From Asaia bogorensis (GTDB lineage Bacteria; Pseudomonadota; Alphaproteobacteria; CACIAM-22H2): a stretch of DNA of 64,000 bases. A model generated the notes under the pieces. That model searched no databases and had not been told where the DNA came from. It saw only the letters and a list, made by a program, of their open reading frames with translations. The translations under genes were made by a program, and so were the position numbers. The stretch spans positions 2,066 through 66,065 of the forward strand of contig CAMDLT010000020.1 of assembly GCA_945901855.1 (NCBI GenBank), in the 5' to 3' direction. Shown piece by piece: positions 1-64,000 of the stretch; within the stretch, counting starts at the first letter, position 1; the number at the start of each line of letters is the position of its first letter.

Positions 1-2
1 TT

Positions 3-410
3 TCGGGAACCGTTTTCGACGGCGATGGCGTTGCGGTTGGCGACGCGCTGCTCGAATTCTGGCAGGCGGATTCGGCCGGGCGCATGCAGGCGTCGAGCGC
101 GCCGCTCCAGGGATTTGCGCGCGTCGCGACGTCCGCAGATGGTGTGTATAAATTGCGCACAGTGCTGCCCGGCGCGCTCGCAGATCAGGCGCCGCATCTG
201 AGCTTGAGCGTGCTGGGGCGCGGGCTGCTCAATCGGCTCCACACGCGGGTCTATTTCGCGGGACAAGTCGCCAACGAACGGGACGCGGTGCTCGCGTTGG
301 TGCCGGTCGAACGGCGCGGCACGCTGCTCGCCGCACTCGAAGCGCCGGGAAAATATCGCTTCGATATCCGTCTGCAAGGCGCTGCCGAAACCGTGTTCTT
401 CCAAGTCTAG
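3..410 (+). CDS. pcaG: Protocatechuate 3,4-dioxygenase alpha subunit; C-terminal part, 5' end lies outside the window.
   Basis: The frame is open from position 3. The translation ...DALLEFWQADSAGR...GVYKLRTVLPG...HLSLSVLGRGLLNRLHTRVYF...RFDIRLQG matches the PcaG C-terminal pattern. Stop at 408-410. Confidence 0.7.
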   Translation, partial: SGTVFDGDGVAVGDALLEFWQADSAGRMQASSAPLQGFARVATSADGVYKLRTVLPGALADQAPHLSLSVLGRGLLNRLHTRVYFAGQVANERDAVLALVPVERRGTLLAALEAPGKYRFDIRLQGAAETVFFQV

Positions 411-411
411 A

Positions 412-1674
412 CTAGAAGCGCGGCCGTTTGGAGCTCCAGTCGGGTCGGTATTTGCGCATCTCCTTCGCATCGTCCCGGATGCGAATGCCGCAATCCAGAT
501 ATTGCCGGTGCAGCGTTGCCAGCGCCGCGCGGTCGAGCGTGACGCCGAGTCCAGGCCCCGGCGGCGGCGCGAGGCTGCCGCCCTCGAATTCCAGCTTGCC
601 GCCCGCGATCACCTCTTCGACCTGCCAAGGATAGTGCGTATCGCAGGCGTAGGCGAGATTGGGGATCGTCACGCCGACATGCGTCATAGCGGCAAGGCTG
701 ATGCCCATATGCGAATTCGAATGCATCGAAATGCCGAGCCCGAACACGCGCCCGATCTGGGCCAAATGCTGGGTCGCCCGCAACCCGCCCCAATAATGGT
801 GGTCGCTGAGGACAACTTGCACGGCGTCGAGCCGCACCGTCTTGGGGATATGGCCGAACGCGATCGTCACCATGTTGGTGGCCAGCGGCATCGTTGCGAA
901 TTTTGCAACTTCGCCCATCTCGTCGAGGCTGCCGACCGGATCTTCCAGATATTCGAGCAGCCCGTCGAGTGCGGGCATCAATCGACGCGTTGTTTCGACC
1001 GACCAGCCGCCGTTGGGATCGATCCGCAGCGGATGGTCGGGGAACGCGGCGCGCAGATGGCGCAGCGTTTCGATTTCAAAATCGGGCTCGAACACGCCGG
1101 CCTTCAGCTTGATCGATCCGAAGCCGCATTCCCGCACCATGCGCTGGGTCTGCGCGACGATCTGCTTGTGGTCGATTGCCTCGCCCCAATCGTCGGCGGG
1201 ATAGCCGGGATCGTCTTTGTGGCGCTCGAACTTGTAGAACAGATAGGCGCTGTAGGGCACGCGCTCGCGCACTTTGCCGCCCAGGATCTGCCAGAGGGGC
1301 AGGCCCGCGATCTGGCCCTGCAAATCCAAAAACGCGACTTCGAAGGCGCCGACGGCACTCGCCAGCGCCTTGTCTCCCGCAGAAGGGTAAGTCTGGCCTT
1401 CGAAGGAAGCGCCGGTCAGCGCCTCGTAGCCGCGCGCGGCAAGCCCATTCAGATCGAACGGACTGAGCCCGATCAATCGCGGCCCGATCTTGGCGAGATT
1501 CGCCAAAGTTTCGAGATCGCCGTAGCTCTCGCCAAGACCGATACGGCCGTCGTCCGTTTCGATCTCAAGGATGCTGCGCAGCGCCCAAGGCTCGTGCACG
1601 CCGACGACGTTTAAAAGCGGCGGATCGCGGAACGCGATCGGCGTGATGCGGAATGCTGCGATGCGCGGGCTCAT
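412..1674 (-). CDS. gudD: D-glucarate dehydratase, enolase superfamily.
   Basis: 420 aa. The N-terminus MSPRI..ITPIAFRDPPLLN..GVHEP..LEIETDDGRIGLGESYG, YLFYK, and the expected length fit GudD. Its start overlaps the udh stop, implying translational coupling. Confidence 0.85.
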   Translation of the reverse strand: MSPRIAAFRITPIAFRDPPLLNVVGVHEPWALRSILEIETDDGRIGLGESYGDLETLANLAKIGPRLIGLSPFDLNGLAARGYEALTGASFEGQTYPSAGDKALASAVGAFEVAFLDLQGQIAGLPLWQILGGKVRERVPYSAYLFYKFERHKDDPGYPADDWGEAIDHKQIVAQTQRMVRECGFGSIKLKAGVFEPDFEIETLRHLRAAFPDHPLRIDPNGGWSVETTRRLMPALDGLLEYLEDPVGSLDEMGEVAKFATMPLATNMVTIAFGHIPKTVRLDAVQVVLSDHHYWGGLRATQHLAQIGRVFGLGISMHSNSHMGISLAAMTHVGVTIPNLAYACDTHYPWQVEEVIAGGKLEFEGGSLAPPPGPGLGVTLDRAALATLHRQYLDCGIRIRDDAKEMRKYRPDWSSKRPRF

Positions 1675-2483
1675 CGGGCGCGCGCCGGACGCAAGGGGGT
1701 GGCATATTCGGCCGAGCAGAAGGGGCCGCCCTGGTAAAGCAGCGAAACCTCGTCTTGATTCGCCTTCTTCTCGCCTTCTTCGGCGGCTGCGACGTGGTCG
1801 TCAGACGTGTCTTGGGGCTTGTAGCCTAGGCGAAACGCGTTCGAATTGTCGTACCAGGCGCGTGCGTTGTTTGAAATTCCGTAGACGATTTCGCAGCGAA
1901 TCTCGGGATGTTCGAGGCCGATCGCGATCAGCTGGGCCAAATCGCGGCCGCTGATCCACAGCGACAAGGCACGCCTCGTTTCGGGAACAAACGCGGCATT
2001 GCCGATACGGACATTCAGCGTCTCGACGCCGAATTTGTCGGCGTAGAGCGCCGAAAGCGCCTCGCCCCAGCATTTGCTGAGTCCGTAGCGCGAGTCGGGG
2101 CGGATGTCGGCGCGATGGTCGATCTTTTCGCTGCGCGCATGGAACCCGACCGCGTGGTTCGAGCTGCCAAAGACGATCCGCTTGGTGCCCTGGCGACGCG
2201 CGGCTTCGTAAACATTGTAGGTGCCGACGATGTTTGCCTGAAGAATTTTGTCGAAATCGTATTCGACCGACAGCGCGCCCAAGTGGATGACCCTATCCAT
2301 ACCCGTCATCGCTTTTTCGACCGCAGCCATATCGGAAAGATCGCACGGCATGCTCTCTTCGCCGGGCGCAAGATCGCCGATCGGATTGAGGTCGCTCAAG
2401 CGGAGGGTTTCGAACCGTCCTGCAAACTCGCGGCGCAATCGTCCGCCGATATGGCCCGCTGCGCCGGTCATCAATACCTTCAT
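1671..2483 (-). CDS. udh: Uronate dehydrogenase, NAD-dependent; SDR/epimerase fold.
   Basis: 270 aa. MKVLMTGAAGHIGGRLR...DLSD..AV..GMDRVIHLGA.SVE..F..ILQANIVGTYNVYEAARRQG..RIVFGSSNH..G...YG.SKCWGE aligns along its length with Agrobacterium/Pseudomonas Udh. Confidence 0.8.
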   Translation of the reverse strand: MKVLMTGAAGHIGGRLRREFAGRFETLRLSDLNPIGDLAPGEESMPCDLSDMAAVEKAMTGMDRVIHLGALSVEYDFDKILQANIVGTYNVYEAARRQGTKRIVFGSSNHAVGFHARSEKIDHRADIRPDSRYGLSKCWGEALSALYADKFGVETLNVRIGNAAFVPETRRALSLWISGRDLAQLIAIGLEHPEIRCEIVYGISNNARAWYDNSNAFRLGYKPQDTSDDHVAAAEEGEKKANQDEVSLLYQGGPFCSAEYATPLRPARAR

Positions 2484-2582
2484 GCCGTTCCTCCCCGTGT
2501 TTGCGCGAAACTTTAGCCGGGATCCGAGCGGGGCGGAAGCGCTAATATATTAGCGCTCGACGATACGGCCCGATCTGCTAGA

Positions 2583-3305
2583 GTGCGCGTCATGGCCGAA
2601 GCCCTCGTCCGCCCGCGCAGCGCCAGATTGCGTTCGCTCCGAAAAGCCGCAGTACCGCGCGCGTTCGAGCAATTGCGCGAAGCGATCGTATCGCTGACTT
2701 TGGCGCCGGGCACGGTACTGTCGCGGACAAAGCTCGCGCGCCAGCTCGGCGTGAGCCAGACGCCCGTCCGCGACGCGCTGATGCGGCTTGCTGCCGAAGG
2801 GCTTGTGGAGGTGTATCCCCAGCATGCCACGGTCGTCAGTCTCATCGACCTGACGGCGGCGCGTGCGGCCCATTTTCTGCGCCGCGCGATCGAGCTCGAA
2901 ATCGTTCGCGAACTTGCGATGTCGCCCGATTCCAAGGTCGTTGCCGAACTGCGCGCGTCGCTTGATCGCCAGCGGCGCATCGCAAAGGCCGGCGAGCTCG
3001 GCGCTTTCGCGCACGAAGACCAGGCATTCCATCGCCGCATGTACGAAGCGCGCCAAGTTTTAGACTTGTGGCATTTGGCACGCCGCCAAAGCGGCCAGAT
3101 CGACCGACTGCGGCGCTTGCATTTGCCGGCCCTTGGCAAGGTGCAGATCATTCTCGACGACCACCAGGCGATCGTCGACGCGATCGCCGAACGCCAGCCC
3201 GAAGTAGCGCAGGCATTCTTGCGAAAGCATCTTTCGGGCACGCTTGCCAAGATCGAAAGCCTGAGCGCGCGCTTTCCCGAGTACATCCGCAAAACGCCCG
3301 ATTGA
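2583..3305 (+). CDS. GntR-family transcriptional regulator, FCD/FadR subfamily.
   Basis: N-terminal wHTH (LSRTKLARQLGVSQTPVRDALMRLAAEGLV) plus a C-terminal helical FCD-like domain. It is divergent from udh-gudD and sits upstream of the ABC importer. The start could instead be 2592. Confidence 0.8.
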   Translation: MRVMAEALVRPRSARLRSLRKAAVPRAFEQLREAIVSLTLAPGTVLSRTKLARQLGVSQTPVRDALMRLAAEGLVEVYPQHATVVSLIDLTAARAAHFLRRAIELEIVRELAMSPDSKVVAELRASLDRQRRIAKAGELGAFAHEDQAFHRRMYEARQVLDLWHLARRQSGQIDRLRRLHLPALGKVQIILDDHQAIVDAIAERQPEVAQAFLRKHLSGTLAKIESLSARFPEYIRKTPD

Positions 3306-3379
3306 CACACTGATATATTACAGCCTAAATACAGTTCATTCGAAGCGTCGGAAAGGCGCTCGAGCAACGGGAGGAAACC

Positions 3380-5335
3380 ATGGCCGATATCGAAGACACC
3401 TCTTTCGAAAGCGCCGTTTCACGCCGCCATTTGCTGCAAGGTGCGGCAAGCGTCGCGGTACTGGCGGCCGCGCCGACGCTCGTCGCGGCACAGGCTGCGC
3501 CCAAGGAAGCGCCTGAACTCGCGCGCATGGTTGCCGAGGGACGCCTGCCGCCGCTCGCCCAGCGCCTGCCGCAAAGTCCGCTCGTGATCACGCCGCACGA
3601 AACCGTCGGCCGCTACGGCGGCACGCTTCGCCGCGGTCTGCGCGGTTCGGCAGACCATAATGGCATTCTGCGCATGGTCGGCAACCAGGGCCTGGTGCGC
3701 TGGAACTTGGAATTCACGCAAGTGATGCCGAACGTTGCCGAACGCTGGGAAGTCAATGCGGCCGCGACCGAATTCGTCTTCCATCTGCGCGCGGGCATGA
3801 AATGGTCGGACGGCAAGCCTTTCACCGCCGACGACATCGTTTTCGCCATCGAAGACTGCACCAAAAACTCCGAGCTTTATCGCTCGGTGCCCTCGGTGCT
3901 GACGATTGGCGGCAAGCCCGTCGTGGCTTCGAAGGTCAGCGACACGGCCGTCAAATTCACGTTTGAAGCGCCCTATGCGATGTTCCTTGAGAACCTCGCG
4001 ACGCCGCTTGGCCAGCATCCCACGCTGTTCGCTAAGCATTATTGCAGCCAGTTCCATCCTAAGTACAACACCGGGCTCGACGCGCAAGTGCGCGCCGCCA
4101 ACATGTCGGACTGGCCGACGCTGTTCCGCGCGCGCTGCGGGGACATCGAAATTCCTTCGCGCTGGAGCAACGCCGAAAAGCCCACGCTCGACCCGTGGAC
4201 GATCGCAGAGGCCTACACGGGCGGCGCCACCCGCGTGACGATGCGCCGCAATCCTTATTTCTGGCAGGTCGATACTTCGGGCGCGCAGTTGCCCTATGTT
4301 GACCAGCTGACGATGAACATCTCCCAGGACGTCGAGTCGCTGATGCTCGATACGATTTCGGGCCGTATCGACATCCAGGACCGCCACATCGACTCGCTGC
4401 AGAACAAGCCGACGCTGTCGCAGAACATGCAGCGCGGCGCTTACCGGCTCGTCGAACTGGTCGCCTCCGGCGCGCAGCAATGCATGATCTATCTGAACAT
4501 GACGCACAAAGATCCCGCGATGCGCGCCATGTTCGCCAACAAGGAATTCCGGCAGGCGCTGTCGCTCGGCATCGACCGCAAGGAAATCATCGAGCTGGTC
4601 TATCTGGGCCAGTCGGAGCCCTATCAGACTGGGCCGCGTCCGGGCCATCCCTGGTACCATGAAAAGCTCGCGCGCCAGTTCACGGCCCACGATCCGGCCC
4701 AGGCCAACGCAATCCTCGACCGGCTCGGCTATCGGCGCGGACCCGACGGCATGCGCGTGCGTCCCGACGGACAAAAAGTATTTTTCGGCATCGACGTGAT
4801 CCCGACGCTCTATCCCGACGCGGTCGATACGCTCGAACTCGTCAAGCGTCACTGGAACGTTCTTGGCGTCGATATCAAGGTCAACACGATCGAACGGGCG
4901 CTCTACTACACGCGCGGCGACAACAACGACCACGACGCCGCAACGTGGCCCGGTCCGGGCGGTCTCGATCCGATCCTCGACGCGCGCGACTATTTGGCCC
5001 AGCATCCGCAAGGCTCGCGCTACGCCATTCCGTGGACCCAGTGGTACGTTTCGGGCGGCAAAGAGGGCATCGAACCTCCCGAAAGCCAGAAGCGTCGCAT
5101 GAAGCTGTTTGACGATGCGCGCGCAACACCCGACATCGCCAAGCGCGGCGCCGTCGTCAAGGAACTGCTGGACCTTACTGCCGATGCGTTCGAGACGATC
5201 GGCGTGTGCCTGGCTGTGAATTCGTTCGGCATCGCCAAAAACAACTTGCGCAACGTGCCGCTGAAGATGCCGCAATCCTGGAGCTGGCCCAATCCCGGCC
5301 CGGCCTTGCCGCAGCAGTTCTTCTTCTCGAGCTAG
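3380..5335 (+). CDS. ABC transporter substrate-binding protein, SBP family 5 (DppA/OppA-like), with Tat signal.
   Basis: 651 aa. Twin-arginine motif SRRHLLQGAASVAVLAA. Family-5 SBP architecture. First gene of an SBP-permease-permease-ATPase operon. Confidence 0.85.
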   Translation: MADIEDTSFESAVSRRHLLQGAASVAVLAAAPTLVAAQAAPKEAPELARMVAEGRLPPLAQRLPQSPLVITPHETVGRYGGTLRRGLRGSADHNGILRMVGNQGLVRWNLEFTQVMPNVAERWEVNAAATEFVFHLRAGMKWSDGKPFTADDIVFAIEDCTKNSELYRSVPSVLTIGGKPVVASKVSDTAVKFTFEAPYAMFLENLATPLGQHPTLFAKHYCSQFHPKYNTGLDAQVRAANMSDWPTLFRARCGDIEIPSRWSNAEKPTLDPWTIAEAYTGGATRVTMRRNPYFWQVDTSGAQLPYVDQLTMNISQDVESLMLDTISGRIDIQDRHIDSLQNKPTLSQNMQRGAYRLVELVASGAQQCMIYLNMTHKDPAMRAMFANKEFRQALSLGIDRKEIIELVYLGQSEPYQTGPRPGHPWYHEKLARQFTAHDPAQANAILDRLGYRRGPDGMRVRPDGQKVFFGIDVIPTLYPDAVDTLELVKRHWNVLGVDIKVNTIERALYYTRGDNNDHDAATWPGPGGLDPILDARDYLAQHPQGSRYAIPWTQWYVSGGKEGIEPPESQKRRMKLFDDARATPDIAKRGAVVKELLDLTADAFETIGVCLAVNSFGIAKNNLRNVPLKMPQSWSWPNPGPALPQQFFFSS

Positions 5336-5409
5336 CGCCGACGATCGCGGCCGACTCTCGTGTGCGAGGGTCGGCCGCCTTTCCCCAGGAAAAGGAAACA
5401 GACGCGCCC

Positions 5410-6396
5410 ATGCTGCGTTTCATCGTGTCGCGCCTTTTGTGGATGATCCCGTCGCTTGTGGCGTTGAGCTTTCTATCGTTCGTTCTCATCCAACTGCCGC
5501 CGGGCGATTACGTGACGACCTATATCGCCACGCTCGCCGCGTCGAACGAAGTCGTCGACCAGAACACGGCAGCCGATTTGCGCTCGCGCTTCGGGCTCGA
5601 CCAGCCGATCTATGTCCAGTACTGGAAATGGATCTACGGAATTGTCACGGAAGGAAATTTCGGCCTGAGCTTCGAGTGGCAGCAGCCGGTGTCGGAGCTT
5701 ATTTGGGAGCGCATGACGCTCACGCTGTTGCTGACCGTCTCGACGCTGATTTTGACCTGGGGAATTGCACTGCCGATCGGCGTGTTTTCAGCCGTCAAAA
5801 AATATTCGATCGGCGACTACGTCGCCACTTTTTTCAGTTTTCTGGGCCTTGCCGTTCCGAGCTTCCTGCTCGCGCTCGTGCTGATGTACGTAGCGGCCGT
5901 CCAATTCGGCCAGGAAGTCGGCGGGCTGTTCTCGGAGCCGTACAAGACCGCCCCTTGGAGCTTCGGCAAAGTTGTCGATTTGGCGGCGCATTTGTGGGTG
6001 CCGGTCGTGATCCTGGCGGTGTCGGGCACCGCGAGCCTCATCCGCGTGATGCGGGCAAATATGCTCGACGAACTCAACAAGCCCTATGTGACGACCGCGC
6101 GGGCCAAAGGGCTTTCGGAGTTTGCTTTGTTGGTCAAATACCCGCTGCGCGTCGCGCTCAACCCTTTCATCTCGACGATCGCATGGCTACTGCCCAACCT
6201 CGTGTCGGGGTCGATCATCGTGGCGATCGTCCTCAGCCTGCCAACGGCGGGGCCGATGCTGCTGCAATCGCTGATGAGCCAGGACATGTATCTGGCGGGC
6301 GCGTTCGTGCTGCTGATTTGCGCGTTGACGCTGATGGGTTCGCTTGTCAGCGACATTTTGTTGGCCCTCGTCGATCCGCGCATTCGGTTGGAGTAG
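5410..6396 (+). CDS. ABC transporter permease, DppB-like.
   Basis: MLRFIVSRLLWMIPSLVALSFLSFVLIQLPPGDY is the typical DppB/OppB N-terminus. Multi-TM. ATG placed at codon 69 of track ORF 5206..6396. Confidence 0.85.
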   Translation: MLRFIVSRLLWMIPSLVALSFLSFVLIQLPPGDYVTTYIATLAASNEVVDQNTAADLRSRFGLDQPIYVQYWKWIYGIVTEGNFGLSFEWQQPVSELIWERMTLTLLLTVSTLILTWGIALPIGVFSAVKKYSIGDYVATFFSFLGLAVPSFLLALVLMYVAAVQFGQEVGGLFSEPYKTAPWSFGKVVDLAAHLWVPVVILAVSGTASLIRVMRANMLDELNKPYVTTARAKGLSEFALLVKYPLRVALNPFISTIAWLLPNLVSGSIIVAIVLSLPTAGPMLLQSLMSQDMYLAGAFVLLICALTLMGSLVSDILLALVDPRIRLE

Positions 6397-6399
6397 CCA

Positions 6400-7523
6400 A
6401 TGGCAGCGCTTGCAGAAGGTTCGGTCGATACCAAGCAGCTTGCGGTCGCCTCGCAATGGCAGCTTTTGTGGTGGGCGTTCCGTCGTCACCATCTGGCGAT
6501 GATTGGGCTGGTGGTGGTTGCCTTCCTGTATCTGATTGCCGCTATCCCGGGGTTTTTTACGACGAACGATCCGGCGCTCCAAAACGCGCGCGCCGCTTTC
6601 CATCCGCCGCAGTCGATTCACTTCTTCGATACAAGTGCGGACGGCAGTTTCGCGATTCGACCCTATATCCATCCCTACACGCTGCGCCGCGACCCAACGA
6701 CCTTGGCGGCGAACTATATCGAAGACCGCGAACGCAAAATCTATCTGGAGTTTTTCGGCAGAGGCTACGAATACAAATTGTTTGGTCTGTTCACGGCCGA
6801 CCGGCATCTGTTTGCGTCGAGCGATCCTCGCCAGCCTTTGTTTCTGCTCGGCGCAGACCGGCTTGGACGGTGCGTGTTCAGTCGTATCATGCAGGGCGCG
6901 CAGATATCGCTGTCGCTGGGTCTTGTCGGCGTATTTCTGTCGCTCGTGATCGGCGTGGTGCTGGGCGGAATTTCGGGCTATTTCGGCGGCAGATCGGATT
7001 TCGTGATCCAGCGGGTCATCGAATTCATTCTTTCGCTGCCCACGATTCCGATCTGGCTTGCCCTTGCCGCAGCGCTGCCGCAGGACTGGCCCGCGACGAC
7101 GCAGTATTTCATGATCACGCTGATCCTGTCGTTGACGAGCTGGGCGCAACTCGCGCGCGTCGTGCGCGGACGCTTCTTGAGCCTGCGCACCGAAGAGTTC
7201 GTGGTCGCGGCACGCCTGGACGGCGCTTCGGAAGGTCGCGTGATCTTCCGGCACATGCTGCCAAGTTTCATGAGCCACATCATCGCGAGCATTACGCTCG
7301 CGGTTCCTGCCATGATCCTGGCCGAAACTTCGCTCTCGTTTTTGGGTCTGGGGCTGCAGCCGCCGACAATTTCGTGGGGCGTGCTACTGCGCGAGGCGCA
7401 GAATATCCGTTCGATCGCGACGGCGCCGTGGCTGTTTGCGCCGGGCTTTGCCGTCGTCGTCGCGGTAATGGCGCTCAATTTTCTGGGCGACGGCTTGCGC
7501 GATGCGGCGGATCCTTACAACAA

Positions 7524-7527
<4 letters not shown>
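6400..7527 (+). CDS. ABC transporter permease, DppC-like, with a long N-terminal extension.
   Basis: 375 aa. The C-terminal 280 aa are a DppC/OppC-type TMD ending ...ALNFLGDGLRDAADPYNK. Its stop overlaps the ATPase start (ATGA). Confidence 0.85.
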
Positions 7528-9218
<1,691 letters not shown>

Positions 9219-9234
9219 ACCGGGAGAACGAGAC

Positions 9235-10458
9235 GTGCGCATTGTCGATATCGAGACGTTTTTGATGCAAGTCGACGCGCCCAATCTGCGCGGCTGGGCA
9301 TCCGACGGGTCTTTCGGCACGGGCAAAATGAAGGCGGGCCTGGTCGGCACGCGCAATTGGCTGTTCGTCAAAATCCACACCGACGAAGGCATCACGGGCA
9401 TCGGCGAATGCAGCGGCTGGCCGCGCGTAATCCAGACGGCCGTGCAGGACCTGAAATCGATTTTGGTGGGCGAAGACCCGACGCATATCGAACGGCTGTG
9501 GCAGAAGATGATGAGCGCCATCATGGGTCACGGCATGACCGGTACCGTCGGCGCGGGGGCCATGACCGGCATCGACATGGCGCTGTGGGACATCAAGGGC
9601 AAGGCGCTGAACACGCCTGTATGGAATCTTCTTGGCGGAAAAATTCGCGACAAGATCCGCATCTATGCGCACGCCAACGCGCCTGAGGTCGCACTCGATC
9701 TCAAACGGCGCGGCATCAGCGCGATCAAATGCGGCGGCGTATCGGATCCCGTGCGCAAAGTTGCTGCGCTGCGCGAAGCCATCGGGGACGAGATGGATTT
9801 GATGATCGATCTGCATGGGCCGCCGTGGTTGACGCCTGCCGACGCAGCGCAAGTGGCGCGGGCGCTGGAACCCTACCGTCTGATGTTCGTTGAAGATCCG
9901 ATCGCGCCCGAAAATCTCGACGGCTTCCGGCGCATACGCGATGCCGCCAACGTGACTCTGGCAGCGGGAGAGCGTATGGCAACCGTCTACGGGCTGCGCG
10001 ATCTGATCGAAAAAGATCTGGTCGATATCGTGCAGCCCGATACGGGCCGGGCGGGCGGCATCACGCAGATGAAAAAGATCGCCGCAATGGCCGAAGCGCA
10101 TCACATCATGATGGCCCCGCATTCGGGATCGCTCGGGCCCGTCGCGGAATATGCGGCCCTCCATGTGATGGCGGCCATTCCCAACGCGTTGATTTTGGAA
10201 CGTATCGAAGACGATTGGGCGGGGCGTGCGCAAACCGTGGTTCCCCATCCGGTGCAGGAAAACGGCTTCCTCAAAGTGCCGGACGCGCCCGGTCTGGGCG
10301 TGGACATCAACGAGGAATTCGTCAAGCGCTTCCCCAGCGAATGCAACGTGTCGATTCCGGGCGCAATGAAAAGCGGCGCCTATGCCGAGGGCACTTATGA
10401 CGAGAGCGTCTATGTCCAGACGCGTCTCAAACGCGGCGTCTATTTTCCGAAAGGCTAG
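9235..10458 (+). CDS. Enolase-superfamily sugar-acid dehydratase, D-galactonate/D-mannonate dehydratase (DgoD/ManD) family.
   Basis: 407 aa. KIHTDEGITGIGECSGW, LWDIKGKALNTPVWNLLGG and IVQPD...GGIT are DgoD/ManD-family hallmarks. Substrate specificity cannot be assigned. Confidence 0.8.
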   Translation: MRIVDIETFLMQVDAPNLRGWASDGSFGTGKMKAGLVGTRNWLFVKIHTDEGITGIGECSGWPRVIQTAVQDLKSILVGEDPTHIERLWQKMMSAIMGHGMTGTVGAGAMTGIDMALWDIKGKALNTPVWNLLGGKIRDKIRIYAHANAPEVALDLKRRGISAIKCGGVSDPVRKVAALREAIGDEMDLMIDLHGPPWLTPADAAQVARALEPYRLMFVEDPIAPENLDGFRRIRDAANVTLAAGERMATVYGLRDLIEKDLVDIVQPDTGRAGGITQMKKIAAMAEAHHIMMAPHSGSLGPVAEYAALHVMAAIPNALILERIEDDWAGRAQTVVPHPVQENGFLKVPDAPGLGVDINEEFVKRFPSECNVSIPGAMKSGAYAEGTYDESVYVQTRLKRGVYFPKG

Positions 10459-10461
10459 GCC

Positions 10462-11184
10462 ATGGCATCCACATATTCGGACGCGGTGCGCGAACAGCTG
10501 TTGGGCGTAAGCACCGCGACCTTGTGCACGGCCTTGTTCAAGCGCGGTCTGCGCAACCAGTTTGTCCAGGATGTGCGCCCGCTCGCATCCGATTTGCCCA
10601 ATATGGTCGGGCCTGCCTACACGCTGCGCTACATCCCCGCGCGCGAAGACTTGAACACCATCGCCGTGTTCCAGGATCGCGCGCACCCGCAGCGCAAGGC
10701 GGTCGAAGAATGTCCGCCCGGTTCCGTGCTGGTTATCGACAGTCGCAAGGATGCGCGCGCAGCGTCGGCGGGCGGAATTCTGGTCTCGCGCTTGATGAAG
10801 CGCGGCGTTGCCGGCGTCGTGACCGATGGCGGCTTTCGCGATTCGCCCGAGATCGCGGCGCTGCCTTTTCCTGCCTACCACCATCGTCCGTCCGCGCCGA
10901 CGAACCTGACGCTGCACCAGGCCGTCGATATCGGCCTGCCGATCGCCTGCGGCGATGCGGCCGTGTGGCCAGGCGACATAATTGTCGGCGATCGCGAGGG
11001 CGTGATCGTGATCCCCGCGCACCTCGCAGCGGAGATCGCCGCCGAGGCTGTCGAGATGACGGCGTTCGAGGATTTTGTGTTCGAAAAGATTCTCGAAGGC
11101 CGCTCGATTATCGGTCTCTATCCGCCGACCGACGACATTTCGAAAACCGATTTTGCGGCCTGGCGCATCGCCAAGAACCGCTAG
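10462..11184 (+). CDS. RraA-fold protein (RraA / 4-hydroxy-4-methyl-2-oxoglutarate aldolase / oxaloacetate decarboxylase family).
   Basis: 240 aa. The central region GSVLVID...ASAGGILVSRLMKRGVAGVVTDGGFRDSPEIAAL is typical of the RraA/MenG-like swivelling beta/beta/alpha fold. It lies between two enolase-superfamily genes. Confidence 0.7.
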   Translation: MASTYSDAVREQLLGVSTATLCTALFKRGLRNQFVQDVRPLASDLPNMVGPAYTLRYIPAREDLNTIAVFQDRAHPQRKAVEECPPGSVLVIDSRKDARAASAGGILVSRLMKRGVAGVVTDGGFRDSPEIAALPFPAYHHRPSAPTNLTLHQAVDIGLPIACGDAAVWPGDIIVGDREGVIVIPAHLAAEIAAEAVEMTAFEDFVFEKILEGRSIIGLYPPTDDISKTDFAAWRIAKNR

Positions 11185-12356
11185 ACGTAGCCCGTGCTGC
11201 CGTCGGGTTTGGTCGGTACCTTGCGCTCCCAGTGGACATATCCGTCGCTCTTCAGCACATCTTCGTCGATTTCGACGCCCCAGCCCGGCCGCGCGGGCCG
11301 CAATTCCAGGTGACCGTCTTTGGGCAGATACGGATCGCGAACATAGGGCGCGCCCGCGGAAGGATCGGCGACTTTGTCGTAGTTCGAGCCATGCGGCAGG
11401 CGGTATTCCAGAATTTTGAAATTCGGCAAAGCCGCGCAGAAATGCAGGTTGACCGCAGTGGCAAGCGGACCCATCGGATTGTGGGGGGCTACCGTCACGT
11501 AGTGCGCTTCGGCCAGGGCTGCGATCTTGCGCATCTCCGACAAGCCGCCGACCACGCAGATATCGGGCTGCACGATGTCGGCGCCGCGCACCTGCAGCAG
11601 GCGCAGAAACTCGAAGCGATTATAGAGGCATTCGCCCGTGGCAAGCGGGCAATCGAGCCGCGCTTTCAGAGCACCCCATGCGTCGATGTTTTCCGGCCGG
11701 ATCGGTTCCTCGAAAAACAGCGGATCGTAGGGAGCGAGCGCGTTGCCAAGCTGCACGGCCTGGATCGGTTCGAAGATTTTGGCGTGCGCGTCGAACGCTA
11801 TTTCGTAGTCGGCGCGAACGGTCTCGCGCAGTTTCGAGAAATAAGCCGCGCTTTCGCGCACGACATCGCCCCAGCGCTGGCGGTGAATGTCGCCGCGATA
11901 GGGGCTGAGCTTGAATGCGGTGAGCCCCCAATCGCCGGCAAGCTGGTCGAACGTGTCGCGCGCGATCAGCGGGTCCGGGGCGGTATAGACCCCCGCATAG
12001 ACGCGTACGCGGTCGCGGACATGGCCGCCCAGCAGCTGGTAGACGGGCACACCCAGCGCCTTGGCCGAAACATCCCACAAGCAATGATCGATCGCCGAAA
12101 TCGCCGCCAGGCCCAAGGCGCCGGGCGGAAACCGGCTCTGTTGCAACAAATAGAGGTTCAGATACTCGATACGTCGCGGGTCTTGGCCCGCCAAAAAGAG
12201 CGCCAGATACTCAAGCAGCGGGATCAAGGCGCGATCGGGGCCGTGATTGTAGCACTCCCCCCATCCGGTGATGCCCTCGTCGGTGTCGATCGCAACCAGT
12301 ACGCGCGGCCGATCCTTGTCGCGTGTCATGAAGGCCCTGAGGCGTTGAATTTTCAT
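11181..12356 (-). CDS. Enolase-superfamily sugar-acid dehydratase, DgoD/ManD family, second paralog.
   Basis: 391 aa from MKIQRLRAF. AIDTDEGITGWGECYN, CLWDVSAKALGVPVYQLLGG, IVQPDICVVGGLSE. It is convergent with the preceding two genes. It is the 3' part of 821-aa shadow ORF 11181..13646. Confidence 0.8.
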   Translation of the reverse strand: MKIQRLRAFMTRDKDRPRVLVAIDTDEGITGWGECYNHGPDRALIPLLEYLALFLAGQDPRRIEYLNLYLLQQSRFPPGALGLAAISAIDHCLWDVSAKALGVPVYQLLGGHVRDRVRVYAGVYTAPDPLIARDTFDQLAGDWGLTAFKLSPYRGDIHRQRWGDVVRESAAYFSKLRETVRADYEIAFDAHAKIFEPIQAVQLGNALAPYDPLFFEEPIRPENIDAWGALKARLDCPLATGECLYNRFEFLRLLQVRGADIVQPDICVVGGLSEMRKIAALAEAHYVTVAPHNPMGPLATAVNLHFCAALPNFKILEYRLPHGSNYDKVADPSAGAPYVRDPYLPKDGHLELRPARPGWGVEIDEDVLKSDGYVHWERKVPTKPDGSTGYV

Positions 12357-12431
12357 AAATCGATTTTGCACCGCGCGCGGGCGGAAGGCAACTTCCCGCG
12401 CGCACAGGAACGGGATAATCTTTCTGCAGTC

Positions 12432-13796
12432 ATGCCGTTCTCGCCGCTCGATTCCCAGATCTTTGGCCCGCTTTTTGTGCCCGATGCGATGGTTGCCGTT
12501 TTCGGCGACGACGCTTTGCTGGCAGCGATGCTGCGCGCCGAAGCCGCGCTGGCAAAATGCCAGGCGCGTTTGGGACTTGTCCCGCCAAGTTTGGCAACCG
12601 CGATCGAGGCAATCGCGCCCGCCGCCTTTGACAAGGCGGCGCTGGGGGCCGCGACGGCGCTGGCGGGTGTGCCGACAATCCCCTTCGTGAAGGCGCTGCA
12701 AAAACTGCTGCCTGCCGACCTCGAACCCCATCTTCATCTTGGCGCAACTTCGCAGGACATTCTCGATACCGGCCTTGCGCTGCAGATGACGGTTGCGTTC
12801 GATCTGCTGGCGGCCGATCTGGCGGATTTGCTTGCGGCACTCGTGCGCCGCGCGCGCCGCCATGCGGATATGCCGTGCATCGCGCGCACCTACGGCCAAC
12901 ACGCCGCGCCGATCTCGTTCGGCTTCAAGGTTGCCGTGTGGCTCGACGGCATTTGCGATGCAGCCGCCGAGCTTGCGCATCGCCGCGAGATCACGTGCCG
13001 AGCTCAGCTCGGCGGGCCGGTCGGCACGCTTGCGGCTTTTGGCGACAAAGGTCCTGCGCTGTTGGCCGACTTCGCGGCCGAGCTTGGACTTGGCGTGCCG
13101 ACGATCGCGTGGCACGCCAGCCGCGTCAATTTGGTCGGGACCGCCCAGTGGCTTGCAGTTCTCGCGGGCACATGCGCCAAAATGGCGGGCGATGTCGTGG
13201 CGCTCGCCTCGAGCGAGGTCGGCGAGGCAAGTGAACCGCATGTGCCTGGGCGTGGCGGATCGTCGGCGATGCCGCACAAGCGCAACCCGATCGCTGCCGT
13301 TGCTATTTTGGCGAATGCGCAGGCGGCCGCTGGACTGGCTGCGGGATTGAGCGGCAGCTTGGTCGCGGCGCACGAGCGTCCGGCAGGCGCGTGGCATGCT
13401 GAGTGGCATGCGATCGCATCGCTTTTCGGGTGCGCTGCGGGTGCGCTTGCGCATGCGCGCGCGCTGGCCGAAGGGCTTGCCATCGATCCAGCAGCGATGG
13501 CCCGCAATGTGGATCTGACGCGCGGGCTCGTTTATGCCGACGCGGCAGCCGCGGCGCTGGCGCCGACGCTCGGTCGCAGCGCCGCACATGCTTGCGTCGA
13601 AGCAGCGGCAGACAGCGTTCGGCGGACGGGCACGACGCTGCAGCACGCATTGGCAGCCTCCCAGACGGTGCTTTCGTCCGCGGAACTTGCCGCGATTTTC
13701 GATCCGTCGGCAGCGGTAGCTGCTGCTGCCCGTTGGGTCGAGCCAGTCGCACGACGCGCTGATGCGCTTGCAGCCCGGCTGTGCGTGCGGGCATAG
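12432..13796 (+). CDS. pcaB: 3-carboxy-cis,cis-muconate cycloisomerase (fumarate-lyase class I family).
   Basis: 454 aa from MPFSPLDSQIFGPLF. HLGATSQDILDT and the lyase-I signature GSSAMPHKRNP. It is the 3' part of shadow ORF 10524..13796. Confidence 0.8.
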   Translation: MPFSPLDSQIFGPLFVPDAMVAVFGDDALLAAMLRAEAALAKCQARLGLVPPSLATAIEAIAPAAFDKAALGAATALAGVPTIPFVKALQKLLPADLEPHLHLGATSQDILDTGLALQMTVAFDLLAADLADLLAALVRRARRHADMPCIARTYGQHAAPISFGFKVAVWLDGICDAAAELAHRREITCRAQLGGPVGTLAAFGDKGPALLADFAAELGLGVPTIAWHASRVNLVGTAQWLAVLAGTCAKMAGDVVALASSEVGEASEPHVPGRGGSSAMPHKRNPIAAVAILANAQAAAGLAAGLSGSLVAAHERPAGAWHAEWHAIASLFGCAAGALAHARALAEGLAIDPAAMARNVDLTRGLVYADAAAAALAPTLGRSAAHACVEAAADSVRRTGTTLQHALAASQTVLSSAELAAIFDPSAAVAAAARWVEPVARRADALAARLCVRA

Positions 13797-13804
13797 TGCA
13801 AGCC

Positions 13805-14959
13805 ATGCCGATCTTGAAAATCGTCGCGCGTGAAATGTTTTACGACCTGACAGGTCCCGCTCAAGCGCCTGTCATTTTGTTTTCCAACTCTTTGGGCGCT
13901 ACCGTCGAAATGTGGGATGGGGTGGTTCGCCTCCTGGCGCCATTTTATCGCTGCCTGCGTTACGACACGCGCGGTCACGGGCGCTCGCCTGTGCAGCCGG
14001 GGGCTGCGACCATCGCCGATCTTGCCGACGATGTCATAGAACTGCTGGATGCGCTTGGAATCGACCGGGCGCATGTCGTCGGGCTGTCGATGGGCGGCAT
14101 GATCGCGCAATCGCTTGCCGGGCGTTATCCTGCGCGCGTCGATCATGTAGCGTTGCTGGCGACTGCGCCTTCGTTGCCGCCACCGGAGAATTGGTTCGCC
14201 CGCGCGCAGACGGTACGGGCGCAGGGTATTGGCGCCATTGTCGACGCCACGATGCTGCGCTGGTTTTCGCCAGATGCGGACCCGGCACTTGTTGCGATAT
14301 CGGCCGCACAATTCTCAAAAATCGACGGCGAGGGGTACGCGATCGCTTGCGAGGCGATTGCGCGCCTCGATCTGCATGCCAATTTGCCGGCCATCAAGGC
14401 GCCGACGCTTGTTGTGGCAGCGTCGTCCGATCCCGTCACGACCGTCGCGATGGGCCGGGAGATGGCAGCTTCGATTTCCAGTGCACGATTTGCCGAAATC
14501 GACAATGCCGCGCATCTTTTTGCGATCGAGCGGCCAGACGAGACGGCTGCAGTATTGCGCGAATTTCTGCCCGCCGCATCGCGCGCGGAAGATTCCGATT
14601 ACGCCGAAGGCCTTGCCAATCGCAAGGCCGTGCTGGGCGTCGATCACGTGCAACGCTCGCTCCAAAAAGCGGGCGCATTTGGCCAGCCCTGGCAGGAATT
14701 CATCACGCGTCTTGCATGGGGCGAAACTTGGGGCGATGCGACGTTACCGTTCAAAACGCGCTCGCTCGTCACGCTGGCGATGATGATCGCGCTCGGCCGC
14801 GAGGCCGAGTTCAAGCTGCATCTGCGCCCGGCGCTCAAAAATGGCGTAACGCCTGCGGAATTGCGCGCCTTGATGATGCATGCGGCCGTCTATGCGGGCG
14901 TGCCGGCCGTCAACGGTGCGTTTGCGGCCGTGCGCGAAGAATTGGGCGATCTCGTATGA
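13805..14959 (+). CDS. pcaL: Fused 3-oxoadipate enol-lactonase / 4-carboxymuconolactone decarboxylase (PcaL-type PcaD-PcaC fusion).
   Basis: The N-terminal alpha/beta hydrolase domain has GLSMGG. The C-terminal CMD domain (...ANRKAVLGVDHV...TRLAWGETWGD...MMHAAVYAGVPAV) is PcaC-like. The stop overlaps the pobA start. Confidence 0.8.
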   Translation: MPILKIVAREMFYDLTGPAQAPVILFSNSLGATVEMWDGVVRLLAPFYRCLRYDTRGHGRSPVQPGAATIADLADDVIELLDALGIDRAHVVGLSMGGMIAQSLAGRYPARVDHVALLATAPSLPPPENWFARAQTVRAQGIGAIVDATMLRWFSPDADPALVAISAAQFSKIDGEGYAIACEAIARLDLHANLPAIKAPTLVVAASSDPVTTVAMGREMAASISSARFAEIDNAAHLFAIERPDETAAVLREFLPAASRAEDSDYAEGLANRKAVLGVDHVQRSLQKAGAFGQPWQEFITRLAWGETWGDATLPFKTRSLVTLAMMIALGREAEFKLHLRPALKNGVTPAELRALMMHAAVYAGVPAVNGAFAAVREELGDLV

Positions 14960-16143
14960 GCGTCCAACGCACCCAGGTCGGCATTGTCGGTGCCGGGCCT
15001 GCCGGCTTGCTGCTGTCGCATCTGCTGCATTTGAACGGGATCGCTTCGGTCGTGCTCGAAGACCGGTCGCGTAAATATGCCGAAGAACGCATCCGCGCGG
15101 GCGTGATCGAACAGGGTGTTGCCGATCTACTGGTCGATGCGGGCATCGGTGCGCGCCTGCAGCGCGAGGGGCTGCGCCATACTGGCGTCAAACTTCACTT
15201 CAAGGGTGCAAGCCACCGCATCGATCTGGCCGATCTGACGGGCGGCAAGGCGGTTACGGTCTATGGCCAGCACGAAGTCGTCAAAGACCTGATTGCGGCG
15301 CGCCTCGCAGTCGGCGGCGAAATCCGCTTCGAGGCCAAGGTGACGGCCGTGCGGGAATTTAAAACCGACGCGCCGCAGATCGACTATGTCGAAAACGGTA
15401 CCGCCCAAACGCTGCTTTGCGACTATGTCGCGGGCTGCGACGGTTTTCATGGGCTGTGCCGTCCGGCCGTGCCTGCGGGCGAGTTGCAATTCTTCGATCG
15501 GCAATATCCGTTCGGATGGCTGGGGATTCTGGCCAAAGTGCGGCCTGCGTCCGAGGAACTGGTTTATGCCCGCCACGAAGACGGCTTTGCGCTGCTCTCG
15601 ATGCGATCGAGCGAGATCAGTCGGCTCTATCTGCAGTGCGAACCCGACGACGAAATTGCCAACTGGCCCGAAGCGCGTATCTGGAGCGAGTTGCACCGGC
15701 GCTTGGGAAATGCGGGCGAGCACGCATTGGCGGAGGGGCCGACGCTGCAAAAAGGCATTACGGCGATGCGAAGCTTCGTGACCGAACCGATGCAAAGCGG
15801 GCGTCTGTTCCTGGCCGGCGATGCGGCCCATATCGTGCCGCCGACCGGTGCCAAAGGCATGAATCTGGCGATTTCCGACGTGCGCTTGTTGGCACGCGCG
15901 ATCGAAACGCATGCCAAACGGGGCGATGCGCAACGCCTCGAAGCCTATTCGCAGACGGCGTTGCGGCGTATCTGGAAAGCGCAGCGTTTTTCGTGGTGGA
16001 TGACGTCGCTCTTGCACAAATTCGGCGACGAGACCCCGTTCGACGAACGCCGTCAGTTTGCCGATCTCGACTATCTGGTGGCATCGAAAGCAGCTTTGAC
16101 CAGTTTGGCTGAAAATTATGTCGGTTTGCCTTTCGACGATTGA
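14956..16143 (+). CDS. pobA: 4-hydroxybenzoate 3-monooxygenase, FAD-dependent.
   Basis: 395 aa from MSVQRTQVGIVGAGPAGLLL. CDGFHG and the GDAAHIVPPTGAKGMNLA motif. The length is as expected for PobA. It is the 3' part of shadow ORF 13912..16143. Confidence 0.85.
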   Translation: MSVQRTQVGIVGAGPAGLLLSHLLHLNGIASVVLEDRSRKYAEERIRAGVIEQGVADLLVDAGIGARLQREGLRHTGVKLHFKGASHRIDLADLTGGKAVTVYGQHEVVKDLIAARLAVGGEIRFEAKVTAVREFKTDAPQIDYVENGTAQTLLCDYVAGCDGFHGLCRPAVPAGELQFFDRQYPFGWLGILAKVRPASEELVYARHEDGFALLSMRSSEISRLYLQCEPDDEIANWPEARIWSELHRRLGNAGEHALAEGPTLQKGITAMRSFVTEPMQSGRLFLAGDAAHIVPPTGAKGMNLAISDVRLLARAIETHAKRGDAQRLEAYSQTALRRIWKAQRFSWWMTSLLHKFGDETPFDERRQFADLDYLVASKAALTSLAENYVGLPFDD

Positions 16144-16996
16144 GCGTCTGCTAGTAGGGGCGGCCATGTGCATGCTTGCGGCGGGGGCGCACGCAAGCGA
16201 GATCACGGTCGATGTCCAATACGAAAGCGCGGCGCTCAAGCGCACGGCACAGTATTCGGTGGTACGGCCGGACAGCTCGAGCGACCCGCTGCCGGTCGTC
16301 TATCTTCTGCACGGACGCGACAGTTCCGCTGCCGAGTGGCTGCGATTGGGCAATGTTGCCGCCACGTTGGACCGGCTGATTGCCGAGCGCCGCATTCCCC
16401 CGCTGATGGTGGTGCTGCCCGATGCGGGCAATGGTTGGTATGTCGACGGCCCTGCGATGGCGATGGAGACGGCCGTTGTGCGCGATCTGGTCGCCGACGT
16501 CGAGCATCGCTACCGTGTGCGAGCGGACCGCGCTGGACGCGCGATCGCTGGCAATTCGATGGGCGGGTTCGGGGCCGTGCGCATCGCCCTTGGTTATCCC
16601 GAGCGCTATGCGGCTGCCGCATCGATGAGCGGCGCCTTCTGGATCCGAATCACGCGCGAAATGGCGATCGACGAGGCGATGGCGGGGCGCTTGACGCGCG
16701 TGTTTTCGGAATCGTTCGGCCAGCCCTTCGATCCGAACTTCTTCGTGTCGCAGTCGCCCGAAGAAATGGCACGAAAGAAGCCGCCGGACGCGCCGCATCC
16801 CGCGCTTTACCTGACCGCGAGCCGCGGCGACCGATTTCGTCTCAACGAAGAGCAGGATACGATGGCGGCCTTGCTGCGCAACCACGGGATCAAGGTTGCC
16901 ACCGAGACAACCGAAGGCGACCACGACTGGGGCACCTGGGCGGCGGCGCTGCCAGACGTGCTTGCATTTTTGGGGCGCAGCTTGGCGTCCAAATAG
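16118..16996 (+). CDS. Secreted esterase-family alpha/beta hydrolase (putative esterase/esterase-D-like).
   Basis: Signal-peptide-like N-terminus (...LLVGAAMCMLAAGAHA). LHGRDSSAAEW...PDAGNGWYV...GNSMGGFGA is the esterase-family pattern. The true start is possibly 16166. Confidence 0.6.
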   Translation: MSVCLSTIERLLVGAAMCMLAAGAHASEITVDVQYESAALKRTAQYSVVRPDSSSDPLPVVYLLHGRDSSAAEWLRLGNVAATLDRLIAERRIPPLMVVLPDAGNGWYVDGPAMAMETAVVRDLVADVEHRYRVRADRAGRAIAGNSMGGFGAVRIALGYPERYAAAASMSGAFWIRITREMAIDEAMAGRLTRVFSESFGQPFDPNFFVSQSPEEMARKKPPDAPHPALYLTASRGDRFRLNEEQDTMAALLRNHGIKVATETTEGDHDWGTWAAALPDVLAFLGRSLASK

Positions 16997-17006
16997 CCCA
17001 ATCGGC

Positions 17007-17759
17007 TCAGTAAGTGCTGCGTCCGCCGGTGATGTCGAATACGCCCCCGGTCGTGAACGAGCAGTCGGCCGAGGCGAGCCACGCGACGAGGGCCGCGATC
17101 TCGTCGATTTTAACGAAGCGGCCCATCGGTATTTTGCCGAGCATGAAGGCGACGTGGGCCTCGCTCATTTGCTTCAGAATGTCGGTGTCGGCAACGGCAG
17201 GCGTCACGCAATTGACCAGCACGTTCGATTTTGCGAGCTCCTTGCCCAACGACTTGGTCAGCGCAATCAGACCCGCTTTGGCAGCCGAATAGGCGGGCGC
17301 GTTGGGGTTACCCTCTTTGCCAGCCACGGACGCGACATTGACGATGCGCCCGTAGCCGCCTTTGAGCATCGTGGGCACGACGGCGCGGCTGCACAAAAAC
17401 GGTCCGTTGAGATCGACATCGATAACGCGCTTCCAGTCCGCAACCGGGTACTCCCACGTCGTCGCATTGGGCCCGGTGATGCCCGCGTTGTTGACCAAAA
17501 TATCGATGCCGCCCATCGTCCCCAGCGTTGCCGAAACGCCGGTCGCGACATTGTTTTCGTCGGTCACATCGACGGCGACGCCGTGGACGCGCTTGCCCGC
17601 TGCAAGGCGTTTGGTGGCCGCATCGATCGCGCCTGGATCGCGGTCCCAGAGGGAGACTTCGGCGCCCGAGGCCAAAAATCGTTCGGCGACGGCAAGACCG
17701 ATGCCGCGTGCCGCGCCCGTAATGACGGCACGTTTTCCCTCAAGATCGATCTTGTTCAT
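17007..17759 (-). CDS. Short-chain dehydrogenase/reductase (SDR).
   Basis: 250 aa from MNKIDLEGKRAVITGAARGIGLA (the TGxxxGIG NAD(P)-binding motif). NNAG, and the catalytic S...YxxxK (YSAAK). Confidence 0.8.
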   Translation of the reverse strand: MNKIDLEGKRAVITGAARGIGLAVAERFLASGAEVSLWDRDPGAIDAATKRLAAGKRVHGVAVDVTDENNVATGVSATLGTMGGIDILVNNAGITGPNATTWEYPVADWKRVIDVDLNGPFLCSRAVVPTMLKGGYGRIVNVASVAGKEGNPNAPAYSAAKAGLIALTKSLGKELAKSNVLVNCVTPAVADTDILKQMSEAHVAFMLGKIPMGRFVKIDEIAALVAWLASADCSFTTGGVFDITGGRSTY

Positions 17760-18040
17760 GGCCCGCCCCTCCCGCTTGTTATATGTGGTGCCCCACTGAA
17801 GCAGGCGAGGGCATTGGCGCCAAGCGAAAAAGCACAACGATCTGTTTTGGCGGCTTGGATATCGGTTGCTAGGATCCGCGGGCTTGCCCCCGCGAAGGCG
17901 GGTGGTCGACGGTCGAGAAGAGCTTGTAAGGACCCTTGAGGTTCGGCACGTGCAGTTTGAAGCAGGGTTCGTGCGTTGTCGCTAAAGTGCGTTACGGCGC
18001 CGCCCAGCGCGATGGTATGCGGCGATTGAGGTGTGGGGCT

Positions 18041-19030
18041 CTATGTGTCCTTCGCAAAGTCCTTGCAGCCGGGATCAAAGTCATTCGCCTTATGCGGCCA
18101 GATCCGGTCGCTAGGTTTGTGTTTCTGCGGTGGGCGGTCGAGACCGTCGAAAAAAACCAAACCTGTCTGCGCCTCGATCCAGGCAACGCTTTCCAGGAAC
18201 CGCTCGGGGTTCTGCGCGCGTTTGGGATCGAGATAGCTATTGTCTTTTTGCGGAAATACAAAGGCGAGCGCTTGGTGGCTATTGCCGTCGTACCGCACGA
18301 CGACCTTGAACAGATAGTCGGGGATGGCGACAAGTGGCTGGCGCGCGCGTCCTTCGGCGGCGGTGCCGTTGTCCGCCCGATCGATCGGCGCAGCAAGTCG
18401 TTCGCGTGGAGCCCGGTTCGAAAAAATTGGTCCTGCGATCACCCAGAGATCGCCCGACTGGTTGGCCCAAGCTCCCGTCCGGCACTCGAGATCGAGCCAG
18501 CCGATACGATTGAACCGGCGACGTTGCGGAACCGCATTCACCGTATTATGCGTGAATTCGGCCGGTTCGGCGCCGGTCCGTTCGATTAGATTCTTGGCCG
18601 CCAGATGGCCGCGTTCGTACCAATCCGCGCGCGCGTGCGCGGCTTCGTCCTTGTCGGTGCGATAGCTGCCATGCGTCGCTGCCAAGCCCTCGCGGTAGAG
18701 CGTTTCGACGGTGTACCAATTGCGCGGGCGCTGATTGCCCAGGACGTGGTTCTCGTTCGAGGCGACGATACGGTGGGCAACAAAGGTTGGGATACGCCAC
18801 GGCTCTCCCGCAGGCGGCGCGCTTTTGAGGCTGACGACAAACGAGTCAAAACAGATTTGGATGTCGTAGGGCGCCACAAGTTTTGGATTATGGCTTTCGG
18901 GGTCCGCTGTATTGCAGTCACGCACGCCCGCTTTTTGATCGGCTTCGGCTGGTTTGAACACCCGCGTCTGGGCTTGGCCAGCCGACACCGCCCAGAAAAG
19001 AACCAGGGCTAAGCATAATTTCGAAACCAT
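18041..19030 (-). CDS. Secreted DNA/RNA non-specific endonuclease (Serratia NucA/EndoG-like His-Me finger family).
   Basis: Signal peptide MVSKLCLALVLFWAVSAGQA. Catalytic YERGHLAAKNL (a DRGH-like motif) with a downstream N residue. 329 aa. Confidence 0.7.
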   Translation of the reverse strand: MVSKLCLALVLFWAVSAGQAQTRVFKPAEADQKAGVRDCNTADPESHNPKLVAPYDIQICFDSFVVSLKSAPPAGEPWRIPTFVAHRIVASNENHVLGNQRPRNWYTVETLYREGLAATHGSYRTDKDEAAHARADWYERGHLAAKNLIERTGAEPAEFTHNTVNAVPQRRRFNRIGWLDLECRTGAWANQSGDLWVIAGPIFSNRAPRERLAAPIDRADNGTAAEGRARQPLVAIPDYLFKVVVRYDGNSHQALAFVFPQKDNSYLDPKRAQNPERFLESVAWIEAQTGLVFFDGLDRPPQKHKPSDRIWPHKANDFDPGCKDFAKDT

Positions 19031-19093
19031 AAATAAATAAAAACATACTTTTTTTAGATAGTCAAATTACGCGATTTATTATATCATTTTTCA

Positions 19094-19129
19094 ATAAAAA
19101 AGGGCACGACGCTCGCTGCGACCGTGCCC
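19094..19129 (-). terminator. Rho-independent terminator downstream of fccB (minus strand).
   Basis: Plus-strand GGGCACG...CGTGCCC forms a 7-bp GC stem (19102-19108 and 19123-19129). It is preceded on the plus strand by AAAAAA, which is a T-run after the hairpin on the minus strand. It lies about 35 nt beyond the fccB stop. Confidence 0.5.
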
Positions 19130-19163
19130 TTTATCTCGGGATAATCGGGATCTGAGGGTTGGG

Positions 19164-20468
19164 TTAGCTGCCCCAAGTCTCGGCGGTCGTCGAGGCGTAC
19201 CAGCCTTCGGCATAGTGGGCTTCCTGCAAGCGGAACTGTACGGCATTGGCGGGCGCACGCGGGCTCACGCCGCCGGCCCCTTGCACAGCGACGATGCCTT
19301 GGATTGTTGGACGATATACGTCTGCAACCGAAATTCCATAGTCCGGCGCGATCAGCGAGTAGCAGGTATTGGCAAAAACAGCTCCCGGCGTCGGCTGGCC
19401 GTTGAGAGCGGCGGCGATCGCTTTGGCGACGAACTTGCCTTGGCTGGAGGCGGCAAAACCGGATTTGGGCATCGCGCCTGCGATCGCCGCATCGCCGATG
19501 ACGTACACGTCTTTGGCGCGTGTCGATTCGAACGTGAAAGGATCGACCGGGCACCAGCCGGCCATTGCGCCCTCGGTGGCAGCGAGCCCAGCATCGCGCG
19601 CGATGCTGCCCGCATATTGCGGCGGTACGATATTGGCGACCGACGCCTTGTGAACCTCGCCGAACTCGGAGGTTAGCGTGAGTTCGGCGGGATCGACGCG
19701 CACGACCTTGCCGTCTTTGCCAAGCGGAACCCATTCGATCATGGCGCCGTATTGGCTTTGCCAGCCGTCCTGGAACAGGCCCTGTTTGGAGAACGCGTCC
19801 TTGGAGTCGAGCGCCAGGATCTTGGAGCGCGGTTTATTTTGTTTCAGATAGTGCGCCACCATCGCGATGCGCTCGTAAGGGCCGGGCGGGCACCTGAACG
19901 GGTTGTTGGGAATCGACATCACGAATGTGCCGCCGTCGGGCATCGCTTCCAACTGGCGACGCAGCAGCACGGTTTGGGTACCTGCCTGCCAGGCGTGTGG
20001 CATGCGCTCAACTGCGGATTGCGTGTACCCTTCGAGGGCACCGAAGCGGATATCGATGCCCGGCGAAAGTACGAGCCGGTCGTAGCGCACGACATTGCCG
20101 CCGCTGGTACGGACGGTTTTCGCGCTCGTATCGATAGCGACCGCGCTTTCGCGGATATGGCGCACGCCATGTTTGCCCGTCAGGGCCGCATAATTGTGCG
20201 TGATATCGGTCATCTGTTTGAAGCCCGATAGCACATAGTTGGAAAATGGGCAGGTCTGGAACTCTGATTTGGGCTCGATCAAGGTAACGGAGAGGCTTGG
20301 GTCTTCGAGGCGCAAAAATTTAGCGGTCGTGGCTCCGCCAAAGCCGCCGCCGACGACAACAACGCGCGCTTTGCCTGCCGGCTCCGATTGGATGGCGCAG
20401 GCCGACAGAGCCGTCGTGGCGAGTACGGAACCTGCAAAGGCGCGACGCGAGAGCATTAATTTGGCCAT
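19164..20468 (-). CDS. fccB: Flavocytochrome c sulfide dehydrogenase, flavoprotein subunit (FccB/SoxF family), Tat-exported.
   Basis: Tat motif SRRAFAGSVLATTALSA. FAD-binding VVVVGGGFGGATTAKFL. Family pattern throughout. The start is taken at the internal M (MAKLML). Confidence 0.8.
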   Translation of the reverse strand: MAKLMLSRRAFAGSVLATTALSACAIQSEPAGKARVVVVGGGFGGATTAKFLRLEDPSLSVTLIEPKSEFQTCPFSNYVLSGFKQMTDITHNYAALTGKHGVRHIRESAVAIDTSAKTVRTSGGNVVRYDRLVLSPGIDIRFGALEGYTQSAVERMPHAWQAGTQTVLLRRQLEAMPDGGTFVMSIPNNPFRCPPGPYERIAMVAHYLKQNKPRSKILALDSKDAFSKQGLFQDGWQSQYGAMIEWVPLGKDGKVVRVDPAELTLTSEFGEVHKASVANIVPPQYAGSIARDAGLAATEGAMAGWCPVDPFTFESTRAKDVYVIGDAAIAGAMPKSGFAASSQGKFVAKAIAAALNGQPTPGAVFANTCYSLIAPDYGISVADVYRPTIQGIVAVQGAGGVSPRAPANAVQFRLQEAHYAEGWYASTTAETWGS

Positions 20469-20482
20469 TTGATTGTCTCCCC

Positions 20483-20803
20483 TCAGCGCCACTTTGCGGC
20501 GATTTCGCGCGCCATGGCTGCAATTTCGTCGTCGCCAAAACCCTTGGCATGGCGATTCATGATTGTGCCCATGCGCCGGTCATTTTTGAAATCGAGCATC
20601 GCTTGGCGCAACGTCGCTTCGTCCTGACCCGCGAGGGCAGGGATGGCGCCTGTTGACCGGCCATTTTGGCCATGGCAGCCCGAACAAGTGGCAATCAACA
20701 CATCGGGCGCAACGGACGATGCGGTTTGAGCAGCGGCCGGGAGCGCGAGGTTCGAGCCAGTCAAAGCGACAAAAAGCGTTGCAATTTTGAGCGCGTGTTT
20801 CAT
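20483..20803 (-). CDS. fccA: Monoheme cytochrome c; likely the small subunit partner of the sulfide dehydrogenase (FccA/SoxE-like).
   Basis: 106 aa with a signal peptide and a single CSGCH heme-binding motif. It sits immediately upstream of, and co-oriented with, fccB. Confidence 0.7.
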   Translation of the reverse strand: MKHALKIATLFVALTGSNLALPAAAQTASSVAPDVLIATCSGCHGQNGRSTGAIPALAGQDEATLRQAMLDFKNDRRMGTIMNRHAKGFGDDEIAAMAREIAAKWR

Positions 20804-20878
20804 GGGGGGACCCTATCGCATTGGTTTTGTTATTGGGTAAAAGGGTACACTATGCCGACATTGCAGGGCAAGTACGCC

Positions 20879-21385
20879 TTAACTGAACCATTCGACCAGC
20901 CAAAAACCCAAACCTGCATAGCTTCCGTTTGCCACGAGCGCGCCTGCGATCAAAAGCAAAATTCCATCGACAGGGTGTTTAGAAAAACTTAACCGGACGA
21001 AATACACGACCAGGGCAAGCGCCAAGGCTGCCGGCGTCGCAAGCGCCATCGCAACGCCGTTTGGAATTGGCGCTGCGCCGAATGCAGCGCAAAATCCGAG
21101 GACCAGGGCAACCCATAGCGGCCGCAGGCGCCGTGGCCCGAATGCGCCAGTTGCGAGCAGCCCTGCACCGGCCAAGCACATTCCCGCTGCCAGCGTGATC
21201 CAGCCGGACGCTCGCGGCCAGTGCGCGCCGACAGTATCGAGAACGACAAAGGCTGCGCCGAAGCCAAAGGCAAGTGTCCCTGCAGTAACGGCCAATCGTC
21301 GGCTGCCTTGCGGATCAAGCGCCTGCAAGATCAAAAAAAAGAGCGGAACAAGTGGCAACGAGATTATGCCGAAATGCATCGACAA
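20879..21385 (-). CDS. Hypothetical integral membrane protein.
   Basis: 168 aa, about 5 predicted TM helices, no recognisable motif. Upstream of and co-oriented with fccAB. Confidence 0.45.
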   Translation of the reverse strand: MSMHFGIISLPLVPLFFLILQALDPQGSRRLAVTAGTLAFGFGAAFVVLDTVGAHWPRASGWITLAAGMCLAGAGLLATGAFGPRRLRPLWVALVLGFCAAFGAAPIPNGVAMALATPAALALALVVYFVRLSFSKHPVDGILLLIAGALVANGSYAGLGFWLVEWFS

Positions 21386-21496
21386 GCACTAGCCGGTGCC
21401 AGCGCAGGGCGCAAGACCGGTTCCGCGCGTTGACGGGTTGCCTGCGCAATGCCAGTGTCGCAACGTCAGTTTTTTGCTCACGAAGGGAGTCTTGAA

Positions 21497-22519
21497 ATGA
21501 TTAGAGTTGCACATTTGGCCGTGGCCGCGGCTTCGTTTGCGATGTTCGCGTCGAGTGCGGTTGCACAAGCGCCGACACCCGTCAAATTTGCGCTCGATTG
21601 GGCTCTTCAGGGCAACCATGCGGTTTTCACGATGGCGCTCGACAAAGGCCACTATAGCCGCGAAGGGCTCGCCGTTACGATGGATCGCGGCTTCGGTTCG
21701 GGCGATACGGTTACCAAGGTCGCGTCCGGGGCCTACGATATCGGTTATGCCGACCTCAACACCGTCATTCCGTTCAATGCCAATCCCGCCAATACGAACA
21801 AGATTACAGGCGTGCTGTTGGTGATGGACCAGTCGCTGGCCGCCGTCATTCTGCGCAAAGGCACGGTTGCCAATCCCAAAGGGCTCGAGGGGCTGAAGCT
21901 TGCGGCACCCGAAGCCGATGCCGGGCGCATGCTGTTTCCGGCATTTGCGCGCGCGCAGGGCATCGATCCCGCGCGCATCAATTGGCAGACCGTTACGCCG
22001 CAATTGCGCGAAACGCTGCTCGTCCAGCGCCAGGTCGATGGCGTGACCGGGTTCATCTCCACCAGCGTGTTCAACATCAAGATGGCGGGCGTGCAGCCGT
22101 CGGATCTGATGGTCTATCGCTACAACGATTTTGGCGTCGATCTGCTGGGCTCGGCGCTGATCGTCAGCCAATCCTTCGCCGAGCGCAATCCCGAGACGGT
22201 TCGCCGTTTTGTGCGCGCGTCGCTTGCGGGTGTCCGCGACGCGTTGGCCGACCCAAAAGGCGGCATGGCGCAGTTGAAGCAGCGCGACCCGCTGTTCAAT
22301 GAAGCCATTGAACTCGAGCGCTTCGAAATGGTGCGCGATCTGACGATGCTGACCGACAACGTGAAGCGCAATGGTCTGTCGGCCGTGCCGGCCGCGCGCT
22401 TGGCGGCGTCGGTGGCCACGGTCGCGGAAGCCTACAACGTCGCGGGCCGCGTCAAGCCGGAAGAGGTCTATACCGAGCGTTTCTTGCCGTCGGCGCCCGA
22501 ACGTCGCATCTCACCCTGA
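21497..22519 (+). CDS. NMT1/THI5-like (nitrate/sulfonate/bicarbonate-type) periplasmic substrate-binding protein; orphan.
   Basis: Signal peptide MIRVAHLAVAAASFAMFASSAVAQA. An SsuA/TauA-like fold pattern. No permease or ATPase genes adjacent. Confidence 0.65.
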   Translation: MIRVAHLAVAAASFAMFASSAVAQAPTPVKFALDWALQGNHAVFTMALDKGHYSREGLAVTMDRGFGSGDTVTKVASGAYDIGYADLNTVIPFNANPANTNKITGVLLVMDQSLAAVILRKGTVANPKGLEGLKLAAPEADAGRMLFPAFARAQGIDPARINWQTVTPQLRETLLVQRQVDGVTGFISTSVFNIKMAGVQPSDLMVYRYNDFGVDLLGSALIVSQSFAERNPETVRRFVRASLAGVRDALADPKGGMAQLKQRDPLFNEAIELERFEMVRDLTMLTDNVKRNGLSAVPAARLAASVATVAEAYNVAGRVKPEEVYTERFLPSAPERRISP

Positions 22520-22645
22520 TCGGTTGGGCGGTTCCCCAAGATACTGCCGGATCGAACTGTTGTAACCCTGCGGCGTCGCAAGTGCGGCGATGTCGCAGGG
22601 TTCGAGCGGACCAGTCGCCGCCGCCGTAGATAGCTGCCGCATATT

Positions 22646-23749
22646 TCACGTGCGTGCGGCAAGTGCCTTGAAGGCGGGAACGAATGCGCCGTGTTCGAGA
22701 TACTTCATCCCGAACAAGCCGCCGCAGACGATCGATCCAAACGCCAGCAGCGAGCCCAGCGCCAGCGTGGAGAGGCCGGTGACGCCTTGGCCAATCGTGC
22801 AGCCAAGGGCCAGTACGCCGCCCGTTCCCATCAAGGCTGCACCCGCCAGATGGCGCAGCATATCGTCGGTACCGGCAAAACTCTCGATCCGAAATTCGCG
22901 TGCCGTCTTGGCGGCGACAAATGCGCCGAACACGACACCAAATACGCTAGCCACGCCAAACCCGATTTTGGCCCCGGTCCAGGTCATCAGATAGATTAGC
23001 GTATCGCCGATCGGCGCGACAAAGGTGAACGAGGCAAGGGGTGACGGTTCGAAATCGTCGTTGCCCGCAATGCCGGTCGCGTACCAGCCCGCGACAGTCA
23101 GCAGACCGATGCCGATTCCGGCCGCAATGTTGCGCGGGCTCTTGCAAAAACTTGAATCCTTGAAGCAAACCCAAGCGAGGAAGGCGATGACAAGAACGCT
23201 TGCCGTGCGTTGTGCAAATTGAGTTTCCAGGCCGGTCGCGGTTACGATCAGCGCGGGCAAGAGTTGGGTCTGGGCACCCAGCGTTCGGAGATCGAGATTG
23301 GTCGGCTCGATCGTCGCAATTCGGCCCGCCGCGATCAAACCGCGTAAGGTCATGTAGGCGAAGAGCCCGAGCACGATCATCACCAGCAGACTTTTGAGAT
23401 TCCCCGCCCCCAATCGGACGAGCGTCTTGCTGCCGCAACCGCCTGCCAGCGTCATGCCGAAGCCGAACATGAGGCCGCCGACAATGGCGCCAAGCCAGCC
23501 GAAATTCGGCGTGGCATAGATCGTCTTGCCAAGATCGACAAGGCCAAGGGCGCCGAACGTTTGCGTGCCTGCGACGGCGACGGCGATCGCCAGCAGCCAG
23601 GCACGAAAGCGCCTGAAATCTCCCAAGAGGGCGATGTCGGAAATTGCGCCCATGGTGCAGAAGTTTGTCCGATGGGCAAGAACGCCAAACCCGATCCCGA
23701 GCCCGAAGCCCCACATCGCAACAATTTGGTGGACAGGAAGGTCGGACAT
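22646..23749 (-). CDS. yeeE: YeeE/YedE-family inner-membrane transporter (TsuA-like thiosulfate/sulfur-compound transporter); two-repeat form.
   Basis: 367 aa. Two repeats each carry the conserved Cys motif (TLAGGCGSK and ALGCTIGQG). Polytopic. Confidence 0.8.
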   Translation of the reverse strand: MSDLPVHQIVAMWGFGLGIGFGVLAHRTNFCTMGAISDIALLGDFRRFRAWLLAIAVAVAGTQTFGALGLVDLGKTIYATPNFGWLGAIVGGLMFGFGMTLAGGCGSKTLVRLGAGNLKSLLVMIVLGLFAYMTLRGLIAAGRIATIEPTNLDLRTLGAQTQLLPALIVTATGLETQFAQRTASVLVIAFLAWVCFKDSSFCKSPRNIAAGIGIGLLTVAGWYATGIAGNDDFEPSPLASFTFVAPIGDTLIYLMTWTGAKIGFGVASVFGVVFGAFVAAKTAREFRIESFAGTDDMLRHLAGAALMGTGGVLALGCTIGQGVTGLSTLALGSLLAFGSIVCGGLFGMKYLEHGAFVPAFKALAART

Positions 23750-23875
23750 TTGGGGTTTTCCAGCTTGGGTTCGACGGGTCTTTAGAAAAGCTCAGGGGTA
23801 TCCTGAAAATGTAGCGCTTGCTTGGTCGAGGGCTCAACTCGTAGGGTCTGCTCCTTCAACAAGGATGCATCACAT

Positions 23876-24103
23876 ATGTCGGTTACCGTTCTCGATCTCA
23901 AGGGTCTCAATTGTCCGCTGCCGGTTTTGCGGACGAAAAAAGCGATGGCGAGCCTGCCTGCGGGCGCGGCGCTGCAAGTGCTGGCAACAGACCCTGGCGC
24001 CGTCAAGGATTTTGAAGCCCTGTGCCTGACGATCGGTGCTAAACTTTCGAATGTCGCTGAACAGGACGGCGTCTACGTGTTCGATATTCAAAAGAGCGCC
24101 TGA
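23876..24103 (+). CDS. tusA: TusA-like sulfur-carrier protein.
   Basis: 75 aa. LDLKGLNCPLPVLRTKKAM is the canonical CPxP TusA motif. Divergent from yeeE. Confidence 0.75.
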   Translation: MSVTVLDLKGLNCPLPVLRTKKAMASLPAGAALQVLATDPGAVKDFEALCLTIGAKLSNVAEQDGVYVFDIQKSA

Positions 24104-24117
24104 AACCGGTTCGTGGA

Positions 24118-25020
24118 TTGATCGACAGGAAATCGCACAACGAAGGCATCTGGTTGCTCGCTGCGTTGGCGCTCCTTTGGGGCGCCAATTGGCCTGCGAT
24201 GAAACTTGCCGTTGGCGAGATCGGCCCGTGGACCTTTCGTACAATTTGTCTTTATGTCGGCGCTGGCGGCCTATTTGCCGTGGCGCTTGTCCGACGCATT
24301 CCCATGGGATTGCCGCGGGGGCGTATCGCGGTTTTTGCCGCGACGTCGTTTTTGAACGTGACGGTGTGGCATGTGACATCGGCTTATGGCCTTACGTTGC
24401 TCGCGGCAGGGCGCGCTGTTTTGGTGGCATTCACAATGCCGCTTTGGGCCGCCTTGTTCGGCGCGTTGTTCTTCGGCGACAAGTTTACACAGCGCAAGGT
24501 CGTGGCCTTGAGCTTGGGGCTCGTGGGGTTAGGTTTTTTGGCGCTGCCCGCAAGCGATACGCTGGGCAGTTCGCCTGCCGGACTGGGGCTGATGCTGGCG
24601 GCTGCGGTCGGCTGGGGCGCGGGAACCGTGTGGCTCAAGGCCTCGCGCTTTGAAATGTCGGCCGTGACGCTGACTGCCTGGCAACTGGCCCTCGGCGGCG
24701 TACCGGTCATCGTTGGCATGCTGGCGCTCGAGGTTGCGGGTATCGGCGGCGGAACCGTGCTTAAAAACGACTCTCCGTCGCTGGCGGGCTTGGTTGGTTT
24801 GATCTATGCCGCGACTGTGCCCATGGTTTTCTGCAATTGGGCATGGTTCCGGGCACTGGAGATTTTGCCGGCGTCTCTGGCCTCGATCGGCACGCTGGCG
24901 GTCCCGGTCGTCGGCGTTCTGGCGTCGGCGCTGTTGCTGGGGGAGACGGTCGGCTGGTCGGAAATGATGGCGCTTGTGTGCGTCGTTGCAGCCCTTGCTT
25001 TGGCGTTGCTGCAGTTCTGA
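24118..25020 (+). CDS. DMT-superfamily (EamA-type) transporter.
   Basis: 300 aa, 10 TM helices, two EamA repeats. Confidence 0.7.
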   Translation: MIDRKSHNEGIWLLAALALLWGANWPAMKLAVGEIGPWTFRTICLYVGAGGLFAVALVRRIPMGLPRGRIAVFAATSFLNVTVWHVTSAYGLTLLAAGRAVLVAFTMPLWAALFGALFFGDKFTQRKVVALSLGLVGLGFLALPASDTLGSSPAGLGLMLAAAVGWGAGTVWLKASRFEMSAVTLTAWQLALGGVPVIVGMLALEVAGIGGGTVLKNDSPSLAGLVGLIYAATVPMVFCNWAWFRALEILPASLASIGTLAVPVVGVLASALLLGETVGWSEMMALVCVVAALALALLQF

Positions 25021-25022
25021 CC

Positions 25023-25631
25023 TTAGTCGGCGACCACGGCAGCTTTGCGGGCGGCTTTCCGGGTTTGGTGCCGATGCACGAGGAAAACCAAGCCCGTTGA
25101 AACCACGAAGACGCCCAACATGACATAGAGGAAGGAATGGACGATATCGCCGATCATGGCGTCGAGCGCGCGTCCAAACAGATAACCGAAACCCGCAAAC
25201 GTGGATGCCCAGACGAATGCCGCGACGAAATTGAGGGCGGCAAATCGCAGCGGGTTGATGCGCGCGACGCCCATCGCAAATGACGCAAGGTTCCGTACGC
25301 CATAAATGAACCGGAACGACAGGATGAACCACGTATCGTAGCGCTTGAGCAGGTCGAGTGCGCCGTCAACGCCCGCGCGCCATTTGGGACGCTTTTCGAG
25401 CAGAGCGCTGCCGTATCGCCGACCGATCCAGAACCACATTTGGTCGCCGGAGAAACTTCCGAACCAAGCCGTGAGCAGCAAAACCCAAATATTCAGCGTA
25501 TCTTGGGCGGCAGCCGCACCGGCAAAAATGACGAAGGTTTCGCCTTCCAAAAACGTCCAAACAAAAATTACCGCGTAAATCAGGACGCCGTATTGTGCAA
25601 CGAGGCTTTGAACATCGGTCGAGGGTTCCAA
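25023..25631 (-). CDS. DedA/SNARE-associated family membrane protein.
   Basis: 202 aa with the DedA-like pattern (...FLEGETFVIFAG...GSALLEKRPKW...). Confidence 0.65.
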   Translation of the reverse strand: MEPSTDVQSLVAQYGVLIYAVIFVWTFLEGETFVIFAGAAAAQDTLNIWVLLLTAWFGSFSGDQMWFWIGRRYGSALLEKRPKWRAGVDGALDLLKRYDTWFILSFRFIYGVRNLASFAMGVARINPLRFAALNFVAAFVWASTFAGFGYLFGRALDAMIGDIVHSFLYVMLGVFVVSTGLVFLVHRHQTRKAARKAAVVAD

Positions 25632-25745
25632 GCGACTGTCCTTACATCGAGATTGTCGGTCGTTTTTATGCTACAAATGGGCTATGACGCTATCATGTTC
25701 CGGTCTCGAAAAAAGATGCACGAACGCGATTTTCGGAGATTTGCG

Positions 25746-25994
25746 ATGAACGGTTATTCGGTTTTTGTTGCAATAGTGGCGCTTGGCTTGGGTATCGGAA
25801 TAGGTGCGCCGCCCGCACTGGCGGCCGACGATCCGCGCTCCAACAATGCGCCGCCAAAGGTCAATAAAGAGGCCGAAGAGCTCAATACCCGCAATCCGCG
25901 CGTGTTTCATGCGGGTCCCGGAAAGCCAATGGCAGGTGGAGTATGGGTTGCGCCGTCAAGCATACCCAAGAAACCCGCGGCTGACGCCAAATAA
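25746..25994 (+). CDS. Small secreted hypothetical protein.
   Basis: 82 aa. Signal peptide MNGYSVFVAIVALGLGIGIGAPPALAADD. Start chosen downstream of the dedA overlap. Low confidence. Confidence 0.35.
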   Translation: MNGYSVFVAIVALGLGIGIGAPPALAADDPRSNNAPPKVNKEAEELNTRNPRVFHAGPGKPMAGGVWVAPSSIPKKPAADAK

Positions 25995-25999
25995 TAGGC

Positions 26000-26413
26000 T
26001 TACGGCGAAGATTTAACCGGTACGGCGCTGAATGCAGGCGCCTCGGAGCACTCGGTCACGCCGCCCAGCGTGCGGATGCATCGATAGCGCGCATTGGGAT
26101 CGATTTTGGCGACCGGAAACTCGGGTTCGTTGAAGCGCGCCATTTGTTCGCAGATCAGACGTCGGTCGCCGGTTAAGAACATACCGTCGCAGCGTCCCGG
26201 CAAAAAATTCGGTCCGACTAAAATCGCGGCGCCAACCACGCCCGGCGTCACGATGCTTTGCACGTAAGGGGCAGCAAACGTGCTGACTTTGTCAGGTACC
26301 TTCGATAGCGGAGGGCTGCCGTGAACCGAAGGCAGTTTGGTGCAAGCCGCCGCGAATAGGGCAGCGCCAGCGACTAAACAAACGATCCGAATGGAGCGAT
26401 TTATCTTCAACAT
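26000..26413 (-). CDS. Secreted protein / possible lipoprotein, unknown function.
   Basis: 137 aa. N-terminus MLKINRSIRIVCLVAGAALFAAAC with a Cys after the hydrophobic stretch (weak lipobox). Preceded by a very AT-rich upstream region (26414-26466). Confidence 0.5.
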   Translation of the reverse strand: MLKINRSIRIVCLVAGAALFAAACTKLPSVHGSPPLSKVPDKVSTFAAPYVQSIVTPGVVGAAILVGPNFLPGRCDGMFLTGDRRLICEQMARFNEPEFPVAKIDPNARYRCIRTLGGVTECSEAPAFSAVPVKSSP

Positions 26414-26466
26414 TTCTAAAATTTATCCCAAATATATTAATGAATGATGAACATACGCTTGAGATT

Positions 26467-27246
26467 TCAAGATTCCCGTCGATAATCATCCAAATCTCTG
26501 AAGAATCTGGAAAAAGCCGATGCCGGTGTCACACCGGTAGCAGCCTCGAAGCGCACAACTTCTTGGAGCGTAAGCCGCTTCACGGGGGCAAAAAGCGTAT
26601 CGAAGATCGCCAAGAAATCGCTTTTGGCGAACTGAGCAACATCGAGACCATCGCCGATTTGGACATATTTGTTGGGGGCAAGGCCGATCGATGTCTGCTT
26701 GTGCTGCATGATGCGAAAGAACCATTCGCGGCGCGTGTCGAAGCGCTGGAACGATTGCGCAATCCGCACGAGCGTCAACCAGAAAATCGTCTGGGCGCGC
26801 GGATCCGAATAAAACGCGTCCCAACCAAAATCGTCGCCGCCTTTGTCGCGCGTTTCCTCCAGCACTTGCGCACAGGCGGCGTTCCATTCGCCTTCTCTCT
26901 CGCCGACCAATGCCTGGACGAAGAAAAAGAAATTGTGGAGCAGACTGCGGTCGAGCTGCGCGGACGCAAAAAAATCGTCAAGCGGATGCACGATCAAACG
27001 GCCGAACGCATTGACGCGACGATGCTGGTTCTGCGACTGGGCAATTGCCGCAACGATTTGGACGAAGACGGCGCGGTAGAAATTTTCGACTTCGCCGGCG
27101 TTTTTCATCGCATCGCCGATACGCGCGAGCTCGTCGTGGCCGACAGTACCGCCGTTTTTTGCGGCGGTTTCCTGGGCGGTCTTCACGAATGCGTCGAGCA
27201 TCGTGGTTGCCGCATGTCGGATCAGTTGGGGGCCTTTTGAAAACAT
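26467..27246 (-). CDS. Hypothetical protein, 259 aa, Trp/Phe-rich, no recognisable domain.
   Basis: I chose the minus strand over the codon-aligned plus-strand ORF 26440..27240 because the plus-strand translation is Arg/Glu-skewed in the way antisense shadows typically are. The strand call is uncertain. Confidence 0.45.
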   Translation of the reverse strand: MFSKGPQLIRHAATTMLDAFVKTAQETAAKNGGTVGHDELARIGDAMKNAGEVENFYRAVFVQIVAAIAQSQNQHRRVNAFGRLIVHPLDDFFASAQLDRSLLHNFFFFVQALVGEREGEWNAACAQVLEETRDKGGDDFGWDAFYSDPRAQTIFWLTLVRIAQSFQRFDTRREWFFRIMQHKQTSIGLAPNKYVQIGDGLDVAQFAKSDFLAIFDTLFAPVKRLTLQEVVRFEAATGVTPASAFSRFFRDLDDYRRES

Positions 27247-27351
27247 TCGGACAAGTCTAGACCACTTGGCGCCTCGGGGGGAAATGCTGCGAGGCTTCTA
27301 TCGGACGGATTTCTTGGCTAACATAAGGTTATCTCGGACGAGGATCAAAAA

Positions 27352-28026
27352 ATGTTGGAAATCAAACCAGTCGAAACGTCGGGTGGAATCGCTGTTCTGG
27401 ATGTCGGCGGCGACAAAGCGGGCCAAGCGACTCTTATTTGGGCCGACGACAATTTCTGCGAGGCGTTCGAAGGCGCGACCGTCGGCGCCGCCCCGTTCGG
27501 TGCGGACGCTGACCCGCAAGTGACGGCGGCCTTGGAGGGGTTGAAGCAGGGGGCTGTGGCACGTTTCGATGCGCCGACGGGCACGCTGTTTGGGCATCGT
27601 CTGGAAAGCGCCATCGGCATTGTCGGGCTGGGCGGCAAGCGTGTGCTGCTGGCGCTGGCAACCGCCCCGCAGATGCTGGGCCACACGGCCGATGCGCGTC
27701 TGGCCGAAACGCTCGACGCCGTGCCGGTCGCCGCGAGCATGATCAAAACGAGCGACGGGACGATTTTGTGGCTCAACGAAAATTTTCGGGAGTTGCTGGA
27801 CGGCAGCGAGTTCGATCTTCTGGGAACGTCGTTGGCCGACCATTTTGTGCTGCCCGGCGTATTTGCAACGCTGATGTCGGCAACAGACGCGATTGCGCCC
27901 TCCACGCCTGTCCCAACGCCCCTAAAGACGCTGTCCGGCATCATGACGCCGGTCGTTGCGACTGCAAAACGTATACGGTTTCGCGGTCACGACGCGGCGC
28001 TGGTGTGCCTGGCCAGCGGGTTTTAG
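27352..28026 (+). CDS. Stand-alone PAS-domain protein (two PAS-like halves, no output domain).
   Basis: 224 aa. The second half (ASMIKTSDGTILWLNENFRELLDGSEFDLLGTSLADHF) has the PAS-core pattern. The first half is more weakly PAS-like. No TM segment and no kinase, GGDEF or HTH domain. Confidence 0.5.
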   Translation: MLEIKPVETSGGIAVLDVGGDKAGQATLIWADDNFCEAFEGATVGAAPFGADADPQVTAALEGLKQGAVARFDAPTGTLFGHRLESAIGIVGLGGKRVLLALATAPQMLGHTADARLAETLDAVPVAASMIKTSDGTILWLNENFRELLDGSEFDLLGTSLADHFVLPGVFATLMSATDAIAPSTPVPTPLKTLSGIMTPVVATAKRIRFRGHDAALVCLASGF

Positions 28027-28034
28027 CGCGGGTT

Positions 28035-29105
28035 CTAGATCCCGGATTTGCGCGCGGCTTCTTCGAGTTCGTCGATCATCTGCATGCCCGGGACGACCTC
28101 CGAGCGCACGAACTCGAGGCGCTTGTTGGGGCCGCCGCTGGCGGTTGGAAACCGGTCGCGCCATAGCTGCATTTTGACCGACAGCCCGCAGAGCACGCCG
28201 CCGATCGAGCGGTGGTTCGAGAACACCATATCCTTCATGCGGCTGAAGCTGTCGGCGTTGATATCTTTCCAGAAATCGGCGCTCTTGCGGTTAAAAGCTT
28301 CGAACCGGCCCGTCAACGAGATGATCACGCCCGACATCGAATCTCGGGTCTTGTCCAGCATCTGCTTGGACATGCGATCGCCCTTGATCATCTGGTTGTC
28401 GTCGAGCGGCTTGACCCAGTCGAGAAAACTTTGGACCTGGGGCACGACCTTGTCGAGGCACGAGCGGAAATAGGCCAGCGACAAAAACGTATCGCCGTAA
28501 TCTTCGAGGAAGCGCGGAATTTCGGTCAGCGGCACGTTCAGCTTTTGGGACATCATGCGCAGATTCTTGAGCGCATCGTCGCGATTGGGCGCGGTGAGCA
28601 GCTTCATGATGTCCGAAACGTCGTTCACCTCGAAATCCGCCGTGCCGTAGATCTGCTGTATCAACGGATGGGTAAACACCTTCATGTGTTGCGTAAGTTC
28701 TTGGCGTTTGCCTTCCGAAAGCTGCAATTCCTTGTTGACGTCGATATTGAGAGAGAGCGAACGCAGCGCAACGCGCAGCGTGTAGACGTCGAAAGACGGA
28801 ATGGCGCTCAGATTTTGCAGCAGCGGCATGTCCTTGCGCAGTTCGGTCGCACAGCTTTGGAAAACGCTGTGCAATGCGTCGAGGGGAACTTGCGCCGATT
28901 TGTGGCCTTGGTATTTGTAGAGTTCGACAACCGAATCGAGCCGCACGTTCTTTATGAGACGCAGCCTGCGCAACCCCGGCGTTTCGAGCGGGATAATGCT
29001 GAGGGGCAAGATATGAAGCGCATCTTGACCCTCCGCATCGTATTCGGCATTGGCAGCTTCGCCTGAAGCAGGCGTCGGACCATCGATCTTGGTGCTTTGT
29101 TCCAT
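28035..29105 (-). CDS. Hypothetical cytoplasmic protein, 356 aa; no recognisable domain; co-oriented directly downstream of the cheZ-like gene.
   Basis: Long ORF with protein-like composition. GC is lower here (about 57%) than in the flanks. 78-nt spacer to the cheZ-like gene on the same strand. Confidence 0.6.
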   Translation of the reverse strand: MEQSTKIDGPTPASGEAANAEYDAEGQDALHILPLSIIPLETPGLRRLRLIKNVRLDSVVELYKYQGHKSAQVPLDALHSVFQSCATELRKDMPLLQNLSAIPSFDVYTLRVALRSLSLNIDVNKELQLSEGKRQELTQHMKVFTHPLIQQIYGTADFEVNDVSDIMKLLTAPNRDDALKNLRMMSQKLNVPLTEIPRFLEDYGDTFLSLAYFRSCLDKVVPQVQSFLDWVKPLDDNQMIKGDRMSKQMLDKTRDSMSGVIISLTGRFEAFNRKSADFWKDINADSFSRMKDMVFSNHRSIGGVLCGLSVKMQLWRDRFPTASGGPNKRLEFVRSEVVPGMQMIDELEEAARKSGI

Positions 29106-29182
29106 GTTGAGCGCTTTTTACGCCGTAAGAGCCGTCAATACCAGCCCCGATCTTGGTCTGCGGTTGTTGGCGCGTCCGCGCA

Positions 29183-30076
29183 TCAGTCGAAAAGCTTGTC
29201 AATATCCGCCTGCGACGCCGTCGCGCCAGCAGTGGCGGGCGCGGGAGAGGGCGGCGCTGGCGGCGGCGTAGCTTGTTTGGCAGCTGCCGGGGGCGGGGCG
29301 GGCGCTGGGGCGGGTGTCGGCGGTGCTATGGGTGCGGGTGCGTCAAACCCTGCACCGGCCAACAGCGCGTCGATCTCATCTTGCGTGCGGCCTTGGCCGG
29401 GCATAGCCGGTCCATTCAACAGATGCGCATCGCCGCGGGTGTCGGCATTTGCATCGCGTTTTGCAACGCCGCCCGGCAGATTCTCGGCGCCCCAAATTTC
29501 GACCATCGCGTTGACGCGCTGGTCGATATAGCGAAGCGTGCTGACGACTTTGGAGATGCGCTGGCCGGTAATATCTTGGAACGAGCAGGCCGTAAAAATC
29601 TCGGTTGCTTGGTCGCTCAGCACCTGGCCTGCTTCGGCGCATTCGGTCGGAAGATTTCCGGCAACTTCCATAATGCGCTCGGCTGCATTGAGAATATCCG
29701 AGGTCGCGCGCTCGGTCGAAGCCACGATCATGTCGAGCTCGCTGGTCGCGCTGTTGATGCGGTTGTCGGTAACGGCGAGTTTCGGGTCCTTGTTGTAGAT
29801 CGAAGCGATTTCGGATTTTGCGGCCTGGATATGGGCGGCCATGCTTTGCAATTCGGCACGCAGCACATCGATGCTCTGGGTTTCCTTGGCACTCGACATT
29901 TGCTTGATCGTCCACTCGCGGAACGAGGCGGCGATGCGCCGCGCTTCGTCGAGCGCCACTACGCGCGAGCGCACGTCGCGGGCGCGCAAGAAGGCGCGGC
30001 CGCGCGTGCTGTTCAACAGCGCGTCCTCGATGGCGAAATATTCTTCGTCCGAAAGTTCGATCTTCGTCATTGGCAA
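29183..30076 (-). CDS. cheZ: CheZ-family CheY-P phosphatase homolog; orphan.
   Basis: The C-terminal half carries CheZ hallmarks: FTACSFQDITGQRISKV (the catalytic-Q FQDLTGQ motif), LLNGPAMPGQ (compare LLNGPQ) and a terminal DEIDALLAGAGFD (compare E. coli DDLLDSLGF). A Pro/Ala-rich linker lies near the C-terminus. Confidence 0.75.
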   Translation of the reverse strand: MPMTKIELSDEEYFAIEDALLNSTRGRAFLRARDVRSRVVALDEARRIAASFREWTIKQMSSAKETQSIDVLRAELQSMAAHIQAAKSEIASIYNKDPKLAVTDNRINSATSELDMIVASTERATSDILNAAERIMEVAGNLPTECAEAGQVLSDQATEIFTACSFQDITGQRISKVVSTLRYIDQRVNAMVEIWGAENLPGGVAKRDANADTRGDAHLLNGPAMPGQGRTQDEIDALLAGAGFDAPAPIAPPTPAPAPAPPPAAAKQATPPPAPPSPAPATAGATASQADIDKLFD

Positions 30077-30134
30077 CCTGCAGATAAAAGATGTGGCGTG
30101 ACGCGCAAGCTAGTCGGAATTGGCTAAGAACGGG

Positions 30135-31277
30135 TTAAAGTTTGCCCTCGATGGCGGCTCTGAAAATTCGCTCAAGGTCGCCATGCTCGACTTTGCAGGG
30201 ATTGCCGCCTGCCGACGGATCGGCCGCCGCCATCGCCCCGATTTCGGCCGCCCGCGACGTATCGATCCCCAGCATGGCGAGCGTGGGGGGAATTTTCAAC
30301 AGGTCGCGAAACTGCAAGACCCAAGCAAAGACCGTATCGAAATCGGCGCGCGGCAAATCGAGGGAACGCGACAAGTTCGGCATACGCGCGGCGATCGCAG
30401 CGCGATTGTGGCGCATGACATAAGGCAGCAAAATAGCGTTGGTCAGACCGTGATGCGTGTCGTAGACGGCACCGATCGGATGGGCAAGCGCGTGGACGGC
30501 GCCAAGCCCCTTTTGGAAGGCGACGGCACCCATGCTGGCGGCGGCCAGCATCTGCGCGCGCGCTTCGATGTCGGCGCCGTTGGCGACAGCGCGTGGCAGA
30601 AACTCTTTCACCAGGCGCATGCCTTCGAGCGCGATGCCATCGGCCATGGGATGGAATCCGGGCGCGCAATAGGCCTCGAAGCAATGCACGAACGCGTCGA
30701 CGCCCGTCGCGGCCGTCATATGCGCAGGCAGGCCAATGCTCAGTTCCGGATCGGCGATCACGATGCCGGGCATCATTTGTGGGTGAAAAATGATTTTTTT
30801 GACGTGCGCCGCCTCGTCGGTAATGACCGAAGCACGTCCGACTTCGGAGCCCGTGCCGGCGGTTGTCGGCACCGCGACGACCGGCACCATCGCGGCCGGA
30901 TCGACGCGCTTGAAATTATCGCCGACATCCTCGAAGTCCCAGAGCGGCCGCGTCTGGCGGGCCATCAGCGCGATGGCCTTCGCCGCATCGAGGCCCGATC
31001 CGCCGCCAAACGCGATAACGCCGTCATGCGCGCCCGCGCGCAAGGCCGCGACGCCGTCGGCAACGTTGGTACCCGTCGGGTTGCCGCGGACTTTGGCAAA
31101 AAGCGTCGCGCCCGAGAGGGCCAGCGCTTTTGCTACCATCGGCGTCGATGCAAGTCCTGCATCCGTGACCAGCAGCGCATTGGCAATGTGCAGGCGCTTG
31201 AGCGCTGCGGGCAATTCGTCCAACCGACCTGGCCCCGACCAGATTGTCGTGGGGTAGTTCCAATTGCCCTTTACCAT
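30135..31277 (-). CDS. Iron-containing (group III) alcohol dehydrogenase.
   Basis: 380 aa with the Fe-ADH family pattern (GGGSGLDAAKAIA, ...VAVPTTAGTGSE..., metal-binding His residues). Confidence 0.85.
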   Translation of the reverse strand: MVKGNWNYPTTIWSGPGRLDELPAALKRLHIANALLVTDAGLASTPMVAKALALSGATLFAKVRGNPTGTNVADGVAALRAGAHDGVIAFGGGSGLDAAKAIALMARQTRPLWDFEDVGDNFKRVDPAAMVPVVAVPTTAGTGSEVGRASVITDEAAHVKKIIFHPQMMPGIVIADPELSIGLPAHMTAATGVDAFVHCFEAYCAPGFHPMADGIALEGMRLVKEFLPRAVANGADIEARAQMLAAASMGAVAFQKGLGAVHALAHPIGAVYDTHHGLTNAILLPYVMRHNRAAIAARMPNLSRSLDLPRADFDTVFAWVLQFRDLLKIPPTLAMLGIDTSRAAEIGAMAAADPSAGGNPCKVEHGDLERIFRAAIEGKL

Positions 31278-31291
31278 CGCAGCCGCCCGCC

Positions 31292-32740
31292 TCAGATGAT
31301 TTCGAAATAGCGCTGCAGCTGCCAGTCGCTGATCGCTTTATTCGCCTCACGCTGTTCCCAGTCGCGGCTGGCGGCATAATGCGCGACGAATGGTTCGCCG
31401 AACAGGTCTTTGGCGACCGACGAGGCGGCCAATCGCGTCGCAGCTTCGCCCAACGTGCGCGGCAACTGCAATTCGGGCGGCGGAACCAGATCGTAGGCGT
31501 TGCCGACGACCGGGGCCGTCGGTTCGATCTTGTGCTCGATACCCCACAGTCCGGACCCAAGGGCCGCAGCAAGTGCGATGTAGGGATTGATATCGGCCGC
31601 GGCGACCCGGTATTCGACGCGCTGCGACTTCGGCGCGCCGGGGATTGCGCGTAGCGCCGTGGTGCGATTGTCGATGCCCCACAGCGCCGCTGTCGGGGCC
31701 CAGAAACCGGGGACAAGTCGCGTGTAGGAATTTACCGTGCAGGCCACCATGGCGAGCAACTCGGGCATCAGCTTTTGCTGGCCGCCGATGAAGTGGCGCA
31801 TCGTATCTGAAATGCCATGCGGCTTGGTTTCGTCGTGAAAGACGGGCCCACCGGCCGCGTTCTGCAGCGACAAATGCAGATGGCCCGACTGGCCCGGCCA
31901 GTCGTGCGACCATTTCGCCATGAATGTTGCCATACGATTTTGGCGTTGGGCGAAAACCTTGGCGAAGGTTTTGAACAAAGCGGCTTTGTCTGCGGCGGCG
32001 ACGATATCGTCGTAGAGCAGCGCCGCCTCGAGCACGCCCGCGCCCGTCTCGGTGTGCAGGCCTTCGATCGGCACGTCCATCGCGCGCATCGTGTCGAGCA
32101 GCGCGTGATAGAATTCCGCATGCACGGAACTGCGCAGCATCGAATAGCCAAAAGACCCGGGCGTAAGAGTCTTCAGGCCGCGATAGTTTTTCTCGCGCAC
32201 CGATACGGGCGTTTCCTCGAACACAAAGAATTCGAATTCCGCGGCTGCTTTGGCAGCAAGCCCCATGTCGGCCGCGCGCTGGACGACGCGCCGCAACGTG
32301 CCGCGCGGACAAACGGTTTCAGCCCGACCCGCAAATTCGGCCAGAAAAAGCAAGGTTGACGGCTCGAACGGGACCGCGCGGCAAGTCTCGGGCAGCACGC
32401 GAACCGGCGCGTCGGGATAGGCGGTGTGCCAGCCCGTGTATGTCGCGCAATCGTAAAGCTGGTCGTTCGAATCCCAGCCAAGCACAACGTCGCAAAATCC
32501 GAATCCGGTCTGCAGCACGGAGCGGAATTTCTCGCGCGACAGATATTTGCCGCGCATGACTCCGTCGATATCGAACAGACCGACTTTCACATTGTCGATT
32601 TTGCGCGCGTCCAGCAGGGCGGCGGCTTGTTCGGCAGTTTTGACGTCGCGGGGTCCGGTTGCGGGCTCCCGGTCGCCGGCCAGATCAGGCGGCACGGCGC
32701 AGATCCAGTCGGCTCCAGACATCAACCAGCGCCTCGACAA
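31292..32740 (-). CDS. Glutamine synthetase-family ligase (GlnA-like type; gamma-glutamyl-amine synthetase PuuA/GlnT-like).
   Basis: About 470 aa with GS catalytic-domain motifs. The annotated 5' end overlaps the hemA 3' end by 56 nt. The true start may be an internal GTG/ATG. Confidence 0.75.
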
Positions 32741-33902
32741 GCTGATCCATCAGCCCATCGTCGTGGAAGGGGGTGGCGGTCAAACGCAGCCGTTGCGTGC
32801 CGCGCGGCACGGTCGGGAAATTGATCGGCTGGACATAGATCGATTTTCGCATCAGCAGTTCGTCGCTCGCCTGTTTGGCGAGGCGCGCGTCGCCGACGAG
32901 CAACGGCACGATGTGCGTGGCCGACGGCATCACCGGCAGTCCTGCTTGGACCAGCAACCGCTTGAGGCGTTCGGCGCGTTCGGCCAGTTTGGCGCGCGCG
33001 GCTTGGTCGCTTTTGAGATGGCGGATGGCGGCACGCGCACCGGCTGCCACGACCGGCGGCATCGAGCTCGAGAAAATGAAGCCGGGGGCCGTGCTGCGGA
33101 CAGCATCGCACAAAGCCGTCGAAGCCGCGATATAGCCGCCGACCACGCCAAAGCCCTTGGCGAGCGTGCCTTGCACAATGTCGAGGCGCGCTTGCGCGCC
33201 ATCGCGTTCGGCAATGCCGGCGCCGCGCGCGCCGTAAAGACCGACCGCATGCACTTCGTCGAGATACGTCATCGCATCGTATTTTTCGGCGAGGTCGCAA
33301 AACGCGTGGATCGGCGAAACGTCGCCGTCCATCGAATAGACGCTCTCGAACGCGATCAGCTTTGGGCGCGACGGTTCGATCGATTGGAGCTGGGCTTCGA
33401 GATCGGCCGCATCGTTGTGGCGAAAGACGAGTTTGTCCGCGCCCGAATGGCGAATGCCTTCGATCATCGAGGCGTGGTTGAGCGCATCGGACAAGATCAC
33501 GACGCCTGGCAGCAGCCGCCCGATCGCCGACAAAGCCGCCTCGTTGGCGTTGTAGCCGGAACTGAACACCAAGGCCGCCGGCTTGGCATGCAGATCGGCC
33601 AGTTCGCGCTCGAGCAAAACATGCTGGTGGTTGGTACCGGAGATGTTGCGCGTTCCGCCCGCACCGGCCCCGTTCGCGACGAGCGCCGCCTGCATGGCGG
33701 CAAGCGTGTCGGGATGCTGGCCCATGCCCAGATAGTCGTTCGAGCACCATACGACGATGTCGCGCGGTCCCTCCGGCGAATGCCAAGTCGCATGCGGAAA
33801 GGCGCCGCATTTGCGCTCGAGATCCGCAAACACGCGGTAGCGGCCTTCGGCCTTCAAAGCGCCGATGGTGTCGGAAAAATAGCGTTCATAGTCGCGTCGC
33901 AT
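32685..33902 (-). CDS. hemA: 5-aminolevulinate synthase (alpha-oxoamine synthase family, C4 haem pathway).
   Basis: 405 aa. Near-colinear similarity to Rhodobacter HemA: ...[17 protein letters not shown].....[16 protein letters not shown].....[13 protein letters not shown]...ELADLH...[10 protein letters not shown]...[17 protein letters not shown]. Confidence 0.85.
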
Positions 33903-33922
33903 CGCCCCAGTCCCCCGAAATG

Positions 33923-35320
33923 TCAGTCAAAAAAACCTTTGGCGCGCGCAACTTCTGCACCCTCGGCAAGGCCCTTGGCAAAGCGCGCGAACAATTCATC
34001 TATCCCCGCCTCGTCGATAATCAATGGCGGGCACACCGCCACGCGATTGTCGAAGAGGCCGCGCACCATCAGCCCGTTGGCTTCGCAGGCTTTGGCGATC
34101 AAGGGGGCGACGGCTTGGCTTGGCTCGAACATCGTCTTGGTCGTTTTGTCTTTGGCAAGCTGCAGGCTGCCAATCAGCCCCACACCCGTGGCATGACCGA
34201 CGATCGGATGGTCGGCGAGTTTTTGGAGCGCGGCTTGGAAGCGCGGCGCTACGCGCCGGACATGGCCGACGATGTCGCGCTCTTCGTAGATGGCCAGCGT
34301 TTCGAGCGCGACAGCGGCAGGCACAGGGTGAGCCGTATAGGTGTAACCGTGCCCGAAAGTACCGATCTTCGCGCTGTTGGCCTGCATGGCCGCATAGATC
34401 GGCTCTGAAATCAGCACGGCCGAGATCGGCAAGTACGCCGACGACAGCGCTTTGGCGCAGGTCAAAATATCGGGCACGATGCCGTAAGTCTGGCTGCCCC
34501 ACATGTTGCCAGTGCGCCCGAAGCCGCAAATGACCTCGTCGGCGACCAGCAAGATGCCGTATTTTTTGAGTACGGCTTGGATCTTCGGGAAATAGCCCGC
34601 GGGCGGCACGATGACGCCGCCGGCCCCCATGACGGGCTCGGCAAACATCGCAATGATGGTTTCGGGATCTTCGGCCAAAATCAGTTTTTCGAGATTTTCG
34701 GCGAGCCGCGTCGAATACTGTTCCTCGGTTTCGCCCGGCAATCCGCCGCGATAGAAATCCGGCGTTTCCGCGTAAGCGACCGGGAAGATTGGTAGGTCAA
34801 AGTCTTTTTGATTTGCCGGAAGTTTGGTGAGCGATGCGGCCGCGATCGTCACGCCGTGATATGCCTTCTCTCGGCTCAAGATTTTTTTGCGCCTGGGCGT
34901 GCCCGCCGCGTTCGCGATGTACCAAAGAATCTTGATTGCCGTGTCGTTGGCTTCCGATCCCGAGTTGGCGAAGAAGACCTTCGACATGGGCACGGGCGCA
35001 AGTTCTTTGAGCTTTTCGGCAAGTGCGATGCCCGGCTCGTGCGACTTGCCGGCGAAGATATGGTAAAACGGCAATTGCCGCATTTGCTTGTGCGCAGCAT
35101 CCGCCAGGCGCGCCTCGTCGAAGCCAAGAGAAGCGCACCACAGGCCCGCCAAGCCCTCGATATAGGTCTTGCCATTGTCGTCGACGACATAGATGCCATG
35201 GCCCTTCGCCATGATGACTGGCCCATCGCTCTCGTGGGCGCGGAGATTCGTGTAGGGATGCACGAGCGCTGCAATGTCGCGCGCTGCCAGCGAGTTGCCG
35301 CGTGGGCGTAAGTCGTTCAT
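33923..35320 (-). CDS. Class-III (omega) aminotransferase, PLP-dependent (SpuC / beta-alanine-pyruvate transaminase-like).
   Basis: 465 aa. [19 protein letters not shown] and the Lys-containing TCAKALSS pattern. First gene of a minus-strand string that also contains hemA, the GS-like ligase and the Fe-ADH. Confidence 0.85.
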
Positions 35321-35418
35321 CGGTTTGATCCCCCTTGGATACCAACTCTAGCGCAGCGAATACGAAGCTGTCGCGCGTAACAATGTTCTGATATTGTTCT
35401 ATCTATTGCCTATTTGAT

Positions 35419-35442
35419 CGGCAAATATCGTTTGATTTGCCG
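35419..35442. promoter_or_regulatory. Candidate operator: perfect 8-bp inverted repeat CGGCAAAT-N8-ATTTGCCG in the divergent promoter region between the aminotransferase and the second Dpp-type SBP gene.
   Basis: Read directly from the sequence. It is flanked by a TTTGAT direct repeat. Upstream lies a TGTTCT-N5-TGTTCT direct repeat (35384-35400). No cognate regulator gene was identified adjacent. Confidence 0.3.
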
Positions 35443-35586
35443 GCCGAACACGCTACGTAGGACGTAATCCGGCGCTCCGACTTGGCACGAAAGGTGCGTG
35501 GTCAAAGACCGGTGTTCTCCGGTTTTCGGCCGGAGAGCCTTTGGACAGACCCCCTCCCGCATTCGCGGGTGTTCACTGGAGGAAAA

Positions 35587-37194
35587 ATGAAAACCAAATC
35601 TCGTCTCGCGCAGGTAGCGTTCGCTGCCGCTGCGACCGGCGCCGTCGCCTTGGGCCTGCTGCCCGCTGCGGCCGACGCAAAAACCTTCCGCATGTCGGTT
35701 TCGGGCGACGCCAACACGATGGACCCGCATTCGCAGAATGCCGGCAACGTCACGCTGGTGCTGCGCCAAATCTACGAACCGCTCGTGCAGCGCGGCAAGA
35801 CGATGGAACTCCAGCCATCCTTGGCCGTGCGCTGGACCTTGATGGAGCCCACGCGCTGGCGCTTCAATTTGCGCCCGGACGTCAAATTCTCGAACGGCAA
35901 CGCCTTCGATGCGGACGACGTCGTCTTCTCGATCCAGCGGTCGCTGCACGAATTCTCGAACTACGGCATCTTCACCGACACGATCGCCGAGGCGCGCAAG
36001 ATCGATGCGCTGACGGTCGACATCATCACGAAGGTTCCCGATCCGGTGCTGATCGACAAGCTCACCCAAGTCTACATGATGGACAAGGAGTGGAGCGAAG
36101 CCAACAACGCCACGCGACCGCAGAACGTGCGCGGACGCGAAGACAGCTTCACCGGCCGCAACACGATGGGCACGGGTCCGTTCGTGCAGCGCAGCCGCGA
36201 GCCCGACGTTCGCACGGTGATGGTGCAGAACCCGACCTGGTGGAACAACGCAGCGCGCGAAGGCAACGTGACCGAACTCGTGTTCCAGCCGATCGCGTCG
36301 GCTGCGACGCGCACGGCCGCACTGCGTTCGGGCGAGATCGACTTCGTGCTCGACCCGCCGGTGCAGGACATCGCCCAGCTTGGCGCCGCGCCCGGCCTCA
36401 AGATCGTCTCGGGGCCCGAAGTGCGCACCATCTTCATCGCGTTCGACACCAGCCGCGACGAGCTGCTCTATTCGTCGGTCAAGGGCCGCAATCCGTTCAA
36501 GGACGTGCGCGTGCGCCTGGCCATGTACCACGCGATGAACATCGACGCGATCCACACGCGCGTGATGCGCGGCCAGTCGGTCAATACGGGTGCCCTCTAT
36601 CCCGATACGGTCACCGGCTACACCAAGACTTGGGACAAGCGCTATCCGTTCAACGTCGCCGAAGCGCGCAATCTGATGCGCCAGGCGGGATATCCGGACG
36701 GTTTCGAAATCACCTTCGACTGCCCGAACAACCGCTACATCAACGACGAGGCGATCTGCCAAGCGCTCGTCGCGATGTGGGTGCAGATCGGCGTCAAGGC
36801 GAACCTGAACGCGATGCCGCTTGCCACCTACTTCCCCAAGGTCCAGCGCGACGACACGTCGCTCTATCTGCTGGGCTGGGGCGTGCCCACGCTCGATGCG
36901 CTCTATTCGCTGCAGTCGCTGATCCGCACGCGCGACGGCCAGCCGGGCAACGGCATCTGGAACCATGGCCGCTTCTCGGATCCGGATTTCGACCGCGTCA
37001 TCGACGCGGTGAAGCTCGAAACGAACGTCGCCGCGCGCAACAAGCTTATCGACGAGTTCAACAAACTCTACCACGAGCGCGTGCCGCATCTGCCGCTGCA
37101 TCACCAGGTGATTCCGTGGGCGATGCGCTCGAACGTCGATCTCGTGCACAGCCCGCTCAACCAGCTCGAAGTCAAGTGGGTCAAGGTCAACTAG
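35587..37194 (+). CDS. ABC transporter substrate-binding protein, SBP family 5 (DppA/OppA/NikA-like).
   Basis: 535 aa from MKTKSRLAQVAFAAAATGAVALGLLPAAADA (Sec signal). GGAGGA RBS 6 nt upstream. Family-5 SBP pattern. It is the 3' part of track ORF 35482..37194 (TTG start). Confidence 0.85.
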   Translation: MKTKSRLAQVAFAAAATGAVALGLLPAAADAKTFRMSVSGDANTMDPHSQNAGNVTLVLRQIYEPLVQRGKTMELQPSLAVRWTLMEPTRWRFNLRPDVKFSNGNAFDADDVVFSIQRSLHEFSNYGIFTDTIAEARKIDALTVDIITKVPDPVLIDKLTQVYMMDKEWSEANNATRPQNVRGREDSFTGRNTMGTGPFVQRSREPDVRTVMVQNPTWWNNAAREGNVTELVFQPIASAATRTAALRSGEIDFVLDPPVQDIAQLGAAPGLKIVSGPEVRTIFIAFDTSRDELLYSSVKGRNPFKDVRVRLAMYHAMNIDAIHTRVMRGQSVNTGALYPDTVTGYTKTWDKRYPFNVAEARNLMRQAGYPDGFEITFDCPNNRYINDEAICQALVAMWVQIGVKANLNAMPLATYFPKVQRDDTSLYLLGWGVPTLDALYSLQSLIRTRDGQPGNGIWNHGRFSDPDFDRVIDAVKLETNVAARNKLIDEFNKLYHERVPHLPLHHQVIPWAMRSNVDLVHSPLNQLEVKWVKVN

Positions 37195-37272
37195 GATGAT
37201 CCGACCCGCCTCGGGCGCCAAGCGCGGCGCTCGAGGCGTCGTCGCCCTCGAACGCAAAACGGCATCTTCGAC

Positions 37273-38259
37273 ATGATCGCATTCATCATCCAACGTTTGC
37301 TGCAGGCCGTACTGGTCATGATGGCGGTCGGCTTCGTAGCTTTTTCGTTGTTCGCCTATGTCGGCGATCCCGTGTCAATCATGTTGGGCCAGGATTTCAC
37401 CGAAGAGGCGCGCATCCGCCTCGTGCGCGATCTTGGCCTCGATCAGCCGTTTTTCGTCCAGTATTTCAATTTTCTCGGCAAGGCGGTGCAGGGCGAATTC
37501 GGCATTTCGTACCGCTTGGCGCGCCCGGTCTCGGATTTGCTGATGGAACGCCTGCCGGCCACGCTCGAACTGTCGCTTTGCGCTGCGGTTCTGGCCTTGG
37601 CGGTCGGCGTGCCGATGGGCGTCTATACCGGCCTCAACCGCGACACTTGGTTGTCGCGGCTGATGCTGACGGTGAGCCTGGTGGGCGTGTCGTTGCCCAC
37701 CTTTCTGATCGGTATTTTGCTGATTCTGGTCTTCTCGGTGCTGCTCGGGTGGCTGCCGTCGTTCGGGCGCGGGACGACCGTGGCACTCGGCTGGTGGACA
37801 ACGGGCTTCCTGACGCCCACCGGGATCCGCGCCCTGATCCTGCCGTCGATTACGCTCGCCTTGTTCCAGATGACGCTGATCATGCGGCTGGTGCGCTCGG
37901 AGATGCTCGAGGTGCTGCGAACGGATTACATCAAATTCGCGCGGGCGCGCGGGCTATCGAACCGCGCCATCAATTTCGGCCACGCGCTCAAGAACACGCT
38001 GGTGCCTGTCATCACGATCACGGGCTTGCAGCTCGGCGGCATCATCGCCTTCGCGATCGTGACCGAAACCGTGTTCCAGTGGCCCGGCATGGGCTTCTTG
38101 TTCATCCAGTCGGTGTCGGCCGCCGACGTGCCTGTGATGGCTGCCTATCTGATTCTGATCGCGTTCTTCTTCGTTCTTATCAACCTGATTGTCGATCTGC
38201 TGTACTACGCCGTCGATCCGCGCTTGCGCATCGATCGCGGAACGGCGGGCGGCCATTGA
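37273..38259 (+). CDS. ABC transporter permease, DppB-like.
   Basis: 328 aa from MIAFIIQRLLQAVLVMMAVGFVAFSLFAYVGDP, multi-TM. Confidence 0.85.
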   Translation: MIAFIIQRLLQAVLVMMAVGFVAFSLFAYVGDPVSIMLGQDFTEEARIRLVRDLGLDQPFFVQYFNFLGKAVQGEFGISYRLARPVSDLLMERLPATLELSLCAAVLALAVGVPMGVYTGLNRDTWLSRLMLTVSLVGVSLPTFLIGILLILVFSVLLGWLPSFGRGTTVALGWWTTGFLTPTGIRALILPSITLALFQMTLIMRLVRSEMLEVLRTDYIKFARARGLSNRAINFGHALKNTLVPVITITGLQLGGIIAFAIVTETVFQWPGMGFLFIQSVSAADVPVMAAYLILIAFFFVLINLIVDLLYYAVDPRLRIDRGTAGGH

Positions 38260-38276
38260 TCGGGAAGGAACCTGCA

Positions 38277-39188
38277 ATGGACGCCATTCGCCGCTTGGTC
38301 GACAGCGACATCTTCTACAGCTTCAGCAAATCGCCTGTCATCATCGTGGCGGCGATCGTGACGGTCGTCTTTTTTGCAGGCGCCGTGTTTGCGCCCTTTT
38401 TGGCGCCTCAAAACCCTTTCGATCTGCGTCAGCTCAATTTGATGGACTCCTCGCTGCCGCCCGCGTGGACCGCCGAGGGTGTCGCCAAATATCCGCTCGG
38501 CACCGACACCCAAGGGCGCGATGTTTTCTCCACCATCCTGTTCGGCAGCCGCATATCTTTGCTGGTTGGCATTCTGTCGGTCGTATTTGCGATGGTGCTT
38601 GGCATCGCGCTTGGACTGCTCGCGGGCTACATGGGCGGCACGGTTGATGCCCTGATCATGCGGGTGGCCGACGTGCAACTCTCGTTTCCCGCCATTCTGA
38701 TCGCGTTGTTGATCGACGGCGTGGCGCGCGTGGTTATCCCGCGCGAGATGCACCACGAGATAGCAATCTACGTGCTGATTTTGGCGATCGGATTTTCGGG
38801 CTGGGTTCAGTACGCGCGCACGGTGCGCGGTTCCTGCATGGTCGAGAAAAGCAAGGAATACGTGCAAGCCGCGCGCGTGATCGGCCGCCATCCGGTGGCG
38901 ATCATGCTCAAACACGTGCTGCCCAACGTGCTGGGGCCCGTGCTGGTCATTGCCACGATCCATCTGGCGCTTGCGATCATCACGGAAGCAACGCTCTCGT
39001 TCCTGGGCGTGGGCGTGCCGCCGACGGAGCCGTCGCTCGGAACGCTGATCCGCATCGGTAACAACTATCTGTTTTCGGGCGAATGGTGGATCACCGTTTT
39101 TCCGGGTCTTGCCCTCGTGATTATGGTTCTTGCGGTGAATCTGCTGGGCGACTGGCTGCGCGACGCTCTCAACCCGAAACTGCGCTAG
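38277..39188 (+). CDS. ABC transporter permease, DppC-like.
   Basis: 303 aa from MDAIRRLVDSDIF, ending ...VNLLGDWLRDALNPKLR. Start placed by codon arithmetic. Confidence 0.85.
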   Translation: MDAIRRLVDSDIFYSFSKSPVIIVAAIVTVVFFAGAVFAPFLAPQNPFDLRQLNLMDSSLPPAWTAEGVAKYPLGTDTQGRDVFSTILFGSRISLLVGILSVVFAMVLGIALGLLAGYMGGTVDALIMRVADVQLSFPAILIALLIDGVARVVIPREMHHEIAIYVLILAIGFSGWVQYARTVRGSCMVEKSKEYVQAARVIGRHPVAIMLKHVLPNVLGPVLVIATIHLALAIITEATLSFLGVGVPPTEPSLGTLIRIGNNYLFSGEWWITVFPGLALVIMVLAVNLLGDWLRDALNPKLR

Positions 39189-39196
39189 AGGTGGGC

Positions 39197-40195
39197 ATGC
39201 AAACGCGTTCCGATAGGCCGCTGCTGGAAGTCAAAAATCTGCGCGTCGAGTTCCCGACGCGCCGCGGCACGCTCGTGGCAGTCGACGATATCTCGTTTTC
39301 GATCGCGCCCGGCGAAGTGCTCGGCGTTGTCGGCGAATCGGGTGCCGGCAAGTCGCTGACCGGTGCCGCAATCATCGGCTTGCTCGAGCCGCCGGGCCGG
39401 ATTGCGGGCGGAGAAATTCTGCTCGACGGCCAGCGTATCGACAATCTGCCGTACGAGAAGATGCGCCGCATTCGCGGAAAAGAGATCGGTGCGGTGTTCC
39501 AGGACCCGCTGACATCGCTCAATCCGCTTTACACGGTCGGCCGCCAGATCGTCGAAACGATCATGACGCATCTCGATATGTCGGAATCTCAGGCGCGCGA
39601 TCGCGCGATCGGCCTGTTGCAAGACGTCGGCATTCCGGCCCCCGATCGCCGCATCGACCACTATCCGCATCAGTTTTCGGGCGGCATGCGCCAGCGCGTG
39701 GTGATTGCGCTGGCGTTGTGCGCCAATCCGCGCTTGATCGTCGCCGACGAGCCCACCACGGCGCTCGACGTGTCCATCCAGGCGCAGATCATCACGCTGA
39801 TCAAGCGGCTGTGCCGCGAAAACGGCACGGCGGTGATGCTGGTCACGCACGACATGGGTGTAATTGCCGAAACGGCGGACCGCGTGGCAGTCATGTATGC
39901 GGGCCGTATCGCCGAAATTGGCCCGGTGCGCGACGTGATCCAGCGCGCCAAGCATCCCTATACCGACGGGCTTATGGGCTCCATCCCGAAGCTTGGCAAT
40001 GCGCCTGCGCGCCTCGCGCAGATTGACGGCGCCATGCCGCGTTTGACGGCGATCCCCAAAGGCTGCGCGTTCAATCCGCGCTGCGCGAAAAAATTCGAAC
40101 CCTGCACGCAACTGCGCCCTGATCCGATCTCGGTCGAGGGCACCGATGTTGCGTGCTGGCTTTACGACCGGACCAAAAAGGCGGCTGCCGAATGA
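39197..40195 (+). CDS. ABC transporter ATPase, DppD-like.
   Basis: 332 aa from [36 protein letters not shown], and the C-terminal oligopeptide-transporter extension. Confidence 0.85.
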   Translation: MQTRSDRPLLEVKNLRVEFPTRRGTLVAVDDISFSIAPGEVLGVVGESGAGKSLTGAAIIGLLEPPGRIAGGEILLDGQRIDNLPYEKMRRIRGKEIGAVFQDPLTSLNPLYTVGRQIVETIMTHLDMSESQARDRAIGLLQDVGIPAPDRRIDHYPHQFSGGMRQRVVIALALCANPRLIVADEPTTALDVSIQAQIITLIKRLCRENGTAVMLVTHDMGVIAETADRVAVMYAGRIAEIGPVRDVIQRAKHPYTDGLMGSIPKLGNAPARLAQIDGAMPRLTAIPKGCAFNPRCAKKFEPCTQLRPDPISVEGTDVACWLYDRTKKAAAE

Positions 40196-41256
40196 ACGAC
40201 CAATCCGCAAAGTCGTCGCAGACGTTGGTCGTCGCCAAGGGGCTGGCGCGCTATTTCGACGTCTCGAAGCCGTTATTGAATCGCCTGCTTGAAAAATTGC
40301 CGCGCCAGACGCTGCGCGCGGTCGACGGTGTGGATTTCACGATCGACAAAGGCGAAACGCTGTCTTTCGTGGGCGAGTCTGGCTGCGGGAAATCCACGCT
40401 GGCGCGCCTTGTCGTCGGGCTTTATCCGCCGTCGCGCGGCACGATGGAGTTCGACGGCACGGACATGGCGAAGCTCGGTTCGGCGGCGGATGCTGGCCTC
40501 ATCCGCAAGCGCTTCCAGATGATCTTTCAGGACCCCTATGCCAGCCTCAATCCGCGCTGGCGCGTCGGAAAAATTATCGCCGAACCCATCGTCGTGCACG
40601 GGCTGATGCGCGATCGGACGGAGATCCGCAAGCGTGTGGACGAGCTGTTGCGTCAGGTCGGTCTGGCGCCGGCCGACCAGGAGAAATTTCCGCACGAATT
40701 TTCCGGCGGCCAGCGCCAACGCATTTCCATCGCGCGCGCTTTGTCGTCGAACCCCGAATTCTTGGTCTGCGATGAGCCGACCTCGGCGCTCGACGTGTCG
40801 GTACAGGCGCAGATTCTGAATTTGATGAAGGATCTGCAGCGCGAGTTGGGCCTGACCTACTTGTTCATCAGCCACAATCTGGCGGTCGTCTATTACATCT
40901 CCGACCGCGTGGGCGTCATGTATCTTGGCAAGCTTGTCGAGATCGCAGACGTCAAGACGCTGTTCTCGCGCCCGGTACATCCCTACACGCGCATGCTGCT
41001 GGACGCGATTCCCGATCTCGACATGTCGGGGCGGCCGCGCACGCCGGTGGCAGGCGAAGTGCCCAACCCGATCAATCCGCCATCGGGTTGCACGTTCCAT
41101 CCGCGCTGTCCGCACGCAAACGACCGTTGCCGCGCGGAAGCGCCGGTTGCCAAACGCGTCATGACCGGTGCGGTTGTGGCGTGCCACGCGGCCGAAGAAG
41201 GGCGTTTGCCGGACGTCGTGCGCAGCGCCGCAGCGCCGCCAAACCCGCTGCAATAA
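40192..41256 (+). CDS. ABC transporter ATPase, DppF-like.
   Basis: 354 aa from MNDQSAKSSQTLVV. GESGCGKST, FSGGQRQRI. Its start overlaps the DppD stop (ATGA). Confidence 0.85.
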   Translation: MNDQSAKSSQTLVVAKGLARYFDVSKPLLNRLLEKLPRQTLRAVDGVDFTIDKGETLSFVGESGCGKSTLARLVVGLYPPSRGTMEFDGTDMAKLGSAADAGLIRKRFQMIFQDPYASLNPRWRVGKIIAEPIVVHGLMRDRTEIRKRVDELLRQVGLAPADQEKFPHEFSGGQRQRISIARALSSNPEFLVCDEPTSALDVSVQAQILNLMKDLQRELGLTYLFISHNLAVVYYISDRVGVMYLGKLVEIADVKTLFSRPVHPYTRMLLDAIPDLDMSGRPRTPVAGEVPNPINPPSGCTFHPRCPHANDRCRAEAPVAKRVMTGAVVACHAAEEGRLPDVVRSAAAPPNPLQ

Positions 41257-41294
41257 AGCTGTCGCGTTTTGCAGTTGCTGCGCAGCGGCGACGC

Positions 41295-42497
41295 TCAGAC
41301 GGGGCGGGTCGGAAAGCCTGCTCCGTTGAGCGCTTCGATCAGCCGCGTGCCGTGCGTGCGCTCGATGACTTCGACCGTCGTTTCGATCACGACGCTTTTG
41401 GCGGATTTTTCGTTGAAGATCCGCTGATGCTCGATTTCGATGATGTTGCCCCCGCCGTCGCCGATCCGGCGTGCCACTTCCGCCAAAGCGCCAGGACGGT
41501 CGGCAATGTCGACTTCCAGGCGCAGCAAACGCCCGTCGCGCGCAAGGCCGCGCAGCAGTACGCTTGAGAGCACGCGCGTGTCGATATTGCCGCCGCAGAG
41601 CACCATGCCGATGCGTCGGCCCTTGAAGCGGTCGCGATGCGCCAAAATTGCCGCCAAGCCGGCGGCGCCCGCCCCTTCGGCAACGGTTTTTTCGATTTCA
41701 ATCAGCAGCACGATCGCGCGCTCGACCTCAAGTTCGTCGACGACGAGCACTTCGCGAACGTCGCGTTCGATCGTGGGCCAGCATTCGGCGCCGATTTCGG
41801 CAACCGCAATCCCTTCGGCAATGGTTGTCCCGCCGGTGCGCGCGGGTTGGCCCGCTTTGCGCTGGGCCGCCGCCGCAAATGACGCGACCTCGACGCCGTA
41901 GATATCGATGCTCGGCTTGATCGACTTGGCGGCAATGGTACAGCCCGCGATCATGCCGCCGCCGCCGACCGGGATCACCAAAGCGTCGAGATCGGGCCAG
42001 TCGGCGAGCATTTCCAAAGCGAGCGTTCCTTGGCCCGCGATGATGGCTGCATCGTCGTACGGATGGACAAAGACGAGCCCTTCGCGTTTGGCGAGGTCGC
42101 GGGCAAAGGCGGCGGCTTCGGCTAATGTCTCGCCCTCGAGCACGACTTTGGCGCCGTGATGGCGCGTTGCGGCGATCTTCGCGTTGGGCGTTATCTTGGG
42201 CATCACGATCGTGGCCGCAATGCCGAGACGCTTGGCATGGTACGCGACCGCTTGCGCGTGGTTTCCTGCCGACATGGCGATAACGCCGCGCTCGCGTTCG
42301 CCCGCATCGAGCTGCAGCAGTTTGTTGAGCGCACCCCGTTCTTTGAAGGACGAAATGAACTGCAGATTTTCGAATTTGATCCAGAGCTCGCAACCCGCGA
42401 TCTTCGACAGCGTGCCGCTATAGATCGTGGGCGTGCGCAGCACTTGGCCTTCGATGCGGGCCGCAGCTGTACGAATGTCGGCAGCGCTCACGGACAT
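41295..42497 (-). CDS. Threonine ammonia-lyase (PLP fold-type II; IlvA/TdcB family, single-ACT short form).
   Basis: 400 aa. PLP-lysine region ENLQFISSFKERGALNKL. Glycine-rich loop VIPVGGGGMIAG. C-terminal regulatory-like domain. Confidence 0.75.
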   Translation of the reverse strand: MSVSAADIRTAAARIEGQVLRTPTIYSGTLSKIAGCELWIKFENLQFISSFKERGALNKLLQLDAGERERGVIAMSAGNHAQAVAYHAKRLGIAATIVMPKITPNAKIAATRHHGAKVVLEGETLAEAAAFARDLAKREGLVFVHPYDDAAIIAGQGTLALEMLADWPDLDALVIPVGGGGMIAGCTIAAKSIKPSIDIYGVEVASFAAAAQRKAGQPARTGGTTIAEGIAVAEIGAECWPTIERDVREVLVVDELEVERAIVLLIEIEKTVAEGAGAAGLAAILAHRDRFKGRRIGMVLCGGNIDTRVLSSVLLRGLARDGRLLRLEVDIADRPGALAEVARRIGDGGGNIIEIEHQRIFNEKSAKSVVIETTVEVIERTHGTRLIEALNGAGFPTRPV

Positions 42498-42499
42498 GG

Positions 42500-43933
42500 C
42501 TATTTGCGCCCGTAGCTGTCTTCAAGGCGCACGATATCGTCCTCGCCCAAATAGCCGCCCGACTGCACTTCGATGATATGCAGTATTTCGGTACCCGGGT
42601 TCTCCAGCCGGTGCACGCAGCCGACCGGAATGTAGGTGGACATGTTCTCGCGCAGGACAAGCGTATCGTCGTCGCGCGTGACGCGCGCAACGCCGCTTAC
42701 CACCACCCAGTGTTCCGCGCGCTGGGCATGCTTCTGCAGCGAAATTTTGGCGCCCGGTTTTACGGTCAGGCGCTTGACCTGGAAGCGCGGTCCCATGTCG
42801 ATGCTTTGGTAGCTGCCCCAGGGGCGGTGGACCACGACATGCGATGTCGCTTCGCTGCGCTGGTCGGCCTTCAGCCGATCGACGATCTTTTTGACGTCTT
42901 GGGCGCGGTCGCGGTTGGCGACCATGACGACGTCGCGCGTCGCGATCACGACCAGATCCTCGACCCCGACGGCCGTCAGCAGTTTGTATTCGCTGCGCAG
43001 ATAGGAATTGCGCGTGTCGTTGGCAACGACGTCGCCGACCAGCACGTTGCCGTCGGAATCGCGCGGGCCCAAATCCCACAGCGCATTCCAAGCGCCCACG
43101 TCCGACCAGCCCAGCGCTGCCGGAACGACCGCCGACAGGCGCGTGCGTTCCATGACGGCATAGTCGATCGACTTGGACGGAGCGGCCGCAAAAATCTCCT
43201 TGTCCAGCCGCACGAAATCCAAATCGCGCGCGGCTTGTTCCACCGACTTTGCGGCGGCGGCGGCGATGGCGGGTTCGAACTGGGCAAGTTCGGTAAGGAA
43301 CGTGCGCGCCGAAAACAGAAACATGCCCGAATTCCAGCTCCATCCGCCTTCCGCGAGATAGGCTTTGGCCGTTGCCAGGTCGGGCTTTTCAACGAAGCGC
43401 GCGACGGCGTATGCGCCGACCGGTGCGGCCATTGCAGCGCCCCGTTTGATGTAGCCATACCCTGTTTCGGGAGCGGACGGATCGATCCCGAAGGTCACCA
43501 AGCGGCCCGCAGCGACAGCCTGCTGCGCGGTCGCTACGGCCGCCGCGAACGCCGCGACATCGCCGACAACGTGGTCCGAGGGCAGCAGCATCATCGTCTC
43601 GTCCGGCTGCAGCAAGGCGGCCGCCGCGGCTGCCGCCGGTGCCGTGTTGCGGCCGACAGGTTCGAGGACGATCGCGCGCGGCACGATGCCAATCTCGCGC
43701 AGCTGTTCGGCGATGATAAATCGATGCTCTTCGTTGCACACCACGATGGGCGCGCCGAATGGACCCCCGCTGGCGCGCAGGGCCGTTTCCTGGATCATCG
43801 TCTTGGTGCCAGTCAGCGGCAGTAGCTGCTTGGGGTAAAGTTCGCGCGACAAAGGCCACAGGCGCGTTCCGGCACCGCCCGAAAGGATAATGGGAACGAT
43901 CGGTTGGAACATCGATAAAACCTCTTGCTGCAA
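42500..43933 (-). CDS. manC: Mannose-1-phosphate guanylyltransferase / mannose-6-phosphate isomerase (bifunctional type-II PMI-GMP).
   Basis: The N-terminal nucleotidyltransferase motif IILSGGAGTRLWPLSR plus a C-terminal cupin domain (IPVGCVHRLENPG). The start may instead be the internal M at 43912. Confidence 0.8.
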   Translation of the reverse strand: MQQEVLSMFQPIVPIILSGGAGTRLWPLSRELYPKQLLPLTGTKTMIQETALRASGGPFGAPIVVCNEEHRFIIAEQLREIGIVPRAIVLEPVGRNTAPAAAAAAALLQPDETMMLLPSDHVVGDVAAFAAAVATAQQAVAAGRLVTFGIDPSAPETGYGYIKRGAAMAAPVGAYAVARFVEKPDLATAKAYLAEGGWSWNSGMFLFSARTFLTELAQFEPAIAAAAAKSVEQAARDLDFVRLDKEIFAAAPSKSIDYAVMERTRLSAVVPAALGWSDVGAWNALWDLGPRDSDGNVLVGDVVANDTRNSYLRSEYKLLTAVGVEDLVVIATRDVVMVANRDRAQDVKKIVDRLKADQRSEATSHVVVHRPWGSYQSIDMGPRFQVKRLTVKPGAKISLQKHAQRAEHWVVVSGVARVTRDDDTLVLRENMSTYIPVGCVHRLENPGTEILHIIEVQSGGYLGEDDIVRLEDSYGRK

Positions 43934-43966
43934 GATTGCCTAGCTAGCGCATTTGGGCGGCGCGGG

Positions 43967-44791
43967 CTAGGGGCGCCGTGCCAACCGTGTCTGCAAGGCG
44001 TCGGCGAGCAAGTTTATTGCCGAAACCGTAATCAAGATGGCCAAGCCCGGCCATAGCGCCAGCCAAGGCGCCTGCCAGATCGTCTCCTGGGCATTGGTCA
44101 GCATATTGCCCCAACTGGCCGCGGGCGGCTGAGTTCCGAGTCCGAGGAACGATAGCACGCTCTCGTACAGGATGGTGCCGCCTGCCGACAGGGCCGTTGC
44201 AACCAGCAGCGGCCCGGCACAACTGGGCAAAATATGAAGCACCATGATACGCGTAGGCCGTGCGCCAAGTGCCGTGGCGGCGCGCACAAAATCGCGATTG
44301 ACGAGTGCCAGCGCCGTTGCGCGCACAAGGCGCGCGACCTTTGGCCAGCCAAATAGGGCCACGATCGCGACAATTCGCCATATACCGCCTTCGCCCGCCG
44401 ATACGATGCCGAGTTTGCCAAGATCGATGGCCGCGAGCACAATCAGCACCGGCAAAACAGGCAACGACAGTACCGCGTCGGTTGCGCGCATCAAGACGTC
44501 GTCGACCGCGCCGCCCAACGTGCCTGCGACCAGCCCGACCAGCGTGCCAACGGCCGCCGCCGCGAGGGCTGCCGCAATGCCGACCAGCAGCGAGACCCGC
44601 GCGCCATAGACCAGCCGCAGCGCCACGTCGCGGCCAAGCTCGTCGGTGCCAAGCGGATGCAGGAGGCTCGGTGCCGCATAGCGTTTGGCAAGATCGATCG
44701 CATCCGGGTCGGCATCGGCGAGCGGCACCAAGGCGGCTGCGGCGACCAGCATCGCCAGCAGGATTGCAGCGACGGCCGTTTGGACCTTCAT
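43967..44791 (-). CDS. ABC transporter permease, DppC-like.
   Basis: 274 aa from MKVQTAVAAILLAMLVAAA, ending ...INLLADALQTRLARRP. It is the 3' part of shadow ORF 43967..45808. Confidence 0.8.
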   Translation of the reverse strand: MKVQTAVAAILLAMLVAAAALVPLADADPDAIDLAKRYAAPSLLHPLGTDELGRDVALRLVYGARVSLLVGIAAALAAAAVGTLVGLVAGTLGGAVDDVLMRATDAVLSLPVLPVLIVLAAIDLGKLGIVSAGEGGIWRIVAIVALFGWPKVARLVRATALALVNRDFVRAATALGARPTRIMVLHILPSCAGPLLVATALSAGGTILYESVLSFLGLGTQPPAASWGNMLTNAQETIWQAPWLALWPGLAILITVSAINLLADALQTRLARRP

Positions 44792-45741
44792 CGCAGACTG
44801 ACGCGCGGATCGAGGAGCGCACAGACAAGATCGGCCGCAAAATTCGCGACCACGACAAGGGCGGCGGCCATCAACAAGCAGACGAGCGCGAGGTTGAAAT
44901 CGCTGCCTAGAATGGCGTCGTAGATCAGCTTGCCCATGCCGGGATACGCAAAGATCGTCTCCGTCACCAGAGCGCCCGAAAACAGCCCGCCAAAGCCGAG
45001 GGCCGCAACGGTTGCGACTGGAATCGTGGCGTTGCGAAACACATGCCCCCACAGCACGCGGGCGGGCGAAGCGCCTTTTGCCCGTGCGGTGCGCACCCAA
45101 TCCTGGGCAAGCGCCTCGCTGGCCGCTGCGCGCATATGGCGCGCATATTCGCCGACTTCCACCAGGGCCAAGGTCGCGACCGGCAAAATCAGTCCGAGCG
45201 CGCGTGCCGCAAACCCGGATTCGCCGGGCGGCGGAAGCGCGCTCGCCGGCAGCCAGCCAAGCACTACGGCAAACACGATAATCAGCATCAGTCCGAGCCA
45301 AAAAGACGGGGTTGCAGCCGATACGAACGCAAAGCTGTTGATGGCGCTGTCGATTGCGGTGCCGCGGCGGGCCGCCGCCGCGAGACCCAATGGAATGCCG
45401 AGCAGCAAGGCGAATGCGAATGCGACGAGCATCAGCAAGGCCGTGTTTGCAAATGCCGACGCAAGTGCCGCCAAAACGGGCTTCGAGTAAAGGCGGCTGT
45501 AGCCAAAATCGCCCTGCATTGCCGCCAGCGCCCAATCGGCATAGCGCGACAGGATCGGCCGGTCGATGCCGTAGAGTTCGCGCAGGCGCTTGATGTCGTC
45601 CGGCGTGATCTGCGGATTGCCGGACGCCATCAGATCGATCGGATCGCCCGGCATCAGACCCAACAAAACATAGATTGCAAAACTCGCGGCAACCAGCACG
45701 AGCAGTCCTTGCAGTGCGCGCGCGAGCGCAAAACGCATCAT
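44788..45741 (-). CDS. ABC transporter permease, DppB-like.
   Basis: 317 aa from MMRFALARALQGLLVLVAASFAIYVLLGLMPGDP. Its stop overlaps the start of the downstream permease. Confidence 0.8.
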   Translation of the reverse strand: MMRFALARALQGLLVLVAASFAIYVLLGLMPGDPIDLMASGNPQITPDDIKRLRELYGIDRPILSRYADWALAAMQGDFGYSRLYSKPVLAALASAFANTALLMLVAFAFALLLGIPLGLAAAARRGTAIDSAINSFAFVSAATPSFWLGLMLIIVFAVVLGWLPASALPPPGESGFAARALGLILPVATLALVEVGEYARHMRAAASEALAQDWVRTARAKGASPARVLWGHVFRNATIPVATVAALGFGGLFSGALVTETIFAYPGMGKLIYDAILGSDFNLALVCLLMAAALVVVANFAADLVCALLDPRVSLR

Positions 45742-47390
45742 TTCGAATGCCAGTGCTCGACGCGCATGCTGGACTGGTACTGGTGCCCGGTCGGCTCGAT
45801 ACCGCCAAGCCATTTGGGAATCACGAACGCGTCGGCGCGGAAGAACAGCGGCATGACCCAGGCTTCGGCCGCATAAATCTCTTGCATGCGCGCCCACATG
45901 CCGACGCGTTTTGCCGGATCGAGCTCGCGCTCGATCGCGTCGATCAGCCGGTCCATCTCGTCGCTGCGAATGCCGGGCTGATTCTGCCCGGCCCAATTGT
46001 TTGCGGCTGTCGGAATGCTTTCCGAGTGCAGTGTGGTGCGCGGCACCGATTGGGGGGCGGATATCCAAGCATACATCGCCAGCTGGAACTTCCGCTGGCG
46101 AATCGTTTCGCCGAAGAATACGCGCGCCGGCTCGTTTTTGATGCGCACTTCGATGCCCGCGCGACGCCATTGCGCCTGCAGCACTTGCTGGACGGTCTCG
46201 CGGATTCGGTTGCCCGAAGTCGTGCCGAATTCGAACGACAGGCGCTCGCCCGCCGCATTTTGGCGCACGCCGTTGACGATGCGGTCGTAGCCTGCCGCCG
46301 CCAGCAGCGCTTGCGCTTGGGCAAGATCGAACGGGTAGGCGGCGATGCTTGCGGCATAGCCCGCGTCTTTGGGGTTGAGGAAGGAGGCGGCAACCGGCTG
46401 CTTCCCCTCGAAAAGCTGGCGCACCAGCGTTTCGCGGTCGCTTGCAAGAATGAGGGCGCGACGGACGCGCCGGTCTTTGAAGGGCGGCAGATCGAGATTG
46501 AGATCGATATGCTCGTAGATCAGGCTCGGCAGATACTGAAAATCGTAGCGCGCCGCATGGCGTTTTTCGAGCGCTAGCGCCTGGTCGAGCGTGAAGCCGA
46601 GTTCGCCAGCGACATAGTCGACGCTGCCCGACAGGAGATTCGCTTCGAGAGCGGCCGTATTTTCGATCGTGCGGACGACGATACGTTTGAAGTGCGGCGC
46701 CTTGCCATGCCACTGCCCGTTGGGCACCAGCATGACCGCAGCCCCTTGCTGCACCTCGGCAATGCGGTAGGGGCCATTGAACAAGGCGGGGTTGGTCGGC
46801 TCCGTATCGAACAGCGTGCGGCGCCGGTAGGTTTCGGGATCGCTGTCGAAGAGCGCGCGTTCGAGATGGTCGGGCAGGAATTCGAACTGGTTGAATTCGT
46901 TGTAGTTGAAGGCGACGCGGTCCTGGGTAAACACGGCCGTGCGTTCGTCGCGCGCTTCGACCTTCAAGATGCGCCGATAGGCTTCACCCGACGCGGCACC
47001 CGAGCGCGGATGTTTGCCCACATCCCACGCCAGGATCGCGTCGCGCGGCGTGACGGGCATGCCGTCGCCCCATTTGACGCCTTCGACAAGCCGAAACGCG
47101 ATCTCGACGCCTTCTTTGCCGTCGGGCAGCGGCACGCGTTTGGCTCCGCCATTTTCGAATGTCGGCAGCGTCTCGCACAAAACGCAGACGAGCCGCCAAT
47201 CCTTGTCGTAGGTCGTCAAGGGCCGCCTCGCCATGTTCAGCACATAGGATTTGGCGGCCATCGAATCGAACATCGGATGCAGCGTGGAGGGGAACTGCGT
47301 GATGCCAATATTGAGCGTGTCGCGCGGCTGGGCGCCAACTTGGCCCATCGCCGCCAGCGCCAAAACGGCTCCCAGCAGGAGTCCCCGCAT
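45738..47390 (-). CDS. ABC transporter substrate-binding protein, SBP family 5.
   Basis: 550 aa from MRGLLLGAVLALAAMGQVGAQP (signal). Family-5 SBP pattern. Its stop overlaps the permease start. It is the 3' part of track ORF 45738..47699. Confidence 0.8.
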   Translation of the reverse strand: MRGLLLGAVLALAAMGQVGAQPRDTLNIGITQFPSTLHPMFDSMAAKSYVLNMARRPLTTYDKDWRLVCVLCETLPTFENGGAKRVPLPDGKEGVEIAFRLVEGVKWGDGMPVTPRDAILAWDVGKHPRSGAASGEAYRRILKVEARDERTAVFTQDRVAFNYNEFNQFEFLPDHLERALFDSDPETYRRRTLFDTEPTNPALFNGPYRIAEVQQGAAVMLVPNGQWHGKAPHFKRIVVRTIENTAALEANLLSGSVDYVAGELGFTLDQALALEKRHAARYDFQYLPSLIYEHIDLNLDLPPFKDRRVRRALILASDRETLVRQLFEGKQPVAASFLNPKDAGYAASIAAYPFDLAQAQALLAAAGYDRIVNGVRQNAAGERLSFEFGTTSGNRIRETVQQVLQAQWRRAGIEVRIKNEPARVFFGETIRQRKFQLAMYAWISAPQSVPRTTLHSESIPTAANNWAGQNQPGIRSDEMDRLIDAIERELDPAKRVGMWARMQEIYAAEAWVMPLFFRADAFVIPKWLGGIEPTGHQYQSSMRVEHWHSK

Positions 47391-47394
47391 GGCG

Positions 47395-48084
47395 TTAACT
47401 GTCTTTCTTGGTGCCGTCGGGACCGATGCCGCCATGGGCATAGGACCACACGGCAGGCGCTTCGAGGAACTTGCGGACCTCGGCCAAGTCGGCATCGCTG
47501 TAGGCCTGTTGGGCTTGGGCTTCTTTGAGAACGTCCCACCACGTGGCGAGCGCGTGCAGATCGACGCCCTCGGCTTTGAGCGTTGCGACGCTTTCGGGAA
47601 AAATGCCGTAGTGGAAGACGACGAAGCTGTGCGCGACTTTGGCGCCCGCTTCGCGCAGGCCGTTGACGAAATGCATTTTGGATTTGCCGTCGGTCGCAAG
47701 ATCCTCGACCAGCAGCACGCGCTGGCCTTCGCGCAAATCGCCTTCGATCAGGGCGTTTCGCCCGAACCCTTTGGGCTTTTTGCGCACGTACAGCATGGGC
47801 AGTTCCAGTCGCTCGGCAATCCATGCGGCATAGGGAATGCCGGCCGTCTCGCCGCCCGCGACCGCATCGATTCCCGCAAACCCGATTTTGTTTTCGATGA
47901 CCGTTACGGCCATGTCCATCAGCTTGTTGCGCGCGCGCGGAAAGCCGATCAGCTTGCGGCAATCGCAATAGGTCGGGCTCGCCCAGCCCGACGTGAAGAT
48001 GTAGGGCGTTGCCGGGTTGAAGTGGATCGCCTTGGTCTCGATCAGAATGCGGGCGGTCGTCTGGGCGATCTCGTCTGGCGTCAT
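47395..48084 (-). CDS. pyrE: Orotate phosphoribosyltransferase.
   Basis: 229 aa from MTPDEIAQTTARILIETKAIHF. PRPP-binding motif VLLVEDLATDGKS. Confidence 0.8.
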   Translation of the reverse strand: MTPDEIAQTTARILIETKAIHFNPATPYIFTSGWASPTYCDCRKLIGFPRARNKLMDMAVTVIENKIGFAGIDAVAGGETAGIPYAAWIAERLELPMLYVRKKPKGFGRNALIEGDLREGQRVLLVEDLATDGKSKMHFVNGLREAGAKVAHSFVVFHYGIFPESVATLKAEGVDLHALATWWDVLKEAQAQQAYSDADLAEVRKFLEAPAVWSYAHGGIGPDGTKKDS

Positions 48085-48235
48085 GTCGGGTCCTTTGCCG
48101 ATGCGGGAGAGCGTCTTTTTTAGGCCTGCCTGCGCACTGCCCGCAAGGGGAACGCCGCGAAAACGGTCCATTTTGGGGCTTTGCAAGACTTGGCCCGCAT
48201 CGCCTAAGCTCCTGATCCCACGAGGAGGGAACGCG

Positions 48236-49063
48236 ATGGCTGCCAAACGCTCGAAACTTTACCAATCCGCCGCGAACGATCCAGTTTTGGTCGACCGGGC
48301 GGTCGCTGGGGATCCGCGCATTGTGACCGTAATTTTGAATCGCCCGGAAAAGCTCAACGCGATTTCCTCGGCGATGTGGGCGAAGTTGGGCGAAACGATG
48401 CGGGCCCTGAATGCCGAGCCGGACATCGGCTGCATCGTGCTGCGCGGTGCGGGCGACAAGGCTTTCGGCCCCGGAGCGGACATCTCCGAATTCGAGAAGA
48501 CGCGCAAAACGACCAAGCTTGCGATCGCGTACGGACGCACGATGCACGCGACGCTCGCGGCGGTCGGCGAATGCCGTCACCCTGTCGTGGCGCTGATCAA
48601 GGGGCTTTGCGTCGGCGGGTCGCTCGAAATTGCGAGCATGTGCGATCTGCGCATTGCGGGCGAAAGCGCGCGCTTCGGCGTGCCGATCAACCGCATCGGC
48701 GTGATCATGGCCTATCCCGAACTTTCCGCCCTGGTCGGTTTGGTGGGCGAGGCGGTCGCCAAAGAAATCCTGCTCGAGGCGCGCGTATTCGGCGCTGCGG
48801 AAGCCAAAGACAAGGGCCTGGTCACGCGCGTGGTCGCGGATGCGAATGTCGAGGAAGAAGCGTATCTGGCGGCCGGGCGGATCGCTGCGGGCGCGCCGCT
48901 GTCGAACCGCTGGCACAAAAAATTTGCGCGTCGGCTGCGCTCGCCCAAACCCCTGACGCGCGCCGAGTATCTCGAAGGATTCGCGAACTGCGATACCAAG
49001 GACTATCTCGAAGGCTACCGCGCGTTCCTTGAGAAGCGGCGCCCGAAGTTCGAGGGCCGCTAG
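48236..49063 (+). CDS. Enoyl-CoA hydratase/isomerase (crotonase) family protein.
   Basis: 275 aa from MAAKRSKLYQ. The oxyanion-hole region is LRGAGDKAFGPGADISEF. The crotonase fold pattern continues to the C-terminus. Confidence 0.8.
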   Translation: MAAKRSKLYQSAANDPVLVDRAVAGDPRIVTVILNRPEKLNAISSAMWAKLGETMRALNAEPDIGCIVLRGAGDKAFGPGADISEFEKTRKTTKLAIAYGRTMHATLAAVGECRHPVVALIKGLCVGGSLEIASMCDLRIAGESARFGVPINRIGVIMAYPELSALVGLVGEAVAKEILLEARVFGAAEAKDKGLVTRVVADANVEEEAYLAAGRIAAGAPLSNRWHKKFARRLRSPKPLTRAEYLEGFANCDTKDYLEGYRAFLEKRRPKFEGR

Positions 49064-49064
49064 G

Positions 49065-50258
49065 GTGCCGGGCGCGCTTGCAGGTCTGCGCATCGTCGAG
49101 CTTGCGCATATCATGGCCGGACCCGTCGCAGGCTTGATGCTGGCCGACATGGGGGCCGAAATCGTCAAGGTTGAAAAGCTGCCGGGCGGCGACGACACGC
49201 GCCGCATGGTGCCGCCGCGCGTCGGCGCGGAAAGCGCCGCCTATCTGATGATGAATCGCAACAAGCGCGGTATTGCTCTCGATCTCAAAACGCCGGGCGG
49301 CAAAGCGGCGTTGCGCCGTCTGATCGAGCGCGCCGACGTGCTGATCGAAAACTACCGTGCGGGCACGCTCGAAAAACTCGGGTTCGGCTATGCGCAGGTG
49401 CGCGCATGGGCTCCGCGGCTTGTTTATTGTTCGCTGTCCGGCTTCGGGCGCACGGGACCGTACGCTGGACGCGGCGGGTTCGATTTGGTCGCGCAGGGAA
49501 TGTCGGGCTTGATGAGCGTTACCGGCGAGGGGCCGGGACGCGCGCCCGTTAAAGTTGGCGCGCCGGTCACCGACATCACATCCGGGATTCTCGCCGCGAT
49601 GGGAATCCTTGGGGCCCTGCAGGCGCGCGCGCGGACGGGGCAGGGGCAGCTTGTCGAAACCTCGCTGTTTGAAGCGGGGATCGTGCAGACATATTGGCAG
49701 TCGGCTATCGCCCTTGCGACGGGCACGTCGCCCGGACCCCTTGGTTCCGCGCATCCGTTGAACGCGCCCTACCAAGCCTTCGAAACGGCCGACGGGTGGA
49801 TCAATGTGGGCGCCTCGAACCAAGCGACGTGGTTGAAATTGGTCGCAGCGCTCGAGGCTCCCGCGTTGGACGACGATCCGCGCTTTGCGAGCAATGCCGC
49901 GCGCATGGCCAATCTGCCGGCCCTTGTCGAAATTCTAGCGCCGCTATTCAAAGGGCGGACGACATCCGCGTGGCTGGATATCTTCGACGCCGTCAACATG
50001 CCGGCCGGTCCGGTGCTGTCGATCGGCGAGATGCTGGCCGATCCGCAGACCCTCGCGCGTGCGATGGTCGTGGAAACCGACCATGCAACGCTCGGCCCTG
50101 TCAAAACGCTGGGCGCACCCGTCAAGTTTTCGGATACGCCCAGTGCGATAACGCGCGCCGCCCCCGTGCTGGGCCAGCATACAAACGACGTGCTGGTGGA
50201 GCTTGGCTATTCCAACGCGGAAATCGAGGACTTGCGCGCGAGCGGTGCGGTGGGTTAG
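49065..50258 (+). CDS. Family-III CoA-transferase (CaiB/BaiF/Frc family).
   Basis: About 397 aa with a probable GTG start 1 nt after the hydratase stop. LRIVELAHIMAGPVAGLMLADMGAEIVKVE is the family N-terminal signature. An upstream overlapping ATG at 49029 is also possible. Confidence 0.8.
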   Translation: MPGALAGLRIVELAHIMAGPVAGLMLADMGAEIVKVEKLPGGDDTRRMVPPRVGAESAAYLMMNRNKRGIALDLKTPGGKAALRRLIERADVLIENYRAGTLEKLGFGYAQVRAWAPRLVYCSLSGFGRTGPYAGRGGFDLVAQGMSGLMSVTGEGPGRAPVKVGAPVTDITSGILAAMGILGALQARARTGQGQLVETSLFEAGIVQTYWQSAIALATGTSPGPLGSAHPLNAPYQAFETADGWINVGASNQATWLKLVAALEAPALDDDPRFASNAARMANLPALVEILAPLFKGRTTSAWLDIFDAVNMPAGPVLSIGEMLADPQTLARAMVVETDHATLGPVKTLGAPVKFSDTPSAITRAAPVLGQHTNDVLVELGYSNAEIEDLRASGAVG

Positions 50259-51406
50259 CGCACGACCAGATCGATCGGGCGCGACGAAATCCGCTCGTTT
50301 CCGGTTTGCGTGACAATCACCGACTCGCCGGGGCACATCGCCGTGCCGGTCTCGCTGTCCATCAAGATCATGTGCAGGAAAAACACCATGTTCGGAGCCA
50401 CGATCGCCGGATTGCCCGCATAGAACATCGGCCAGTCCATCCAGTTTGGCGCGAATGTGGTGCCGAGCGAATATCCGCACGCATTCAAACGATGGGCCGA
50501 CATGCCCGCTTTGTCGCACACGCGCGCATACGCGTCGAACACCGCACCGACGGGCTCGCCTGGCCGCAGCGCTTCCCGGCAGGCCGCAAGGGCGTCCACG
50601 CATATCGCGTGCATGCGTCGATGGAGATCGCTGGCCTTCCCGACCGGGATCGTGCGCATCAAGCACGCATGGTAGTGCCGATACGCGCCTGCAAATTCCA
50701 GCGTGATCTGGTCCTGCGGTCCCAGGCTTTTGCGGCCGCTGAAATAGCGGCAGAGCAGCGCGTCTTTTCCCGATCCGATGATGAATTCGTTGGCCGGATC
50801 GTCGCCGCCGCCGCGATAGATGGCGCTGTGCATCGCTGCCAGAACGTCGCCTTCGAACGCGCCGGGGGCTATTGTCGCATGCGCCGCGTCGAGTGCGGCA
50901 TCGGCCAGTTCGCCAGCCTTGCGAACGTAAACAAGCTCGGCCGGGCTTTTGACGACGCGCAAGCGCGTGACCAAATCCGAGGCCTCAACGAGCGTAGCAA
51001 AGCCGTCCAGCGCAGCCTCAAGCTTGCGCCCGTTGGCGTGGGTCAGGCCGTAGGCATCAAACTCCGCCCCGAAGGTTTTTCCTGCAAGACCGAACTCGGC
51101 CAGGATTTGGCGCAGTTCCAAGGCCGGGTCGGCGCCGTCGCGATCGGTCCAAACGCGGATATCGTCGAGAATCGATGTATGCCGCGCTTGGCGCAAATCG
51201 GGCGCGCGCGTGAGCAGCATCGTGCGCCCGTCCGCGCCCAGATACAGGCATTGGAAGAACACGTACCCGAACGTGTCGTAGCCGGTCAGGTAGTACATGC
51301 TTTCTTGACGGAAAATCAGAATCCCGTCGAGGCCGCGCGACGCCATTGCGGCGACCGCAGCGCTGCGACGGGCTTCAAACTCGCTTCGTTCGAAATGCAG
51401 CGCCAT
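50255..51406 (-). CDS. M24-family metallopeptidase-fold hydrolase (Xaa-Pro aminopeptidase / creatinase / ectoine hydrolase-like).
   Basis: 383 aa from MALHFERSEFEARR. N-terminal creatinase-type domain and C-terminal pita-bread domain. Start taken at codon 47 of track ORF 50255..51544. Confidence 0.7.
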   Translation of the reverse strand: MALHFERSEFEARRSAAVAAMASRGLDGILIFRQESMYYLTGYDTFGYVFFQCLYLGADGRTMLLTRAPDLRQARHTSILDDIRVWTDRDGADPALELRQILAEFGLAGKTFGAEFDAYGLTHANGRKLEAALDGFATLVEASDLVTRLRVVKSPAELVYVRKAGELADAALDAAHATIAPGAFEGDVLAAMHSAIYRGGGDDPANEFIIGSGKDALLCRYFSGRKSLGPQDQITLEFAGAYRHYHACLMRTIPVGKASDLHRRMHAICVDALAACREALRPGEPVGAVFDAYARVCDKAGMSAHRLNACGYSLGTTFAPNWMDWPMFYAGNPAIVAPNMVFFLHMILMDSETGTAMCPGESVIVTQTGNERISSRPIDLVVR

Positions 51407-53148
51407 CAGTGGCTTTCGCGGCCCACGGGCGCGCCCGAATTGCCGACCAAGAAGTCCAGATCCACGCCCTTGTCGGCTTGGTTGACCGTTTCGACATAGA
51501 GTTTGGCATAGCCGCGCGTTTCGTGCTGCGGCGGGCCTTTCCACTTCTTGCGGCGCTCGGCTAACACGGCATCGCTGACATCGAGGTGCAGCTTGCGCTT
51601 GGATACATCGAGTTCGATCACGTCGCCGGTTTGCACGAGCGCCAAAGGCCCGCCGGCCGCAGCTTCAGGCGCTGTGTGCAGCACGACTGTGCCATAGGCG
51701 GTACCGGACATGCGTGCGTCGGAAATGCGCACCATGTCCTTGATGCCTTTTTTCAGCAGCTTGGCGGGCAGCGCGAAATTGCCGACCTCGGGGAATCCCG
51801 GATAGCCTTTGGGCCCGCAATTCTTGAGTACCAAGATGCAGTTCGCGTCGACATCGAGCTTTGGATCGTCGACGCGTTTGTTGTAGTCGTCGATATCCTC
51901 GAATGCGACCGCGCGTCCTTTGTGTTTCATCAAGGACGGCGTTGCGGCCGAAGGCTTCAGCACGGCGCCGTCGGGCGCCAGATTGCCGCGCAAGACAGCG
52001 ATGCCGCCTTGTTTCTTGAACGGTTTGGCGAGCGGCGTGATGACCGCCTGGTTCCAGTTTTTGGCGTCCTTGACGTTGTCCCAGATCGTCCGGCCGTTCA
52101 CGGTCAACGCATTCTTGTGCAGCATGCTGCCGACTTCCTTCAGCACCGTCGGCAACCCGCCCGCGTAGTAGAAATCTTCCATCAGATACTTGCCCGACGG
52201 CATCAGATTGACGAGGCAAGGGACCTTGCGTCCCAAGCGGTCCCAGTCGTCGAGCGTGAGTTCCACGCCCATGCGCCCGGCGATCGCGAGCAGATGCACG
52301 ACCGCATTGGTCGAGCCGCCGATGGCGCCGTTGGCGACGATCGCGTTCTTGAAAGCCTGCTTTGTGAGGATCTTCGACATTTTAAGATTTTCGCGCACCA
52401 TCTCGACCGCGCGCTTGCCGGCCATGTAGGCGAGGGTCTTGCGGCGGCTGTCGGCGGCGGGGATGGCAGCGTTGGTCGGCAGCCCCATGCCAAGCGCTTC
52501 CACCATCGATGCCATCGTGGAGGCAGTACCCATGGTCATGCAATGGCCGATCGAGCGCGACATGCAAGCTTCGGCCTCGTTGACGTCGGCTTGCGTAAGC
52601 TCGCCGGTCTTGAGCATTTCCGTGAATTTCCACACATGCGTGCCCGAGCCGATTTCCTGATCGCGCCAGCGTCCGTTGAGCATCGGGCCGCCCGACACGG
52701 CGATGGTCGGCAAGTCGCAGCTGGCAGCGCCCATCAGCAAGGCGGGCGTGGTCTTGTCGCAGCCCACCAGCAGGACGACGCCGTCCATCGGATTGGCGCG
52801 GATCGATTCTTCGACATCCATGCTGGCCAAATTGCGGAAAAGCATGGTGGTCGGCCGCATCAAGGATTCGCCAAGGCTCATGACCGGAAATTCGAGCGGG
52901 AATCCGCCCATTTCGATCACGCCTTTTTTGACCATCTCGGCCAACTCGCGAAAATGGCCGTTGCAGGGGGTCAGTTCCGACCAAGTATTGCAAATGCCGA
53001 CGACGGGGCGGCCGTCGAACATATGGGCGGGCGTGCCTTGATTTTTCATCCACGAGCGGTGCACCAGACCGTCGCGGTCCTGGCGTCCGAACCACTGCTT
53101 GGAACGCAGTTCGCCCTTTTTGAAATGGCGCTTCTTTTTGTTGGCCAT
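51406..53148 (-). CDS. IlvD/EDD-family dehydratase, sugar-acid dehydratase type (xylonate/arabonate/galactonate dehydratase-like).
   Basis: 580 aa. Lys-rich N-terminus MANKKKRHFKKGELRSKQWF. PVVGICNTWSELTPCNGHF (the Fe-S Cys). CDKTTPA. SGGPM. The stop overlaps the start of the downstream M24 gene by 1 nt. Confidence 0.8.
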   Translation of the reverse strand: MANKKKRHFKKGELRSKQWFGRQDRDGLVHRSWMKNQGTPAHMFDGRPVVGICNTWSELTPCNGHFRELAEMVKKGVIEMGGFPLEFPVMSLGESLMRPTTMLFRNLASMDVEESIRANPMDGVVLLVGCDKTTPALLMGAASCDLPTIAVSGGPMLNGRWRDQEIGSGTHVWKFTEMLKTGELTQADVNEAEACMSRSIGHCMTMGTASTMASMVEALGMGLPTNAAIPAADSRRKTLAYMAGKRAVEMVRENLKMSKILTKQAFKNAIVANGAIGGSTNAVVHLLAIAGRMGVELTLDDWDRLGRKVPCLVNLMPSGKYLMEDFYYAGGLPTVLKEVGSMLHKNALTVNGRTIWDNVKDAKNWNQAVITPLAKPFKKQGGIAVLRGNLAPDGAVLKPSAATPSLMKHKGRAVAFEDIDDYNKRVDDPKLDVDANCILVLKNCGPKGYPGFPEVGNFALPAKLLKKGIKDMVRISDARMSGTAYGTVVLHTAPEAAAGGPLALVQTGDVIELDVSKRKLHLDVSDAVLAERRKKWKGPPQHETRGYAKLYVETVNQADKGVDLDFLVGNSGAPVGRESH

Positions 53149-53226
53149 CGCTTCTTTTTCCTCGATTTGGACAAAACCTTACAATCGAGCTATTTCAATT
53201 GCCATGGCCATTTTGTGCAACATCCC

Positions 53227-54360
53227 ATGAAGCTCGCCTTCGTCAATCCGAACTTGGCGCACGACTACAACGTCGAGACGCCGTTTGCCGCCCCTTTGCC
53301 GGGATCGGAATCCGCGCAAGTTTATCTGGCGCTGGCAATGGCGCGGCGCGGGCACGAAGTTGGGCTCTTCACGGGCACGACGCGCACGGCAGGCCGCCTG
53401 CGCGGCGTGGCCCAAGCGCGCTGGTCCGGCGCGCTCGAGGGCGAGTTCGACGCGGTATTCGTAACCTCGGCCGTCGATCTTTTGGCGCCGCTGCGCGCGC
53501 AAGGTTTTGCGGGACCGATCTATGCCTGGCAGCACAATGTCATCGTCCCGGGCACCGAAGAAGCCGCATTGCTGGCAGAACTTACGCACCCGCGCGACCG
53601 CATCTTGTGCGTGAGCGACTGGCACAAGGCGAACTACGCCGCCAACGGCGTTGCTGCGGCGCGCATCGATGTTTTGCGCAACGCGATCGGCCCGCGTTTC
53701 GAAACGTTGTTCGCAGCCGGCGAATCCATCCTTGCCGCCAAAGCGCCGCGTGCGGCATTCACGTCCGTGCCGTACAAGGGCCTCAAACAGGCGCTGGCCT
53801 TTTTCAAGGATCTGCATGCGTTGCGGCCCGAACTGACGCTCGACGTGTTCTCCAGTTTCGATTTTTATCCGGCCAACAATCTCTTTCGCCGCCAGCCGAG
53901 TTGGCTGTTGCTGGCGGCGGAGGCCAAGTCAGCGGCCGGAGTCGCCTATCACGGCAACGTGGCGCAACCGGCGTTGGCCGAGGCCCTCAAGCGGGCCGTG
54001 CTGCTGTTCTATCCGAACGTCGCGGCGGAAACCTCGTCGATCGCGGTCATGGAGGCGATGGCGGCGGGGTGCGTCGTGGTGACGACGGCACTGGGAGCGT
54101 TGCCCGAAACAGTCGGCGATTTTGGTATTCTTGCCCCGGTTGTTGGGGGCAATATCGATCCGCAAGCCTATGTTTCGTCCGCCGCCGCCATAGCGGAGGC
54201 CTTTGCCGCAGGCAATTCGGCGCTGGAAGCGCGGTTGCAGATGCAGGTCGCGCACGTTACCGCAACGTGCCGCTGGGACATCCGCGCTGTGGAAGCCGAG
54301 CGGCTGCTGGCGGGACAGTTCGGTACGGACCGAAGTATCGGCACGTCTTCTCGGCTATAA
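53227..54360 (+). CDS. Glycosyltransferase family 4 (GT-B fold).
   Basis: 377 aa from MKLAFVNPNLAHDYNVETPF. The C-terminal GT4 nucleotide-sugar-binding pattern is ...YPNVAAETSSIAVMEAMAAGCVVV. It is the 3' part of shadow ORF 51586..54360. Confidence 0.7.
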   Translation: MKLAFVNPNLAHDYNVETPFAAPLPGSESAQVYLALAMARRGHEVGLFTGTTRTAGRLRGVAQARWSGALEGEFDAVFVTSAVDLLAPLRAQGFAGPIYAWQHNVIVPGTEEAALLAELTHPRDRILCVSDWHKANYAANGVAAARIDVLRNAIGPRFETLFAAGESILAAKAPRAAFTSVPYKGLKQALAFFKDLHALRPELTLDVFSSFDFYPANNLFRRQPSWLLLAAEAKSAAGVAYHGNVAQPALAEALKRAVLLFYPNVAAETSSIAVMEAMAAGCVVVTTALGALPETVGDFGILAPVVGGNIDPQAYVSSAAAIAEAFAAGNSALEARLQMQVAHVTATCRWDIRAVEAERLLAGQFGTDRSIGTSSRL

Positions 54361-54368
54361 TCTCGGAC

Positions 54369-55100
54369 ATGAAAAACGGTCCGACGATCGCGGGCGTGGC
54401 GTCGTTGCTGGGCGATCCTGCGCGCGCCAACATGATGGCGGCGCTGATGGCAGGCAAAGCGCTTACGGCAGGCGAACTGGCGCAGGAAGCCCGCGTGACG
54501 CCGCAGACCGCAAGCGGCCATCTGGCCCGGCTGGTCGATGCAGGGCTGCTTTTGGTCGAGGTGCAGGGGCGCCATCGCTATTTTCGTATCGCCGGGGCGG
54601 AGGTTGCCGAAGCGATCGAGACGCTGGAGGTATTGGCTGCGCGCACCGGCCATCTGCGCACGCGGCCGGGGCCGCGCGATCCGTCGCTGCGTGCCGCCCG
54701 ACGCTGCTACGACCATCTTGCCGGGGCGGCGGGCGTCGAACTCTTCGACGCGCTGCTCGAACAAGCGGTGCTGACGGTCGGCCCCGATGGGCTTGCCCTC
54801 AGCGTTGCGGGCCGCGCGCGTTTTTGCGTCGCAGGCATCGACCTTGCCGCGATGGACAAGCGCAGCCGTCCGCTTTGTCGGGCCTGCCTCGATTGGTCGG
54901 AGCGGCGCCCGCATCTTGCCGGATCGCTCGGCGCGGCGTTGCTTTCAATGTTTTTGGCGCGCAAATGGCTGCGCCGCGATCCGGGCAGCCGCGCGCTTTT
55001 GTTTTCGCCGGACGGACGCAAAGCGTTCGAGGCATTTTTGGGCCGGACGCCGGTTCATGCCGCGTTGTCTGGCCAGCTTTCGGCCGTCAACGAAACATAG
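54369..55100 (+). CDS. ArsR/SmtB-family transcriptional regulator with a C-terminal extension.
   Basis: 243 aa from MKNGPTIAGVASLLGDPARANMMAALMAGKALTAGELA. N-terminal ArsR wHTH. It is the 3' part of shadow ORF 53199..55100. Confidence 0.7.
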   Translation: MKNGPTIAGVASLLGDPARANMMAALMAGKALTAGELAQEARVTPQTASGHLARLVDAGLLLVEVQGRHRYFRIAGAEVAEAIETLEVLAARTGHLRTRPGPRDPSLRAARRCYDHLAGAAGVELFDALLEQAVLTVGPDGLALSVAGRARFCVAGIDLAAMDKRSRPLCRACLDWSERRPHLAGSLGAALLSMFLARKWLRRDPGSRALLFSPDGRKAFEAFLGRTPVHAALSGQLSAVNET

Positions 55101-55153
55101 CGCACCTTCGCAGAGCTACCGTCTTGCCTTTCCCGGTTCGGAGGATTGGCGCG

Positions 55154-55318
55154 ATGAAAGCGGTTTTGCGAGGTTTGATGCAGTTGCTGTATGTTTGGCA
55201 CGCGCGCGTGCGTTCGCGTGCGCACCTGGCCGAACTCGACGCATATCTGCTTGCCGACATGGGGCTTTCGCAAGCCGATATTCGCTGCGAATGCGCCAAA
55301 CCCTTCTGGAGACCGTGA
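55154..55318 (+). CDS. DUF1127-family small protein.
   Basis: 54 aa. ...YVWHARVRSRAHLAELDAYLLADMGLSQADI matches the DUF1127 pattern (W..R.R.R..L..L.D..L.DIGLSR.D). The stop abuts the ATG of the ABM gene. Confidence 0.55.
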   Translation: MKAVLRGLMQLLYVWHARVRSRAHLAELDAYLLADMGLSQADIRCECAKPFWRP

Positions 55319-55678
55319 ATGATCGCCGTGATTTTCGAGGTTCGCCCGGCCGAGGGCCGCAAATCGGCCTATCTCGAACATGCGGCGGCCTTGCGCGCCG
55401 AATTGGAGACCGTCGACGGGTTCGTGTCGGTCGAACGGTTCCAGAGCCTTTCCGACGACGGCAAAATGCTGTCGCTGTCGTTTTGGCGCGACGAGGCGTC
55501 GATCTTCAATTGGCGCAACCGTCCCTGCCATCGCGACGCGCAAAGCGCCGGACGGGGCGGTGTTTTTGCCGATTACCGGCTGCGCGTGGTTGGCGTGATC
55601 CGCGATTACGGCATGTTCGAGCGCACGCAAGCGCCAGCCGACAGTCGCGTGCAGCACGATCCGGGTTTTACGATCTAG
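55319..55678 (+). CDS. Antibiotic-biosynthesis-monooxygenase (ABM) domain protein.
   Basis: 119 aa. MIAVIFEVRP...FVSVERFQSL.....LSLSFWRDE.S matches the ABM ferredoxin-like fold pattern. Confidence 0.65.
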   Translation: MIAVIFEVRPAEGRKSAYLEHAAALRAELETVDGFVSVERFQSLSDDGKMLSLSFWRDEASIFNWRNRPCHRDAQSAGRGGVFADYRLRVVGVIRDYGMFERTQAPADSRVQHDPGFTI

Positions 55679-56519
55679 CGGCCCGACGCATCGAAACGAT
55701 GCCGCACGCCACCACCACGGCGGCCCCCAGCCACGTCCATAGACCGGGGACATCGCCGAAGAAAATCATGCCGAACAAGGTCGCAAACAGCAGCAGCGTA
55801 TAATTGTAAGGCTGTAGCGCGCTGGCAGGGGCGAGCGCGATGGCGCGGACGATCAAAATATGCGCGCCCGCCCCGCTAATGCCGCCGACAATCAGCCAGA
55901 ACCAGCCCGATGGATCCGGCGGATGCCAGTCGAACGAAGCGATCGTCCCGAGCACGATCAGGCCGACCAGCGGCGTGTGCAGCGTCGTGATGTCGGTGCT
56001 GTCTTTGGCCGACACGATGCGCGTGACCACTTGGTAGAGCGCCCAAAGCAGGGTGGCCGCGACCGCAATCCACATGGCGGCGCCAAGTTGCTCGAAGGAC
56101 GGGCCAACGATCATCGTCGCGCCGGCCATTCCGGCGGCGACGAGCATCCAGCCGAGCGCATCGACCTTTTCGCGCAAAAAGAAAAACGATAGGGCCGTCA
56201 CCAGCAACGGCGCGGCCGCCGCGACGGCATGCACGTCGGCCAACGGCAATGTGCGGAACGCCGTGACAAAGCACAGCATTTCGAGCAGCAAGATCGCCGT
56301 CCGCGCGGCTTGCCACCACGGCGCCTTTGTCTTGAGCACGATCCAGGGACCGGCACCCGCAAGCCAGCAGCCGATCGCGACGAACAGCGCGAAGCGGATC
56401 GCCATGATTTGCGGGATCGGATAAATCTGCGTGAGCGACTTGTTGATCGCGTCCATCGATGCGAACAGCGCCATGGACGCGACGGCCATCAAAATGGGCT
56501 TGAGCCCGATTTTCTCCAC
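55668..56519 (-). CDS. DMT-superfamily (EamA-type) transporter.
   Basis: 283 aa, 10 TM helices, two EamA repeats. Confidence 0.7.
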   Translation of the reverse strand: MEKIGLKPILMAVASMALFASMDAINKSLTQIYPIPQIMAIRFALFVAIGCWLAGAGPWIVLKTKAPWWQAARTAILLLEMLCFVTAFRTLPLADVHAVAAAAPLLVTALSFFFLREKVDALGWMLVAAGMAGATMIVGPSFEQLGAAMWIAVAATLLWALYQVVTRIVSAKDSTDITTLHTPLVGLIVLGTIASFDWHPPDPSGWFWLIVGGISGAGAHILIVRAIALAPASALQPYNYTLLLFATLFGMIFFGDVPGLWTWLGAAVVVACGIVSMRRAARS

Positions 56520-56520
56520 G

Positions 56521-58179
56521 TCAAAAAATTCCGTCGATTTCGCCCGCTGGCGTCAGGCCGATGGCTTCGGCGGCGGGGATGCGCGGCAGGCCCGGCATGG
56601 TCATCACATCGCCTGCAAGCGCCACGATGAATCCCGCACCGGCCGATAGACGGATTTCGCGTACCGGCAAATCGTGGCCGGTGGGAGCGCCCTTCAACTC
56701 GGGATCGGCGGCAAACGAGTACTGGGTCTTGGCCATGCAGATAGGCAGATGCCCGAAACCCGCTTTTTCGAGCGCGGCCAGACGCTTTGCCGCAGCACCC
56801 GAAAAACTGACGGTGCCGGCACGATAGATCTCGCGTGCGATCGTCTCGATTTTTGCCTTCAGCGGCATCGCATCGGGATAGAGCGGCGCGTATTTTCCTG
56901 CACCTGCGTCGATCGCGGCGACGGCTGCGCGCGCGAGATCTTCCGCACCCGCGCCGCCCTTCGCCCAATGCTGCGCGCGAATGGCTTTTGTGCCGACTGT
57001 TGCGCACGCGGCTTCGATGGCGCGCCATTCGGCATCGGTATCGCTTGTGAAGGCGTTGATCGCGACCAAAACCGGCAAGCCGAATTTCTTCAAGTTTTCG
57101 ACGTGGCGCAAAAGATTGCCGAGGCCCCGTTCGACGGCCGCGACATCTTCGACGCCGAGCGCTTTTGAATCCGCGCCGCCCTGGAGCTTGAGCGCGCGCA
57201 CGGTCGCCACGACGACGGCCAGATCCGGCGACAGCCCGGCCTGACGGCATTTGATGTCGAGGAACTTCTCGGCGCCCAAATCGGCGCCGAAGCCCGCCTC
57301 GGTGACCGTGTAATCGGCGAGCCCGAGCGCCATTGTCGTTGCAATGGCGGAGTTGCAGCCGTGCGCGATGTTCGCAAACGGCCCGCCATGCACGAACACG
57401 GGATTGTTTTCGAGCGTTTGGACGAGATTGGGTTTGATCGCGTCTTTCAGCAACGCAGCCATTGCGCCCGCAGCTTTGAGGTCTGCGACCGTCACGAAGC
57501 TGCCGTCTTTGTTGTCGGCCACGACGATCCTGGCGAGACGCGCTTCAAGGTCCGCGGCGTCTTTGGCCAAGCACAAGATCGCCATCACTTCGGAGGCCGT
57601 CGTGATGTCGAAGCGCGTTTGGCGCGCGGCCCCGTTGCCGGTCCCGAGCCCTGCGACGATATCGCGCAAGGCGCGGTCGTTCATGTCCAGCACGCGCGGC
57701 CACGTCACGCGCTTGGGATCGATAGCTGGCGCCTTCGCCCAGTAGACATGGTTGTCGATCAACGCCGCGAGCAGATTGTGCGCCGAGCCGATTGCGTGGA
57801 TGTCGCCGGTGAAATGCAAGTTGATGTCGGCCATCGGCACGATCTGCGCGTAGCCGCCGCCGGTGGCTCCGCCTTTTTGGCCAAAGCAAGGGCCCAGCGA
57901 CGGTTCGCGCAGACAGATCGCGGTGCGCTTGCCGAGCCGGTTGAGCGCGTCGCCAAGCCCGATGGTCGTCGTCGTTTTGCCTTCCCCGGCTTTGGTGGGG
58001 TTGATCGCGGTGACGAGGATCAGCTTGCCGCGTTTTTTGGCGGCGGGAAGCGCCGCCAAATCGATTTTGGCTTTTGTCTTGCCGTAAAATTCGAGCGCCG
58101 CCTCGGGGATATCGAGTTTGGCGGCGACTGTTGCGAGCGGTGCGAGGGCGGCTTTGCGGGCAATCTCGATATCCGACAT
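56521..58179 (-). CDS. fhs: Formate--tetrahydrofolate ligase.
   Basis: 552 aa. [10 protein letters not shown]...[19 protein letters not shown] and the rest are colinear with Fhs. Confidence 0.85.
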
Positions 58180-58180
58180 G

Positions 58181-59869
58181 TCAGCTTCCTTTGGCGGCCT
58201 GCCGCTTCAATGCGGCTTCGCGAATGGCGGTGATGGTCGTACGCGTCGTGATCATTTCGGGGTCGGTCTTGAGCTCGATGACGGCGGGAAGGTTGGACGC
58301 GAGCGCGCGCCGAAAGGCGGGCAAAAACGCTTCGCTCGTCTCGACCGTTTCGCCGTGGCATCCAAGCGCGCGTGCGAACGCGGCAAAGTCCGGGTTGACG
58401 AGGTCGGTGCCCACCACGCGGCCCGGATGTTCGCGTTCCTGGTGCATGCGGATGGTGCCGTAGGTGCGGTTGTTGAACACCAGCACGATGGGCGTTCCGC
58501 CGTGCTGACGCGCGGTCGCGATTTCCTGGCCCGCCATCATGAAGCCGCCGTCGCCCACGCATGCGACGACGATACGCCCCGGATGCACAAGCGAGGCTGC
58601 AACGGCGGCAGGCACCGAATAGCCCATCGCCCCCGAGGTGGGGCCGACGAGCCGCGCAGGGCGTTTGAACGTCAAATAGCGCTGCGGCCAGCCCGTGTGG
58701 TTGCCGGCATCGACAGTCACCGTGAAAGCCTCGGGCAATTCGCCCGCCAGGGCGCGCATGGCACGCCCCATATCGAGTGCGCCGTTATAGGGCGTGGGCT
58801 CGAGCGTGGCGACATAGTCGGCACGCGCCTGCGCGGTCCATGCGCTCCAAACCGGATTGGCGATCGGCTTGGCTGCGGCAGCGGCAAGCGCAAACGCCGA
58901 GCCGCTGGCCTGGATCGCCATGTCGGCATTGTAGACGCGACCGGTTTCTTCAGCCGATGGGTGGATATGGATCAGCTTCTGGCGCGTGCGGGGCGCATCG
59001 ACGATCGAATAGCCTTGCGTCGTCATTTCGCCGAGCCTCGCGCCGATGACAAGCAGCAGATCGGCATCCTTCGCGCGTTTGGCAAGCGCAGGCGAGGTGA
59101 CGGTGCCGTATTCGCCGACATAGGAGGCGCTGTCGTTGGCGCACGCATCCATGCGCCGGAAGCTGACGGCAACGGGCAGGGCGTTGGCCTCGGCGAATTT
59201 CTGCAAGGCAAGGCACCCTTCGTCGCTCCAGCACGAGCCGCCCGCGATAATCATCGGCCGCTCGGCGGTTGCCAGCAGCTTGAGCGCGTCTTGCACGGCC
59301 AATGTCGTCGGCGCGGCTTGCAGCGGGCGGTAGCGTGCGGCATCGGGCACGCTCGCGATTTCCGTCAGCATGTCTTCGGGCAAGGCCAGCACGACGGGGC
59401 CCGGCCTGCCCGAGGTCGCGACATGGAAGGCGCGCGCCATGTATTCGGGGATGCGGTCGGTGCGGTCGATCTGGGCCGCCCATTTTGCGACGGGGCCGAA
59501 CATCTGGCGGTAGTCGATTTCCTGGAAGGCCTCGCGGTCGGTTGCATCGCGCCCAACTTGGCCGACCAGCAAGATCATCGGCGTCGAATCTTGGAAGGCC
59601 GTGTGGACGCCAACGGCGGCGTGGCAGGCACCGGGACCGCGCGTCACCATCGCGATGCCGGGGCGGCCCGTAAGCTTGCCGTAGGCGTCGGCCATGTTGG
59701 CCGCGCCTGCCTCGTGGCGCGCATTGACGAGTTTGACTTGGCGGCTGTCGTGCAGCGCGTCGAGAACATCGAGGTAGCTTTCGCCGGGCACGCAAAACGC
59801 CATGTCTGTGCCGTGCAAAAGCAGTTGGTCGACCAAAATCCGGCCGCCGGAGCGCGCAACCAATTTCAT
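58181..59869 (-). CDS. Thiamine-diphosphate-dependent enzyme, acetolactate-synthase-like family (specific reaction unknown).
   Basis: 562 aa. N-terminal Pyr domain. Central domain. C-terminal PP domain with a TPP-binding GDGGF...NN motif ([10 protein letters not shown]...VFNNRTYG). Confidence 0.8.
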
Positions 59870-59935
59870 TTTTGTATCCCTACCGCCTTGGACGTTTCCT
59901 CGTGCGCAGTTAACGGCGGTACGGCGTTTGCGTCA

Positions 59936-60424
59936 ATGGACGAAGCCCGCGCCAAGGGCTATTCTTCGGGCATGAGCGATGTCCCGGACTGGATGTGGAA
60001 CGACGATCACAGCGCCTTTCGCGATTTGGTCGGTTACGGACCCATCGCATGGCGCGAGTTTTACGTCGAATTGGCGCTGACATTGGACGAGCGGCATCGC
60101 AATCGCTCGGGCGTGGCGCATGGGGGCGTCATCGCGACCTTGGCCGATGCGGCGGGCGGGTTTGCAGGCTGTTGGTGCCCGCATCCCGGGCGCATCCGGC
60201 GCGCGTCGACTTTGTCGCTGACCACGCATTTCGTGTCGGTTGCGCGCATGGGTCGGCGCTTGATCGCCAAGGGCTCGGCCAACCGCGGCGGCAAATCGAT
60301 TTTCTTCGCGACGATCGAGATGATCGACGATACGGGGCAACTTATCGCGACAGGCACGGGCGTCTACAAATACCGGCCCGGCAGCGAGTCCGCCGAAGGC
60401 GTGCCGCGCGATACGCCGGTCTAG
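59936..60424 (+). CDS. PaaI/4HBT-type hotdog-fold thioesterase.
   Basis: 162 aa. ...GVAHGGVIATLADAAGG... is the hotdog thioesterase core. Divergent from the TPP-enzyme gene. It is the 3' part of shadow ORF 58118..60424. Confidence 0.65.
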   Translation: MDEARAKGYSSGMSDVPDWMWNDDHSAFRDLVGYGPIAWREFYVELALTLDERHRNRSGVAHGGVIATLADAAGGFAGCWCPHPGRIRRASTLSLTTHFVSVARMGRRLIAKGSANRGGKSIFFATIEMIDDTGQLIATGTGVYKYRPGSESAEGVPRDTPV

Positions 60425-60472
60425 CTGGCGTCTGGCGGGCGGGCGTATTTGCCCCTATAACGGTGTCGAATT

Positions 60473-61648
60473 TTGCCTCTTGGAGTGACCATGGCCTTGC
60501 CGCTTGCGTTGCGCGAAAACTCGAAAAATCTGCTGGGTTCTTTGATCCGCGAAGTCTCCAAAGACGCGATGGAAAAACCGGGGCTGATCCCGCTATGGTT
60601 CGGCGAAGGCATCCGCACGGCTCCTGCGGCCGTCGTGGCGGCGGCCCACCAGGCGATCGACGCGGGCTACCAGCATTACGCCTCCAGCCTGGGCCGCCAG
60701 GAACTGCGCGTGGCGATCGCAAAATACGTCTCGCGCTTGCGTGGGGTTGCCGTCGATGCCGATCGCATCTGCGTGACCGCATCGGGCAATTCGGCGATCC
60801 AAATGGCGATGCAGCTGATCGTCGATCCGGGCGACAACGTCGTGTTTGCCGTGCCGCTGTGGCCCAATGCTGCCGACATGGTCCAGCATTTGAACGGCGA
60901 GGTTCGGCGCGTGGCGTTGGCGCACGACGATCGCGGATGGTCGCTCGATCTTGACCGACTGTTTGCCGCTTGCGACGCGCGCACGAAAGCTATCTTCCTC
61001 AACTCGCCCGGCAACCCGACCGGTTGGCTCGCGACGGCAGACGAACTCAAGGCCGTGGTCGAATTCTGCCGCAAGCGCGGCATTTGGGCGATCGGCGACG
61101 ACGTTTACGAGCGCATCGTTTATGATGGCGAAAAATCGCCCTCGTTGCTCGATTTTGCCGGCCCCGAAGACCCGGTGATGATCGTCAATTCGTTTTCGAA
61201 GGGCTGGTGCATGACCGGCTGGCGTTTGGGCTGGCTCGTCGCGCCGGCATCGGTCGTCGATACGCTCGGCAAGATCGTCGAATTCAATACGTCGGGTGCG
61301 ACGACCTTCGTGCAGCGCGCAGGGCTCGTCGCGCTCGAACAAGAAGACTTCGTGAAGACCATCAGAGCCGAATATGCGCAAGCCCGCGATATCGCGTTCC
61401 AGCGTTTGTCGGCGATGGGCCGCGTGCGGTTGACGCGCCCGAAGGCCGCATTCTATGCGTTCTTCTCGGTCGACGGCATGACCGACTCGGTCGCGATGTG
61501 CAAACGCTTCGTGCATGAAGCAAATGTTGGCTTGGCGCCCGGCCGTGCCTTTGGTGCCGAGGGCGAGGGCTATATCCGTCTGTGTTTTGCAACCGATCCG
61601 GGCAAGCTCAGCGAAGCCCTCGATCGAATCGAACCGATGCTGCGTTGA
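60473..61648 (+). CDS. Class I/II PLP-dependent aminotransferase (aspartate/aromatic aminotransferase-like).
   Basis: 391 aa. ...NSPGNPTGW... and the PLP-Lys region IVNSFSKGWCMTGWRLGW. Confidence 0.8.
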   Translation: MPLGVTMALPLALRENSKNLLGSLIREVSKDAMEKPGLIPLWFGEGIRTAPAAVVAAAHQAIDAGYQHYASSLGRQELRVAIAKYVSRLRGVAVDADRICVTASGNSAIQMAMQLIVDPGDNVVFAVPLWPNAADMVQHLNGEVRRVALAHDDRGWSLDLDRLFAACDARTKAIFLNSPGNPTGWLATADELKAVVEFCRKRGIWAIGDDVYERIVYDGEKSPSLLDFAGPEDPVMIVNSFSKGWCMTGWRLGWLVAPASVVDTLGKIVEFNTSGATTFVQRAGLVALEQEDFVKTIRAEYAQARDIAFQRLSAMGRVRLTRPKAAFYAFFSVDGMTDSVAMCKRFVHEANVGLAPGRAFGAEGEGYIRLCFATDPGKLSEALDRIEPMLR

Positions 61649-61652
61649 GGGA

Positions 61653-62558
61653 ATGGCCATGACGGCGTTTGTCGGAATCGATTGGGGCACGACCAACTGC
61701 CGTGCCTACCGGTTGGACCAGGCCGGCTTCGTGCTGGAGCGGCGCACCGACGGCGCCGGCATCCTGACCGTGCGGAACAGCGATTTTTCGGCCGCCCTCA
61801 CGCGCATTGCGGGCGACTGGATCGAGGCAGCCGGCGATGCTGCCATTCTGATGTGCGGCATGATCGGGTCCGCGCAAGGCTGGGTCGAGGCGCCGTATTT
61901 GCCGGTGCCGACGACCGCTAAAGACATCGCGTCAAAACTTGCGGCAGTTGCCGACCCGCGGCGCCGCATCCTAATCGTGCCGGGTTTGCACGGGCGCGGC
62001 CCGGCCGGGCCGGATGTGATGCGGGGCGAGGAAACCCAGATCCTGGGCAGCGGCATTGCGGACGGCATCGTGTGTCTGCCCGGCACCCATTCGAAATGGG
62101 CCGTGATCGAGGGGGGGCGCATCGTGCGCTTCGCCACGTTCATGACCGGCGAAGTGTTCGGCGTCATGCGCCGCAATTCGATTTTGGGCCGTTTGATGAA
62201 CGACGCGCCGCACGATGCGGCAGCCTTTGCGGGCGGACTTGTGCGCGCGCAGACACCCGGCGGGCTGCTGCACCAGCTTTTTACGGTGCGCACGGCCGGG
62301 CTGTTGGAAGGTCTTGATCGCGATGCGGGCGCCAGTTTTCTGTCGGGCGTGCTCGTGGGCCAGGAAATCGAGGCTGCCAAGGCGCAGTTTGCTCCGGCCA
62401 GCGTGACGGTTGTCGGCAGCCACCCGCTGGCGCAGCATTACACGATCGCTCTCAATATCGCGGGCATTGCGGCGCATGCGGTGTCGGGCGACGACGCCGC
62501 CGCGCGCGGCCTCTACATTATTGCGCGCGAAGCCGGACTGGTGTCGTGCGGGTCCTGA
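61653..62558 (+). CDS. dgoK: 2-dehydro-3-deoxygalactonokinase family protein.
   Basis: 301 aa from MAMTAFVGIDWGTTNCRAY (DgoK N-terminal signature). ...LPGTHSKW.... Confidence 0.75.
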   Translation: MAMTAFVGIDWGTTNCRAYRLDQAGFVLERRTDGAGILTVRNSDFSAALTRIAGDWIEAAGDAAILMCGMIGSAQGWVEAPYLPVPTTAKDIASKLAAVADPRRRILIVPGLHGRGPAGPDVMRGEETQILGSGIADGIVCLPGTHSKWAVIEGGRIVRFATFMTGEVFGVMRRNSILGRLMNDAPHDAAAFAGGLVRAQTPGGLLHQLFTVRTAGLLEGLDRDAGASFLSGVLVGQEIEAAKAQFAPASVTVVGSHPLAQHYTIALNIAGIAAHAVSGDDAAARGLYIIAREAGLVSCGS

Positions 62559-63586
62559 TCCCCGACGCGCAGTATCCGGGCTTGCCGGATATCGAAGCCG
62601 AAGCGCTGCCGGATGCGGAGTTCGTCGTGCATCGCGCGCGCGATCCCTTGCAGATACCCGACAGCGTTTGGTCGCGCGCCGACGGCGTGCTGCTGTGGCA
62701 GGACATGCCGATCGACCGCGCGGTCGTGGAGAAGCTCGCGCGCGCGCGCATCGTCGTGCGCCACGGCGTGGGTTTCGATCGCGTCGATCTGGCCGCGTGC
62801 GCGGATCGCGGCATTGTCGTGTGCAACACGCCCGACTACGGGACCGAAGAAGTGGCCAACCACGCAATGGCATTCGCGCTTGCGCTGCGCCGTGGCCTTG
62901 CAACGTATGGCGAGATGCTCGGCCTCGATCCGCAAGCGGGCTGGCGGTGGGACGCGCCGCCTTTGATGCGTCGGCTGTCGGGGCAAACCTTCGGCATCGT
63001 CGGCATGGGGCGCATCGGACGGGCCTGTGCCGCGCGGGCCGCCGCATTCGGCTTCAAGGTCGTCTATGTCGATCCGCTGCTGCGCGCGGACGCAGCCGCC
63101 AAGATTCCCTATCGCCGGGTCGAGGCGCTGTTCGACATGCTGGGCGAGGCCGACATCGTATCGATCCACTGCCCGCTGACCGCCGACACGCACGGTCTAT
63201 TCGGGCAGGGCGCTTTCGCGCGCATCAAAAAAGGTGCGATCCTGATCAACACGGCGCGCGGACCCATTGTCGATACGTCCGCGTTGCTTGCGGCCATCGA
63301 AGCGGGCCAGGTCGGCGGGGCGGGGCTCGATGTGCTGCCGCAAGAGCCGCCCGACCCCGACGATCCCTTGATCGCCGCCTATCGGTTGGCGCCGTCGTGG
63401 CTTGCGGGGCGGCTGCTGCTGAGCCCGCATGCGGCGTTCTACAGTCCCGAAAGCTGGCGCGATCTGCGTTTCAAGGCGGCGAGGACATTGGGCGAATATC
63501 TCAAGGAAAACCGGCTGCGAAATTGCGTGAACCGCCATTTTTTCGCGCAAGGCGCGTTGCCGGACGAAGCAGAAACCGAGATCTGA
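62546..63586 (+). CDS. D-isomer-specific 2-hydroxyacid dehydrogenase, NAD-binding.
   Basis: 346 aa. GIVGMGRIGRACAARAAAFGFKV Rossmann motif. Catalytic ...INTARGPIVD... and ...SPHAAFYS.... It overlaps the dgoK 3' end by 13 nt. Confidence 0.8.
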   Translation: MRVLIPDAQYPGLPDIEAEALPDAEFVVHRARDPLQIPDSVWSRADGVLLWQDMPIDRAVVEKLARARIVVRHGVGFDRVDLAACADRGIVVCNTPDYGTEEVANHAMAFALALRRGLATYGEMLGLDPQAGWRWDAPPLMRRLSGQTFGIVGMGRIGRACAARAAAFGFKVVYVDPLLRADAAAKIPYRRVEALFDMLGEADIVSIHCPLTADTHGLFGQGAFARIKKGAILINTARGPIVDTSALLAAIEAGQVGGAGLDVLPQEPPDPDDPLIAAYRLAPSWLAGRLLLSPHAAFYSPESWRDLRFKAARTLGEYLKENRLRNCVNRHFFAQGALPDEAETEI

Positions 63587-63599
63587 GGGAGAAGTCTTC

Positions 63600-64000
63600 A
63601 TGCGAGTCGTGATTACGGGCGGAACAGGAATGCTCGGCAAAAAGCTTGCGGCGGCGCTTTTGAAGCGCGGCACGCTGATCGATCGCGCCGGGCAACCGCG
63701 CGACATTTCGAAGATCGTCTTGTTCGACGTGGCCGAGGCGCCGGGCATTCCGGTCGACAAGCGTATCGAGGTCGTCCTCGGCGCGGTGGACGACCGCAAA
63801 CAGATCGACGCGCTGATTGCGCCCGACACGGGCGCCGTCTTCCATCTGGCCGGCGTGGTGAGTTCGGGCGCCGAACGCGATTTCGATTTGGGCTACCGCG
63901 TCAATCTCGACGGCACGCGCGAAGTGCTCGAAGCCGCGCGGCGACTGCCGCAACCGATCAAACTTGTGTTCGCATCGTCGCTCGCATGCTACGGCGGCGA
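63600..64000 (+). CDS. NAD-dependent epimerase/dehydratase-family protein; 5' part only, runs off the window end.
   Basis: The frame is open from ATG 63600 to the end of the window. MRVVITGGTGMLGKKLAAALLKRG (GxxGxxG). It is not in the ORF track because no stop lies in-window. Confidence 0.6.
   Translation, partial: MRVVITGGTGMLGKKLAAALLKRGTLIDRAGQPRDISKIVLFDVAEAPGIPVDKRIEVVLGAVDDRKQIDALIAPDTGAVFHLAGVVSSGAERDFDLGYRVNLDGTREVLEAARRLPQPIKLVFASSLACYGG

Follow-up and report, generated by a model that had tools for sequence, protein, structure and literature searches.

Near one end of the window, the whole 64-kb stretch of DNA analysed here, a gene for an RraA-like protein lies between genes for two putative acid-sugar dehydratases, D1 and D2 (Table 1). 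Their Pfam matches mark all three as real genes, not chance open reading frames, located where a sequence-only reading of the same DNA had placed them. As that reading also held, D1 and D2 are convergent, and the two proteins are about 35% identical and are therefore paralogues. The RraA-like gene starts after a gap of 3 bp from D1, and its stop codon overlaps that of D2 in a CTAG palindrome (11181–11184). The 391-aa length given for D2 is right, a 391-aa homologue with 98% identity being known; an 821-aa minus-strand open reading frame (11181–13646) is an artefact, the upstream half of which is antisense to a pcaB-type lyase gene.

Table 1. Features of the cluster and its flanks (positions in the window).
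Feature	Position	Strand	Details
GlucD-like enolase-superfamily enzyme ('gudD')	412–1674	-	420 aa
udh, uronate dehydrogenase homologue	1671–2483	-	270 aa; Pfam Epimerase/SDR
Perfect palindrome CTAATATATTAG, candidate GntR operator	2542–2553		udh/gntR divergent promoter region
GntR/FCD regulator	2583–3305	+	237–240 aa; Pfam GntR + FCD
Operator-like site CTGATATATTAC	3310–3321		5' of binding-protein gene
Family-5 (Dpp/Opp-type) periplasmic binding protein	3380–5335	+	651 aa; PF00496 E=2e-60
Two ABC permeases	about 5410–6396, 6400–7527	+	Pfam BPD_transp_1, OppC_N
Fused double ABC ATPase	7524–9218	+	564 aa; two ABC_tran + oligo_HPY
D1	9235–10458	+	407 aa; Pfam MR_MLE_C E=6e-62, MR_MLE_N E=1e-22
RraA-like gene	10462–11184	+	240 aa; PF03737 E=3e-33
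D2	11181–12356	-	391 aa; MR_MLE_C E=1e-55
pcaB-type lyase gene	12432–13796	+

The GntR(FCD) regulator and Dpp-type ABC importer reported upstream of D1 were both found by Pfam. The regulator has an alternative start at 2592 (237 aa in the public annotation), and its orthologues are 67–83% identical in loci of the window type and 48–62% identical beside IlvD-RraA pairs. The binding protein shares 70% identity with those of Agrobacterium and Rhizobium galactarate-dehydratase clusters and 90–92% with those of Tagaea and Telmatospirillum, and the permeases are 73–81% identical to those of the Rhizobiaceae clusters. The 64 kb contain just two matches, the CTAATATATTAG palindrome at 2542 and the site at 3310, where 0.05 would be expected by chance; the CTAATATATTAG site is kept at the same position in related loci (L003/L009, L012, L013, L015 and L016) and occurs also in the GntR-IlvD/EDD intergenic region of five IlvD-RraA loci.

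Of the supposed udh-gudD pair, only udh keeps its name, with full-length matches of 221–227 bits to the Udh structures 3RFT/3RFX (named uronate dehydrogenase) and 3AY3. Its neighbour, which overlaps it by 4 bp and is co-transcribed with it, is merely GlucD-like: it is not a true glucarate dehydratase by TIGR03247 (223.8 bits, cut-off 828.7), and its best structural match is 4IT1, a 'putative glucarate dehydratase' (487 bits), as against about 180–207 bits for true GlucD structures. Of the eight related loci with both D1 and the RraA-like gene, seven have an orthologue of this enzyme (73–84% identity), the sequence of the eighth (L010) ending on that side; a Bosea locus has an orthologue with 78% identity and no RraA-like gene.

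The 240-aa protein and its relatives bear the public name 'ribonuclease activity regulator RraA', which its sequence suggests is wrong. It scores 47 bits against the RraA equivalog model, for which the cut-off is 136, and at 240 aa it is much longer than the proteins in RraA structures (about 160 aa). Most likely it is an enzyme of the FlDet type: it aligns without gaps over 236 aa with FlDet of Flavobacterium sp. UMI-01 (63% identity, 79% positives, E=2e-106), the two pass model NF006093 (cut-off 208) with nearly the same score (343.9 bits, FlDet 341.1), and the blocks TLRYIPARED, HPQR, DSRKDxRAASAG and RPSAPTNLTLH, which are specific to the family, are common to both. Neither of the HMG/CHA aldolase models accepts the protein (83 versus 179 bits and 63 versus 304 bits). 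Its catalytic and metal-binding residues are nonetheless kept when it is aligned with HMG/CHA aldolase: R126, D127 and E203, invariant among 11 aligned family members, correspond to Arg-123, Asp-124 and Glu-199 of 3NOJ, whose roles are described in PMC5065237. Positions 105 and 130 covary perfectly in the same 11 members, where Asp at 105 goes with no acid at 130 and Gly, Ser or Asn at 105 goes with Glu or Asp at 130, a pattern that would be expected of two alternative motifs for binding the metal. RraA-like proteins that carry this motif are reported to decarboxylate oxaloacetate (Mazurkewich et al. 2014), so the protein might be a general oxaloacetate decarboxylase found by chance among these neighbours, or else, as its name has it, a regulatory RraA that inhibits RNase E. 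Given the intact active site, the position of D1 just 3 bp upstream and a linkage to sugar-acid dehydratases that is kept in most of 80 species, we regard either as extremely improbable.

Nishiyama et al. (2021, PMC8563752) showed that FlDet, purified as well as recombinant, forms alpha-ketoglutaric semialdehyde from 2-keto-3-deoxy-glucarate, and that Mg, Co and Ni stimulate its activity. EDTA does not inhibit it (PMC8563752), so metal dependence in enzymes of this type is not necessarily strict, a point against the metal-based mechanism set out below. By homology, the 240-aa protein is predicted to be a 2-keto-3-deoxy-hexarate dehydratase/decarboxylase that yields the same semialdehyde. Of the 'aldolase or decarboxylase' activity proposed earlier, decarboxylation, coupled with dehydration, thus finds support from FlDet, and aldol cleavage likely does not.

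Both flanking dehydratases belong to the enolase superfamily, but the assignment to the DgoD/ManD family does not extend to DgoD itself, as D1 (281 bits) and D2 (264 bits) fall below the cut-off of 311 bits for NF010624. D1, whose best solved structure scores 207 bits and whose orthologues (70–91% identity) adjoin the same transporter in 12 loci, is best described as a DgoD-like acid-sugar dehydratase. The sequence-only reading assigned a substrate to neither dehydratase, but D2 is probably a galactarate dehydratase of the PDB 4JN7 type: it matches 4JN7/4JN8 with 662 bits (E=4e-198), and its plasmid orthologues (72–79% identity, 72% for those of Agrobacterium) carry the NCBI name 'galactarate dehydratase'. 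A galactarate dehydratase of this type gives a D-threo isomer. The substrate proven for FlDet is the L-erythro isomer, so the stereochemistry may not match, a point against an FlDet-type role for the RraA-like enzyme beside D2.

KdgD and GarL, the absence of which had been noted, are missing from all 64 kb of the window: queries from the DapA family, KdgD, HpcH, aldehyde dehydrogenase (ALDH), lactonase and FAH gave no tblastn match, Pfam searches that covered about 50 of its 54 predicted genes showed no DapA-family, HpcH, ALDH, lactonase or FAH family, and no other candidate for the KdgD step was found within the window. A KdgD or a semialdehyde dehydrogenase may nevertheless be encoded elsewhere in the genome. 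The module recurs in relatives. Eight other loci, six from Rhodospirillales and two from betaproteobacteria, combine the transporter with D1 and the RraA-like gene, the betaproteobacterial ones having the genes rearranged onto one strand; D2 is present in all but L015, and neither these eight loci nor the window yielded a DapA-family gene. Three Rhizobiaceae plasmids (L089, L091 and L092) encode the same transporter (about 70% identity) and GntR/FCD regulator, with D2 only in L089 and both D1 and D2 in the other two, and all three also have a KdgD-like gene of the DapA family together with a lactonase; L090 has D2, a GntR regulator and a DapA-family gene without the transporter. The RraA-like gene thus stands where the Rhizobiaceae clusters have a DapA-family gene, which fits a displacement. 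Together with the FlDet homology, the conserved residues and the eight loci, this contrast supports the suggestion that an RraA-fold protein occupies the place of KdgD or GarL. That solution is not new, having been published in 2021 for alginate catabolism (PMC8563752).

Several observations count against a simple replacement. The RraA-like gene occurs together with a KdgD or DapA-family gene in L093 and L094, and one Neorhizobium strain has a frameshifted RraA-like copy beside a DapA-family gene. Such coexistence implies that the two enzyme types may complement each other and not simply be alternatives. The family context favours an FlDet-type role: R. ruizarguesonis has an operon in which the gene for a homologue (67% identity) is flanked on one side by that for a bona fide L-talarate/galactarate dehydratase (666 bits, cut-off 500) and on the other by genes for an NADP aldehyde dehydrogenase and KdgD.

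The gene stands immediately after that of an IlvD/EDD dehydratase of the L-arabinonate dehydratase type in 55 of 80 family loci (the one examined passes that model with 1138 bits versus 882). This counts against a family devoted to diacids and hints that these enzymes may also, or instead, handle keto-deoxy-aldonates. The window protein might then catalyse the 4-dehydration of 2-keto-3-deoxy-aldonates (pentonates or hexonates) formed by D1, without decarboxylation, as an analogue of L-KDA dehydratase/XylX and not of KdgD. D1, immediately 5' of the gene, is indeed closest to D-galactonate dehydratase, its score being just below the cut-off; in addition, NCBIfam PRK12764 describes a FAH-family domain fused to this RraA-like domain, and the FAH family includes the XylX-type keto-deoxy-pentonate dehydratases. 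Among the substrates assayed, FlDet is specific for the diacid, with no activity on 2-keto-3-deoxy-gluconate (KDG), KDPG, DEHU and 4-hydroxy-2-oxoglutarate (PMC8563752). The Udh, the GlucD-like enzyme and the galactarate-dehydratase-type D2 of the window all point to diacids as well. TctC-type binding proteins, moreover, are common in the IlvD-linked loci, and the TTT family is known for tricarboxylate transport. We therefore consider an aldonate-specific dehydratase unlikely.

An alpha-ketoglutaric semialdehyde dehydrogenase was found neither in the window (tblastn) nor in the 10 kb on its left side, nor among related loci of the window type, which counts against a semialdehyde product. This would suit a metal-dependent class II pyruvate aldolase, similar to GarL, that splits a keto-deoxy sugar acid into pyruvate and tartronate semialdehyde or another aldehyde. 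The HMG/CHA-aldolase fold with its enolate-stabilising Arg and metal ligands is consistent with such an enzyme, and 2-hydroxyacid dehydrogenases, possible reducers of the aldehyde product, adjoin homologues in S. meliloti and are no more than about 4 kb away from the gene in four further loci. However, the product of FlDet (m/z 129) is oxidised by FlDeg to alpha-ketoglutarate and is not pyruvate (PMC8563752), the window protein fails both aldolase models, and an ALDH gene is found within about 7.5 kb of the RraA-like gene in 11 of 80 loci, directly adjoining it in seven, and such a gene lies beside the homologues of the L093 and L094 clusters. An aldolase is, on balance, distinctly unlikely.

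We consider it fairly probable that the region 412–12356 serves the catabolism of uronic and/or aldaric acids as one module, with an FlDet-type enzyme at the KdgD step. From gene content, homology, synteny and residue conservation, together with the published activity of FlDet, we infer a route in which activities, substrate identity and stereochemistry, and regulation are all predictions. The substrate would be imported by the Dpp-type ABC system, and Udh would oxidise uronate to the aldaro-lactone or aldarate. D2, D1 and the GlucD-like enzyme would convert hexarates or their lactones to 2-keto-3-deoxy-hexarates, from which the RraA-fold protein, in KdgD's place, would split off H2O and CO2 and thereby form alpha-ketoglutaric semialdehyde; the oxidation of the latter to alpha-ketoglutarate would fall to an aldehyde dehydrogenase whose gene lies outside the window. 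As a 'class II' KdgD, the protein would hold a divalent metal on D127, E203 and E130, with R126 polarising the alpha-keto acid and stabilising the enolate, so that the metal and R126 would replace the lysine Schiff base of the DapA-family enzyme in a beta-elimination of the 4-hydroxyl followed by vinylogous decarboxylation. The GntR/FCD repressor probably acts on CTAATATATTAG to control both the udh operon and the transporter-D1-RraA-like operon; against this scheme, the 64-kb scan found no operator motif upstream of D2. Because the RraA-like gene looks FlDet-type, the cluster would be a variant of a known route of uronic and aldaric acid breakdown, with an enzyme type first described in 2021 (PMC8563752).

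Among known systems, FlDet (LC519890) is the closest in its full-length similarity (237 versus 240 aa), NF006093 membership, catalytic Arg-Asp and Glu, and family-specific motifs. It comes, however, from a Bacteroidota host and serves oxidative alginate (DEHU) catabolism, where its keto-deoxy-glucarate is made by a reductase/oxidase instead of a dehydratase. Its gene is next to those of an alginate lyase and a semialdehyde dehydrogenase of its own, whereas the window copy lies among Udh and three enolase-superfamily enzymes without a nearby ALDH. The metal motif of FlDet is D-X20-R-D, that of the window protein G-X20-R-D-X2-E. HMG/CHA aldolase (LigK/ProA; PDB 3NOJ) and the active RraA-like proteins TtRraA and Yer010c share the fold, the essential Arg, the metal-binding Asp and the Glu. 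The window protein nevertheless scores far under the aldolase family cut-offs, has extra conserved segments and occurs among sugar-acid genes, not in aromatic 4,5-cleavage, and it is predicted to perform elimination and decarboxylation in place of aldol cleavage. The closest solved structure is RraAS2 of S. coelicolor (PDB 5X15; 108 bits over residues 12–238, C-terminal extension included), which is described as an RNase E inhibitor and resembles the window protein far less closely than FlDet does.

KdgD (5-dehydro-4-deoxyglucarate dehydratase, EC 4.2.1.41; DapA/NAL) has the same predicted overall reaction and place in the pathway, and the Agrobacterium and Rhizobium clusters with a KdgD-like DapA-family gene have the transporter, GntR regulator, D2 and sometimes D1 in common with the window. 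Its fold is unrelated, and it uses a lysine Schiff base where a metal-stabilised enolate is proposed for the window protein. The galactarate dehydratase III cluster reported from Agrobacterium tumefaciens C58 (Atu4196; Groninger-Poe et al. 2014) reportedly has the same Dpp-type transporter and FCD regulator, D2 being 72% identical to Agrobacterium plasmid proteins with the NCBI name galactarate dehydratase. Compared with that cluster, the window lacks the lactonase and aldose epimerase, adds D1, Udh and the GlucD-like enzyme, and has the RraA-fold protein in place of the DapA-family enzyme.

The product of the RraA-like gene can be aligned with FlDet, the RraA-family 2-keto-3-deoxy-glucarate dehydratase/decarboxylase of Flavobacterium sp. 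UMI-01, over 236 of 240 residues with 63% identity, 79% positives and no gaps (E=2e-106; the FlDet sequence was machine-read from Supplementary Fig. 8 of PMC8563752 and may contain single-residue errors). FlDet is a 237-residue protein that was purified by tracking activity on 2-keto-3-deoxy-glucarate; the recombinant enzyme is activated by Mg, Co and Ni and yields a product of m/z 129, α-ketoglutaric semialdehyde, which the semialdehyde dehydrogenase FlDeg turns into α-ketoglutarate, and it does not act on KDG, KDPG, DEHU or 4-hydroxy-2-oxoglutarate (PMC8563752). Both proteins pass the cut-off (208) of NF006093, an unnamed 'hypothetical protein' subfamily of Pfam PF03737, with 343.9 bits for the RraA-like protein and 341.1 bits for FlDet.

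Close relatives of this protein fall into at least 8000 sequence clusters, and the best 120 of these are each at least 79% identical to it. Among the matches listed, the closest named genomes belong to Rhodospirillales such as Tagaea and Telmatospirillum (80–81% identity), and every named relative is called 'ribonuclease activity regulator RraA'; the named ones among 45 plasmid homologues bear the same name, with the sole exception of a Streptomyces match called 'dimethylmenaquinone methyltransferase'. Identity with RraA, the RNase E regulator, was nevertheless rejected, as the protein scores far below both RraA models (NF006875, 47.1 bits, cut-off 136; TIGR01935, 39.5 bits, cut-off 123.8) and has 240 residues, compared with 161–164 in RraA structures. 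It does not qualify as an HMG/CHA aldolase of the LigK/PcmE/ProA kind either, scoring 83.3 bits with NF006731 (cut-off 179) and 63.2 bits with TIGR02798 (cut-off 304.5), and the pca genes on either side belong to 3,4-cleavage (pcaHG, pcaB, pcaD/C), not to protocatechuate/gallate 4,5-cleavage.

The sequence-only reading had asked whether the catalytic residues of HMG/CHA aldolase are retained, and they are: R126, D127 and E203 align with Arg-123, Asp-124 and Glu-199 of 3NOJ, of which the first is the essential enolate-stabilising residue and the other two are acidic metal-binding residues (PMC5065237). All three are invariant across the 11 family members aligned. Positions 105 and 130 covary in all 11, Asp-105 occurring exactly where residue 130 is non-acidic (FlDet, D105 and S130, and two proteobacterial members) and Gly, Ser or Asn exactly where residue 130 is Glu or Asp (the window protein, G105 and E130, and seven others), so that a third acidic ligand occupies one of two alternative positions. 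This covariation matches two alternative metal motifs reportedly described by Mazurkewich et al. in 2014. Taken together, the likeness to FlDet, the catalytic residues and the failed RraA models argue for an enzyme rather than a regulator. We predict from sequence that it is a proteobacterial member of the FlDet type, a keto-deoxy-hexarate dehydratase/decarboxylase, and would convert 2-keto-3-deoxy-hexarate to α-ketoglutaric semialdehyde, CO2 and H2O.

ORF listing, codon statistics and Pfam all bear out the previously noted arrangement of this gene between two dehydratases (D1 and D2), which are indeed paralogous, sharing both enolase-superfamily domains and about 35% identity (see table). Only 3 bp separate the end of D1 from the start of the RraA-like gene, whose stop codon overlaps that of the convergent D2 in the palindrome CTAG (11181–11184); no terminator would fit between the two. 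Upstream of D1 lie genes for a GntR/FCD regulator, a family-5 binding protein, two permeases and a double ATPase, and on the opposite strand of that side, genes for a homologue of uronate dehydrogenase (Udh) and a GlucD-like enzyme.

Features of the module and of other regions of the window
Feature	Position	Strand	Remarks
GlucD-like gene	412-1674	-	
Udh homologue	1671-2483	-	
D1 dehydratase	9235-10458	+	407 aa; MR_MLE_N and MR_MLE_C
RraA-like gene	10462-11184	+	240 aa; PF03737
D2 dehydratase	11181-12356	-	391 aa; MR_MLE_N and MR_MLE_C
Lyase_1/ADSL_C gene, pcaB type	12432-13796	+	begins 75 bp from D2
Flavocytochrome-c sulfide dehydrogenase flavoprotein homologue	19164-20468	-	
Sulf_transp membrane protein	22646-23653	-	
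Dpp/Opp-type ABC system	35587-41256	+	family-5 binding protein
Dpp/Opp-type ABC system	43967-47363	-	family-5 binding protein
Family III CoA-transferase	49065-50258	+	close to the next-named ligase and TPP enzyme
IlvD/EDD dehydratase	51406-53148	-	narrowly passes L-arabinonate dehydratase model (883.8 bits, cut-off 882)
Formate-tetrahydrofolate ligase	56521-58179	-	
TPP enzyme	58181-59869	-	
2-keto-3-deoxy-galactonokinase (DGOK)	61653-62558	+	adjoins the next gene
D-2-hydroxyacid dehydrogenase	62546-63586	+	

The two dehydratases had been placed in the DgoD/ManD family; the enolase-superfamily assignment stands, but neither protein passes the DgoD model NF010624 (281.4 bits for D1 and 263.9 for D2, cut-off 311). 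D2 matches PDB 4JN7/4JN8 with 662 bits and is 72–79% identical to proteins on plasmids of Agrobacterium, Rhizobium, Neorhizobium and Bosea; its Agrobacterium and Neorhizobium relatives (72% identity) are named 'galactarate dehydratase' at NCBI. In fold and similarity D2 thus groups with 4JN7 and the GalrD-III-type galactarate dehydratases and is predicted to dehydrate galactarate; we take 4JN7 to be linked to the characterised protein A9CG74, with a D-threo product. The member of this cluster type in A. tumefaciens C58 has reportedly been described as galactarate dehydratase III, and its DapA-family neighbour is said to convert keto-deoxy-galactarate to α-ketoglutaric semialdehyde. For D1 no closely related protein of known function exists, and the highest-scoring structure reaches 207 bits. 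As for the udh-gudD pair of the sequence-only reading, residues 2–260 of the Udh homologue match 3RFT/3RFX ('uronate dehydrogenase'), 3AY3 and 6MFH with 221–227 bits, and on these structure matches it is a genuine Udh homologue. The gudD half of the pair has to be withdrawn, as the GlucD-like enzyme reaches 223.8 bits with TIGR03247 (cut-off 828.7); its place is with the uncharacterised 4IT1/3VDG/3VA8/3VC5 set (441–487 bits), and it matches true GlucD structures with about 180–207 bits.

Beyond D2 follow pcaB, a pcaD/pcaC fusion and a pobA-like monooxygenase gene (12432–16143), and therefore the sugar-acid module stops at 12356. An 821-aa minus-strand ORF (11181–13646) includes D2, but its N-terminal half is Arg-rich nonsense antisense to pcaB, so it was rejected as a fusion protein. 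The artefact carries a coding-like GC3 signal, as the D2 frame continues into the pcaB antisense, and exemplifies a trap in reading GC-rich DNA by ORFs. On the left, where the flank was read from the ENA metagenome contig ERZ27280227:k141_2550991 (180.9 kb; 99.99% identical to the window, in reverse orientation), two Dioxygenase_C genes of the pcaG/pcaH type finish 1 bp short of the GlucD-like gene (window 1–410; L097, 11265–12507). With pca-type genes on both sides, the 12-kb module is thus nested within a gene set of the β-ketoadipate pathway, and it looks like an insertion that split a pca gene set. This position between pcaHG and pcaB-pcaD/C-pobA, together with HMG/CHA aldolase being an aromatic-pathway enzyme, suggested a link of the module to aromatic catabolism; we rejected it because these pca genes serve 3,4-cleavage, the LigK models failed, and the module is also found where no pca genes accompany it.

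Two contexts dominate among 80 loci of different species, which were scored by means of a set of query proteins. The first is the module seen in the window, comprising the GlucD-like gene, a Udh or Gfo/Idh/MocA dehydrogenase gene, GntR, a Dpp-type transporter, D1, the RraA-like gene and D2. The genes thus co-occur in related genomes, a point that had been left for checking: the module is present in six Rhodospirillales genomes and in two betaproteobacteria, where they have been reordered and all run in the same direction; one locus (L015) lacks D2, and the sequence of another (L010) is truncated on the GlucD-like side. In the second context, found in 55 of the 80 loci, a gene for an IlvD/EDD dehydratase lies directly upstream of the RraA-like gene, often accompanied by genes for TctC-type binding proteins, Ldh_2, 2-hydroxyacid dehydrogenase and ALDH. 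Annotated plasmids contribute an operon of R. ruizarguesonis with genes for an araD-type dehydratase, L-talarate/galactarate dehydratase (666 bits, cut-off 500), the RraA-like protein, an NADP aldehyde dehydrogenase and KdgD (416 bits, cut-off 278), and the order araD-type dehydratase, DapA-family gene and RraA-like gene in Pseudosulfitobacter, with ALDH, HpcH-type aldolase and altronate-dehydratase-family genes nearby. For the homologue on pSymB of S. meliloti (75% identity), a literature search found no published fitness or arabinose data; the araABCDEF operon is a different locus. A Terrarubrum plasmid carries a 44% identical FlDet-family paralogue (L096, 77–862, plus strand) that lacks the HPQR and RPSAPTNLTLH motifs and adjoins genes for an NTF2-like protein and a UxuA-type mannonate dehydratase; it probably represents a separate subfamily with another substrate.

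The two contexts share a candidate regulatory element. A perfect palindrome, CTAATATATTAG, lies in the divergent udh/gntR region (2542–2553) and CTGATATATTAC precedes the binding-protein gene (3310–3321); these are the only matches to the motif in 64 kb, where 0.05 would be expected by chance, and both keep their positions in other loci with the window-type module. No such motif precedes D2. In five loci (L032, L051, L066, L070 and L088, at about 8145–8196) the same palindrome is located in the GntR–IlvD/EDD intergenic region, and it also occurs in L093 (10390–10401) and L094 (4262–4273 and 8539–8550). We regard it as a candidate GntR/FCD operator common to the window-type and the IlvD/EDD-RraA-like clusters of unrelated proteobacteria, which suggests one regulator type, and perhaps one effector type, for both.

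In agreement with the sequence-only reading, neither KdgD, the DapA-family enzyme of the same pathway step, nor a GarL/HpcH-type aldolase is encoded within the 64-kb window, where searches and Pfam scans found no ALDH, lactonase or FAH genes either; nor was a DapA-family gene detected in the related loci that hold both the RraA-like and GlucD-like genes. Plasmid clusters of Agrobacterium, Rhizobium sp. K102 and Neorhizobium share the transporter (binding protein about 70% identical) and the GntR/FCD regulator, some of them also holding an SMP-30 lactonase gene, a Udh-like gene or D1. Their DapA-family gene is KdgD-like, although below the cut-off (146–160 bits against 278), and in the Rhizobiaceae clusters such a gene is present, usually with a lactonase gene. 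On an R. tumorigenes plasmid the partners of D2 are instead an MFS transporter gene and one of the DapA family. This distribution looks like a non-orthologous displacement, in which a Schiff-base enzyme and a putative metal-dependent one serve a single pathway step. Mutual exclusion is not strict, since DapA-family and RraA-like genes occur together in L093, L094 and one Neorhizobium strain. Strain HAMBI 540 (L099) has D1 and gave no match to D2 or the RraA-like gene. The Neorhizobium galegae VafX2 plasmid (L092), whose cluster also has a DapA-family gene, carries between the GntR and binding-protein genes a frameshift-split RraA/FlDet-like gene (2998–3788, minus strand) that is absent from the plasmid gene table.

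Elsewhere in the window there are further sugar-acid genes, for an IlvD/EDD dehydratase and DGOK. The CoA-transferase, formate-tetrahydrofolate ligase and TPP enzyme could, judged from their Pfam families, form an oxalate/formate module. One of the two additional Dpp/Opp-type systems adjoins aminotransferase and glutamine-synthetase-like genes (30135–35320), and the flavocytochrome-c and Sulf_transp genes are sulfur-oxidation genes with no relation to the sugar-acid module.

A more far-reaching interpretation, which we put forward tentatively and consider rather unlikely, is that the module represents an undescribed branch of hexarate/uronate metabolism, made up of Udh, the 4IT1-family GlucD-like enzyme, D1, D2 and the FlDet-type enzyme. 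Several dehydratases would generate different stereoisomers of keto-deoxy-hexarate, erythro forms included, from mannuronate- or guluronate-type uronates or by dehydration of glucarate at its 'other' end, and a single metal-dependent enzyme tolerating these stereoisomers would funnel all of them to α-ketoglutaric semialdehyde. The very large family NF006093, labelled 'RraA' everywhere, would then in general be to metal-dependent catalysis what KdgD and L-KDA dehydratase are to Schiff-base catalysis, under one type of GntR regulon with CTAATATATTAG as its operator. The D1 family, the 4IT1-type GlucD-like family and the IlvD/EDD family that most often partners the RraA-like gene are targets for the discovery of function.

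The FlDet assignment of 2021, made in marine Bacteroidota, is extended here to alpha- and betaproteobacteria of soil and freshwater, and this enzyme type is now placed inside classical uronate/aldarate gene clusters. In contrast to FlDet, whose dehydrogenase gene FlDeg is linked to it, the RraA-like gene has no linked ALDH gene in the window or in the loci with the same module, although an ALDH gene adjoins its homologues in L093 and L094 and lies within about 7.5 kb of them in 11 of the 80 loci. As the window encodes no ALDH, the final oxidation step would have to be encoded elsewhere; an ALDH gene 8 kb left of the window bears only a remote relationship to those of the L093 and L094 clusters. 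The earlier proposal of an RraA-fold enzyme acting on a keto-deoxy sugar acid is upheld as an interpretation, but not as an unusual new solution, since this type of enzyme was published in 2021 (PMC8563752): the window appears to hold an FlDet-type enzyme embedded in a variant of the known galactarate/uronate cluster.

Follow-up and report, generated by a model that had tools for sequence, protein, structure and literature searches.

The question raised by this locus is whether genes for a flavocytochrome c sulfide dehydrogenase (fccAB), a YeeE/YedE-family channel (yeeE) and a tusA-like sulfur carrier, encoded in a 64-kb stretch of DNA from Asaia bogorensis (hereafter the window), constitute one sulfur pathway, and what the channel would carry. 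All open reading frames (ORFs) described for the module in an earlier reading made from the nucleotides alone (the sequence-only reading) were confirmed on the given strands, with domains in agreement with the description; start codons were slightly moved for three genes, namely fccB, tusA and the gene for an NMT1-type solute-binding protein (SBP). The individual parts are already known, and what is new in this Rhodospirillales bacterium is a channel accompanied by FccAB in place of the usual Sox genes. A Sox-independent route of periplasmic oxidation and subsequent sulfane sulfur import, leading from FccAB through YeeE to TusA, is given about an even chance of being correct.

The fccB gene (19164..20468, minus strand) encodes a 434-aa flavoprotein subunit. 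Its ORF is open upstream to a GTG at 20492 (19164-20492, minus strand), and the ATG at 20468 was taken as the likely start because 434 aa is the length called in relatives. FccB matched PF21706 (FCSD_central; 3e-51, 172.9 bits) and PF09242 (FCSD-flav_bind; 1e-22, 80.7 bits), both scores exceeding the gathering cut-offs, and the PDB chains 5n1t_A (1e-136) and 1fcd_A (1e-121). By alignment, Cys73, Cys193 and Cys369 correspond to Cys42, Cys161 and Cys337 of 1FCD, of which the first is the covalent FAD link and the other two are the redox-active pair; the sequence-only reading had staked its assignment on the cysteines needed for sulfide oxidation, and all three are present. The fccA gene (20483..20803, minus strand), whose stop lies 14 nt from the fccB ATG, encodes a 106-aa monohaem c-type cytochrome subunit with a CSGCH motif (Pfam Cytochrom_C, 1.2e-5). 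Its top PDB match (1.5e-16) was 5n1t_B, a cytochrome of 102 aa from the flavocytochrome c of T. paradoxus; 3vrd_A and 1fcd_C came next. Both subunits carry export signals, a twin-arginine motif in FccB and a Sec-type leader in FccA. With the FCSD domains, the monohaem partner and the 5n1t and 1fcd matches, the identity originally proposed for FccAB is upheld, and the pair appears to be a true flavocytochrome c sulfide dehydrogenase.

The nearest solved structure is that of Thioalkalivibrio paradoxus FccAB (5n1t), which both window subunits match best and with which they share a monohaem cytochrome of ~100 aa, the FAD-linking Cys, the redox Cys pair and the Tat signal, whereas the cytochromes of Allochromatium vinosum (1fcd) and Thermochromatium tepidum (3vrd) are dihaem and 174 aa long. 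The N-terminus of FccB consists of a Tat signal (SRRAF) and, right after it, a lipobox (LSA followed by C24), a combination found in all 17 listed relatives (at least 51% identity) except L040 and L058; FccB is probably lipid-anchored. The lipobox Cys is common to Tagaea, Telmatospirillum and Magnetospirillum-type relatives, whereas the aligned N-terminal stretch of 5n1t_A contains no cysteine and Paracoccus SoxF has no lipobox. The physiological role of FccAB is disputed, and in the 1998 work of Reinartz et al. fccAB mutants of A. vinosum reportedly oxidised sulfide normally.

Preceding fccA in the same orientation is a gene for a small polytopic membrane protein (20879..21379, minus strand; ~166 aa from Met3; ORF 20879-21385, minus strand), for which no match was found in Pfam or NCBIfam and the AF2 model (pLDDT 57) was of too low confidence to be used. 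Only five homologues were found among 5.8 billion proteins, with the C-terminal motif FSK(R/H)P(V/L/I)DGILLLIAG kept, and the three with contigs examined (P0121, P0125 and the L004/L048 copies) are encoded just upstream of cytC-fccB. The gene forms part of the fcc unit, and its lineage-restricted presence in front of fccA sets the window apart from the T. paradoxus, A. vinosum and T. tepidum systems.

The sequence-only reading placed the channel gene four kb from the fcc genes, which holds from start to start, but only ~1.3 kb separates the fcc unit, which ends at 21385, from the yeeE stop (22646). This gap is filled by the SBP gene, which is oppositely oriented and separates fccAB and yeeE into two transcription units. 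The yeeE gene (22646..23749, minus strand) encodes a 367-aa Sulf_transp membrane channel (PF04143; 2e-68, 231 bits) of a SoxT-like clade. Cys31, Cys105 and Cys317, invariant in 82 of 82 sequences, correspond to Cys22, Cys91 and Cys293 of StYeeE. On the other side of yeeE, tusA (23876..24103, plus strand) encodes a 75-aa TusA-like protein with the active-site Cys13 in CPLP (PF01206; 9e-20, 70.8 bits). Its ORF is open upstream to a TTG at 23822 (23822-24103, plus strand), and the likely start is the ATG at 23876, which is preceded by AAGGA at 8-9 nt; 75 aa is also the length called in L081, L088 and L091. PDB matches were 3lvj_C and 1dcj, with CPLP aligned to the CPEP of E. coli TusA, and the score against the NCBIfam TusA equivalog model NF001423 was under its cut-off (43.7 vs 78 bits).

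A divergent yeeE/tusA pair was correctly recognised in the sequence-only reading, which took YeeE for a thiosulfate-type transporter of the TsuA kind. As a TsuA/TsuB-like pair, YeeE and TusA would mediate assimilatory thiosulfate uptake uncoupled from the nearby fccAB, TusA converting thiosulfate to a persulfide and sulfite. The resemblance to TsuA/TsuB (YeeE/YeeD of E. coli and Spirochaeta thermophila; 6leo and 8j4c) is real in that the Pfam family is the same, the three channel Cys are kept and a TusA-fold partner is adjacent, and Li et al. (2024) leave thiosulfate as a possible substrate of the related SoxT1B (PMC11582611). YeeE, however, scored only 108.7 bits against NF052577 (cut-off 400) and 93.9 bits against NF041049 (cut-off 645), shares 27-29% identity with E. 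coli TsuA, and falls in a separate Rhodospirillales clade apart from TsuA. Members of this clade lie within sox clusters, yeeE often being directly upstream of soxXYZAB: sox genes were present in 31 of the 80 fetched clade loci, an FccB with ≥45% identity in 16 and one or the other in 42. The carrier is likewise closer to E. coli TusA (32%, 43 bits) than to TsuB (25%, 27 bits), and it is divergent from yeeE and not co-transcribed with it, whereas tsuA and tsuB of E. coli run in the same direction. YeeE was consequently rejected as a TsuA thiosulfate importer, and assimilatory thiosulfate uptake by the pair is considered unlikely. A selenium-related YedE/YedF pair was also rejected, since scores were far under the cut-offs for YedE/FdhT (52 vs 350 bits), TIGR04112 (40 vs 200 bits) and YedF (27.7 vs 110 bits). 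A grouping of YeeE with non-thiosulfate YedE clades, named in the sequence-only reading as an outcome that would refute it, was nearly what was found, although the clade is linked to sulfur and is not that of selenium YedE.

The closest characterised proteins in kind are SoxT1A and SoxT1B of Hyphomicrobium denitrificans and SoxT1 and SoxT2 of Paracoccus, which are YeeE-family proteins of ~350 aa with three conserved Cys and a proposed role in importing periplasm-made sulfur; clade relatives of YeeE are encoded, like SoxT, within sox clusters, and tusA adjoins yeeE in the window as it adjoins soxT1B in H. denitrificans. SoxT1A imports sulfane sulfur rather than thiosulfate and feeds cytoplasmic oxidation, and TusA has been proposed as the acceptor for SoxT1B, although the transported species is unproven even in characterised SoxT proteins (PMC11582611). 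In Cupriavidus, yeeE and yedE transcripts go up with the accumulation of periplasmic sulfane sulfur (PMC9959259). The window YeeE shares only 33-37% identity with Rhodobacterales SoxT1 and 31-34% with SoxT2, groups with a Ralstonia protein in a clade of its own (97.5% neighbour-joining bootstrap) and has a fourth, clade-specific cysteine, Cys195. The split placing this clade with SoxT1, opposite SoxT2 and TsuA, was weak, with a bootstrap value of only 62% and few reference sequences. Unlike SoxT loci, the window has no soxS-soxR-soxT arrangement, SoxR or sox genes, and FccAB is the partner enzyme.

Homologues of sox genes, SoxR, PDO and PmpAB were searched for by tblastn using an annotated Ruegeria sox panel, with Pfam scans of the larger ORFs in the rest of the window, and none was detected in the 64 kb. 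Neither dsr nor sqr genes were found in the window, in agreement with the sequence-only reading, nor was a SoxS homologue; a SoxYZ carrier, a SoxR-type regulator and components of cytoplasmic sulfur oxidation (sHdr, rDsr, PDO and sulfite dehydrogenase) were also missing from the 64 kb, which weighs against the import pathway. The label of heterotroph given to the host in the sequence-only reading is more than a single window supports. In the pathway proposed here, the Tat-exported and probably lipid-anchored FccB, with covalent FAD, would oxidise periplasmic sulfide together with the monohaem cytochrome to zero-valent (polysulfide) sulfur, and the electrons would enter the respiratory chain via cytochrome c. 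The SoxT-like YeeE, with three pore-lining Cys, would then carry a form of sulfane sulfur, possibly thiosulfate, through the inner membrane, and the CPLP Cys of TusA would accept the sulfur, making TusA the cytoplasmic hub from which it is oxidised further, assimilated or sensed.

The divergence of yeeE and tusA, noted in the sequence-only reading as a departure from co-transcribed TsuA-TsuB systems, is in fact typical of the YeeE clade: tusA was adjacent and divergent in 29 of 75 loci, and co-directional in only 2 of 80. Alignment of 12 intergenic regions revealed a conserved core (23808..23847) with two overlapping promoter-like elements placed face-to-face, one towards tusA on the plus strand (TTGCTT at 23818-23823, N18, TAGGGT at 23842-23847) and one towards yeeE on the minus strand (TTGAGC and TACATT, separated by N17 and read as the reverse complements of 23831-23836 and 23808-23813, respectively). 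All invariant columns of the alignment lie within these four hexamer blocks, which are putative promoters that a generic sigma-70 scan did not flag; they may form one compact control region common to yeeE and tusA-eamA. Such compactness suggests tight control and would suit a low-flux signalling role of YeeE and TusA, in which external reduced sulfur is relayed to an unlinked sulfane-sensing repressor controlling fccAB, as SoxT1B has such a role and adjoins tusA in H. denitrificans (PMC11582611). No ArsR/SoxR-type regulator was found in the window, however, and its yeeE/tusA spacer lacks the AT-rich palindromic motif seen at L008, L010, L020 and L028, which are linked to sox genes. Moreover, in the close relative L091, yeeE heads an abutting, co-directional string of yeeE-nudix-membrane gene-cytC-fccB, and a structural role therefore fits YeeE better; signalling is regarded as quite improbable.

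The coupling of FccAB to YeeE in the proposed import pathway is inferred from linkage in relatives. Besides L091, the order yeeE-soxYZ-cytC-fccB was found in L007, L034, L038 and L058, yeeE-tusA with fccAB upstream in L063, and cytC-fccB-yeeE-flavoprotein-soxYZ on a plasmid of Paracoccus alcaliphilus, whose YeeE is only 39% identical. Against such coupling, yeeE and fccAB are separate transcription units in the window, and neither fccB nor soxYZ was directly downstream in 30 of the 56 clade loci having at least 5 kb of downstream sequence. Much of the conservation of the full array is among fairly close relatives with synteny reaching into the flanks, that with L004 and L091 continuing 10 kb past the module on both sides, and it may in part reflect shared descent rather than selection. 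Taken to its limit, this would mean that no functional module exists and that the genes act independently, lying together through common inheritance within one Rhodospirillales lineage, which the variable presence of SBP, NUDIX and LLM genes within the array would also favour. Against this, at least five loci of differing organisation, the Rhodobacterales plasmid among them, have yeeE linked to fccAB, and the array is kept in the Tagaea loci despite a differing flank beyond fccB, leaving mere neighbourhood only a slight chance.

The SBP gene (21497..22519, plus strand; ORF 21449-22519, plus strand, with 21497 as the likely start) reads away from the fcc unit and towards yeeE, and encodes a 340-aa NMT1/NitT-TauT-type periplasmic protein with a Sec signal (PF09084, 6e-30). 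It is an orphan, as originally stated: no ABC permease or ATPase gene adjoins it, and the window's only ABC systems are of the SBP_bac_5 (Opp/Dpp-type) kind, >12 kb away, whereas a Muricoccus homologue (47% identical) adjoins an NMT1-ATPase-permease operon. The NMT1 fold and signal peptide are those of ThiY, SsuA and TauA proteins of NitT/TauT ABC importers. A role in sulfur handling is nevertheless not borne out. The SsuA/TauA models TIGR01728 and TIGR01729 gave 37 and 32 bits (cut-offs 163.5 and 304), and the nearest folds to the AF2 model (pLDDT 93) were 4nmy, 3ix1 and THI5, followed by TauA and SsuA, the nearest structures (~20% identity) binding thiamin or its pyrimidine precursor, not sulfonates. 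The SBP is more conserved among relatives (82-96% identity) than YeeE (60-70%), but its gene is absent from L091, which keeps the rest of the module; the SBP is a conserved neighbour dispensable to the module. That it would stand in for the SoxYZ of related loci, binding either the sulfur species made by the membrane-anchored FccAB or some organosulfur compound and handing it to YeeE, is highly improbable; if true, it would amount to the first binding-protein-dependent YeeE-family transporter and would complete a route without Sox from sulfide in the periplasm to TusA in the cytoplasm.

Downstream of tusA, a gene for a 300-aa EamA/DMT-family permease (24118..25020, plus strand; PF00892, 2e-32, with weak NCBIfam matches) begins 15 nt past the tusA gene and is therefore probably co-transcribed with it, and the tusA-eamA pairing is retained in Tagaea and Telmatospirillum relatives. 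Convergent with eamA is a gene for a 202-aa DedA/VTT-family membrane protein (25023..25631, minus strand; PF09335, 4e-16), which may be an associate of the module or merely a syntenic neighbour, and whose gene still adjoins tusA in L011 and L040, two more distant loci without eamA.

All of the genes listed in the sequence-only reading were found between 19164 and 24103, with the strands assigned to them. The flavoprotein gene fccB (19164-20492, minus strand) encodes the two diagnostic FCSD domains (PF21706, 3e-51, and PF09242, 1e-22), and is accompanied on the same strand by a gene for a 106-aa cytochrome c with the motif CSGCH (20483-20803) and by a hydrophobic membrane ORF without family match (20879-21385). 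An NMT1 solute-binding protein (SBP; 21449-22519, plus strand; PF09084, 6e-30), a YeeE/YedE Sulf_transp protein (22646-23749, minus strand; PF04143, 2e-68) and a TusA-domain protein with CPLP (23822-24103, plus strand; PF01206, 9e-20) follow. The gene for an EamA permease (24118-25020, plus strand) starts 15 nt past tusA, and that for a DedA protein (25023-25631, minus strand) comes next. To judge from how these genes are called in close relatives, translation more probably starts at ATG 20468 for fccB (434 aa), at 21497 for the SBP gene (340 aa) and at ATG 23876 for tusA (75 aa), and Met3 is suggested for the membrane protein; AAGGA is located 8-9 nt 5′ of the tusA ATG at 23876.

The best PDB match of FccB was the flavin subunit of flavocytochrome c from Thioalkalivibrio paradoxus (5n1t_A, 1e-136), followed by 1fcd_A (Allochromatium vinosum, 1e-121) and 3vrd_B (Thermochromatium tepidum). 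Counted along the 1fcd alignment, Cys73 of FccB is aligned with Cys42, the FAD thioether residue, and Cys193 and Cys369 with the redox-active pair Cys161/Cys337, so that all three cysteines expected for sulfide oxidation are there. The cytochrome was matched best by the 102-aa monohaem subunit 5n1t_B (1.5e-16), dihaem subunits ranking lower. With the FCSD domains, the cysteines and the monohaem cytochrome partner, the sulfide half of the sulfide and thiosulfate kit that had been proposed stands. The N-terminus of FccB (residues 1-25, window 20394-20468) reads MAKLMLSRRAFAGSVLATTALSA followed by C, a twin-arginine signal and then a lipobox, the latter lying about 10 residues ahead of the Rossmann GGG motif. 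Among the loci of other genomes (numbered from L001), the Tat signal and lipobox (LSA, LSG or LVG before the cysteine) were found in L001-L012, L023, L034, L038, L081 and L088-L091, and were kept in all listed relatives of at least 51% identity except L040 and L058; this set spans Tagaea, Telmatospirillum, Phaeospirillum/Paramagnetospirillum and Acetobacteraceae loci. Paracoccus SoxF and more distant FccB-like genes, in contrast, are without this combination. FccB is thus predicted from its N-terminal sequence to be a Tat-exported lipoprotein sulfide dehydrogenase.

For the membrane protein upstream of fccA only 5 homologues were retrieved among 5.8 billion proteins, and in every copy whose contig was inspected the homologue directly precedes cytC-fccB. 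The AlphaFold model of this 168-aa protein, built from 6 sequences, is of low confidence (pLDDT 57). Immediately downstream of fccB lies an intact gene for a secreted Endonuclease_NS protein of 329 aa (18041-19030, minus strand). In L088 and a 10-kb JGI contig, which represent the closest relatives, gene calling divides this stretch into ORFs of 109 and 181 aa, and in L091, a close relative, it is reduced to fragments.

YeeE homologues were searched in 185,579 species genomes, and 80 loci were obtained, all from Rhodospirillales-type Alphaproteobacteria or unclassified MAGs, the best of them reaching 70% identity only. In comparisons with plasmid-borne references, YeeE shared 41-44% identity with a protein from Ralstonia syzygii and 33-37% with the SoxT1 proteins from Ruegeria, Rhodobacter and P. 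pantotrophus, whose genes stand in soxS-soxR-soxT arrangements; the values were 31-34% for P. pantotrophus SoxT2 and 27-29% for E. coli TsuA. In bootstrapped neighbour-joining trees based on Kimura distances, with Paracoccus, Ruegeria and Rhodobacter plasmid sequences as SoxT references and SoxT1A and SoxT1B of H. denitrificans outside the comparison, the Rhodospirillales YeeE proteins and the Ralstonia protein formed one clade (97.5% bootstrap), distinct from SoxT1, SoxT2 and TsuA and weakly tied to SoxT1 (62% bootstrap). The three cysteines on which S. thermophila YeeE depends are retained as Cys31, Cys105 and Cys317, and all 82 sequences of the alignment have them, the SoxT1, SoxT2 and TsuA references included. 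A fourth, Cys195, in the motif W-x-C-F-K-D (W-V-C-F-K-D in the window, 23165-23167), is clade-specific, being found in 74 of the 82 sequences and in 0 of the SoxT1, SoxT2 and TsuA references. A selenium YedE/YedF assignment was rejected on a score of 52 bits against the YedE cut-off of 350. Against the TsuA models YeeE scored 109 and 94 bits, where the cut-offs are 400 and 645. The thiosulfate half of the proposed kit, which had taken YeeE for a TsuA, is therefore not upheld, and assimilatory thiosulfate uptake by YeeE-TusA, with the three cysteines shared with TsuA on its side and the scores and separate clade against it, is considered unlikely. From its sequence YeeE would be a SoxT-like sulfane importer instead of a TsuA.

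The best reading of substrate, coupling and downstream sulfur fate, starting from the gene identities and conserved residues observed here, is that lipid-anchored FccAB would convert periplasmic sulfide to sulfane sulfur, that the SoxT-like YeeE would bring in a sulfane species, and that TusA would serve as the cytoplasmic acceptor of the imported sulfur. This mechanism has a parallel in the role shown for SoxT1A of H. denitrificans, which acts downstream of Sox, and in the hand-over proposed between SoxT1B and TusA (PMC11582611), and the induction of yeeE and yedE on sulfane sulfur accumulation in Cupriavidus fits it as well (PMC9959259).

The TusA-domain protein of the window resembles E. 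coli TusA (32%, 43 bits), with which it has the second cysteine position in common, more than it does TsuB (25%, 27 bits). Its divergence from yeeE had been regarded as unusual, but this arrangement proved to be the rule of the clade: tusA was divergent and adjacent to yeeE in 29 of the 75 loci having enough upstream sequence; in 10 of 64 a single gene stood between the divergent pair, and in only 2 loci did both genes point the same way. When 12 yeeE/tusA spacers were aligned, invariant columns were confined to AATGTA, CTTGC, CAAC and TA..GT blocks. These blocks are predicted to constitute two overlapping face-to-face promoters, TTGCTT-N18-TAGGGT toward tusA and, on the opposite strand, TTGAGC-N17-TACATT toward yeeE; the proposal is made because of cross-species conservation, a scan of 18.9-25.8 kb for generic sigma-70 promoters and terminators having given nothing over shuffle expectation in the intergenic regions. 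The yeeE-tusA spacers of four sox-linked loci (L008, L010, L020 and L028) carry an AT-rich palindromic motif (…ATATCATAT…AATATGAATATATAAAAA…), which may be a SoxR-type operator; the motif is absent from the spacer of the window. A SoxT1B-like signalling role of YeeE-TusA is rated as doubtful, less probable still than thiosulfate uptake; no SoxR-type regulator is located near yeeE/tusA in the window.

Of the 80 loci of the YeeE clade, 31 carried sox genes, frequently with soxXYZAB immediately after yeeE and with tusA and a soxS-like gene on its upstream side, and 16 an FccB of at least 45% identity; 42 of the 80 had either sox genes or such an FccB. The layout in which tusA-eamA diverges from yeeE, with cytC-fccB farther on, was shared by the window, L088, L004, L048 and the Tagaea loci. 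L091, a 585-kb contig, is syntenic with the window in both flanks, and its FccB shares 93% identity with that of the window; here yeeE is followed on the same strand by a NUDIX gene, the membrane gene, cytC and fccB, each abutting the next. A yeeE-soxY-soxZ-cytC-fccB layout was found in L007, L034, L038 and L058, the L034 proteins exceeding the cut-offs for true SoxY and SoxZ, and in L063 (Azospirillum halopraeferens) cytC-fccB lies upstream of yeeE-tusA. Outside the order, plasmid p402633 of Paracoccus alcaliphilus DSM 8512 (L095, 4389-9169) carries overlapping cytC-fccB-yeeE, followed by a second FccB-like flavoprotein and then soxY-soxZ; the 13 kb retrieved contain no soxXAB. That the genes stand together by mere synteny is improbable: since synteny of the window with L004 and L091 reaches well past the module, part of the full-array conservation is shared descent, but the yeeE-fccAB link recurs in rearranged forms and in another taxonomic order, which argues for a functional link between yeeE and fccAB.

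The route of periplasmic zero-valent sulfur into the cytoplasm and the in vivo role of FccAB are open questions in bacterial sulfur oxidation. According to Li et al. 2024 (PMC11582611), sulfur import by dissimilatory sulfur oxidisers has been demonstrated by experiment for SoxT1A of H. denitrificans only, which works downstream of Sox. The YeeE clade is repeatedly tied to fccAB, together with SoxYZ in Magnetospirillum-type bacteria and on the Paracoccus plasmid, and in the window without nearby Sox genes. This makes YeeE a specific candidate, open to genetic testing, for the import step that is missing after FccAB; coupling of FccAB to YeeE might be studied with the annotated isolate plasmid. 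Caution is advised against annotating every YeeE-TusA pair as thiosulfate uptake. The locus otherwise consists of well-known families and does not imply new chemistry; the interpretation given in the sequence-only reading is partly supported, a SoxT-like YeeE taking the place of the proposed TsuA part.

A 129-aa NUDIX hydrolase gene overlaps the yeeE stop in most relatives (L091 9601-9990; L081, a Tagaea locus, 11025-11414; L004 and L048) and is absent from the window and L088, where yeeE and the SBP gene are 126 bp apart. Two ORFs without family match (26000-26413, minus strand, 137 aa, with a signal-peptide-like N-terminus; 26467-27246, minus strand, 259 aa) also adjoin dedA in the Tagaea loci, which differ from the window on the other flank, and may be module members or merely syntenic.

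The SBP orthologues at the same position are 82-96% identical, compared with 60-70% for YeeE and 71-84% for FccB in the same loci; across genera (L001-L005, L009, L012, L015, L023, L048 and L081) the SBP range is likewise 82-96%, with YeeE, TusA and FccB at 56-84%. Beyond these positional orthologues homology falls to at most 63%, in different genomic contexts, and the family is found either as an orphan (L083, L093) or beside a full NMT1-ATPase-permease operon (Muricoccus, L092). The AlphaFold model (pLDDT 93) was nearest to the thiamin/FAMP binders 4nmy and 3ix1 and to THI5, with TauA and SsuA ranking lower, identity to all of these being about 20% or less. In Tagaea loci the SBP gene is preceded on the same strand by genes for a luciferase-like monooxygenase and a 62-aa ORF, which occupy the place of the small membrane protein gene of the window (L081 8581-9928; L001 12606-13955); assignment of the monooxygenase as SsuD was rejected, generic LLM models being its sole matches. 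The SBP gene is absent altogether from L091; the Telmatospirillum and Tagaea loci, which have the gene, are more distant from the window than L091 is. Recent insertion was rejected, and loss in L091 is more parsimonious, because the gene is present in the distant loci and missing only in the closer one; it is thus probably ancestral at this position. As the L091 module persists without it, the SBP is treated as a conserved neighbour and not as a demonstrated sulfur component.

A Pfam scan of the larger ORFs in the remainder of the 64 kb identified aromatic-acid and sugar-acid catabolism, CheZ, amino-group metabolism, Opp/Dpp ABC systems and an oxalate/formate set, and no recognisable sulfur genes. 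No matches were obtained by tblastn of the window with Ruegeria plasmid SoxXYZABC, SoxR, SoxS, SoxVW, PDO, DUF442, PmpAB and SulP, and the whole window contained no Rfam RNA families. In an 821-aa ORF (11181-13646, minus strand) MR_MLE enolase-superfamily domains are confined to residues 439-797, and the N-terminal 430 residues, without match, may represent over-extension of the ORF in GC-rich DNA. A family III CoA-transferase (49029-50258, plus strand), a formate-tetrahydrofolate ligase (56521-58179, minus strand) and a TPP enzyme (58181-59869, minus strand) lie within about 11 kb and resemble an oxalate/formate utilisation set (frc/oxc-like).

What the first reader, a model, noticed from the sequence alone, without database searches (positions are those of the whole stretch)
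25640..30135. Lower-GC islet of uncharacterised genes built around an orphan cheZ: candidate undescribed signalling module
From about 25.7 to 30.1 kb the GC content falls from about 65% to roughly 56-60%. The intergenic spacers here are very AT-rich (for example 26414-26466 is about 25% GC). The genes in this stretch are: two small secreted proteins; an unknown Trp/Phe-rich 259-aa protein; a stand-alone double-PAS protein with no output domain; an unknown 356-aa cytoplasmic protein; and a CheZ-family phosphatase gene. There is no cheA, cheW, cheY, cheR, cheB or MCP gene anywhere in the 64 kb. A CheZ-type phosphatase apparently co-transcribed with a large unknown protein and sitting next to an output-less PAS sensor suggests a self-contained phospho-signalling accessory unit. 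The compositional offset suggests horizontal acquisition.
Basis: partly seen in the sequence, partly recalled or inferred. Interest (0 to 1): 0.7.

Follow-up and report, generated by a model that had tools for sequence, protein, structure and literature searches.

The report
CheZ paired with unknown motility protein
The region is not a foreign island, but its chemotaxis phosphatase gene cheZ sits next to a 356-residue protein from a large uncharacterised family that turns up beside cheZ, inside chemotaxis operons and inside flagellar gene clusters in many other alphaproteobacteria, so it is a good candidate for an undescribed motility component.

Summary
The GC dip is small: 58.0% against 62.2%. 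It comes from AT-rich spacers, the amino-acid make-up of the 356-aa protein, and slightly low GC3 in the 259-aa and lipoprotein genes. cheZ, the 356-aa gene and the PAS gene have native codon usage.

The "islet" joins two ancestral blocks. cheZ, the 356-aa gene and the convergent PAS gene are conserved in all 17 related Tagaea-like loci. In 14 of them the PAS gene closes a cheA(REC)-cheW-PAS operon. The 259-aa/lipoprotein/secreted/DedA block lies about 57 kb away in a complete relative. Horizontal acquisition and a self-contained unit are therefore not supported.

The cheZ–356-aa link is supported. The 356-aa family has about 980 sequence clusters (526 at 50% identity). It matches no Pfam, NCBIfam or PDB entry and no solved fold. 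It sits next to cheZ in at least three deep clades, in several orientations and sometimes inside full che operons. An Azospirillum paralog ends a flagellin-flaF-flbT operon inside a flagellar cluster. A CtrA-like box precedes cheZ in 13 of the 17 loci.

Best reading: cheZ and a new motility-associated accessory protein form one output unit. What that protein does biochemically is inferred, not shown.

The parts
29183..30076 (-). cheZ, a CheY-P phosphatase of the alphaproteobacterial type. The likely true start is the ATG at 30070, giving 295 aa. It has two C-terminal CheY-docking-like motifs (QDEIDALL at residue 232 and QADIDKLF at residue 289) separated by a Pro/Ala-rich linker.
   Evidence: Pfam CheZ 8e-16, 59 bits against cut-off 30.7. 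NCBIfam CheZ models match only below their cut-offs (42.1 and 17.7 bits against 257 and 350). ACSFQDITGQ at 163-172 carries the AXXFQ and DXXXQ motifs described in PMC7750401. GC3 is 0.71.
30124..30138 (-). CtrA-box-like motif TTAACCCGTTCTTAG (TTAA-N7-TTAG), 54 nt upstream of the cheZ ATG and overlapping the Fe-ADH stop codon. It is a candidate promoter element of the cheZ–356-aa unit.
   Evidence: It is the only match to TTAA-N7-TTAR in the 64 kb. In 13 of 17 Tagaea-like loci the only match in each 8-13 kb locus lies 57-104 nt upstream of cheZ, including L017 where the upstream gene differs. The link to CtrA rests on general knowledge of the consensus, not on a test here.
28035..29105 (-). 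356-aa protein of an uncharacterised family linked to motility and CheZ. It starts 77 nt downstream of cheZ and is probably co-transcribed. It is predicted to be cytoplasmic, with a small N-terminal beta domain (about residues 30-75) followed by long helical bundles.
27352..28026 (+). 224-aa soluble protein with one PAS domain and no output domain. It converges on the 356-aa gene with stop codons 8 nt apart. In most relatives it is the last gene of a cheA(REC)-cheW-PAS operon.
   Evidence: PAS_4 at 20.3 bits, below the 23.1 cut-off. The L017 ortholog passes the PAS_8 and PAS_4 cut-offs; its PAS (PF00989) score of 21.9 bits falls below the 22.6 cut-off. The family profile matches the PpsR and FixL PAS domains. 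Only 31 homologs exist, all in the genus. Synteny with CheW and CheA holds in 14 of 17 loci.
27247..27351 (.). Spacer at the rearrangement junction. To its right lies the cheZ/356-aa/PAS block. To its left lies the 259-aa/lipoprotein/secreted/DedA/EamA/TusA/YeeE block. In other Tagaea genomes cheW-cheA lie here instead.
   Evidence: Comparison of the window with L001-L017 and with L084 from OZ257249.1, where the two blocks lie about 57 kb apart.
26467..27246 (-). 259-aa Phe-rich, all-helical orphan protein. It belongs to the neighbouring block and shows no link to cheZ.
26000..26413 (-). 137-aa probable lipoprotein (signal peptide ending ...LFAAAC). Part of the neighbouring block.
   Evidence: Translation. 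No family match. Conserved next to the 259-aa gene in L001, L002, L007 and L084.
25722..25994 (+). Small secreted protein of about 80-90 aa with a signal peptide ending ...APPALAADD. Part of the neighbouring block.
   Evidence: Translation. No family match. Conserved in L001, L002, L007 and L084.

Best explanation
The stretch holds the output end of a flagellar chemotaxis pathway in an uncultured Tagaea-like member of the Rhodospirillales.

Shown:
- cheZ and the 356-aa gene form a tight same-strand pair that is conserved across the genus.
- A PAS-only protein converges on this pair. Ancestrally it closes a cheA(REC)-cheW-PAS operon.
- In this lineage a rearrangement replaced cheA-cheW with an unrelated, genus-conserved block (259-aa protein, lipoprotein, small secreted protein, DedA and so on). 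That is why cheZ looks orphaned here.
- The 356-aa protein belongs to a large family with no Pfam entry. Its genes recur next to cheZ, inside complete che operons, and at the end of a flagellin operon in a flagellar gene cluster.

Inferred:
- cheZ and the 356-aa gene are co-transcribed from a promoter that carries a CtrA-like box, as part of the motility regulon.
- The 356-aa protein is a cytoplasmic accessory factor that acts at the CheY-P / CheZ / flagellar-motor step. Most likely it is a helical scaffold that positions or modulates CheZ at the flagellated pole or motor. Alphaproteobacterial CheZ localises to the pole independently of CheA, through an unknown partner (PMC7750401).
- The PAS protein is a soluble sensor that feeds the neighbouring CheA.

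The confidence of 0.6 applies to the claim that this is a motility or chemotaxis accessory protein functionally coupled to CheZ. The specific scaffold or localisation role deserves about 0.3.
For: - Genus-wide synteny: cheZ, the 356-aa gene and the convergent PAS gene occur in 17 of 17 loci even where both flanks differ.
- Distant family members at 27-35% identity lie directly after cheZ. In L085 the order is MCP-cheW-cheA(REC)-cheY-cheB-cheR-cheY-cheZ-[homolog], with a 1-nt gap. In L176 the gap is 4 nt.
- Eight of 80 metagenome loci from another clade have a Pfam-confirmed CheZ within 3 kb. It lies upstream, downstream or divergent, and often with cheY, cheB, cheR or cheA alongside.
- In Aerophototrophica, cheZ lies 1.3 kb from the homolog.
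- The cheZ-linked members fall in at least three deep clades of the family tree.
- By my rough estimate, a random gene has cheZ within 3 kb in about 0.15% of cases. Here it is 9 of 143 loci outside Tagaea.
- Independent link to flagella: in 3 Azospirillum species examined (11 plasmids carry the paralog), it is the last gene of flagellin-flaF-flbT-flaG-like-DUF1217-[paralog]. This sits inside a cluster with a response-regulator gene, fliI, flgC, fliE, fliQ and flhA.
- The conserved TTAA-N7-TTAG lies upstream of cheZ. A perfect TTAA-N7-TTAA lies between divergent cheZ and the homolog in L147.
- There is a 77-nt gap and no terminator-like site between the two genes.
- Genomes that carry family members also carry cheZ: R. 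centenum (with PMC2890560) and A. brasilense (with PMC12421955).
Against: - Most family members are not next to cheZ. Many sit between truA and fmt-def (20 loci), or after hsp20 and a DUF1150 gene (33 loci), or in unrelated surroundings. The coupling is therefore frequent but not obligatory.
- There is no evidence of physical interaction. No multimer prediction could be run.
- The fold search returns only generic helical bundles, so the structure says nothing about mechanism.
- The 17 Tagaea loci are related genomes and count as one evolutionary event.
- The CtrA-like box has one imperfect half-site and is absent from L013-L016. Alone in the window it is not significant: 20 of 100 shuffles give at least one match.
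- Only 5 of 147 homologs outside Tagaea have a perfect box upstream.
- Co-transcription has not been measured.
Confidence: 0.6

Rival explanations
1. The 356-aa family is a flagellar assembly or flagellin-regulation factor, for example an export or regulatory partner acting alongside FlaF/FlbT. It has no direct action on CheZ or CheY-P. It sits near cheZ only because both belong to the same motility regulon.
For: In Azospirillum the paralog ends a flagellin-flaF-flbT-flaG-like-DUF1217 operon inside a flagellar gene cluster. In the window, cheZ and the 356-aa gene share a candidate motility promoter.
Against: In che operons the partner directly beside it is cheZ, with gaps of 1-4 nt, not a flagellar structural gene. 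The adjacency to cheZ survives changes of order and orientation. Many genomes keep the gene far from any flagellar gene.
Confidence: 0.22
2. One reading: a horizontally acquired, self-contained phospho-signalling islet made of the two secreted proteins, the 259-aa protein, the PAS protein, the 356-aa protein and an orphan cheZ.
For: The region has the lowest GC in the window, 58.0% against 62.2%. Its spacers are AT-rich. GC3 is slightly low in the 259-aa and lipoprotein genes. No other che gene lies in the 64 kb.
Against: GC3 and tetranucleotide usage of the cheZ, 356-aa and PAS genes are native. There is no tRNA, mobility gene or flanking repeat. Both halves are conserved in the genus but lie about 57 kb apart in a complete relative. 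cheA-cheW abut the PAS gene in 14 of 17 relatives. The 259-aa block never travels with cheZ outside this lineage.
Confidence: 0.04
3. No functional link exists. The 356-aa protein is a housekeeping or stress-related cytoplasmic protein, and its adjacency to cheZ is inherited synteny plus chance.
For: The commonest contexts are truA | gene | fmt-def, and hsp20-DUF1150 followed by the gene. Seven of nine sampled distant representatives have no cheZ nearby.
Against: Adjacency to cheZ recurs in at least three deep clades with different gene orders, and the gene is embedded in che and flagellar operons. This is far above chance.
Confidence: 0.12

Closest known systems
Stand-alone CheZ of Azorhizobium caulinodans ORS571 (alphaproteobacterial CheZ; PMC7750401, PMC8429497)
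   Same: A cheZ located away from the main che cluster. A long N-terminal helix region. Both the AXXFQ and DXXXQ motifs and a C-terminal CheY-binding peptide. No CheA-binding residues are described for this class, and polar localisation does not depend on CheA.
   Different: In A. caulinodans the neighbour is cheY. Here the neighbour is the 356-aa unknown, and no cheY lies within 64 kb. The Tagaea and Aerophototrophica CheZ proteins carry two docking-like motifs separated by a Pro/Ala linker. I could not check whether A. caulinodans has a member of the 356-aa family.
ChePep with CheZ(HP) in epsilonproteobacteria, and CheA-short with CheZ in E. coli (partners that localise CheZ, as summarised in PMC7750401)
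   Same: The concept is the same: a dedicated partner places CheZ at the pole. A lineage-specific protein of otherwise unknown function is genetically tied to CheZ.
   Different: There is no sequence or fold relationship. The 356-aa protein matches no Pfam family, so it lacks a recognisable receiver domain, which ChePep has according to my own knowledge. No interaction or localisation data exist. This is a resemblance in how it might work, not family membership.
Lineage-specific che-operon accessory proteins such as CheS and CheT of Sinorhizobium meliloti (PMC8429497)
   Same: Small families confined to alphaproteobacteria, encoded within che operons, that tune CheY-P turnover.
   Different: Those proteins are much smaller (from my own knowledge) and act in systems that lack CheZ. 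The 356-aa family co-occurs with CheZ and also appears in flagellar clusters.
Hybrid CheA-REC / CheW chemosensory clusters (survey of CheA architectures, PMC10542144)
   Same: The relatives' neighbouring operon encodes CheA with Hpt, dimerisation, HATPase, CheW-like and C-terminal REC domains, followed by CheW.
   Different: In Tagaea the operon ends in a PAS-only protein instead of an MCP, CheR or CheB. In the window's lineage cheA-cheW are no longer adjacent.

Membership tests
CheZ (PF04344) CheY-P phosphatase | Profile match above the curated cut-off | tested here: met
   59 bits against 30.7, covering residues 146-244 and profile positions 107-203. The N-terminal half of the profile is not matched, as PMC7750401 reports for alphaproteobacterial CheZ. 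The NCBIfam equivalog models are far below their cut-offs.
CheZ (PF04344) CheY-P phosphatase | Catalytic DXXXQ motif with the adjacent AXXFQ motif | tested here: met
   ACSFQDITGQ at residues 163-172. It is identical or nearly so in all 17 Tagaea loci and in L076. Motif definitions come from PMC7750401.
CheZ (PF04344) CheY-P phosphatase | C-terminal CheY-binding peptide | tested here: met
   SQADIDKLFD lies at the extreme C-terminus, and a second copy, QDEIDALL, lies at residue 232. This rests on motif resemblance only.
CheZ (PF04344) CheY-P phosphatase | Dephosphorylates CheY-P | not testable with these tools
   Needs biochemistry.
Complete chemosensory (che) cluster | CheA, CheW, CheY and a receptor encoded nearby | tested here: not met
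   None is found in the 64-kb window. CheA(REC) and CheW are adjacent in 14 of 17 related loci.
PAS-domain sensor | A PAS fold recognised by profile | tested here: met
   The window protein scores 20.3 bits, below the 23.1 cut-off. The L017 ortholog passes the PAS_8 and PAS_4 cut-offs; its PAS (PF00989) score is below cut-off. The family profile matches the PpsR and FixL PAS domains at E of 1.5e-4 to 4e-3.
   hhalign of the N-terminal half against the C-terminal half gives a probability of 1.8%. The N-terminal half does contain LIWADDNF, which resembles ILWLNENF in the C-terminal half. No structure model was made.
Horizontally acquired genomic island | Codon and oligonucleotide composition that deviates from the host | tested here: not met
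   GC3 of cheZ, the 356-aa gene and the PAS gene is 0.71-0.76, against about 0.75 for the window. The tetranucleotide z-score over these three genes is 0.9 or less. There is a mild offset only in the 259-aa, lipoprotein, DedA and TusA genes.
Horizontally acquired genomic island | Mobility hallmarks (tRNA target, integrase, flanking direct repeats) and patchy distribution among close relatives | tested here: not met
   No tRNA. No flanking repeats beyond chance-level short matches. Both blocks are present throughout the genus.
ChePep-like or CheA-short-like CheZ localisation partner | Sequence or fold homology to a known CheZ partner | tested here: not met
ChePep-like or CheA-short-like CheZ localisation partner | Binds CheZ and controls where it sits in the cell | not testable with these tools
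   Needs multimer prediction, two-hybrid or pull-down assays, and imaging.

The most novel reading that the evidence does not exclude
The 356-aa family is a previously unrecognised, widespread alphaproteobacterial chemotaxis and flagellar component that could be called a CheZ-associated protein. It would bind CheZ, CheY-P or both and tether the phosphatase to the flagellated pole or the motor switch. That would supply the missing CheA-independent localisation or regulation partner of alphaproteobacterial CheZ. Its most conserved N-terminal segment (D-x-x-x-R-D-A/S-L-H-I-L-P-L, just before the small beta domain) may act as a docking peptide resembling those of FliM and CheZ.
Probability: 0.25. 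Interest if true: 0.75.

Novelty: new variant of a known kind. Interest (0 to 1): 0.6.

Why it matters
How CheZ is positioned and controlled in alphaproteobacteria is an open question. PMC7750401 shows that localisation there is polar and independent of CheA, with no known partner. This analysis nominates a concrete candidate that can be tested. It is a conserved family with about 980 sequence clusters and no domain annotation. Its genes recur beside cheZ, inside che operons and inside flagellar clusters. It has one copy in Rhodospirillum centenum and two in Azospirillum brasilense, both genetically tractable. Even if the protein turns out to act on the flagellum rather than on CheZ, it would give a motility role to a sizeable family now annotated as hypothetical and would justify a new family entry. 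The work also shows that the apparent orphan cheZ islet results from a rearrangement and is not a foreign island.

Tried and rejected
- Foldseek against afdb50 was unavailable.
It worked with the narrower A3.
- Profile searches against PDB sequences gave nothing meaningful for the 356-aa or 259-aa families.
- hhalign of the 356-aa family against CheZ tested the idea of a degenerate CheZ paralog. The same was done against the 259-aa and PAS families. No similarity was found.
- PADLOC and PHROGs scans, run to exclude a defence or phage origin, found nothing.
- One homolog is named "DUF3150 domain-containing" by a source. Pfam scans of the window protein and of ten distant members do not reproduce this.
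- I tested whether a CtrA box is a general feature upstream of family members outside Tagaea. Only 5 of 147 have one, so I do not claim regulon membership for the family as a whole.
- Sigma-70 and terminator consensus scans were uninformative.

Full report
**1. What is in the sequence**

On the minus strand, reading 5' to 3', lie hemA (32685-33902), a glutamine-synthetase-like gene (31292-32740) and an Fe-alcohol dehydrogenase gene (30135-31277). Then come cheZ (29183-30076, probable ATG at 30070) and a 356-aa ORF (28035-29105). A 224-aa PAS ORF (27352-28026, plus strand) converges on the 356-aa ORF, with the stop codons 8 nt apart.

To the left lie a 259-aa ORF (26467-27246, minus strand) and a 137-aa lipoprotein gene (26000-26413, minus strand). 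Next to them is a gene for a secreted protein of about 90 aa (25722-25994, plus strand). Further left are DedA, EamA, TusA and YeeE genes.

Pfam confirms CheZ at 59 bits against a cut-off of 30.7. The 356-aa, 259-aa and two small proteins match nothing in Pfam, NCBIfam, PADLOC or PHROGs. tblastn with CheA, CheW, two CheY, CheB, CheR and an MCP finds no other che gene in the 64 kb.

**2. Composition**

The region is 58.0% GC. The window as a whole is 62.2%, and the flanks are 61.7% and 63.2%. About 4% of equal-sized windows are as low, and the minimum lies at 24.7-29.2 kb. The dip is therefore real but about 4 points, not the 5-9 points described.

It has ordinary causes:
- The spacers are AT-rich: 25% GC at 26414-26466 and 46% at 25632-25721.
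- The 356-aa gene is 56.6% GC only because GC2 is 0.36. Its GC3 is 0.76, equal to the window's genes at about 0.75.
- cheZ (GC3 0.71) and the PAS gene (0.73) are also native.
- Only the 259-aa gene (0.65), the lipoprotein gene (0.64), DedA (0.67) and TusA (0.63) are slightly low.

Tetranucleotide deviation peaks over 22.5-29 kb. Windows starting at 26-26.5 kb are normal. There is no tRNA in the window and no flanking repeat. Horizontal acquisition of the stretch is not supported.

**3. The islet is a junction of two ancestral blocks**

A genome scan with the 356-aa family returned 80 loci. The 17 closest, at 77-89% identity, are labelled Tagaea sp. or related Rhodospirillales MAGs. All 17 carry the cheZ gene, the 356-aa gene and the convergent PAS gene.

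In 14 of the 17, the PAS gene is preceded on its own strand by cheW and a 906-aa hybrid cheA with Hpt, dimerisation, HATPase, CheW-like and REC domains. Only the window and its three nearest relatives (L001, L002, L007) have the 259-aa/lipoprotein/secreted/DedA/EamA/TusA/YeeE block there instead.

In the complete chromosome OZ257249.1 that block, in the same internal order, lies at 2.25-2.27 Mb. The cheZ group lies at 2.18-2.20 Mb, about 57 kb away. The spacer 27247-27351 is therefore a rearrangement junction.

The 259-aa protein has 23 homologs, in Tagaea and Ferrovibrio. Its model is all-helical with pLDDT 71 and has no fold match. It has no evident connection to cheZ. The PAS protein is restricted to the genus, with 31 homologs. 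It evolves faster than its neighbours: 58% identity to L001, against 88% for the 356-aa protein.

Only one PAS domain, in the C-terminal half, is supported.

**4. The 356-aa family**

The family has 980 homologous clusters at 90% identity. It has 526 representatives at 50% identity, 213 of them with E below 1e-30. Nearly all are single-domain proteins of 330-370 aa. Ten distant members also lack any Pfam match.

**5. Neighbourhood evidence for a motility role**

(a) Next to cheZ or inside che operons.
- A distant member at 32% identity lies in MCP-cheW-cheA(REC)-cheY-cheB-cheR-cheY-cheZ-[homolog]-small histidine kinase, with 1 nt between cheZ and the homolog.
- Another distinct representative lies 4 nt after cheZ.
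- In 80 metagenome loci of yet another clade, eight have a CheZ within 3 kb. Five of these CheZ were checked against Pfam and all pass; all eight match a CheZ HMM built here. It lies upstream on the same strand (L099, L128, L129), downstream on the same strand (L131, L143, L153), divergent (L147), or across a few genes in a che cluster (L152).
- In Aerophototrophica crusticola, cheZ lies 1.3 kb away.
- On an identity-based tree the cheZ-linked members fall in at least three deep clusters.
- Adjacency that survives changes of order and orientation is the usual sign of functional coupling. Nine of 143 loci outside Tagaea is far above my rough chance expectation of about 0.15%.

(b) Inside a flagellar cluster.
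- Eleven Azospirillum plasmids carry a paralog at about 46% identity.
- In A. brasilense Sp7 p3, A. lipoferum 4B p5 and A. oryzae it is the last gene of flagellin-flaF-flbT-flaG-like-DUF1217-[paralog].
- This operon is preceded by a response-regulator gene. It lies next to fliI, flgC, fliE and fliQ in all three records, and next to flhA in A. brasilense Sp7 p3.

(c) Other contexts are unrelated.
- Twenty loci have truA | gene | fmt-def, and 33 have hsp20 and a DUF1150 gene upstream. Assorted others occur as well.
- In 17 Azospirillum loci an MCP gene converges on the gene.
- Rhodospirillum centenum has one homolog far from its two stand-alone cheZ genes (PMC2890560).

The coupling is frequent but not obligatory.

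**6. Expression**

cheZ and the 356-aa gene are 77 nt apart here and about 44-65 nt apart in relatives. No terminator-like site lies between them.

A motif TTAA-N7-TTAG lies at 30124-30138 on the minus strand. It is the only match to TTAA-N7-TTAR in the 64 kb. In 13 of 17 Tagaea-like loci the single match in each locus lies 57-104 nt upstream of cheZ. This includes L017, where the upstream gene is different. L147 has a perfect TTAA-N7-TTAA between divergent cheZ and the homolog, and L128 has a match 29 nt before cheZ.

From general knowledge, TTAA-N7-TTAA is the CtrA consensus, and CtrA drives motility genes in many alphaproteobacteria. This is inference. The motif is imperfect, it is absent from L013-L016, and it is not general for the family (5 of 147).

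**7. Interpretation**

Shown:
- A genus-conserved cheZ–356-aa pair.
- An ancestral link to a cheA(REC)-cheW-PAS operon.
- A rearrangement in this lineage.
- Recurrent association of the 356-aa family with cheZ, che operons and flagellar genes.

Inferred:
- The pair is co-transcribed within the motility regulon.
- The 356-aa protein acts at the CheY-P / CheZ / motor step, most plausibly as a helical scaffold or modulator that positions CheZ.

This fits a known gap. Alphaproteobacterial CheZ lacks CheA-binding residues yet localises to the pole independently of CheA. Epsilonproteobacteria use ChePep for this role and enterics use CheA-short (PMC7750401). The main rival is a purely flagellar role in assembly or flagellin regulation.

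**8. Comparison and novelty**

cheZ itself is an ordinary alphaproteobacterial CheZ. It has both the AXXFQ and DXXXQ motifs. Stand-alone cheZ genes are already documented in this class (PMC7750401, PMC8429497, PMC2890560).

What is new is the partner family. It appears in no family library. I found no description of it in four full-text searches on CheZ in alphaproteobacteria and on Azospirillum lateral flagella. I rate the finding as a new variant of a known kind: a chemotaxis output module with an undescribed accessory protein. Interest is 0.6.

Noticed in passing
window 29183-29480 (CheZ C-terminus); also L017 and L076: CheZ in Tagaea and Aerophototrophica carries two CheY-docking-like motifs. 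One is internal (QDEIDALL/QNEIDALL at about residue 232). The other is at the extreme C-terminus (SQADIDKLFD). A Pro/Ala-rich linker of 40-60 residues separates them. Shorter CheZ proteins from other cheZ-linked loci have only one.
   Followed up: partly
L093, L094, L103, L109 (three copies at 4410-8032), L159, L160, L162: The 356-aa family is tandemly duplicated or triplicated in several metagenome loci. Azospirillum keeps two paralogs, one chromosomal and one plasmid-borne.
   Followed up: no
L085 9049-9756; L086; L108 669-1367; L139; L143: A small soluble histidine kinase of about 235 aa, with no sensor domain, lies directly after or near the 356-aa homolog in several che-linked loci. It may be a third recurrent partner.
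   Followed up: no
L033, L036, L039, L042, L049, L055, L060, L066, L069, L072, L074, L077 and others, about 0.8 kb downstream of the homolog: In 17 Azospirillum-type chromosomal loci an MCP gene converges on the 356-aa homolog. In L077 it encodes 689 aa. Upstream lie hsp20 and a DUF1150 gene.
   Followed up: partly
window 30135-33902: hemA (5-aminolevulinate synthase), a glutamine-synthetase-like gene and an Fe-alcohol dehydrogenase gene lie on the cheZ strand with short gaps (14 nt between the GS-like and ADH genes). This trio is upstream of cheZ in L001-L012 but not in L013-L017.
   Followed up: no
window 26440-27240 (+), 28212-29066 (+), 29153-30127 (+): Long ORFs of 266, 284 and 324 aa run antisense to the 259-aa, 356-aa and cheZ genes. 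They are the usual high-GC shadow ORFs and not genes. Antisense ORFs also cluster across loci for the same reason.
   Followed up: partly
L001 8827-10527: The closest MAG relative has an extra 566-aa ORF between the 259-aa gene and the lipoprotein gene. The window lacks it. I did not identify it.
   Followed up: no
L179 8268-9250: Two BLUF photoreceptor genes converge on a distant 356-aa homolog in a TARA marine contig.
   Followed up: no
window 22646-25631: YeeE/YedE-like sulfur transporter, TusA, EamA and DedA genes form a block conserved in the genus. This block carries the strongest tetranucleotide deviation in the window.
   Followed up: no
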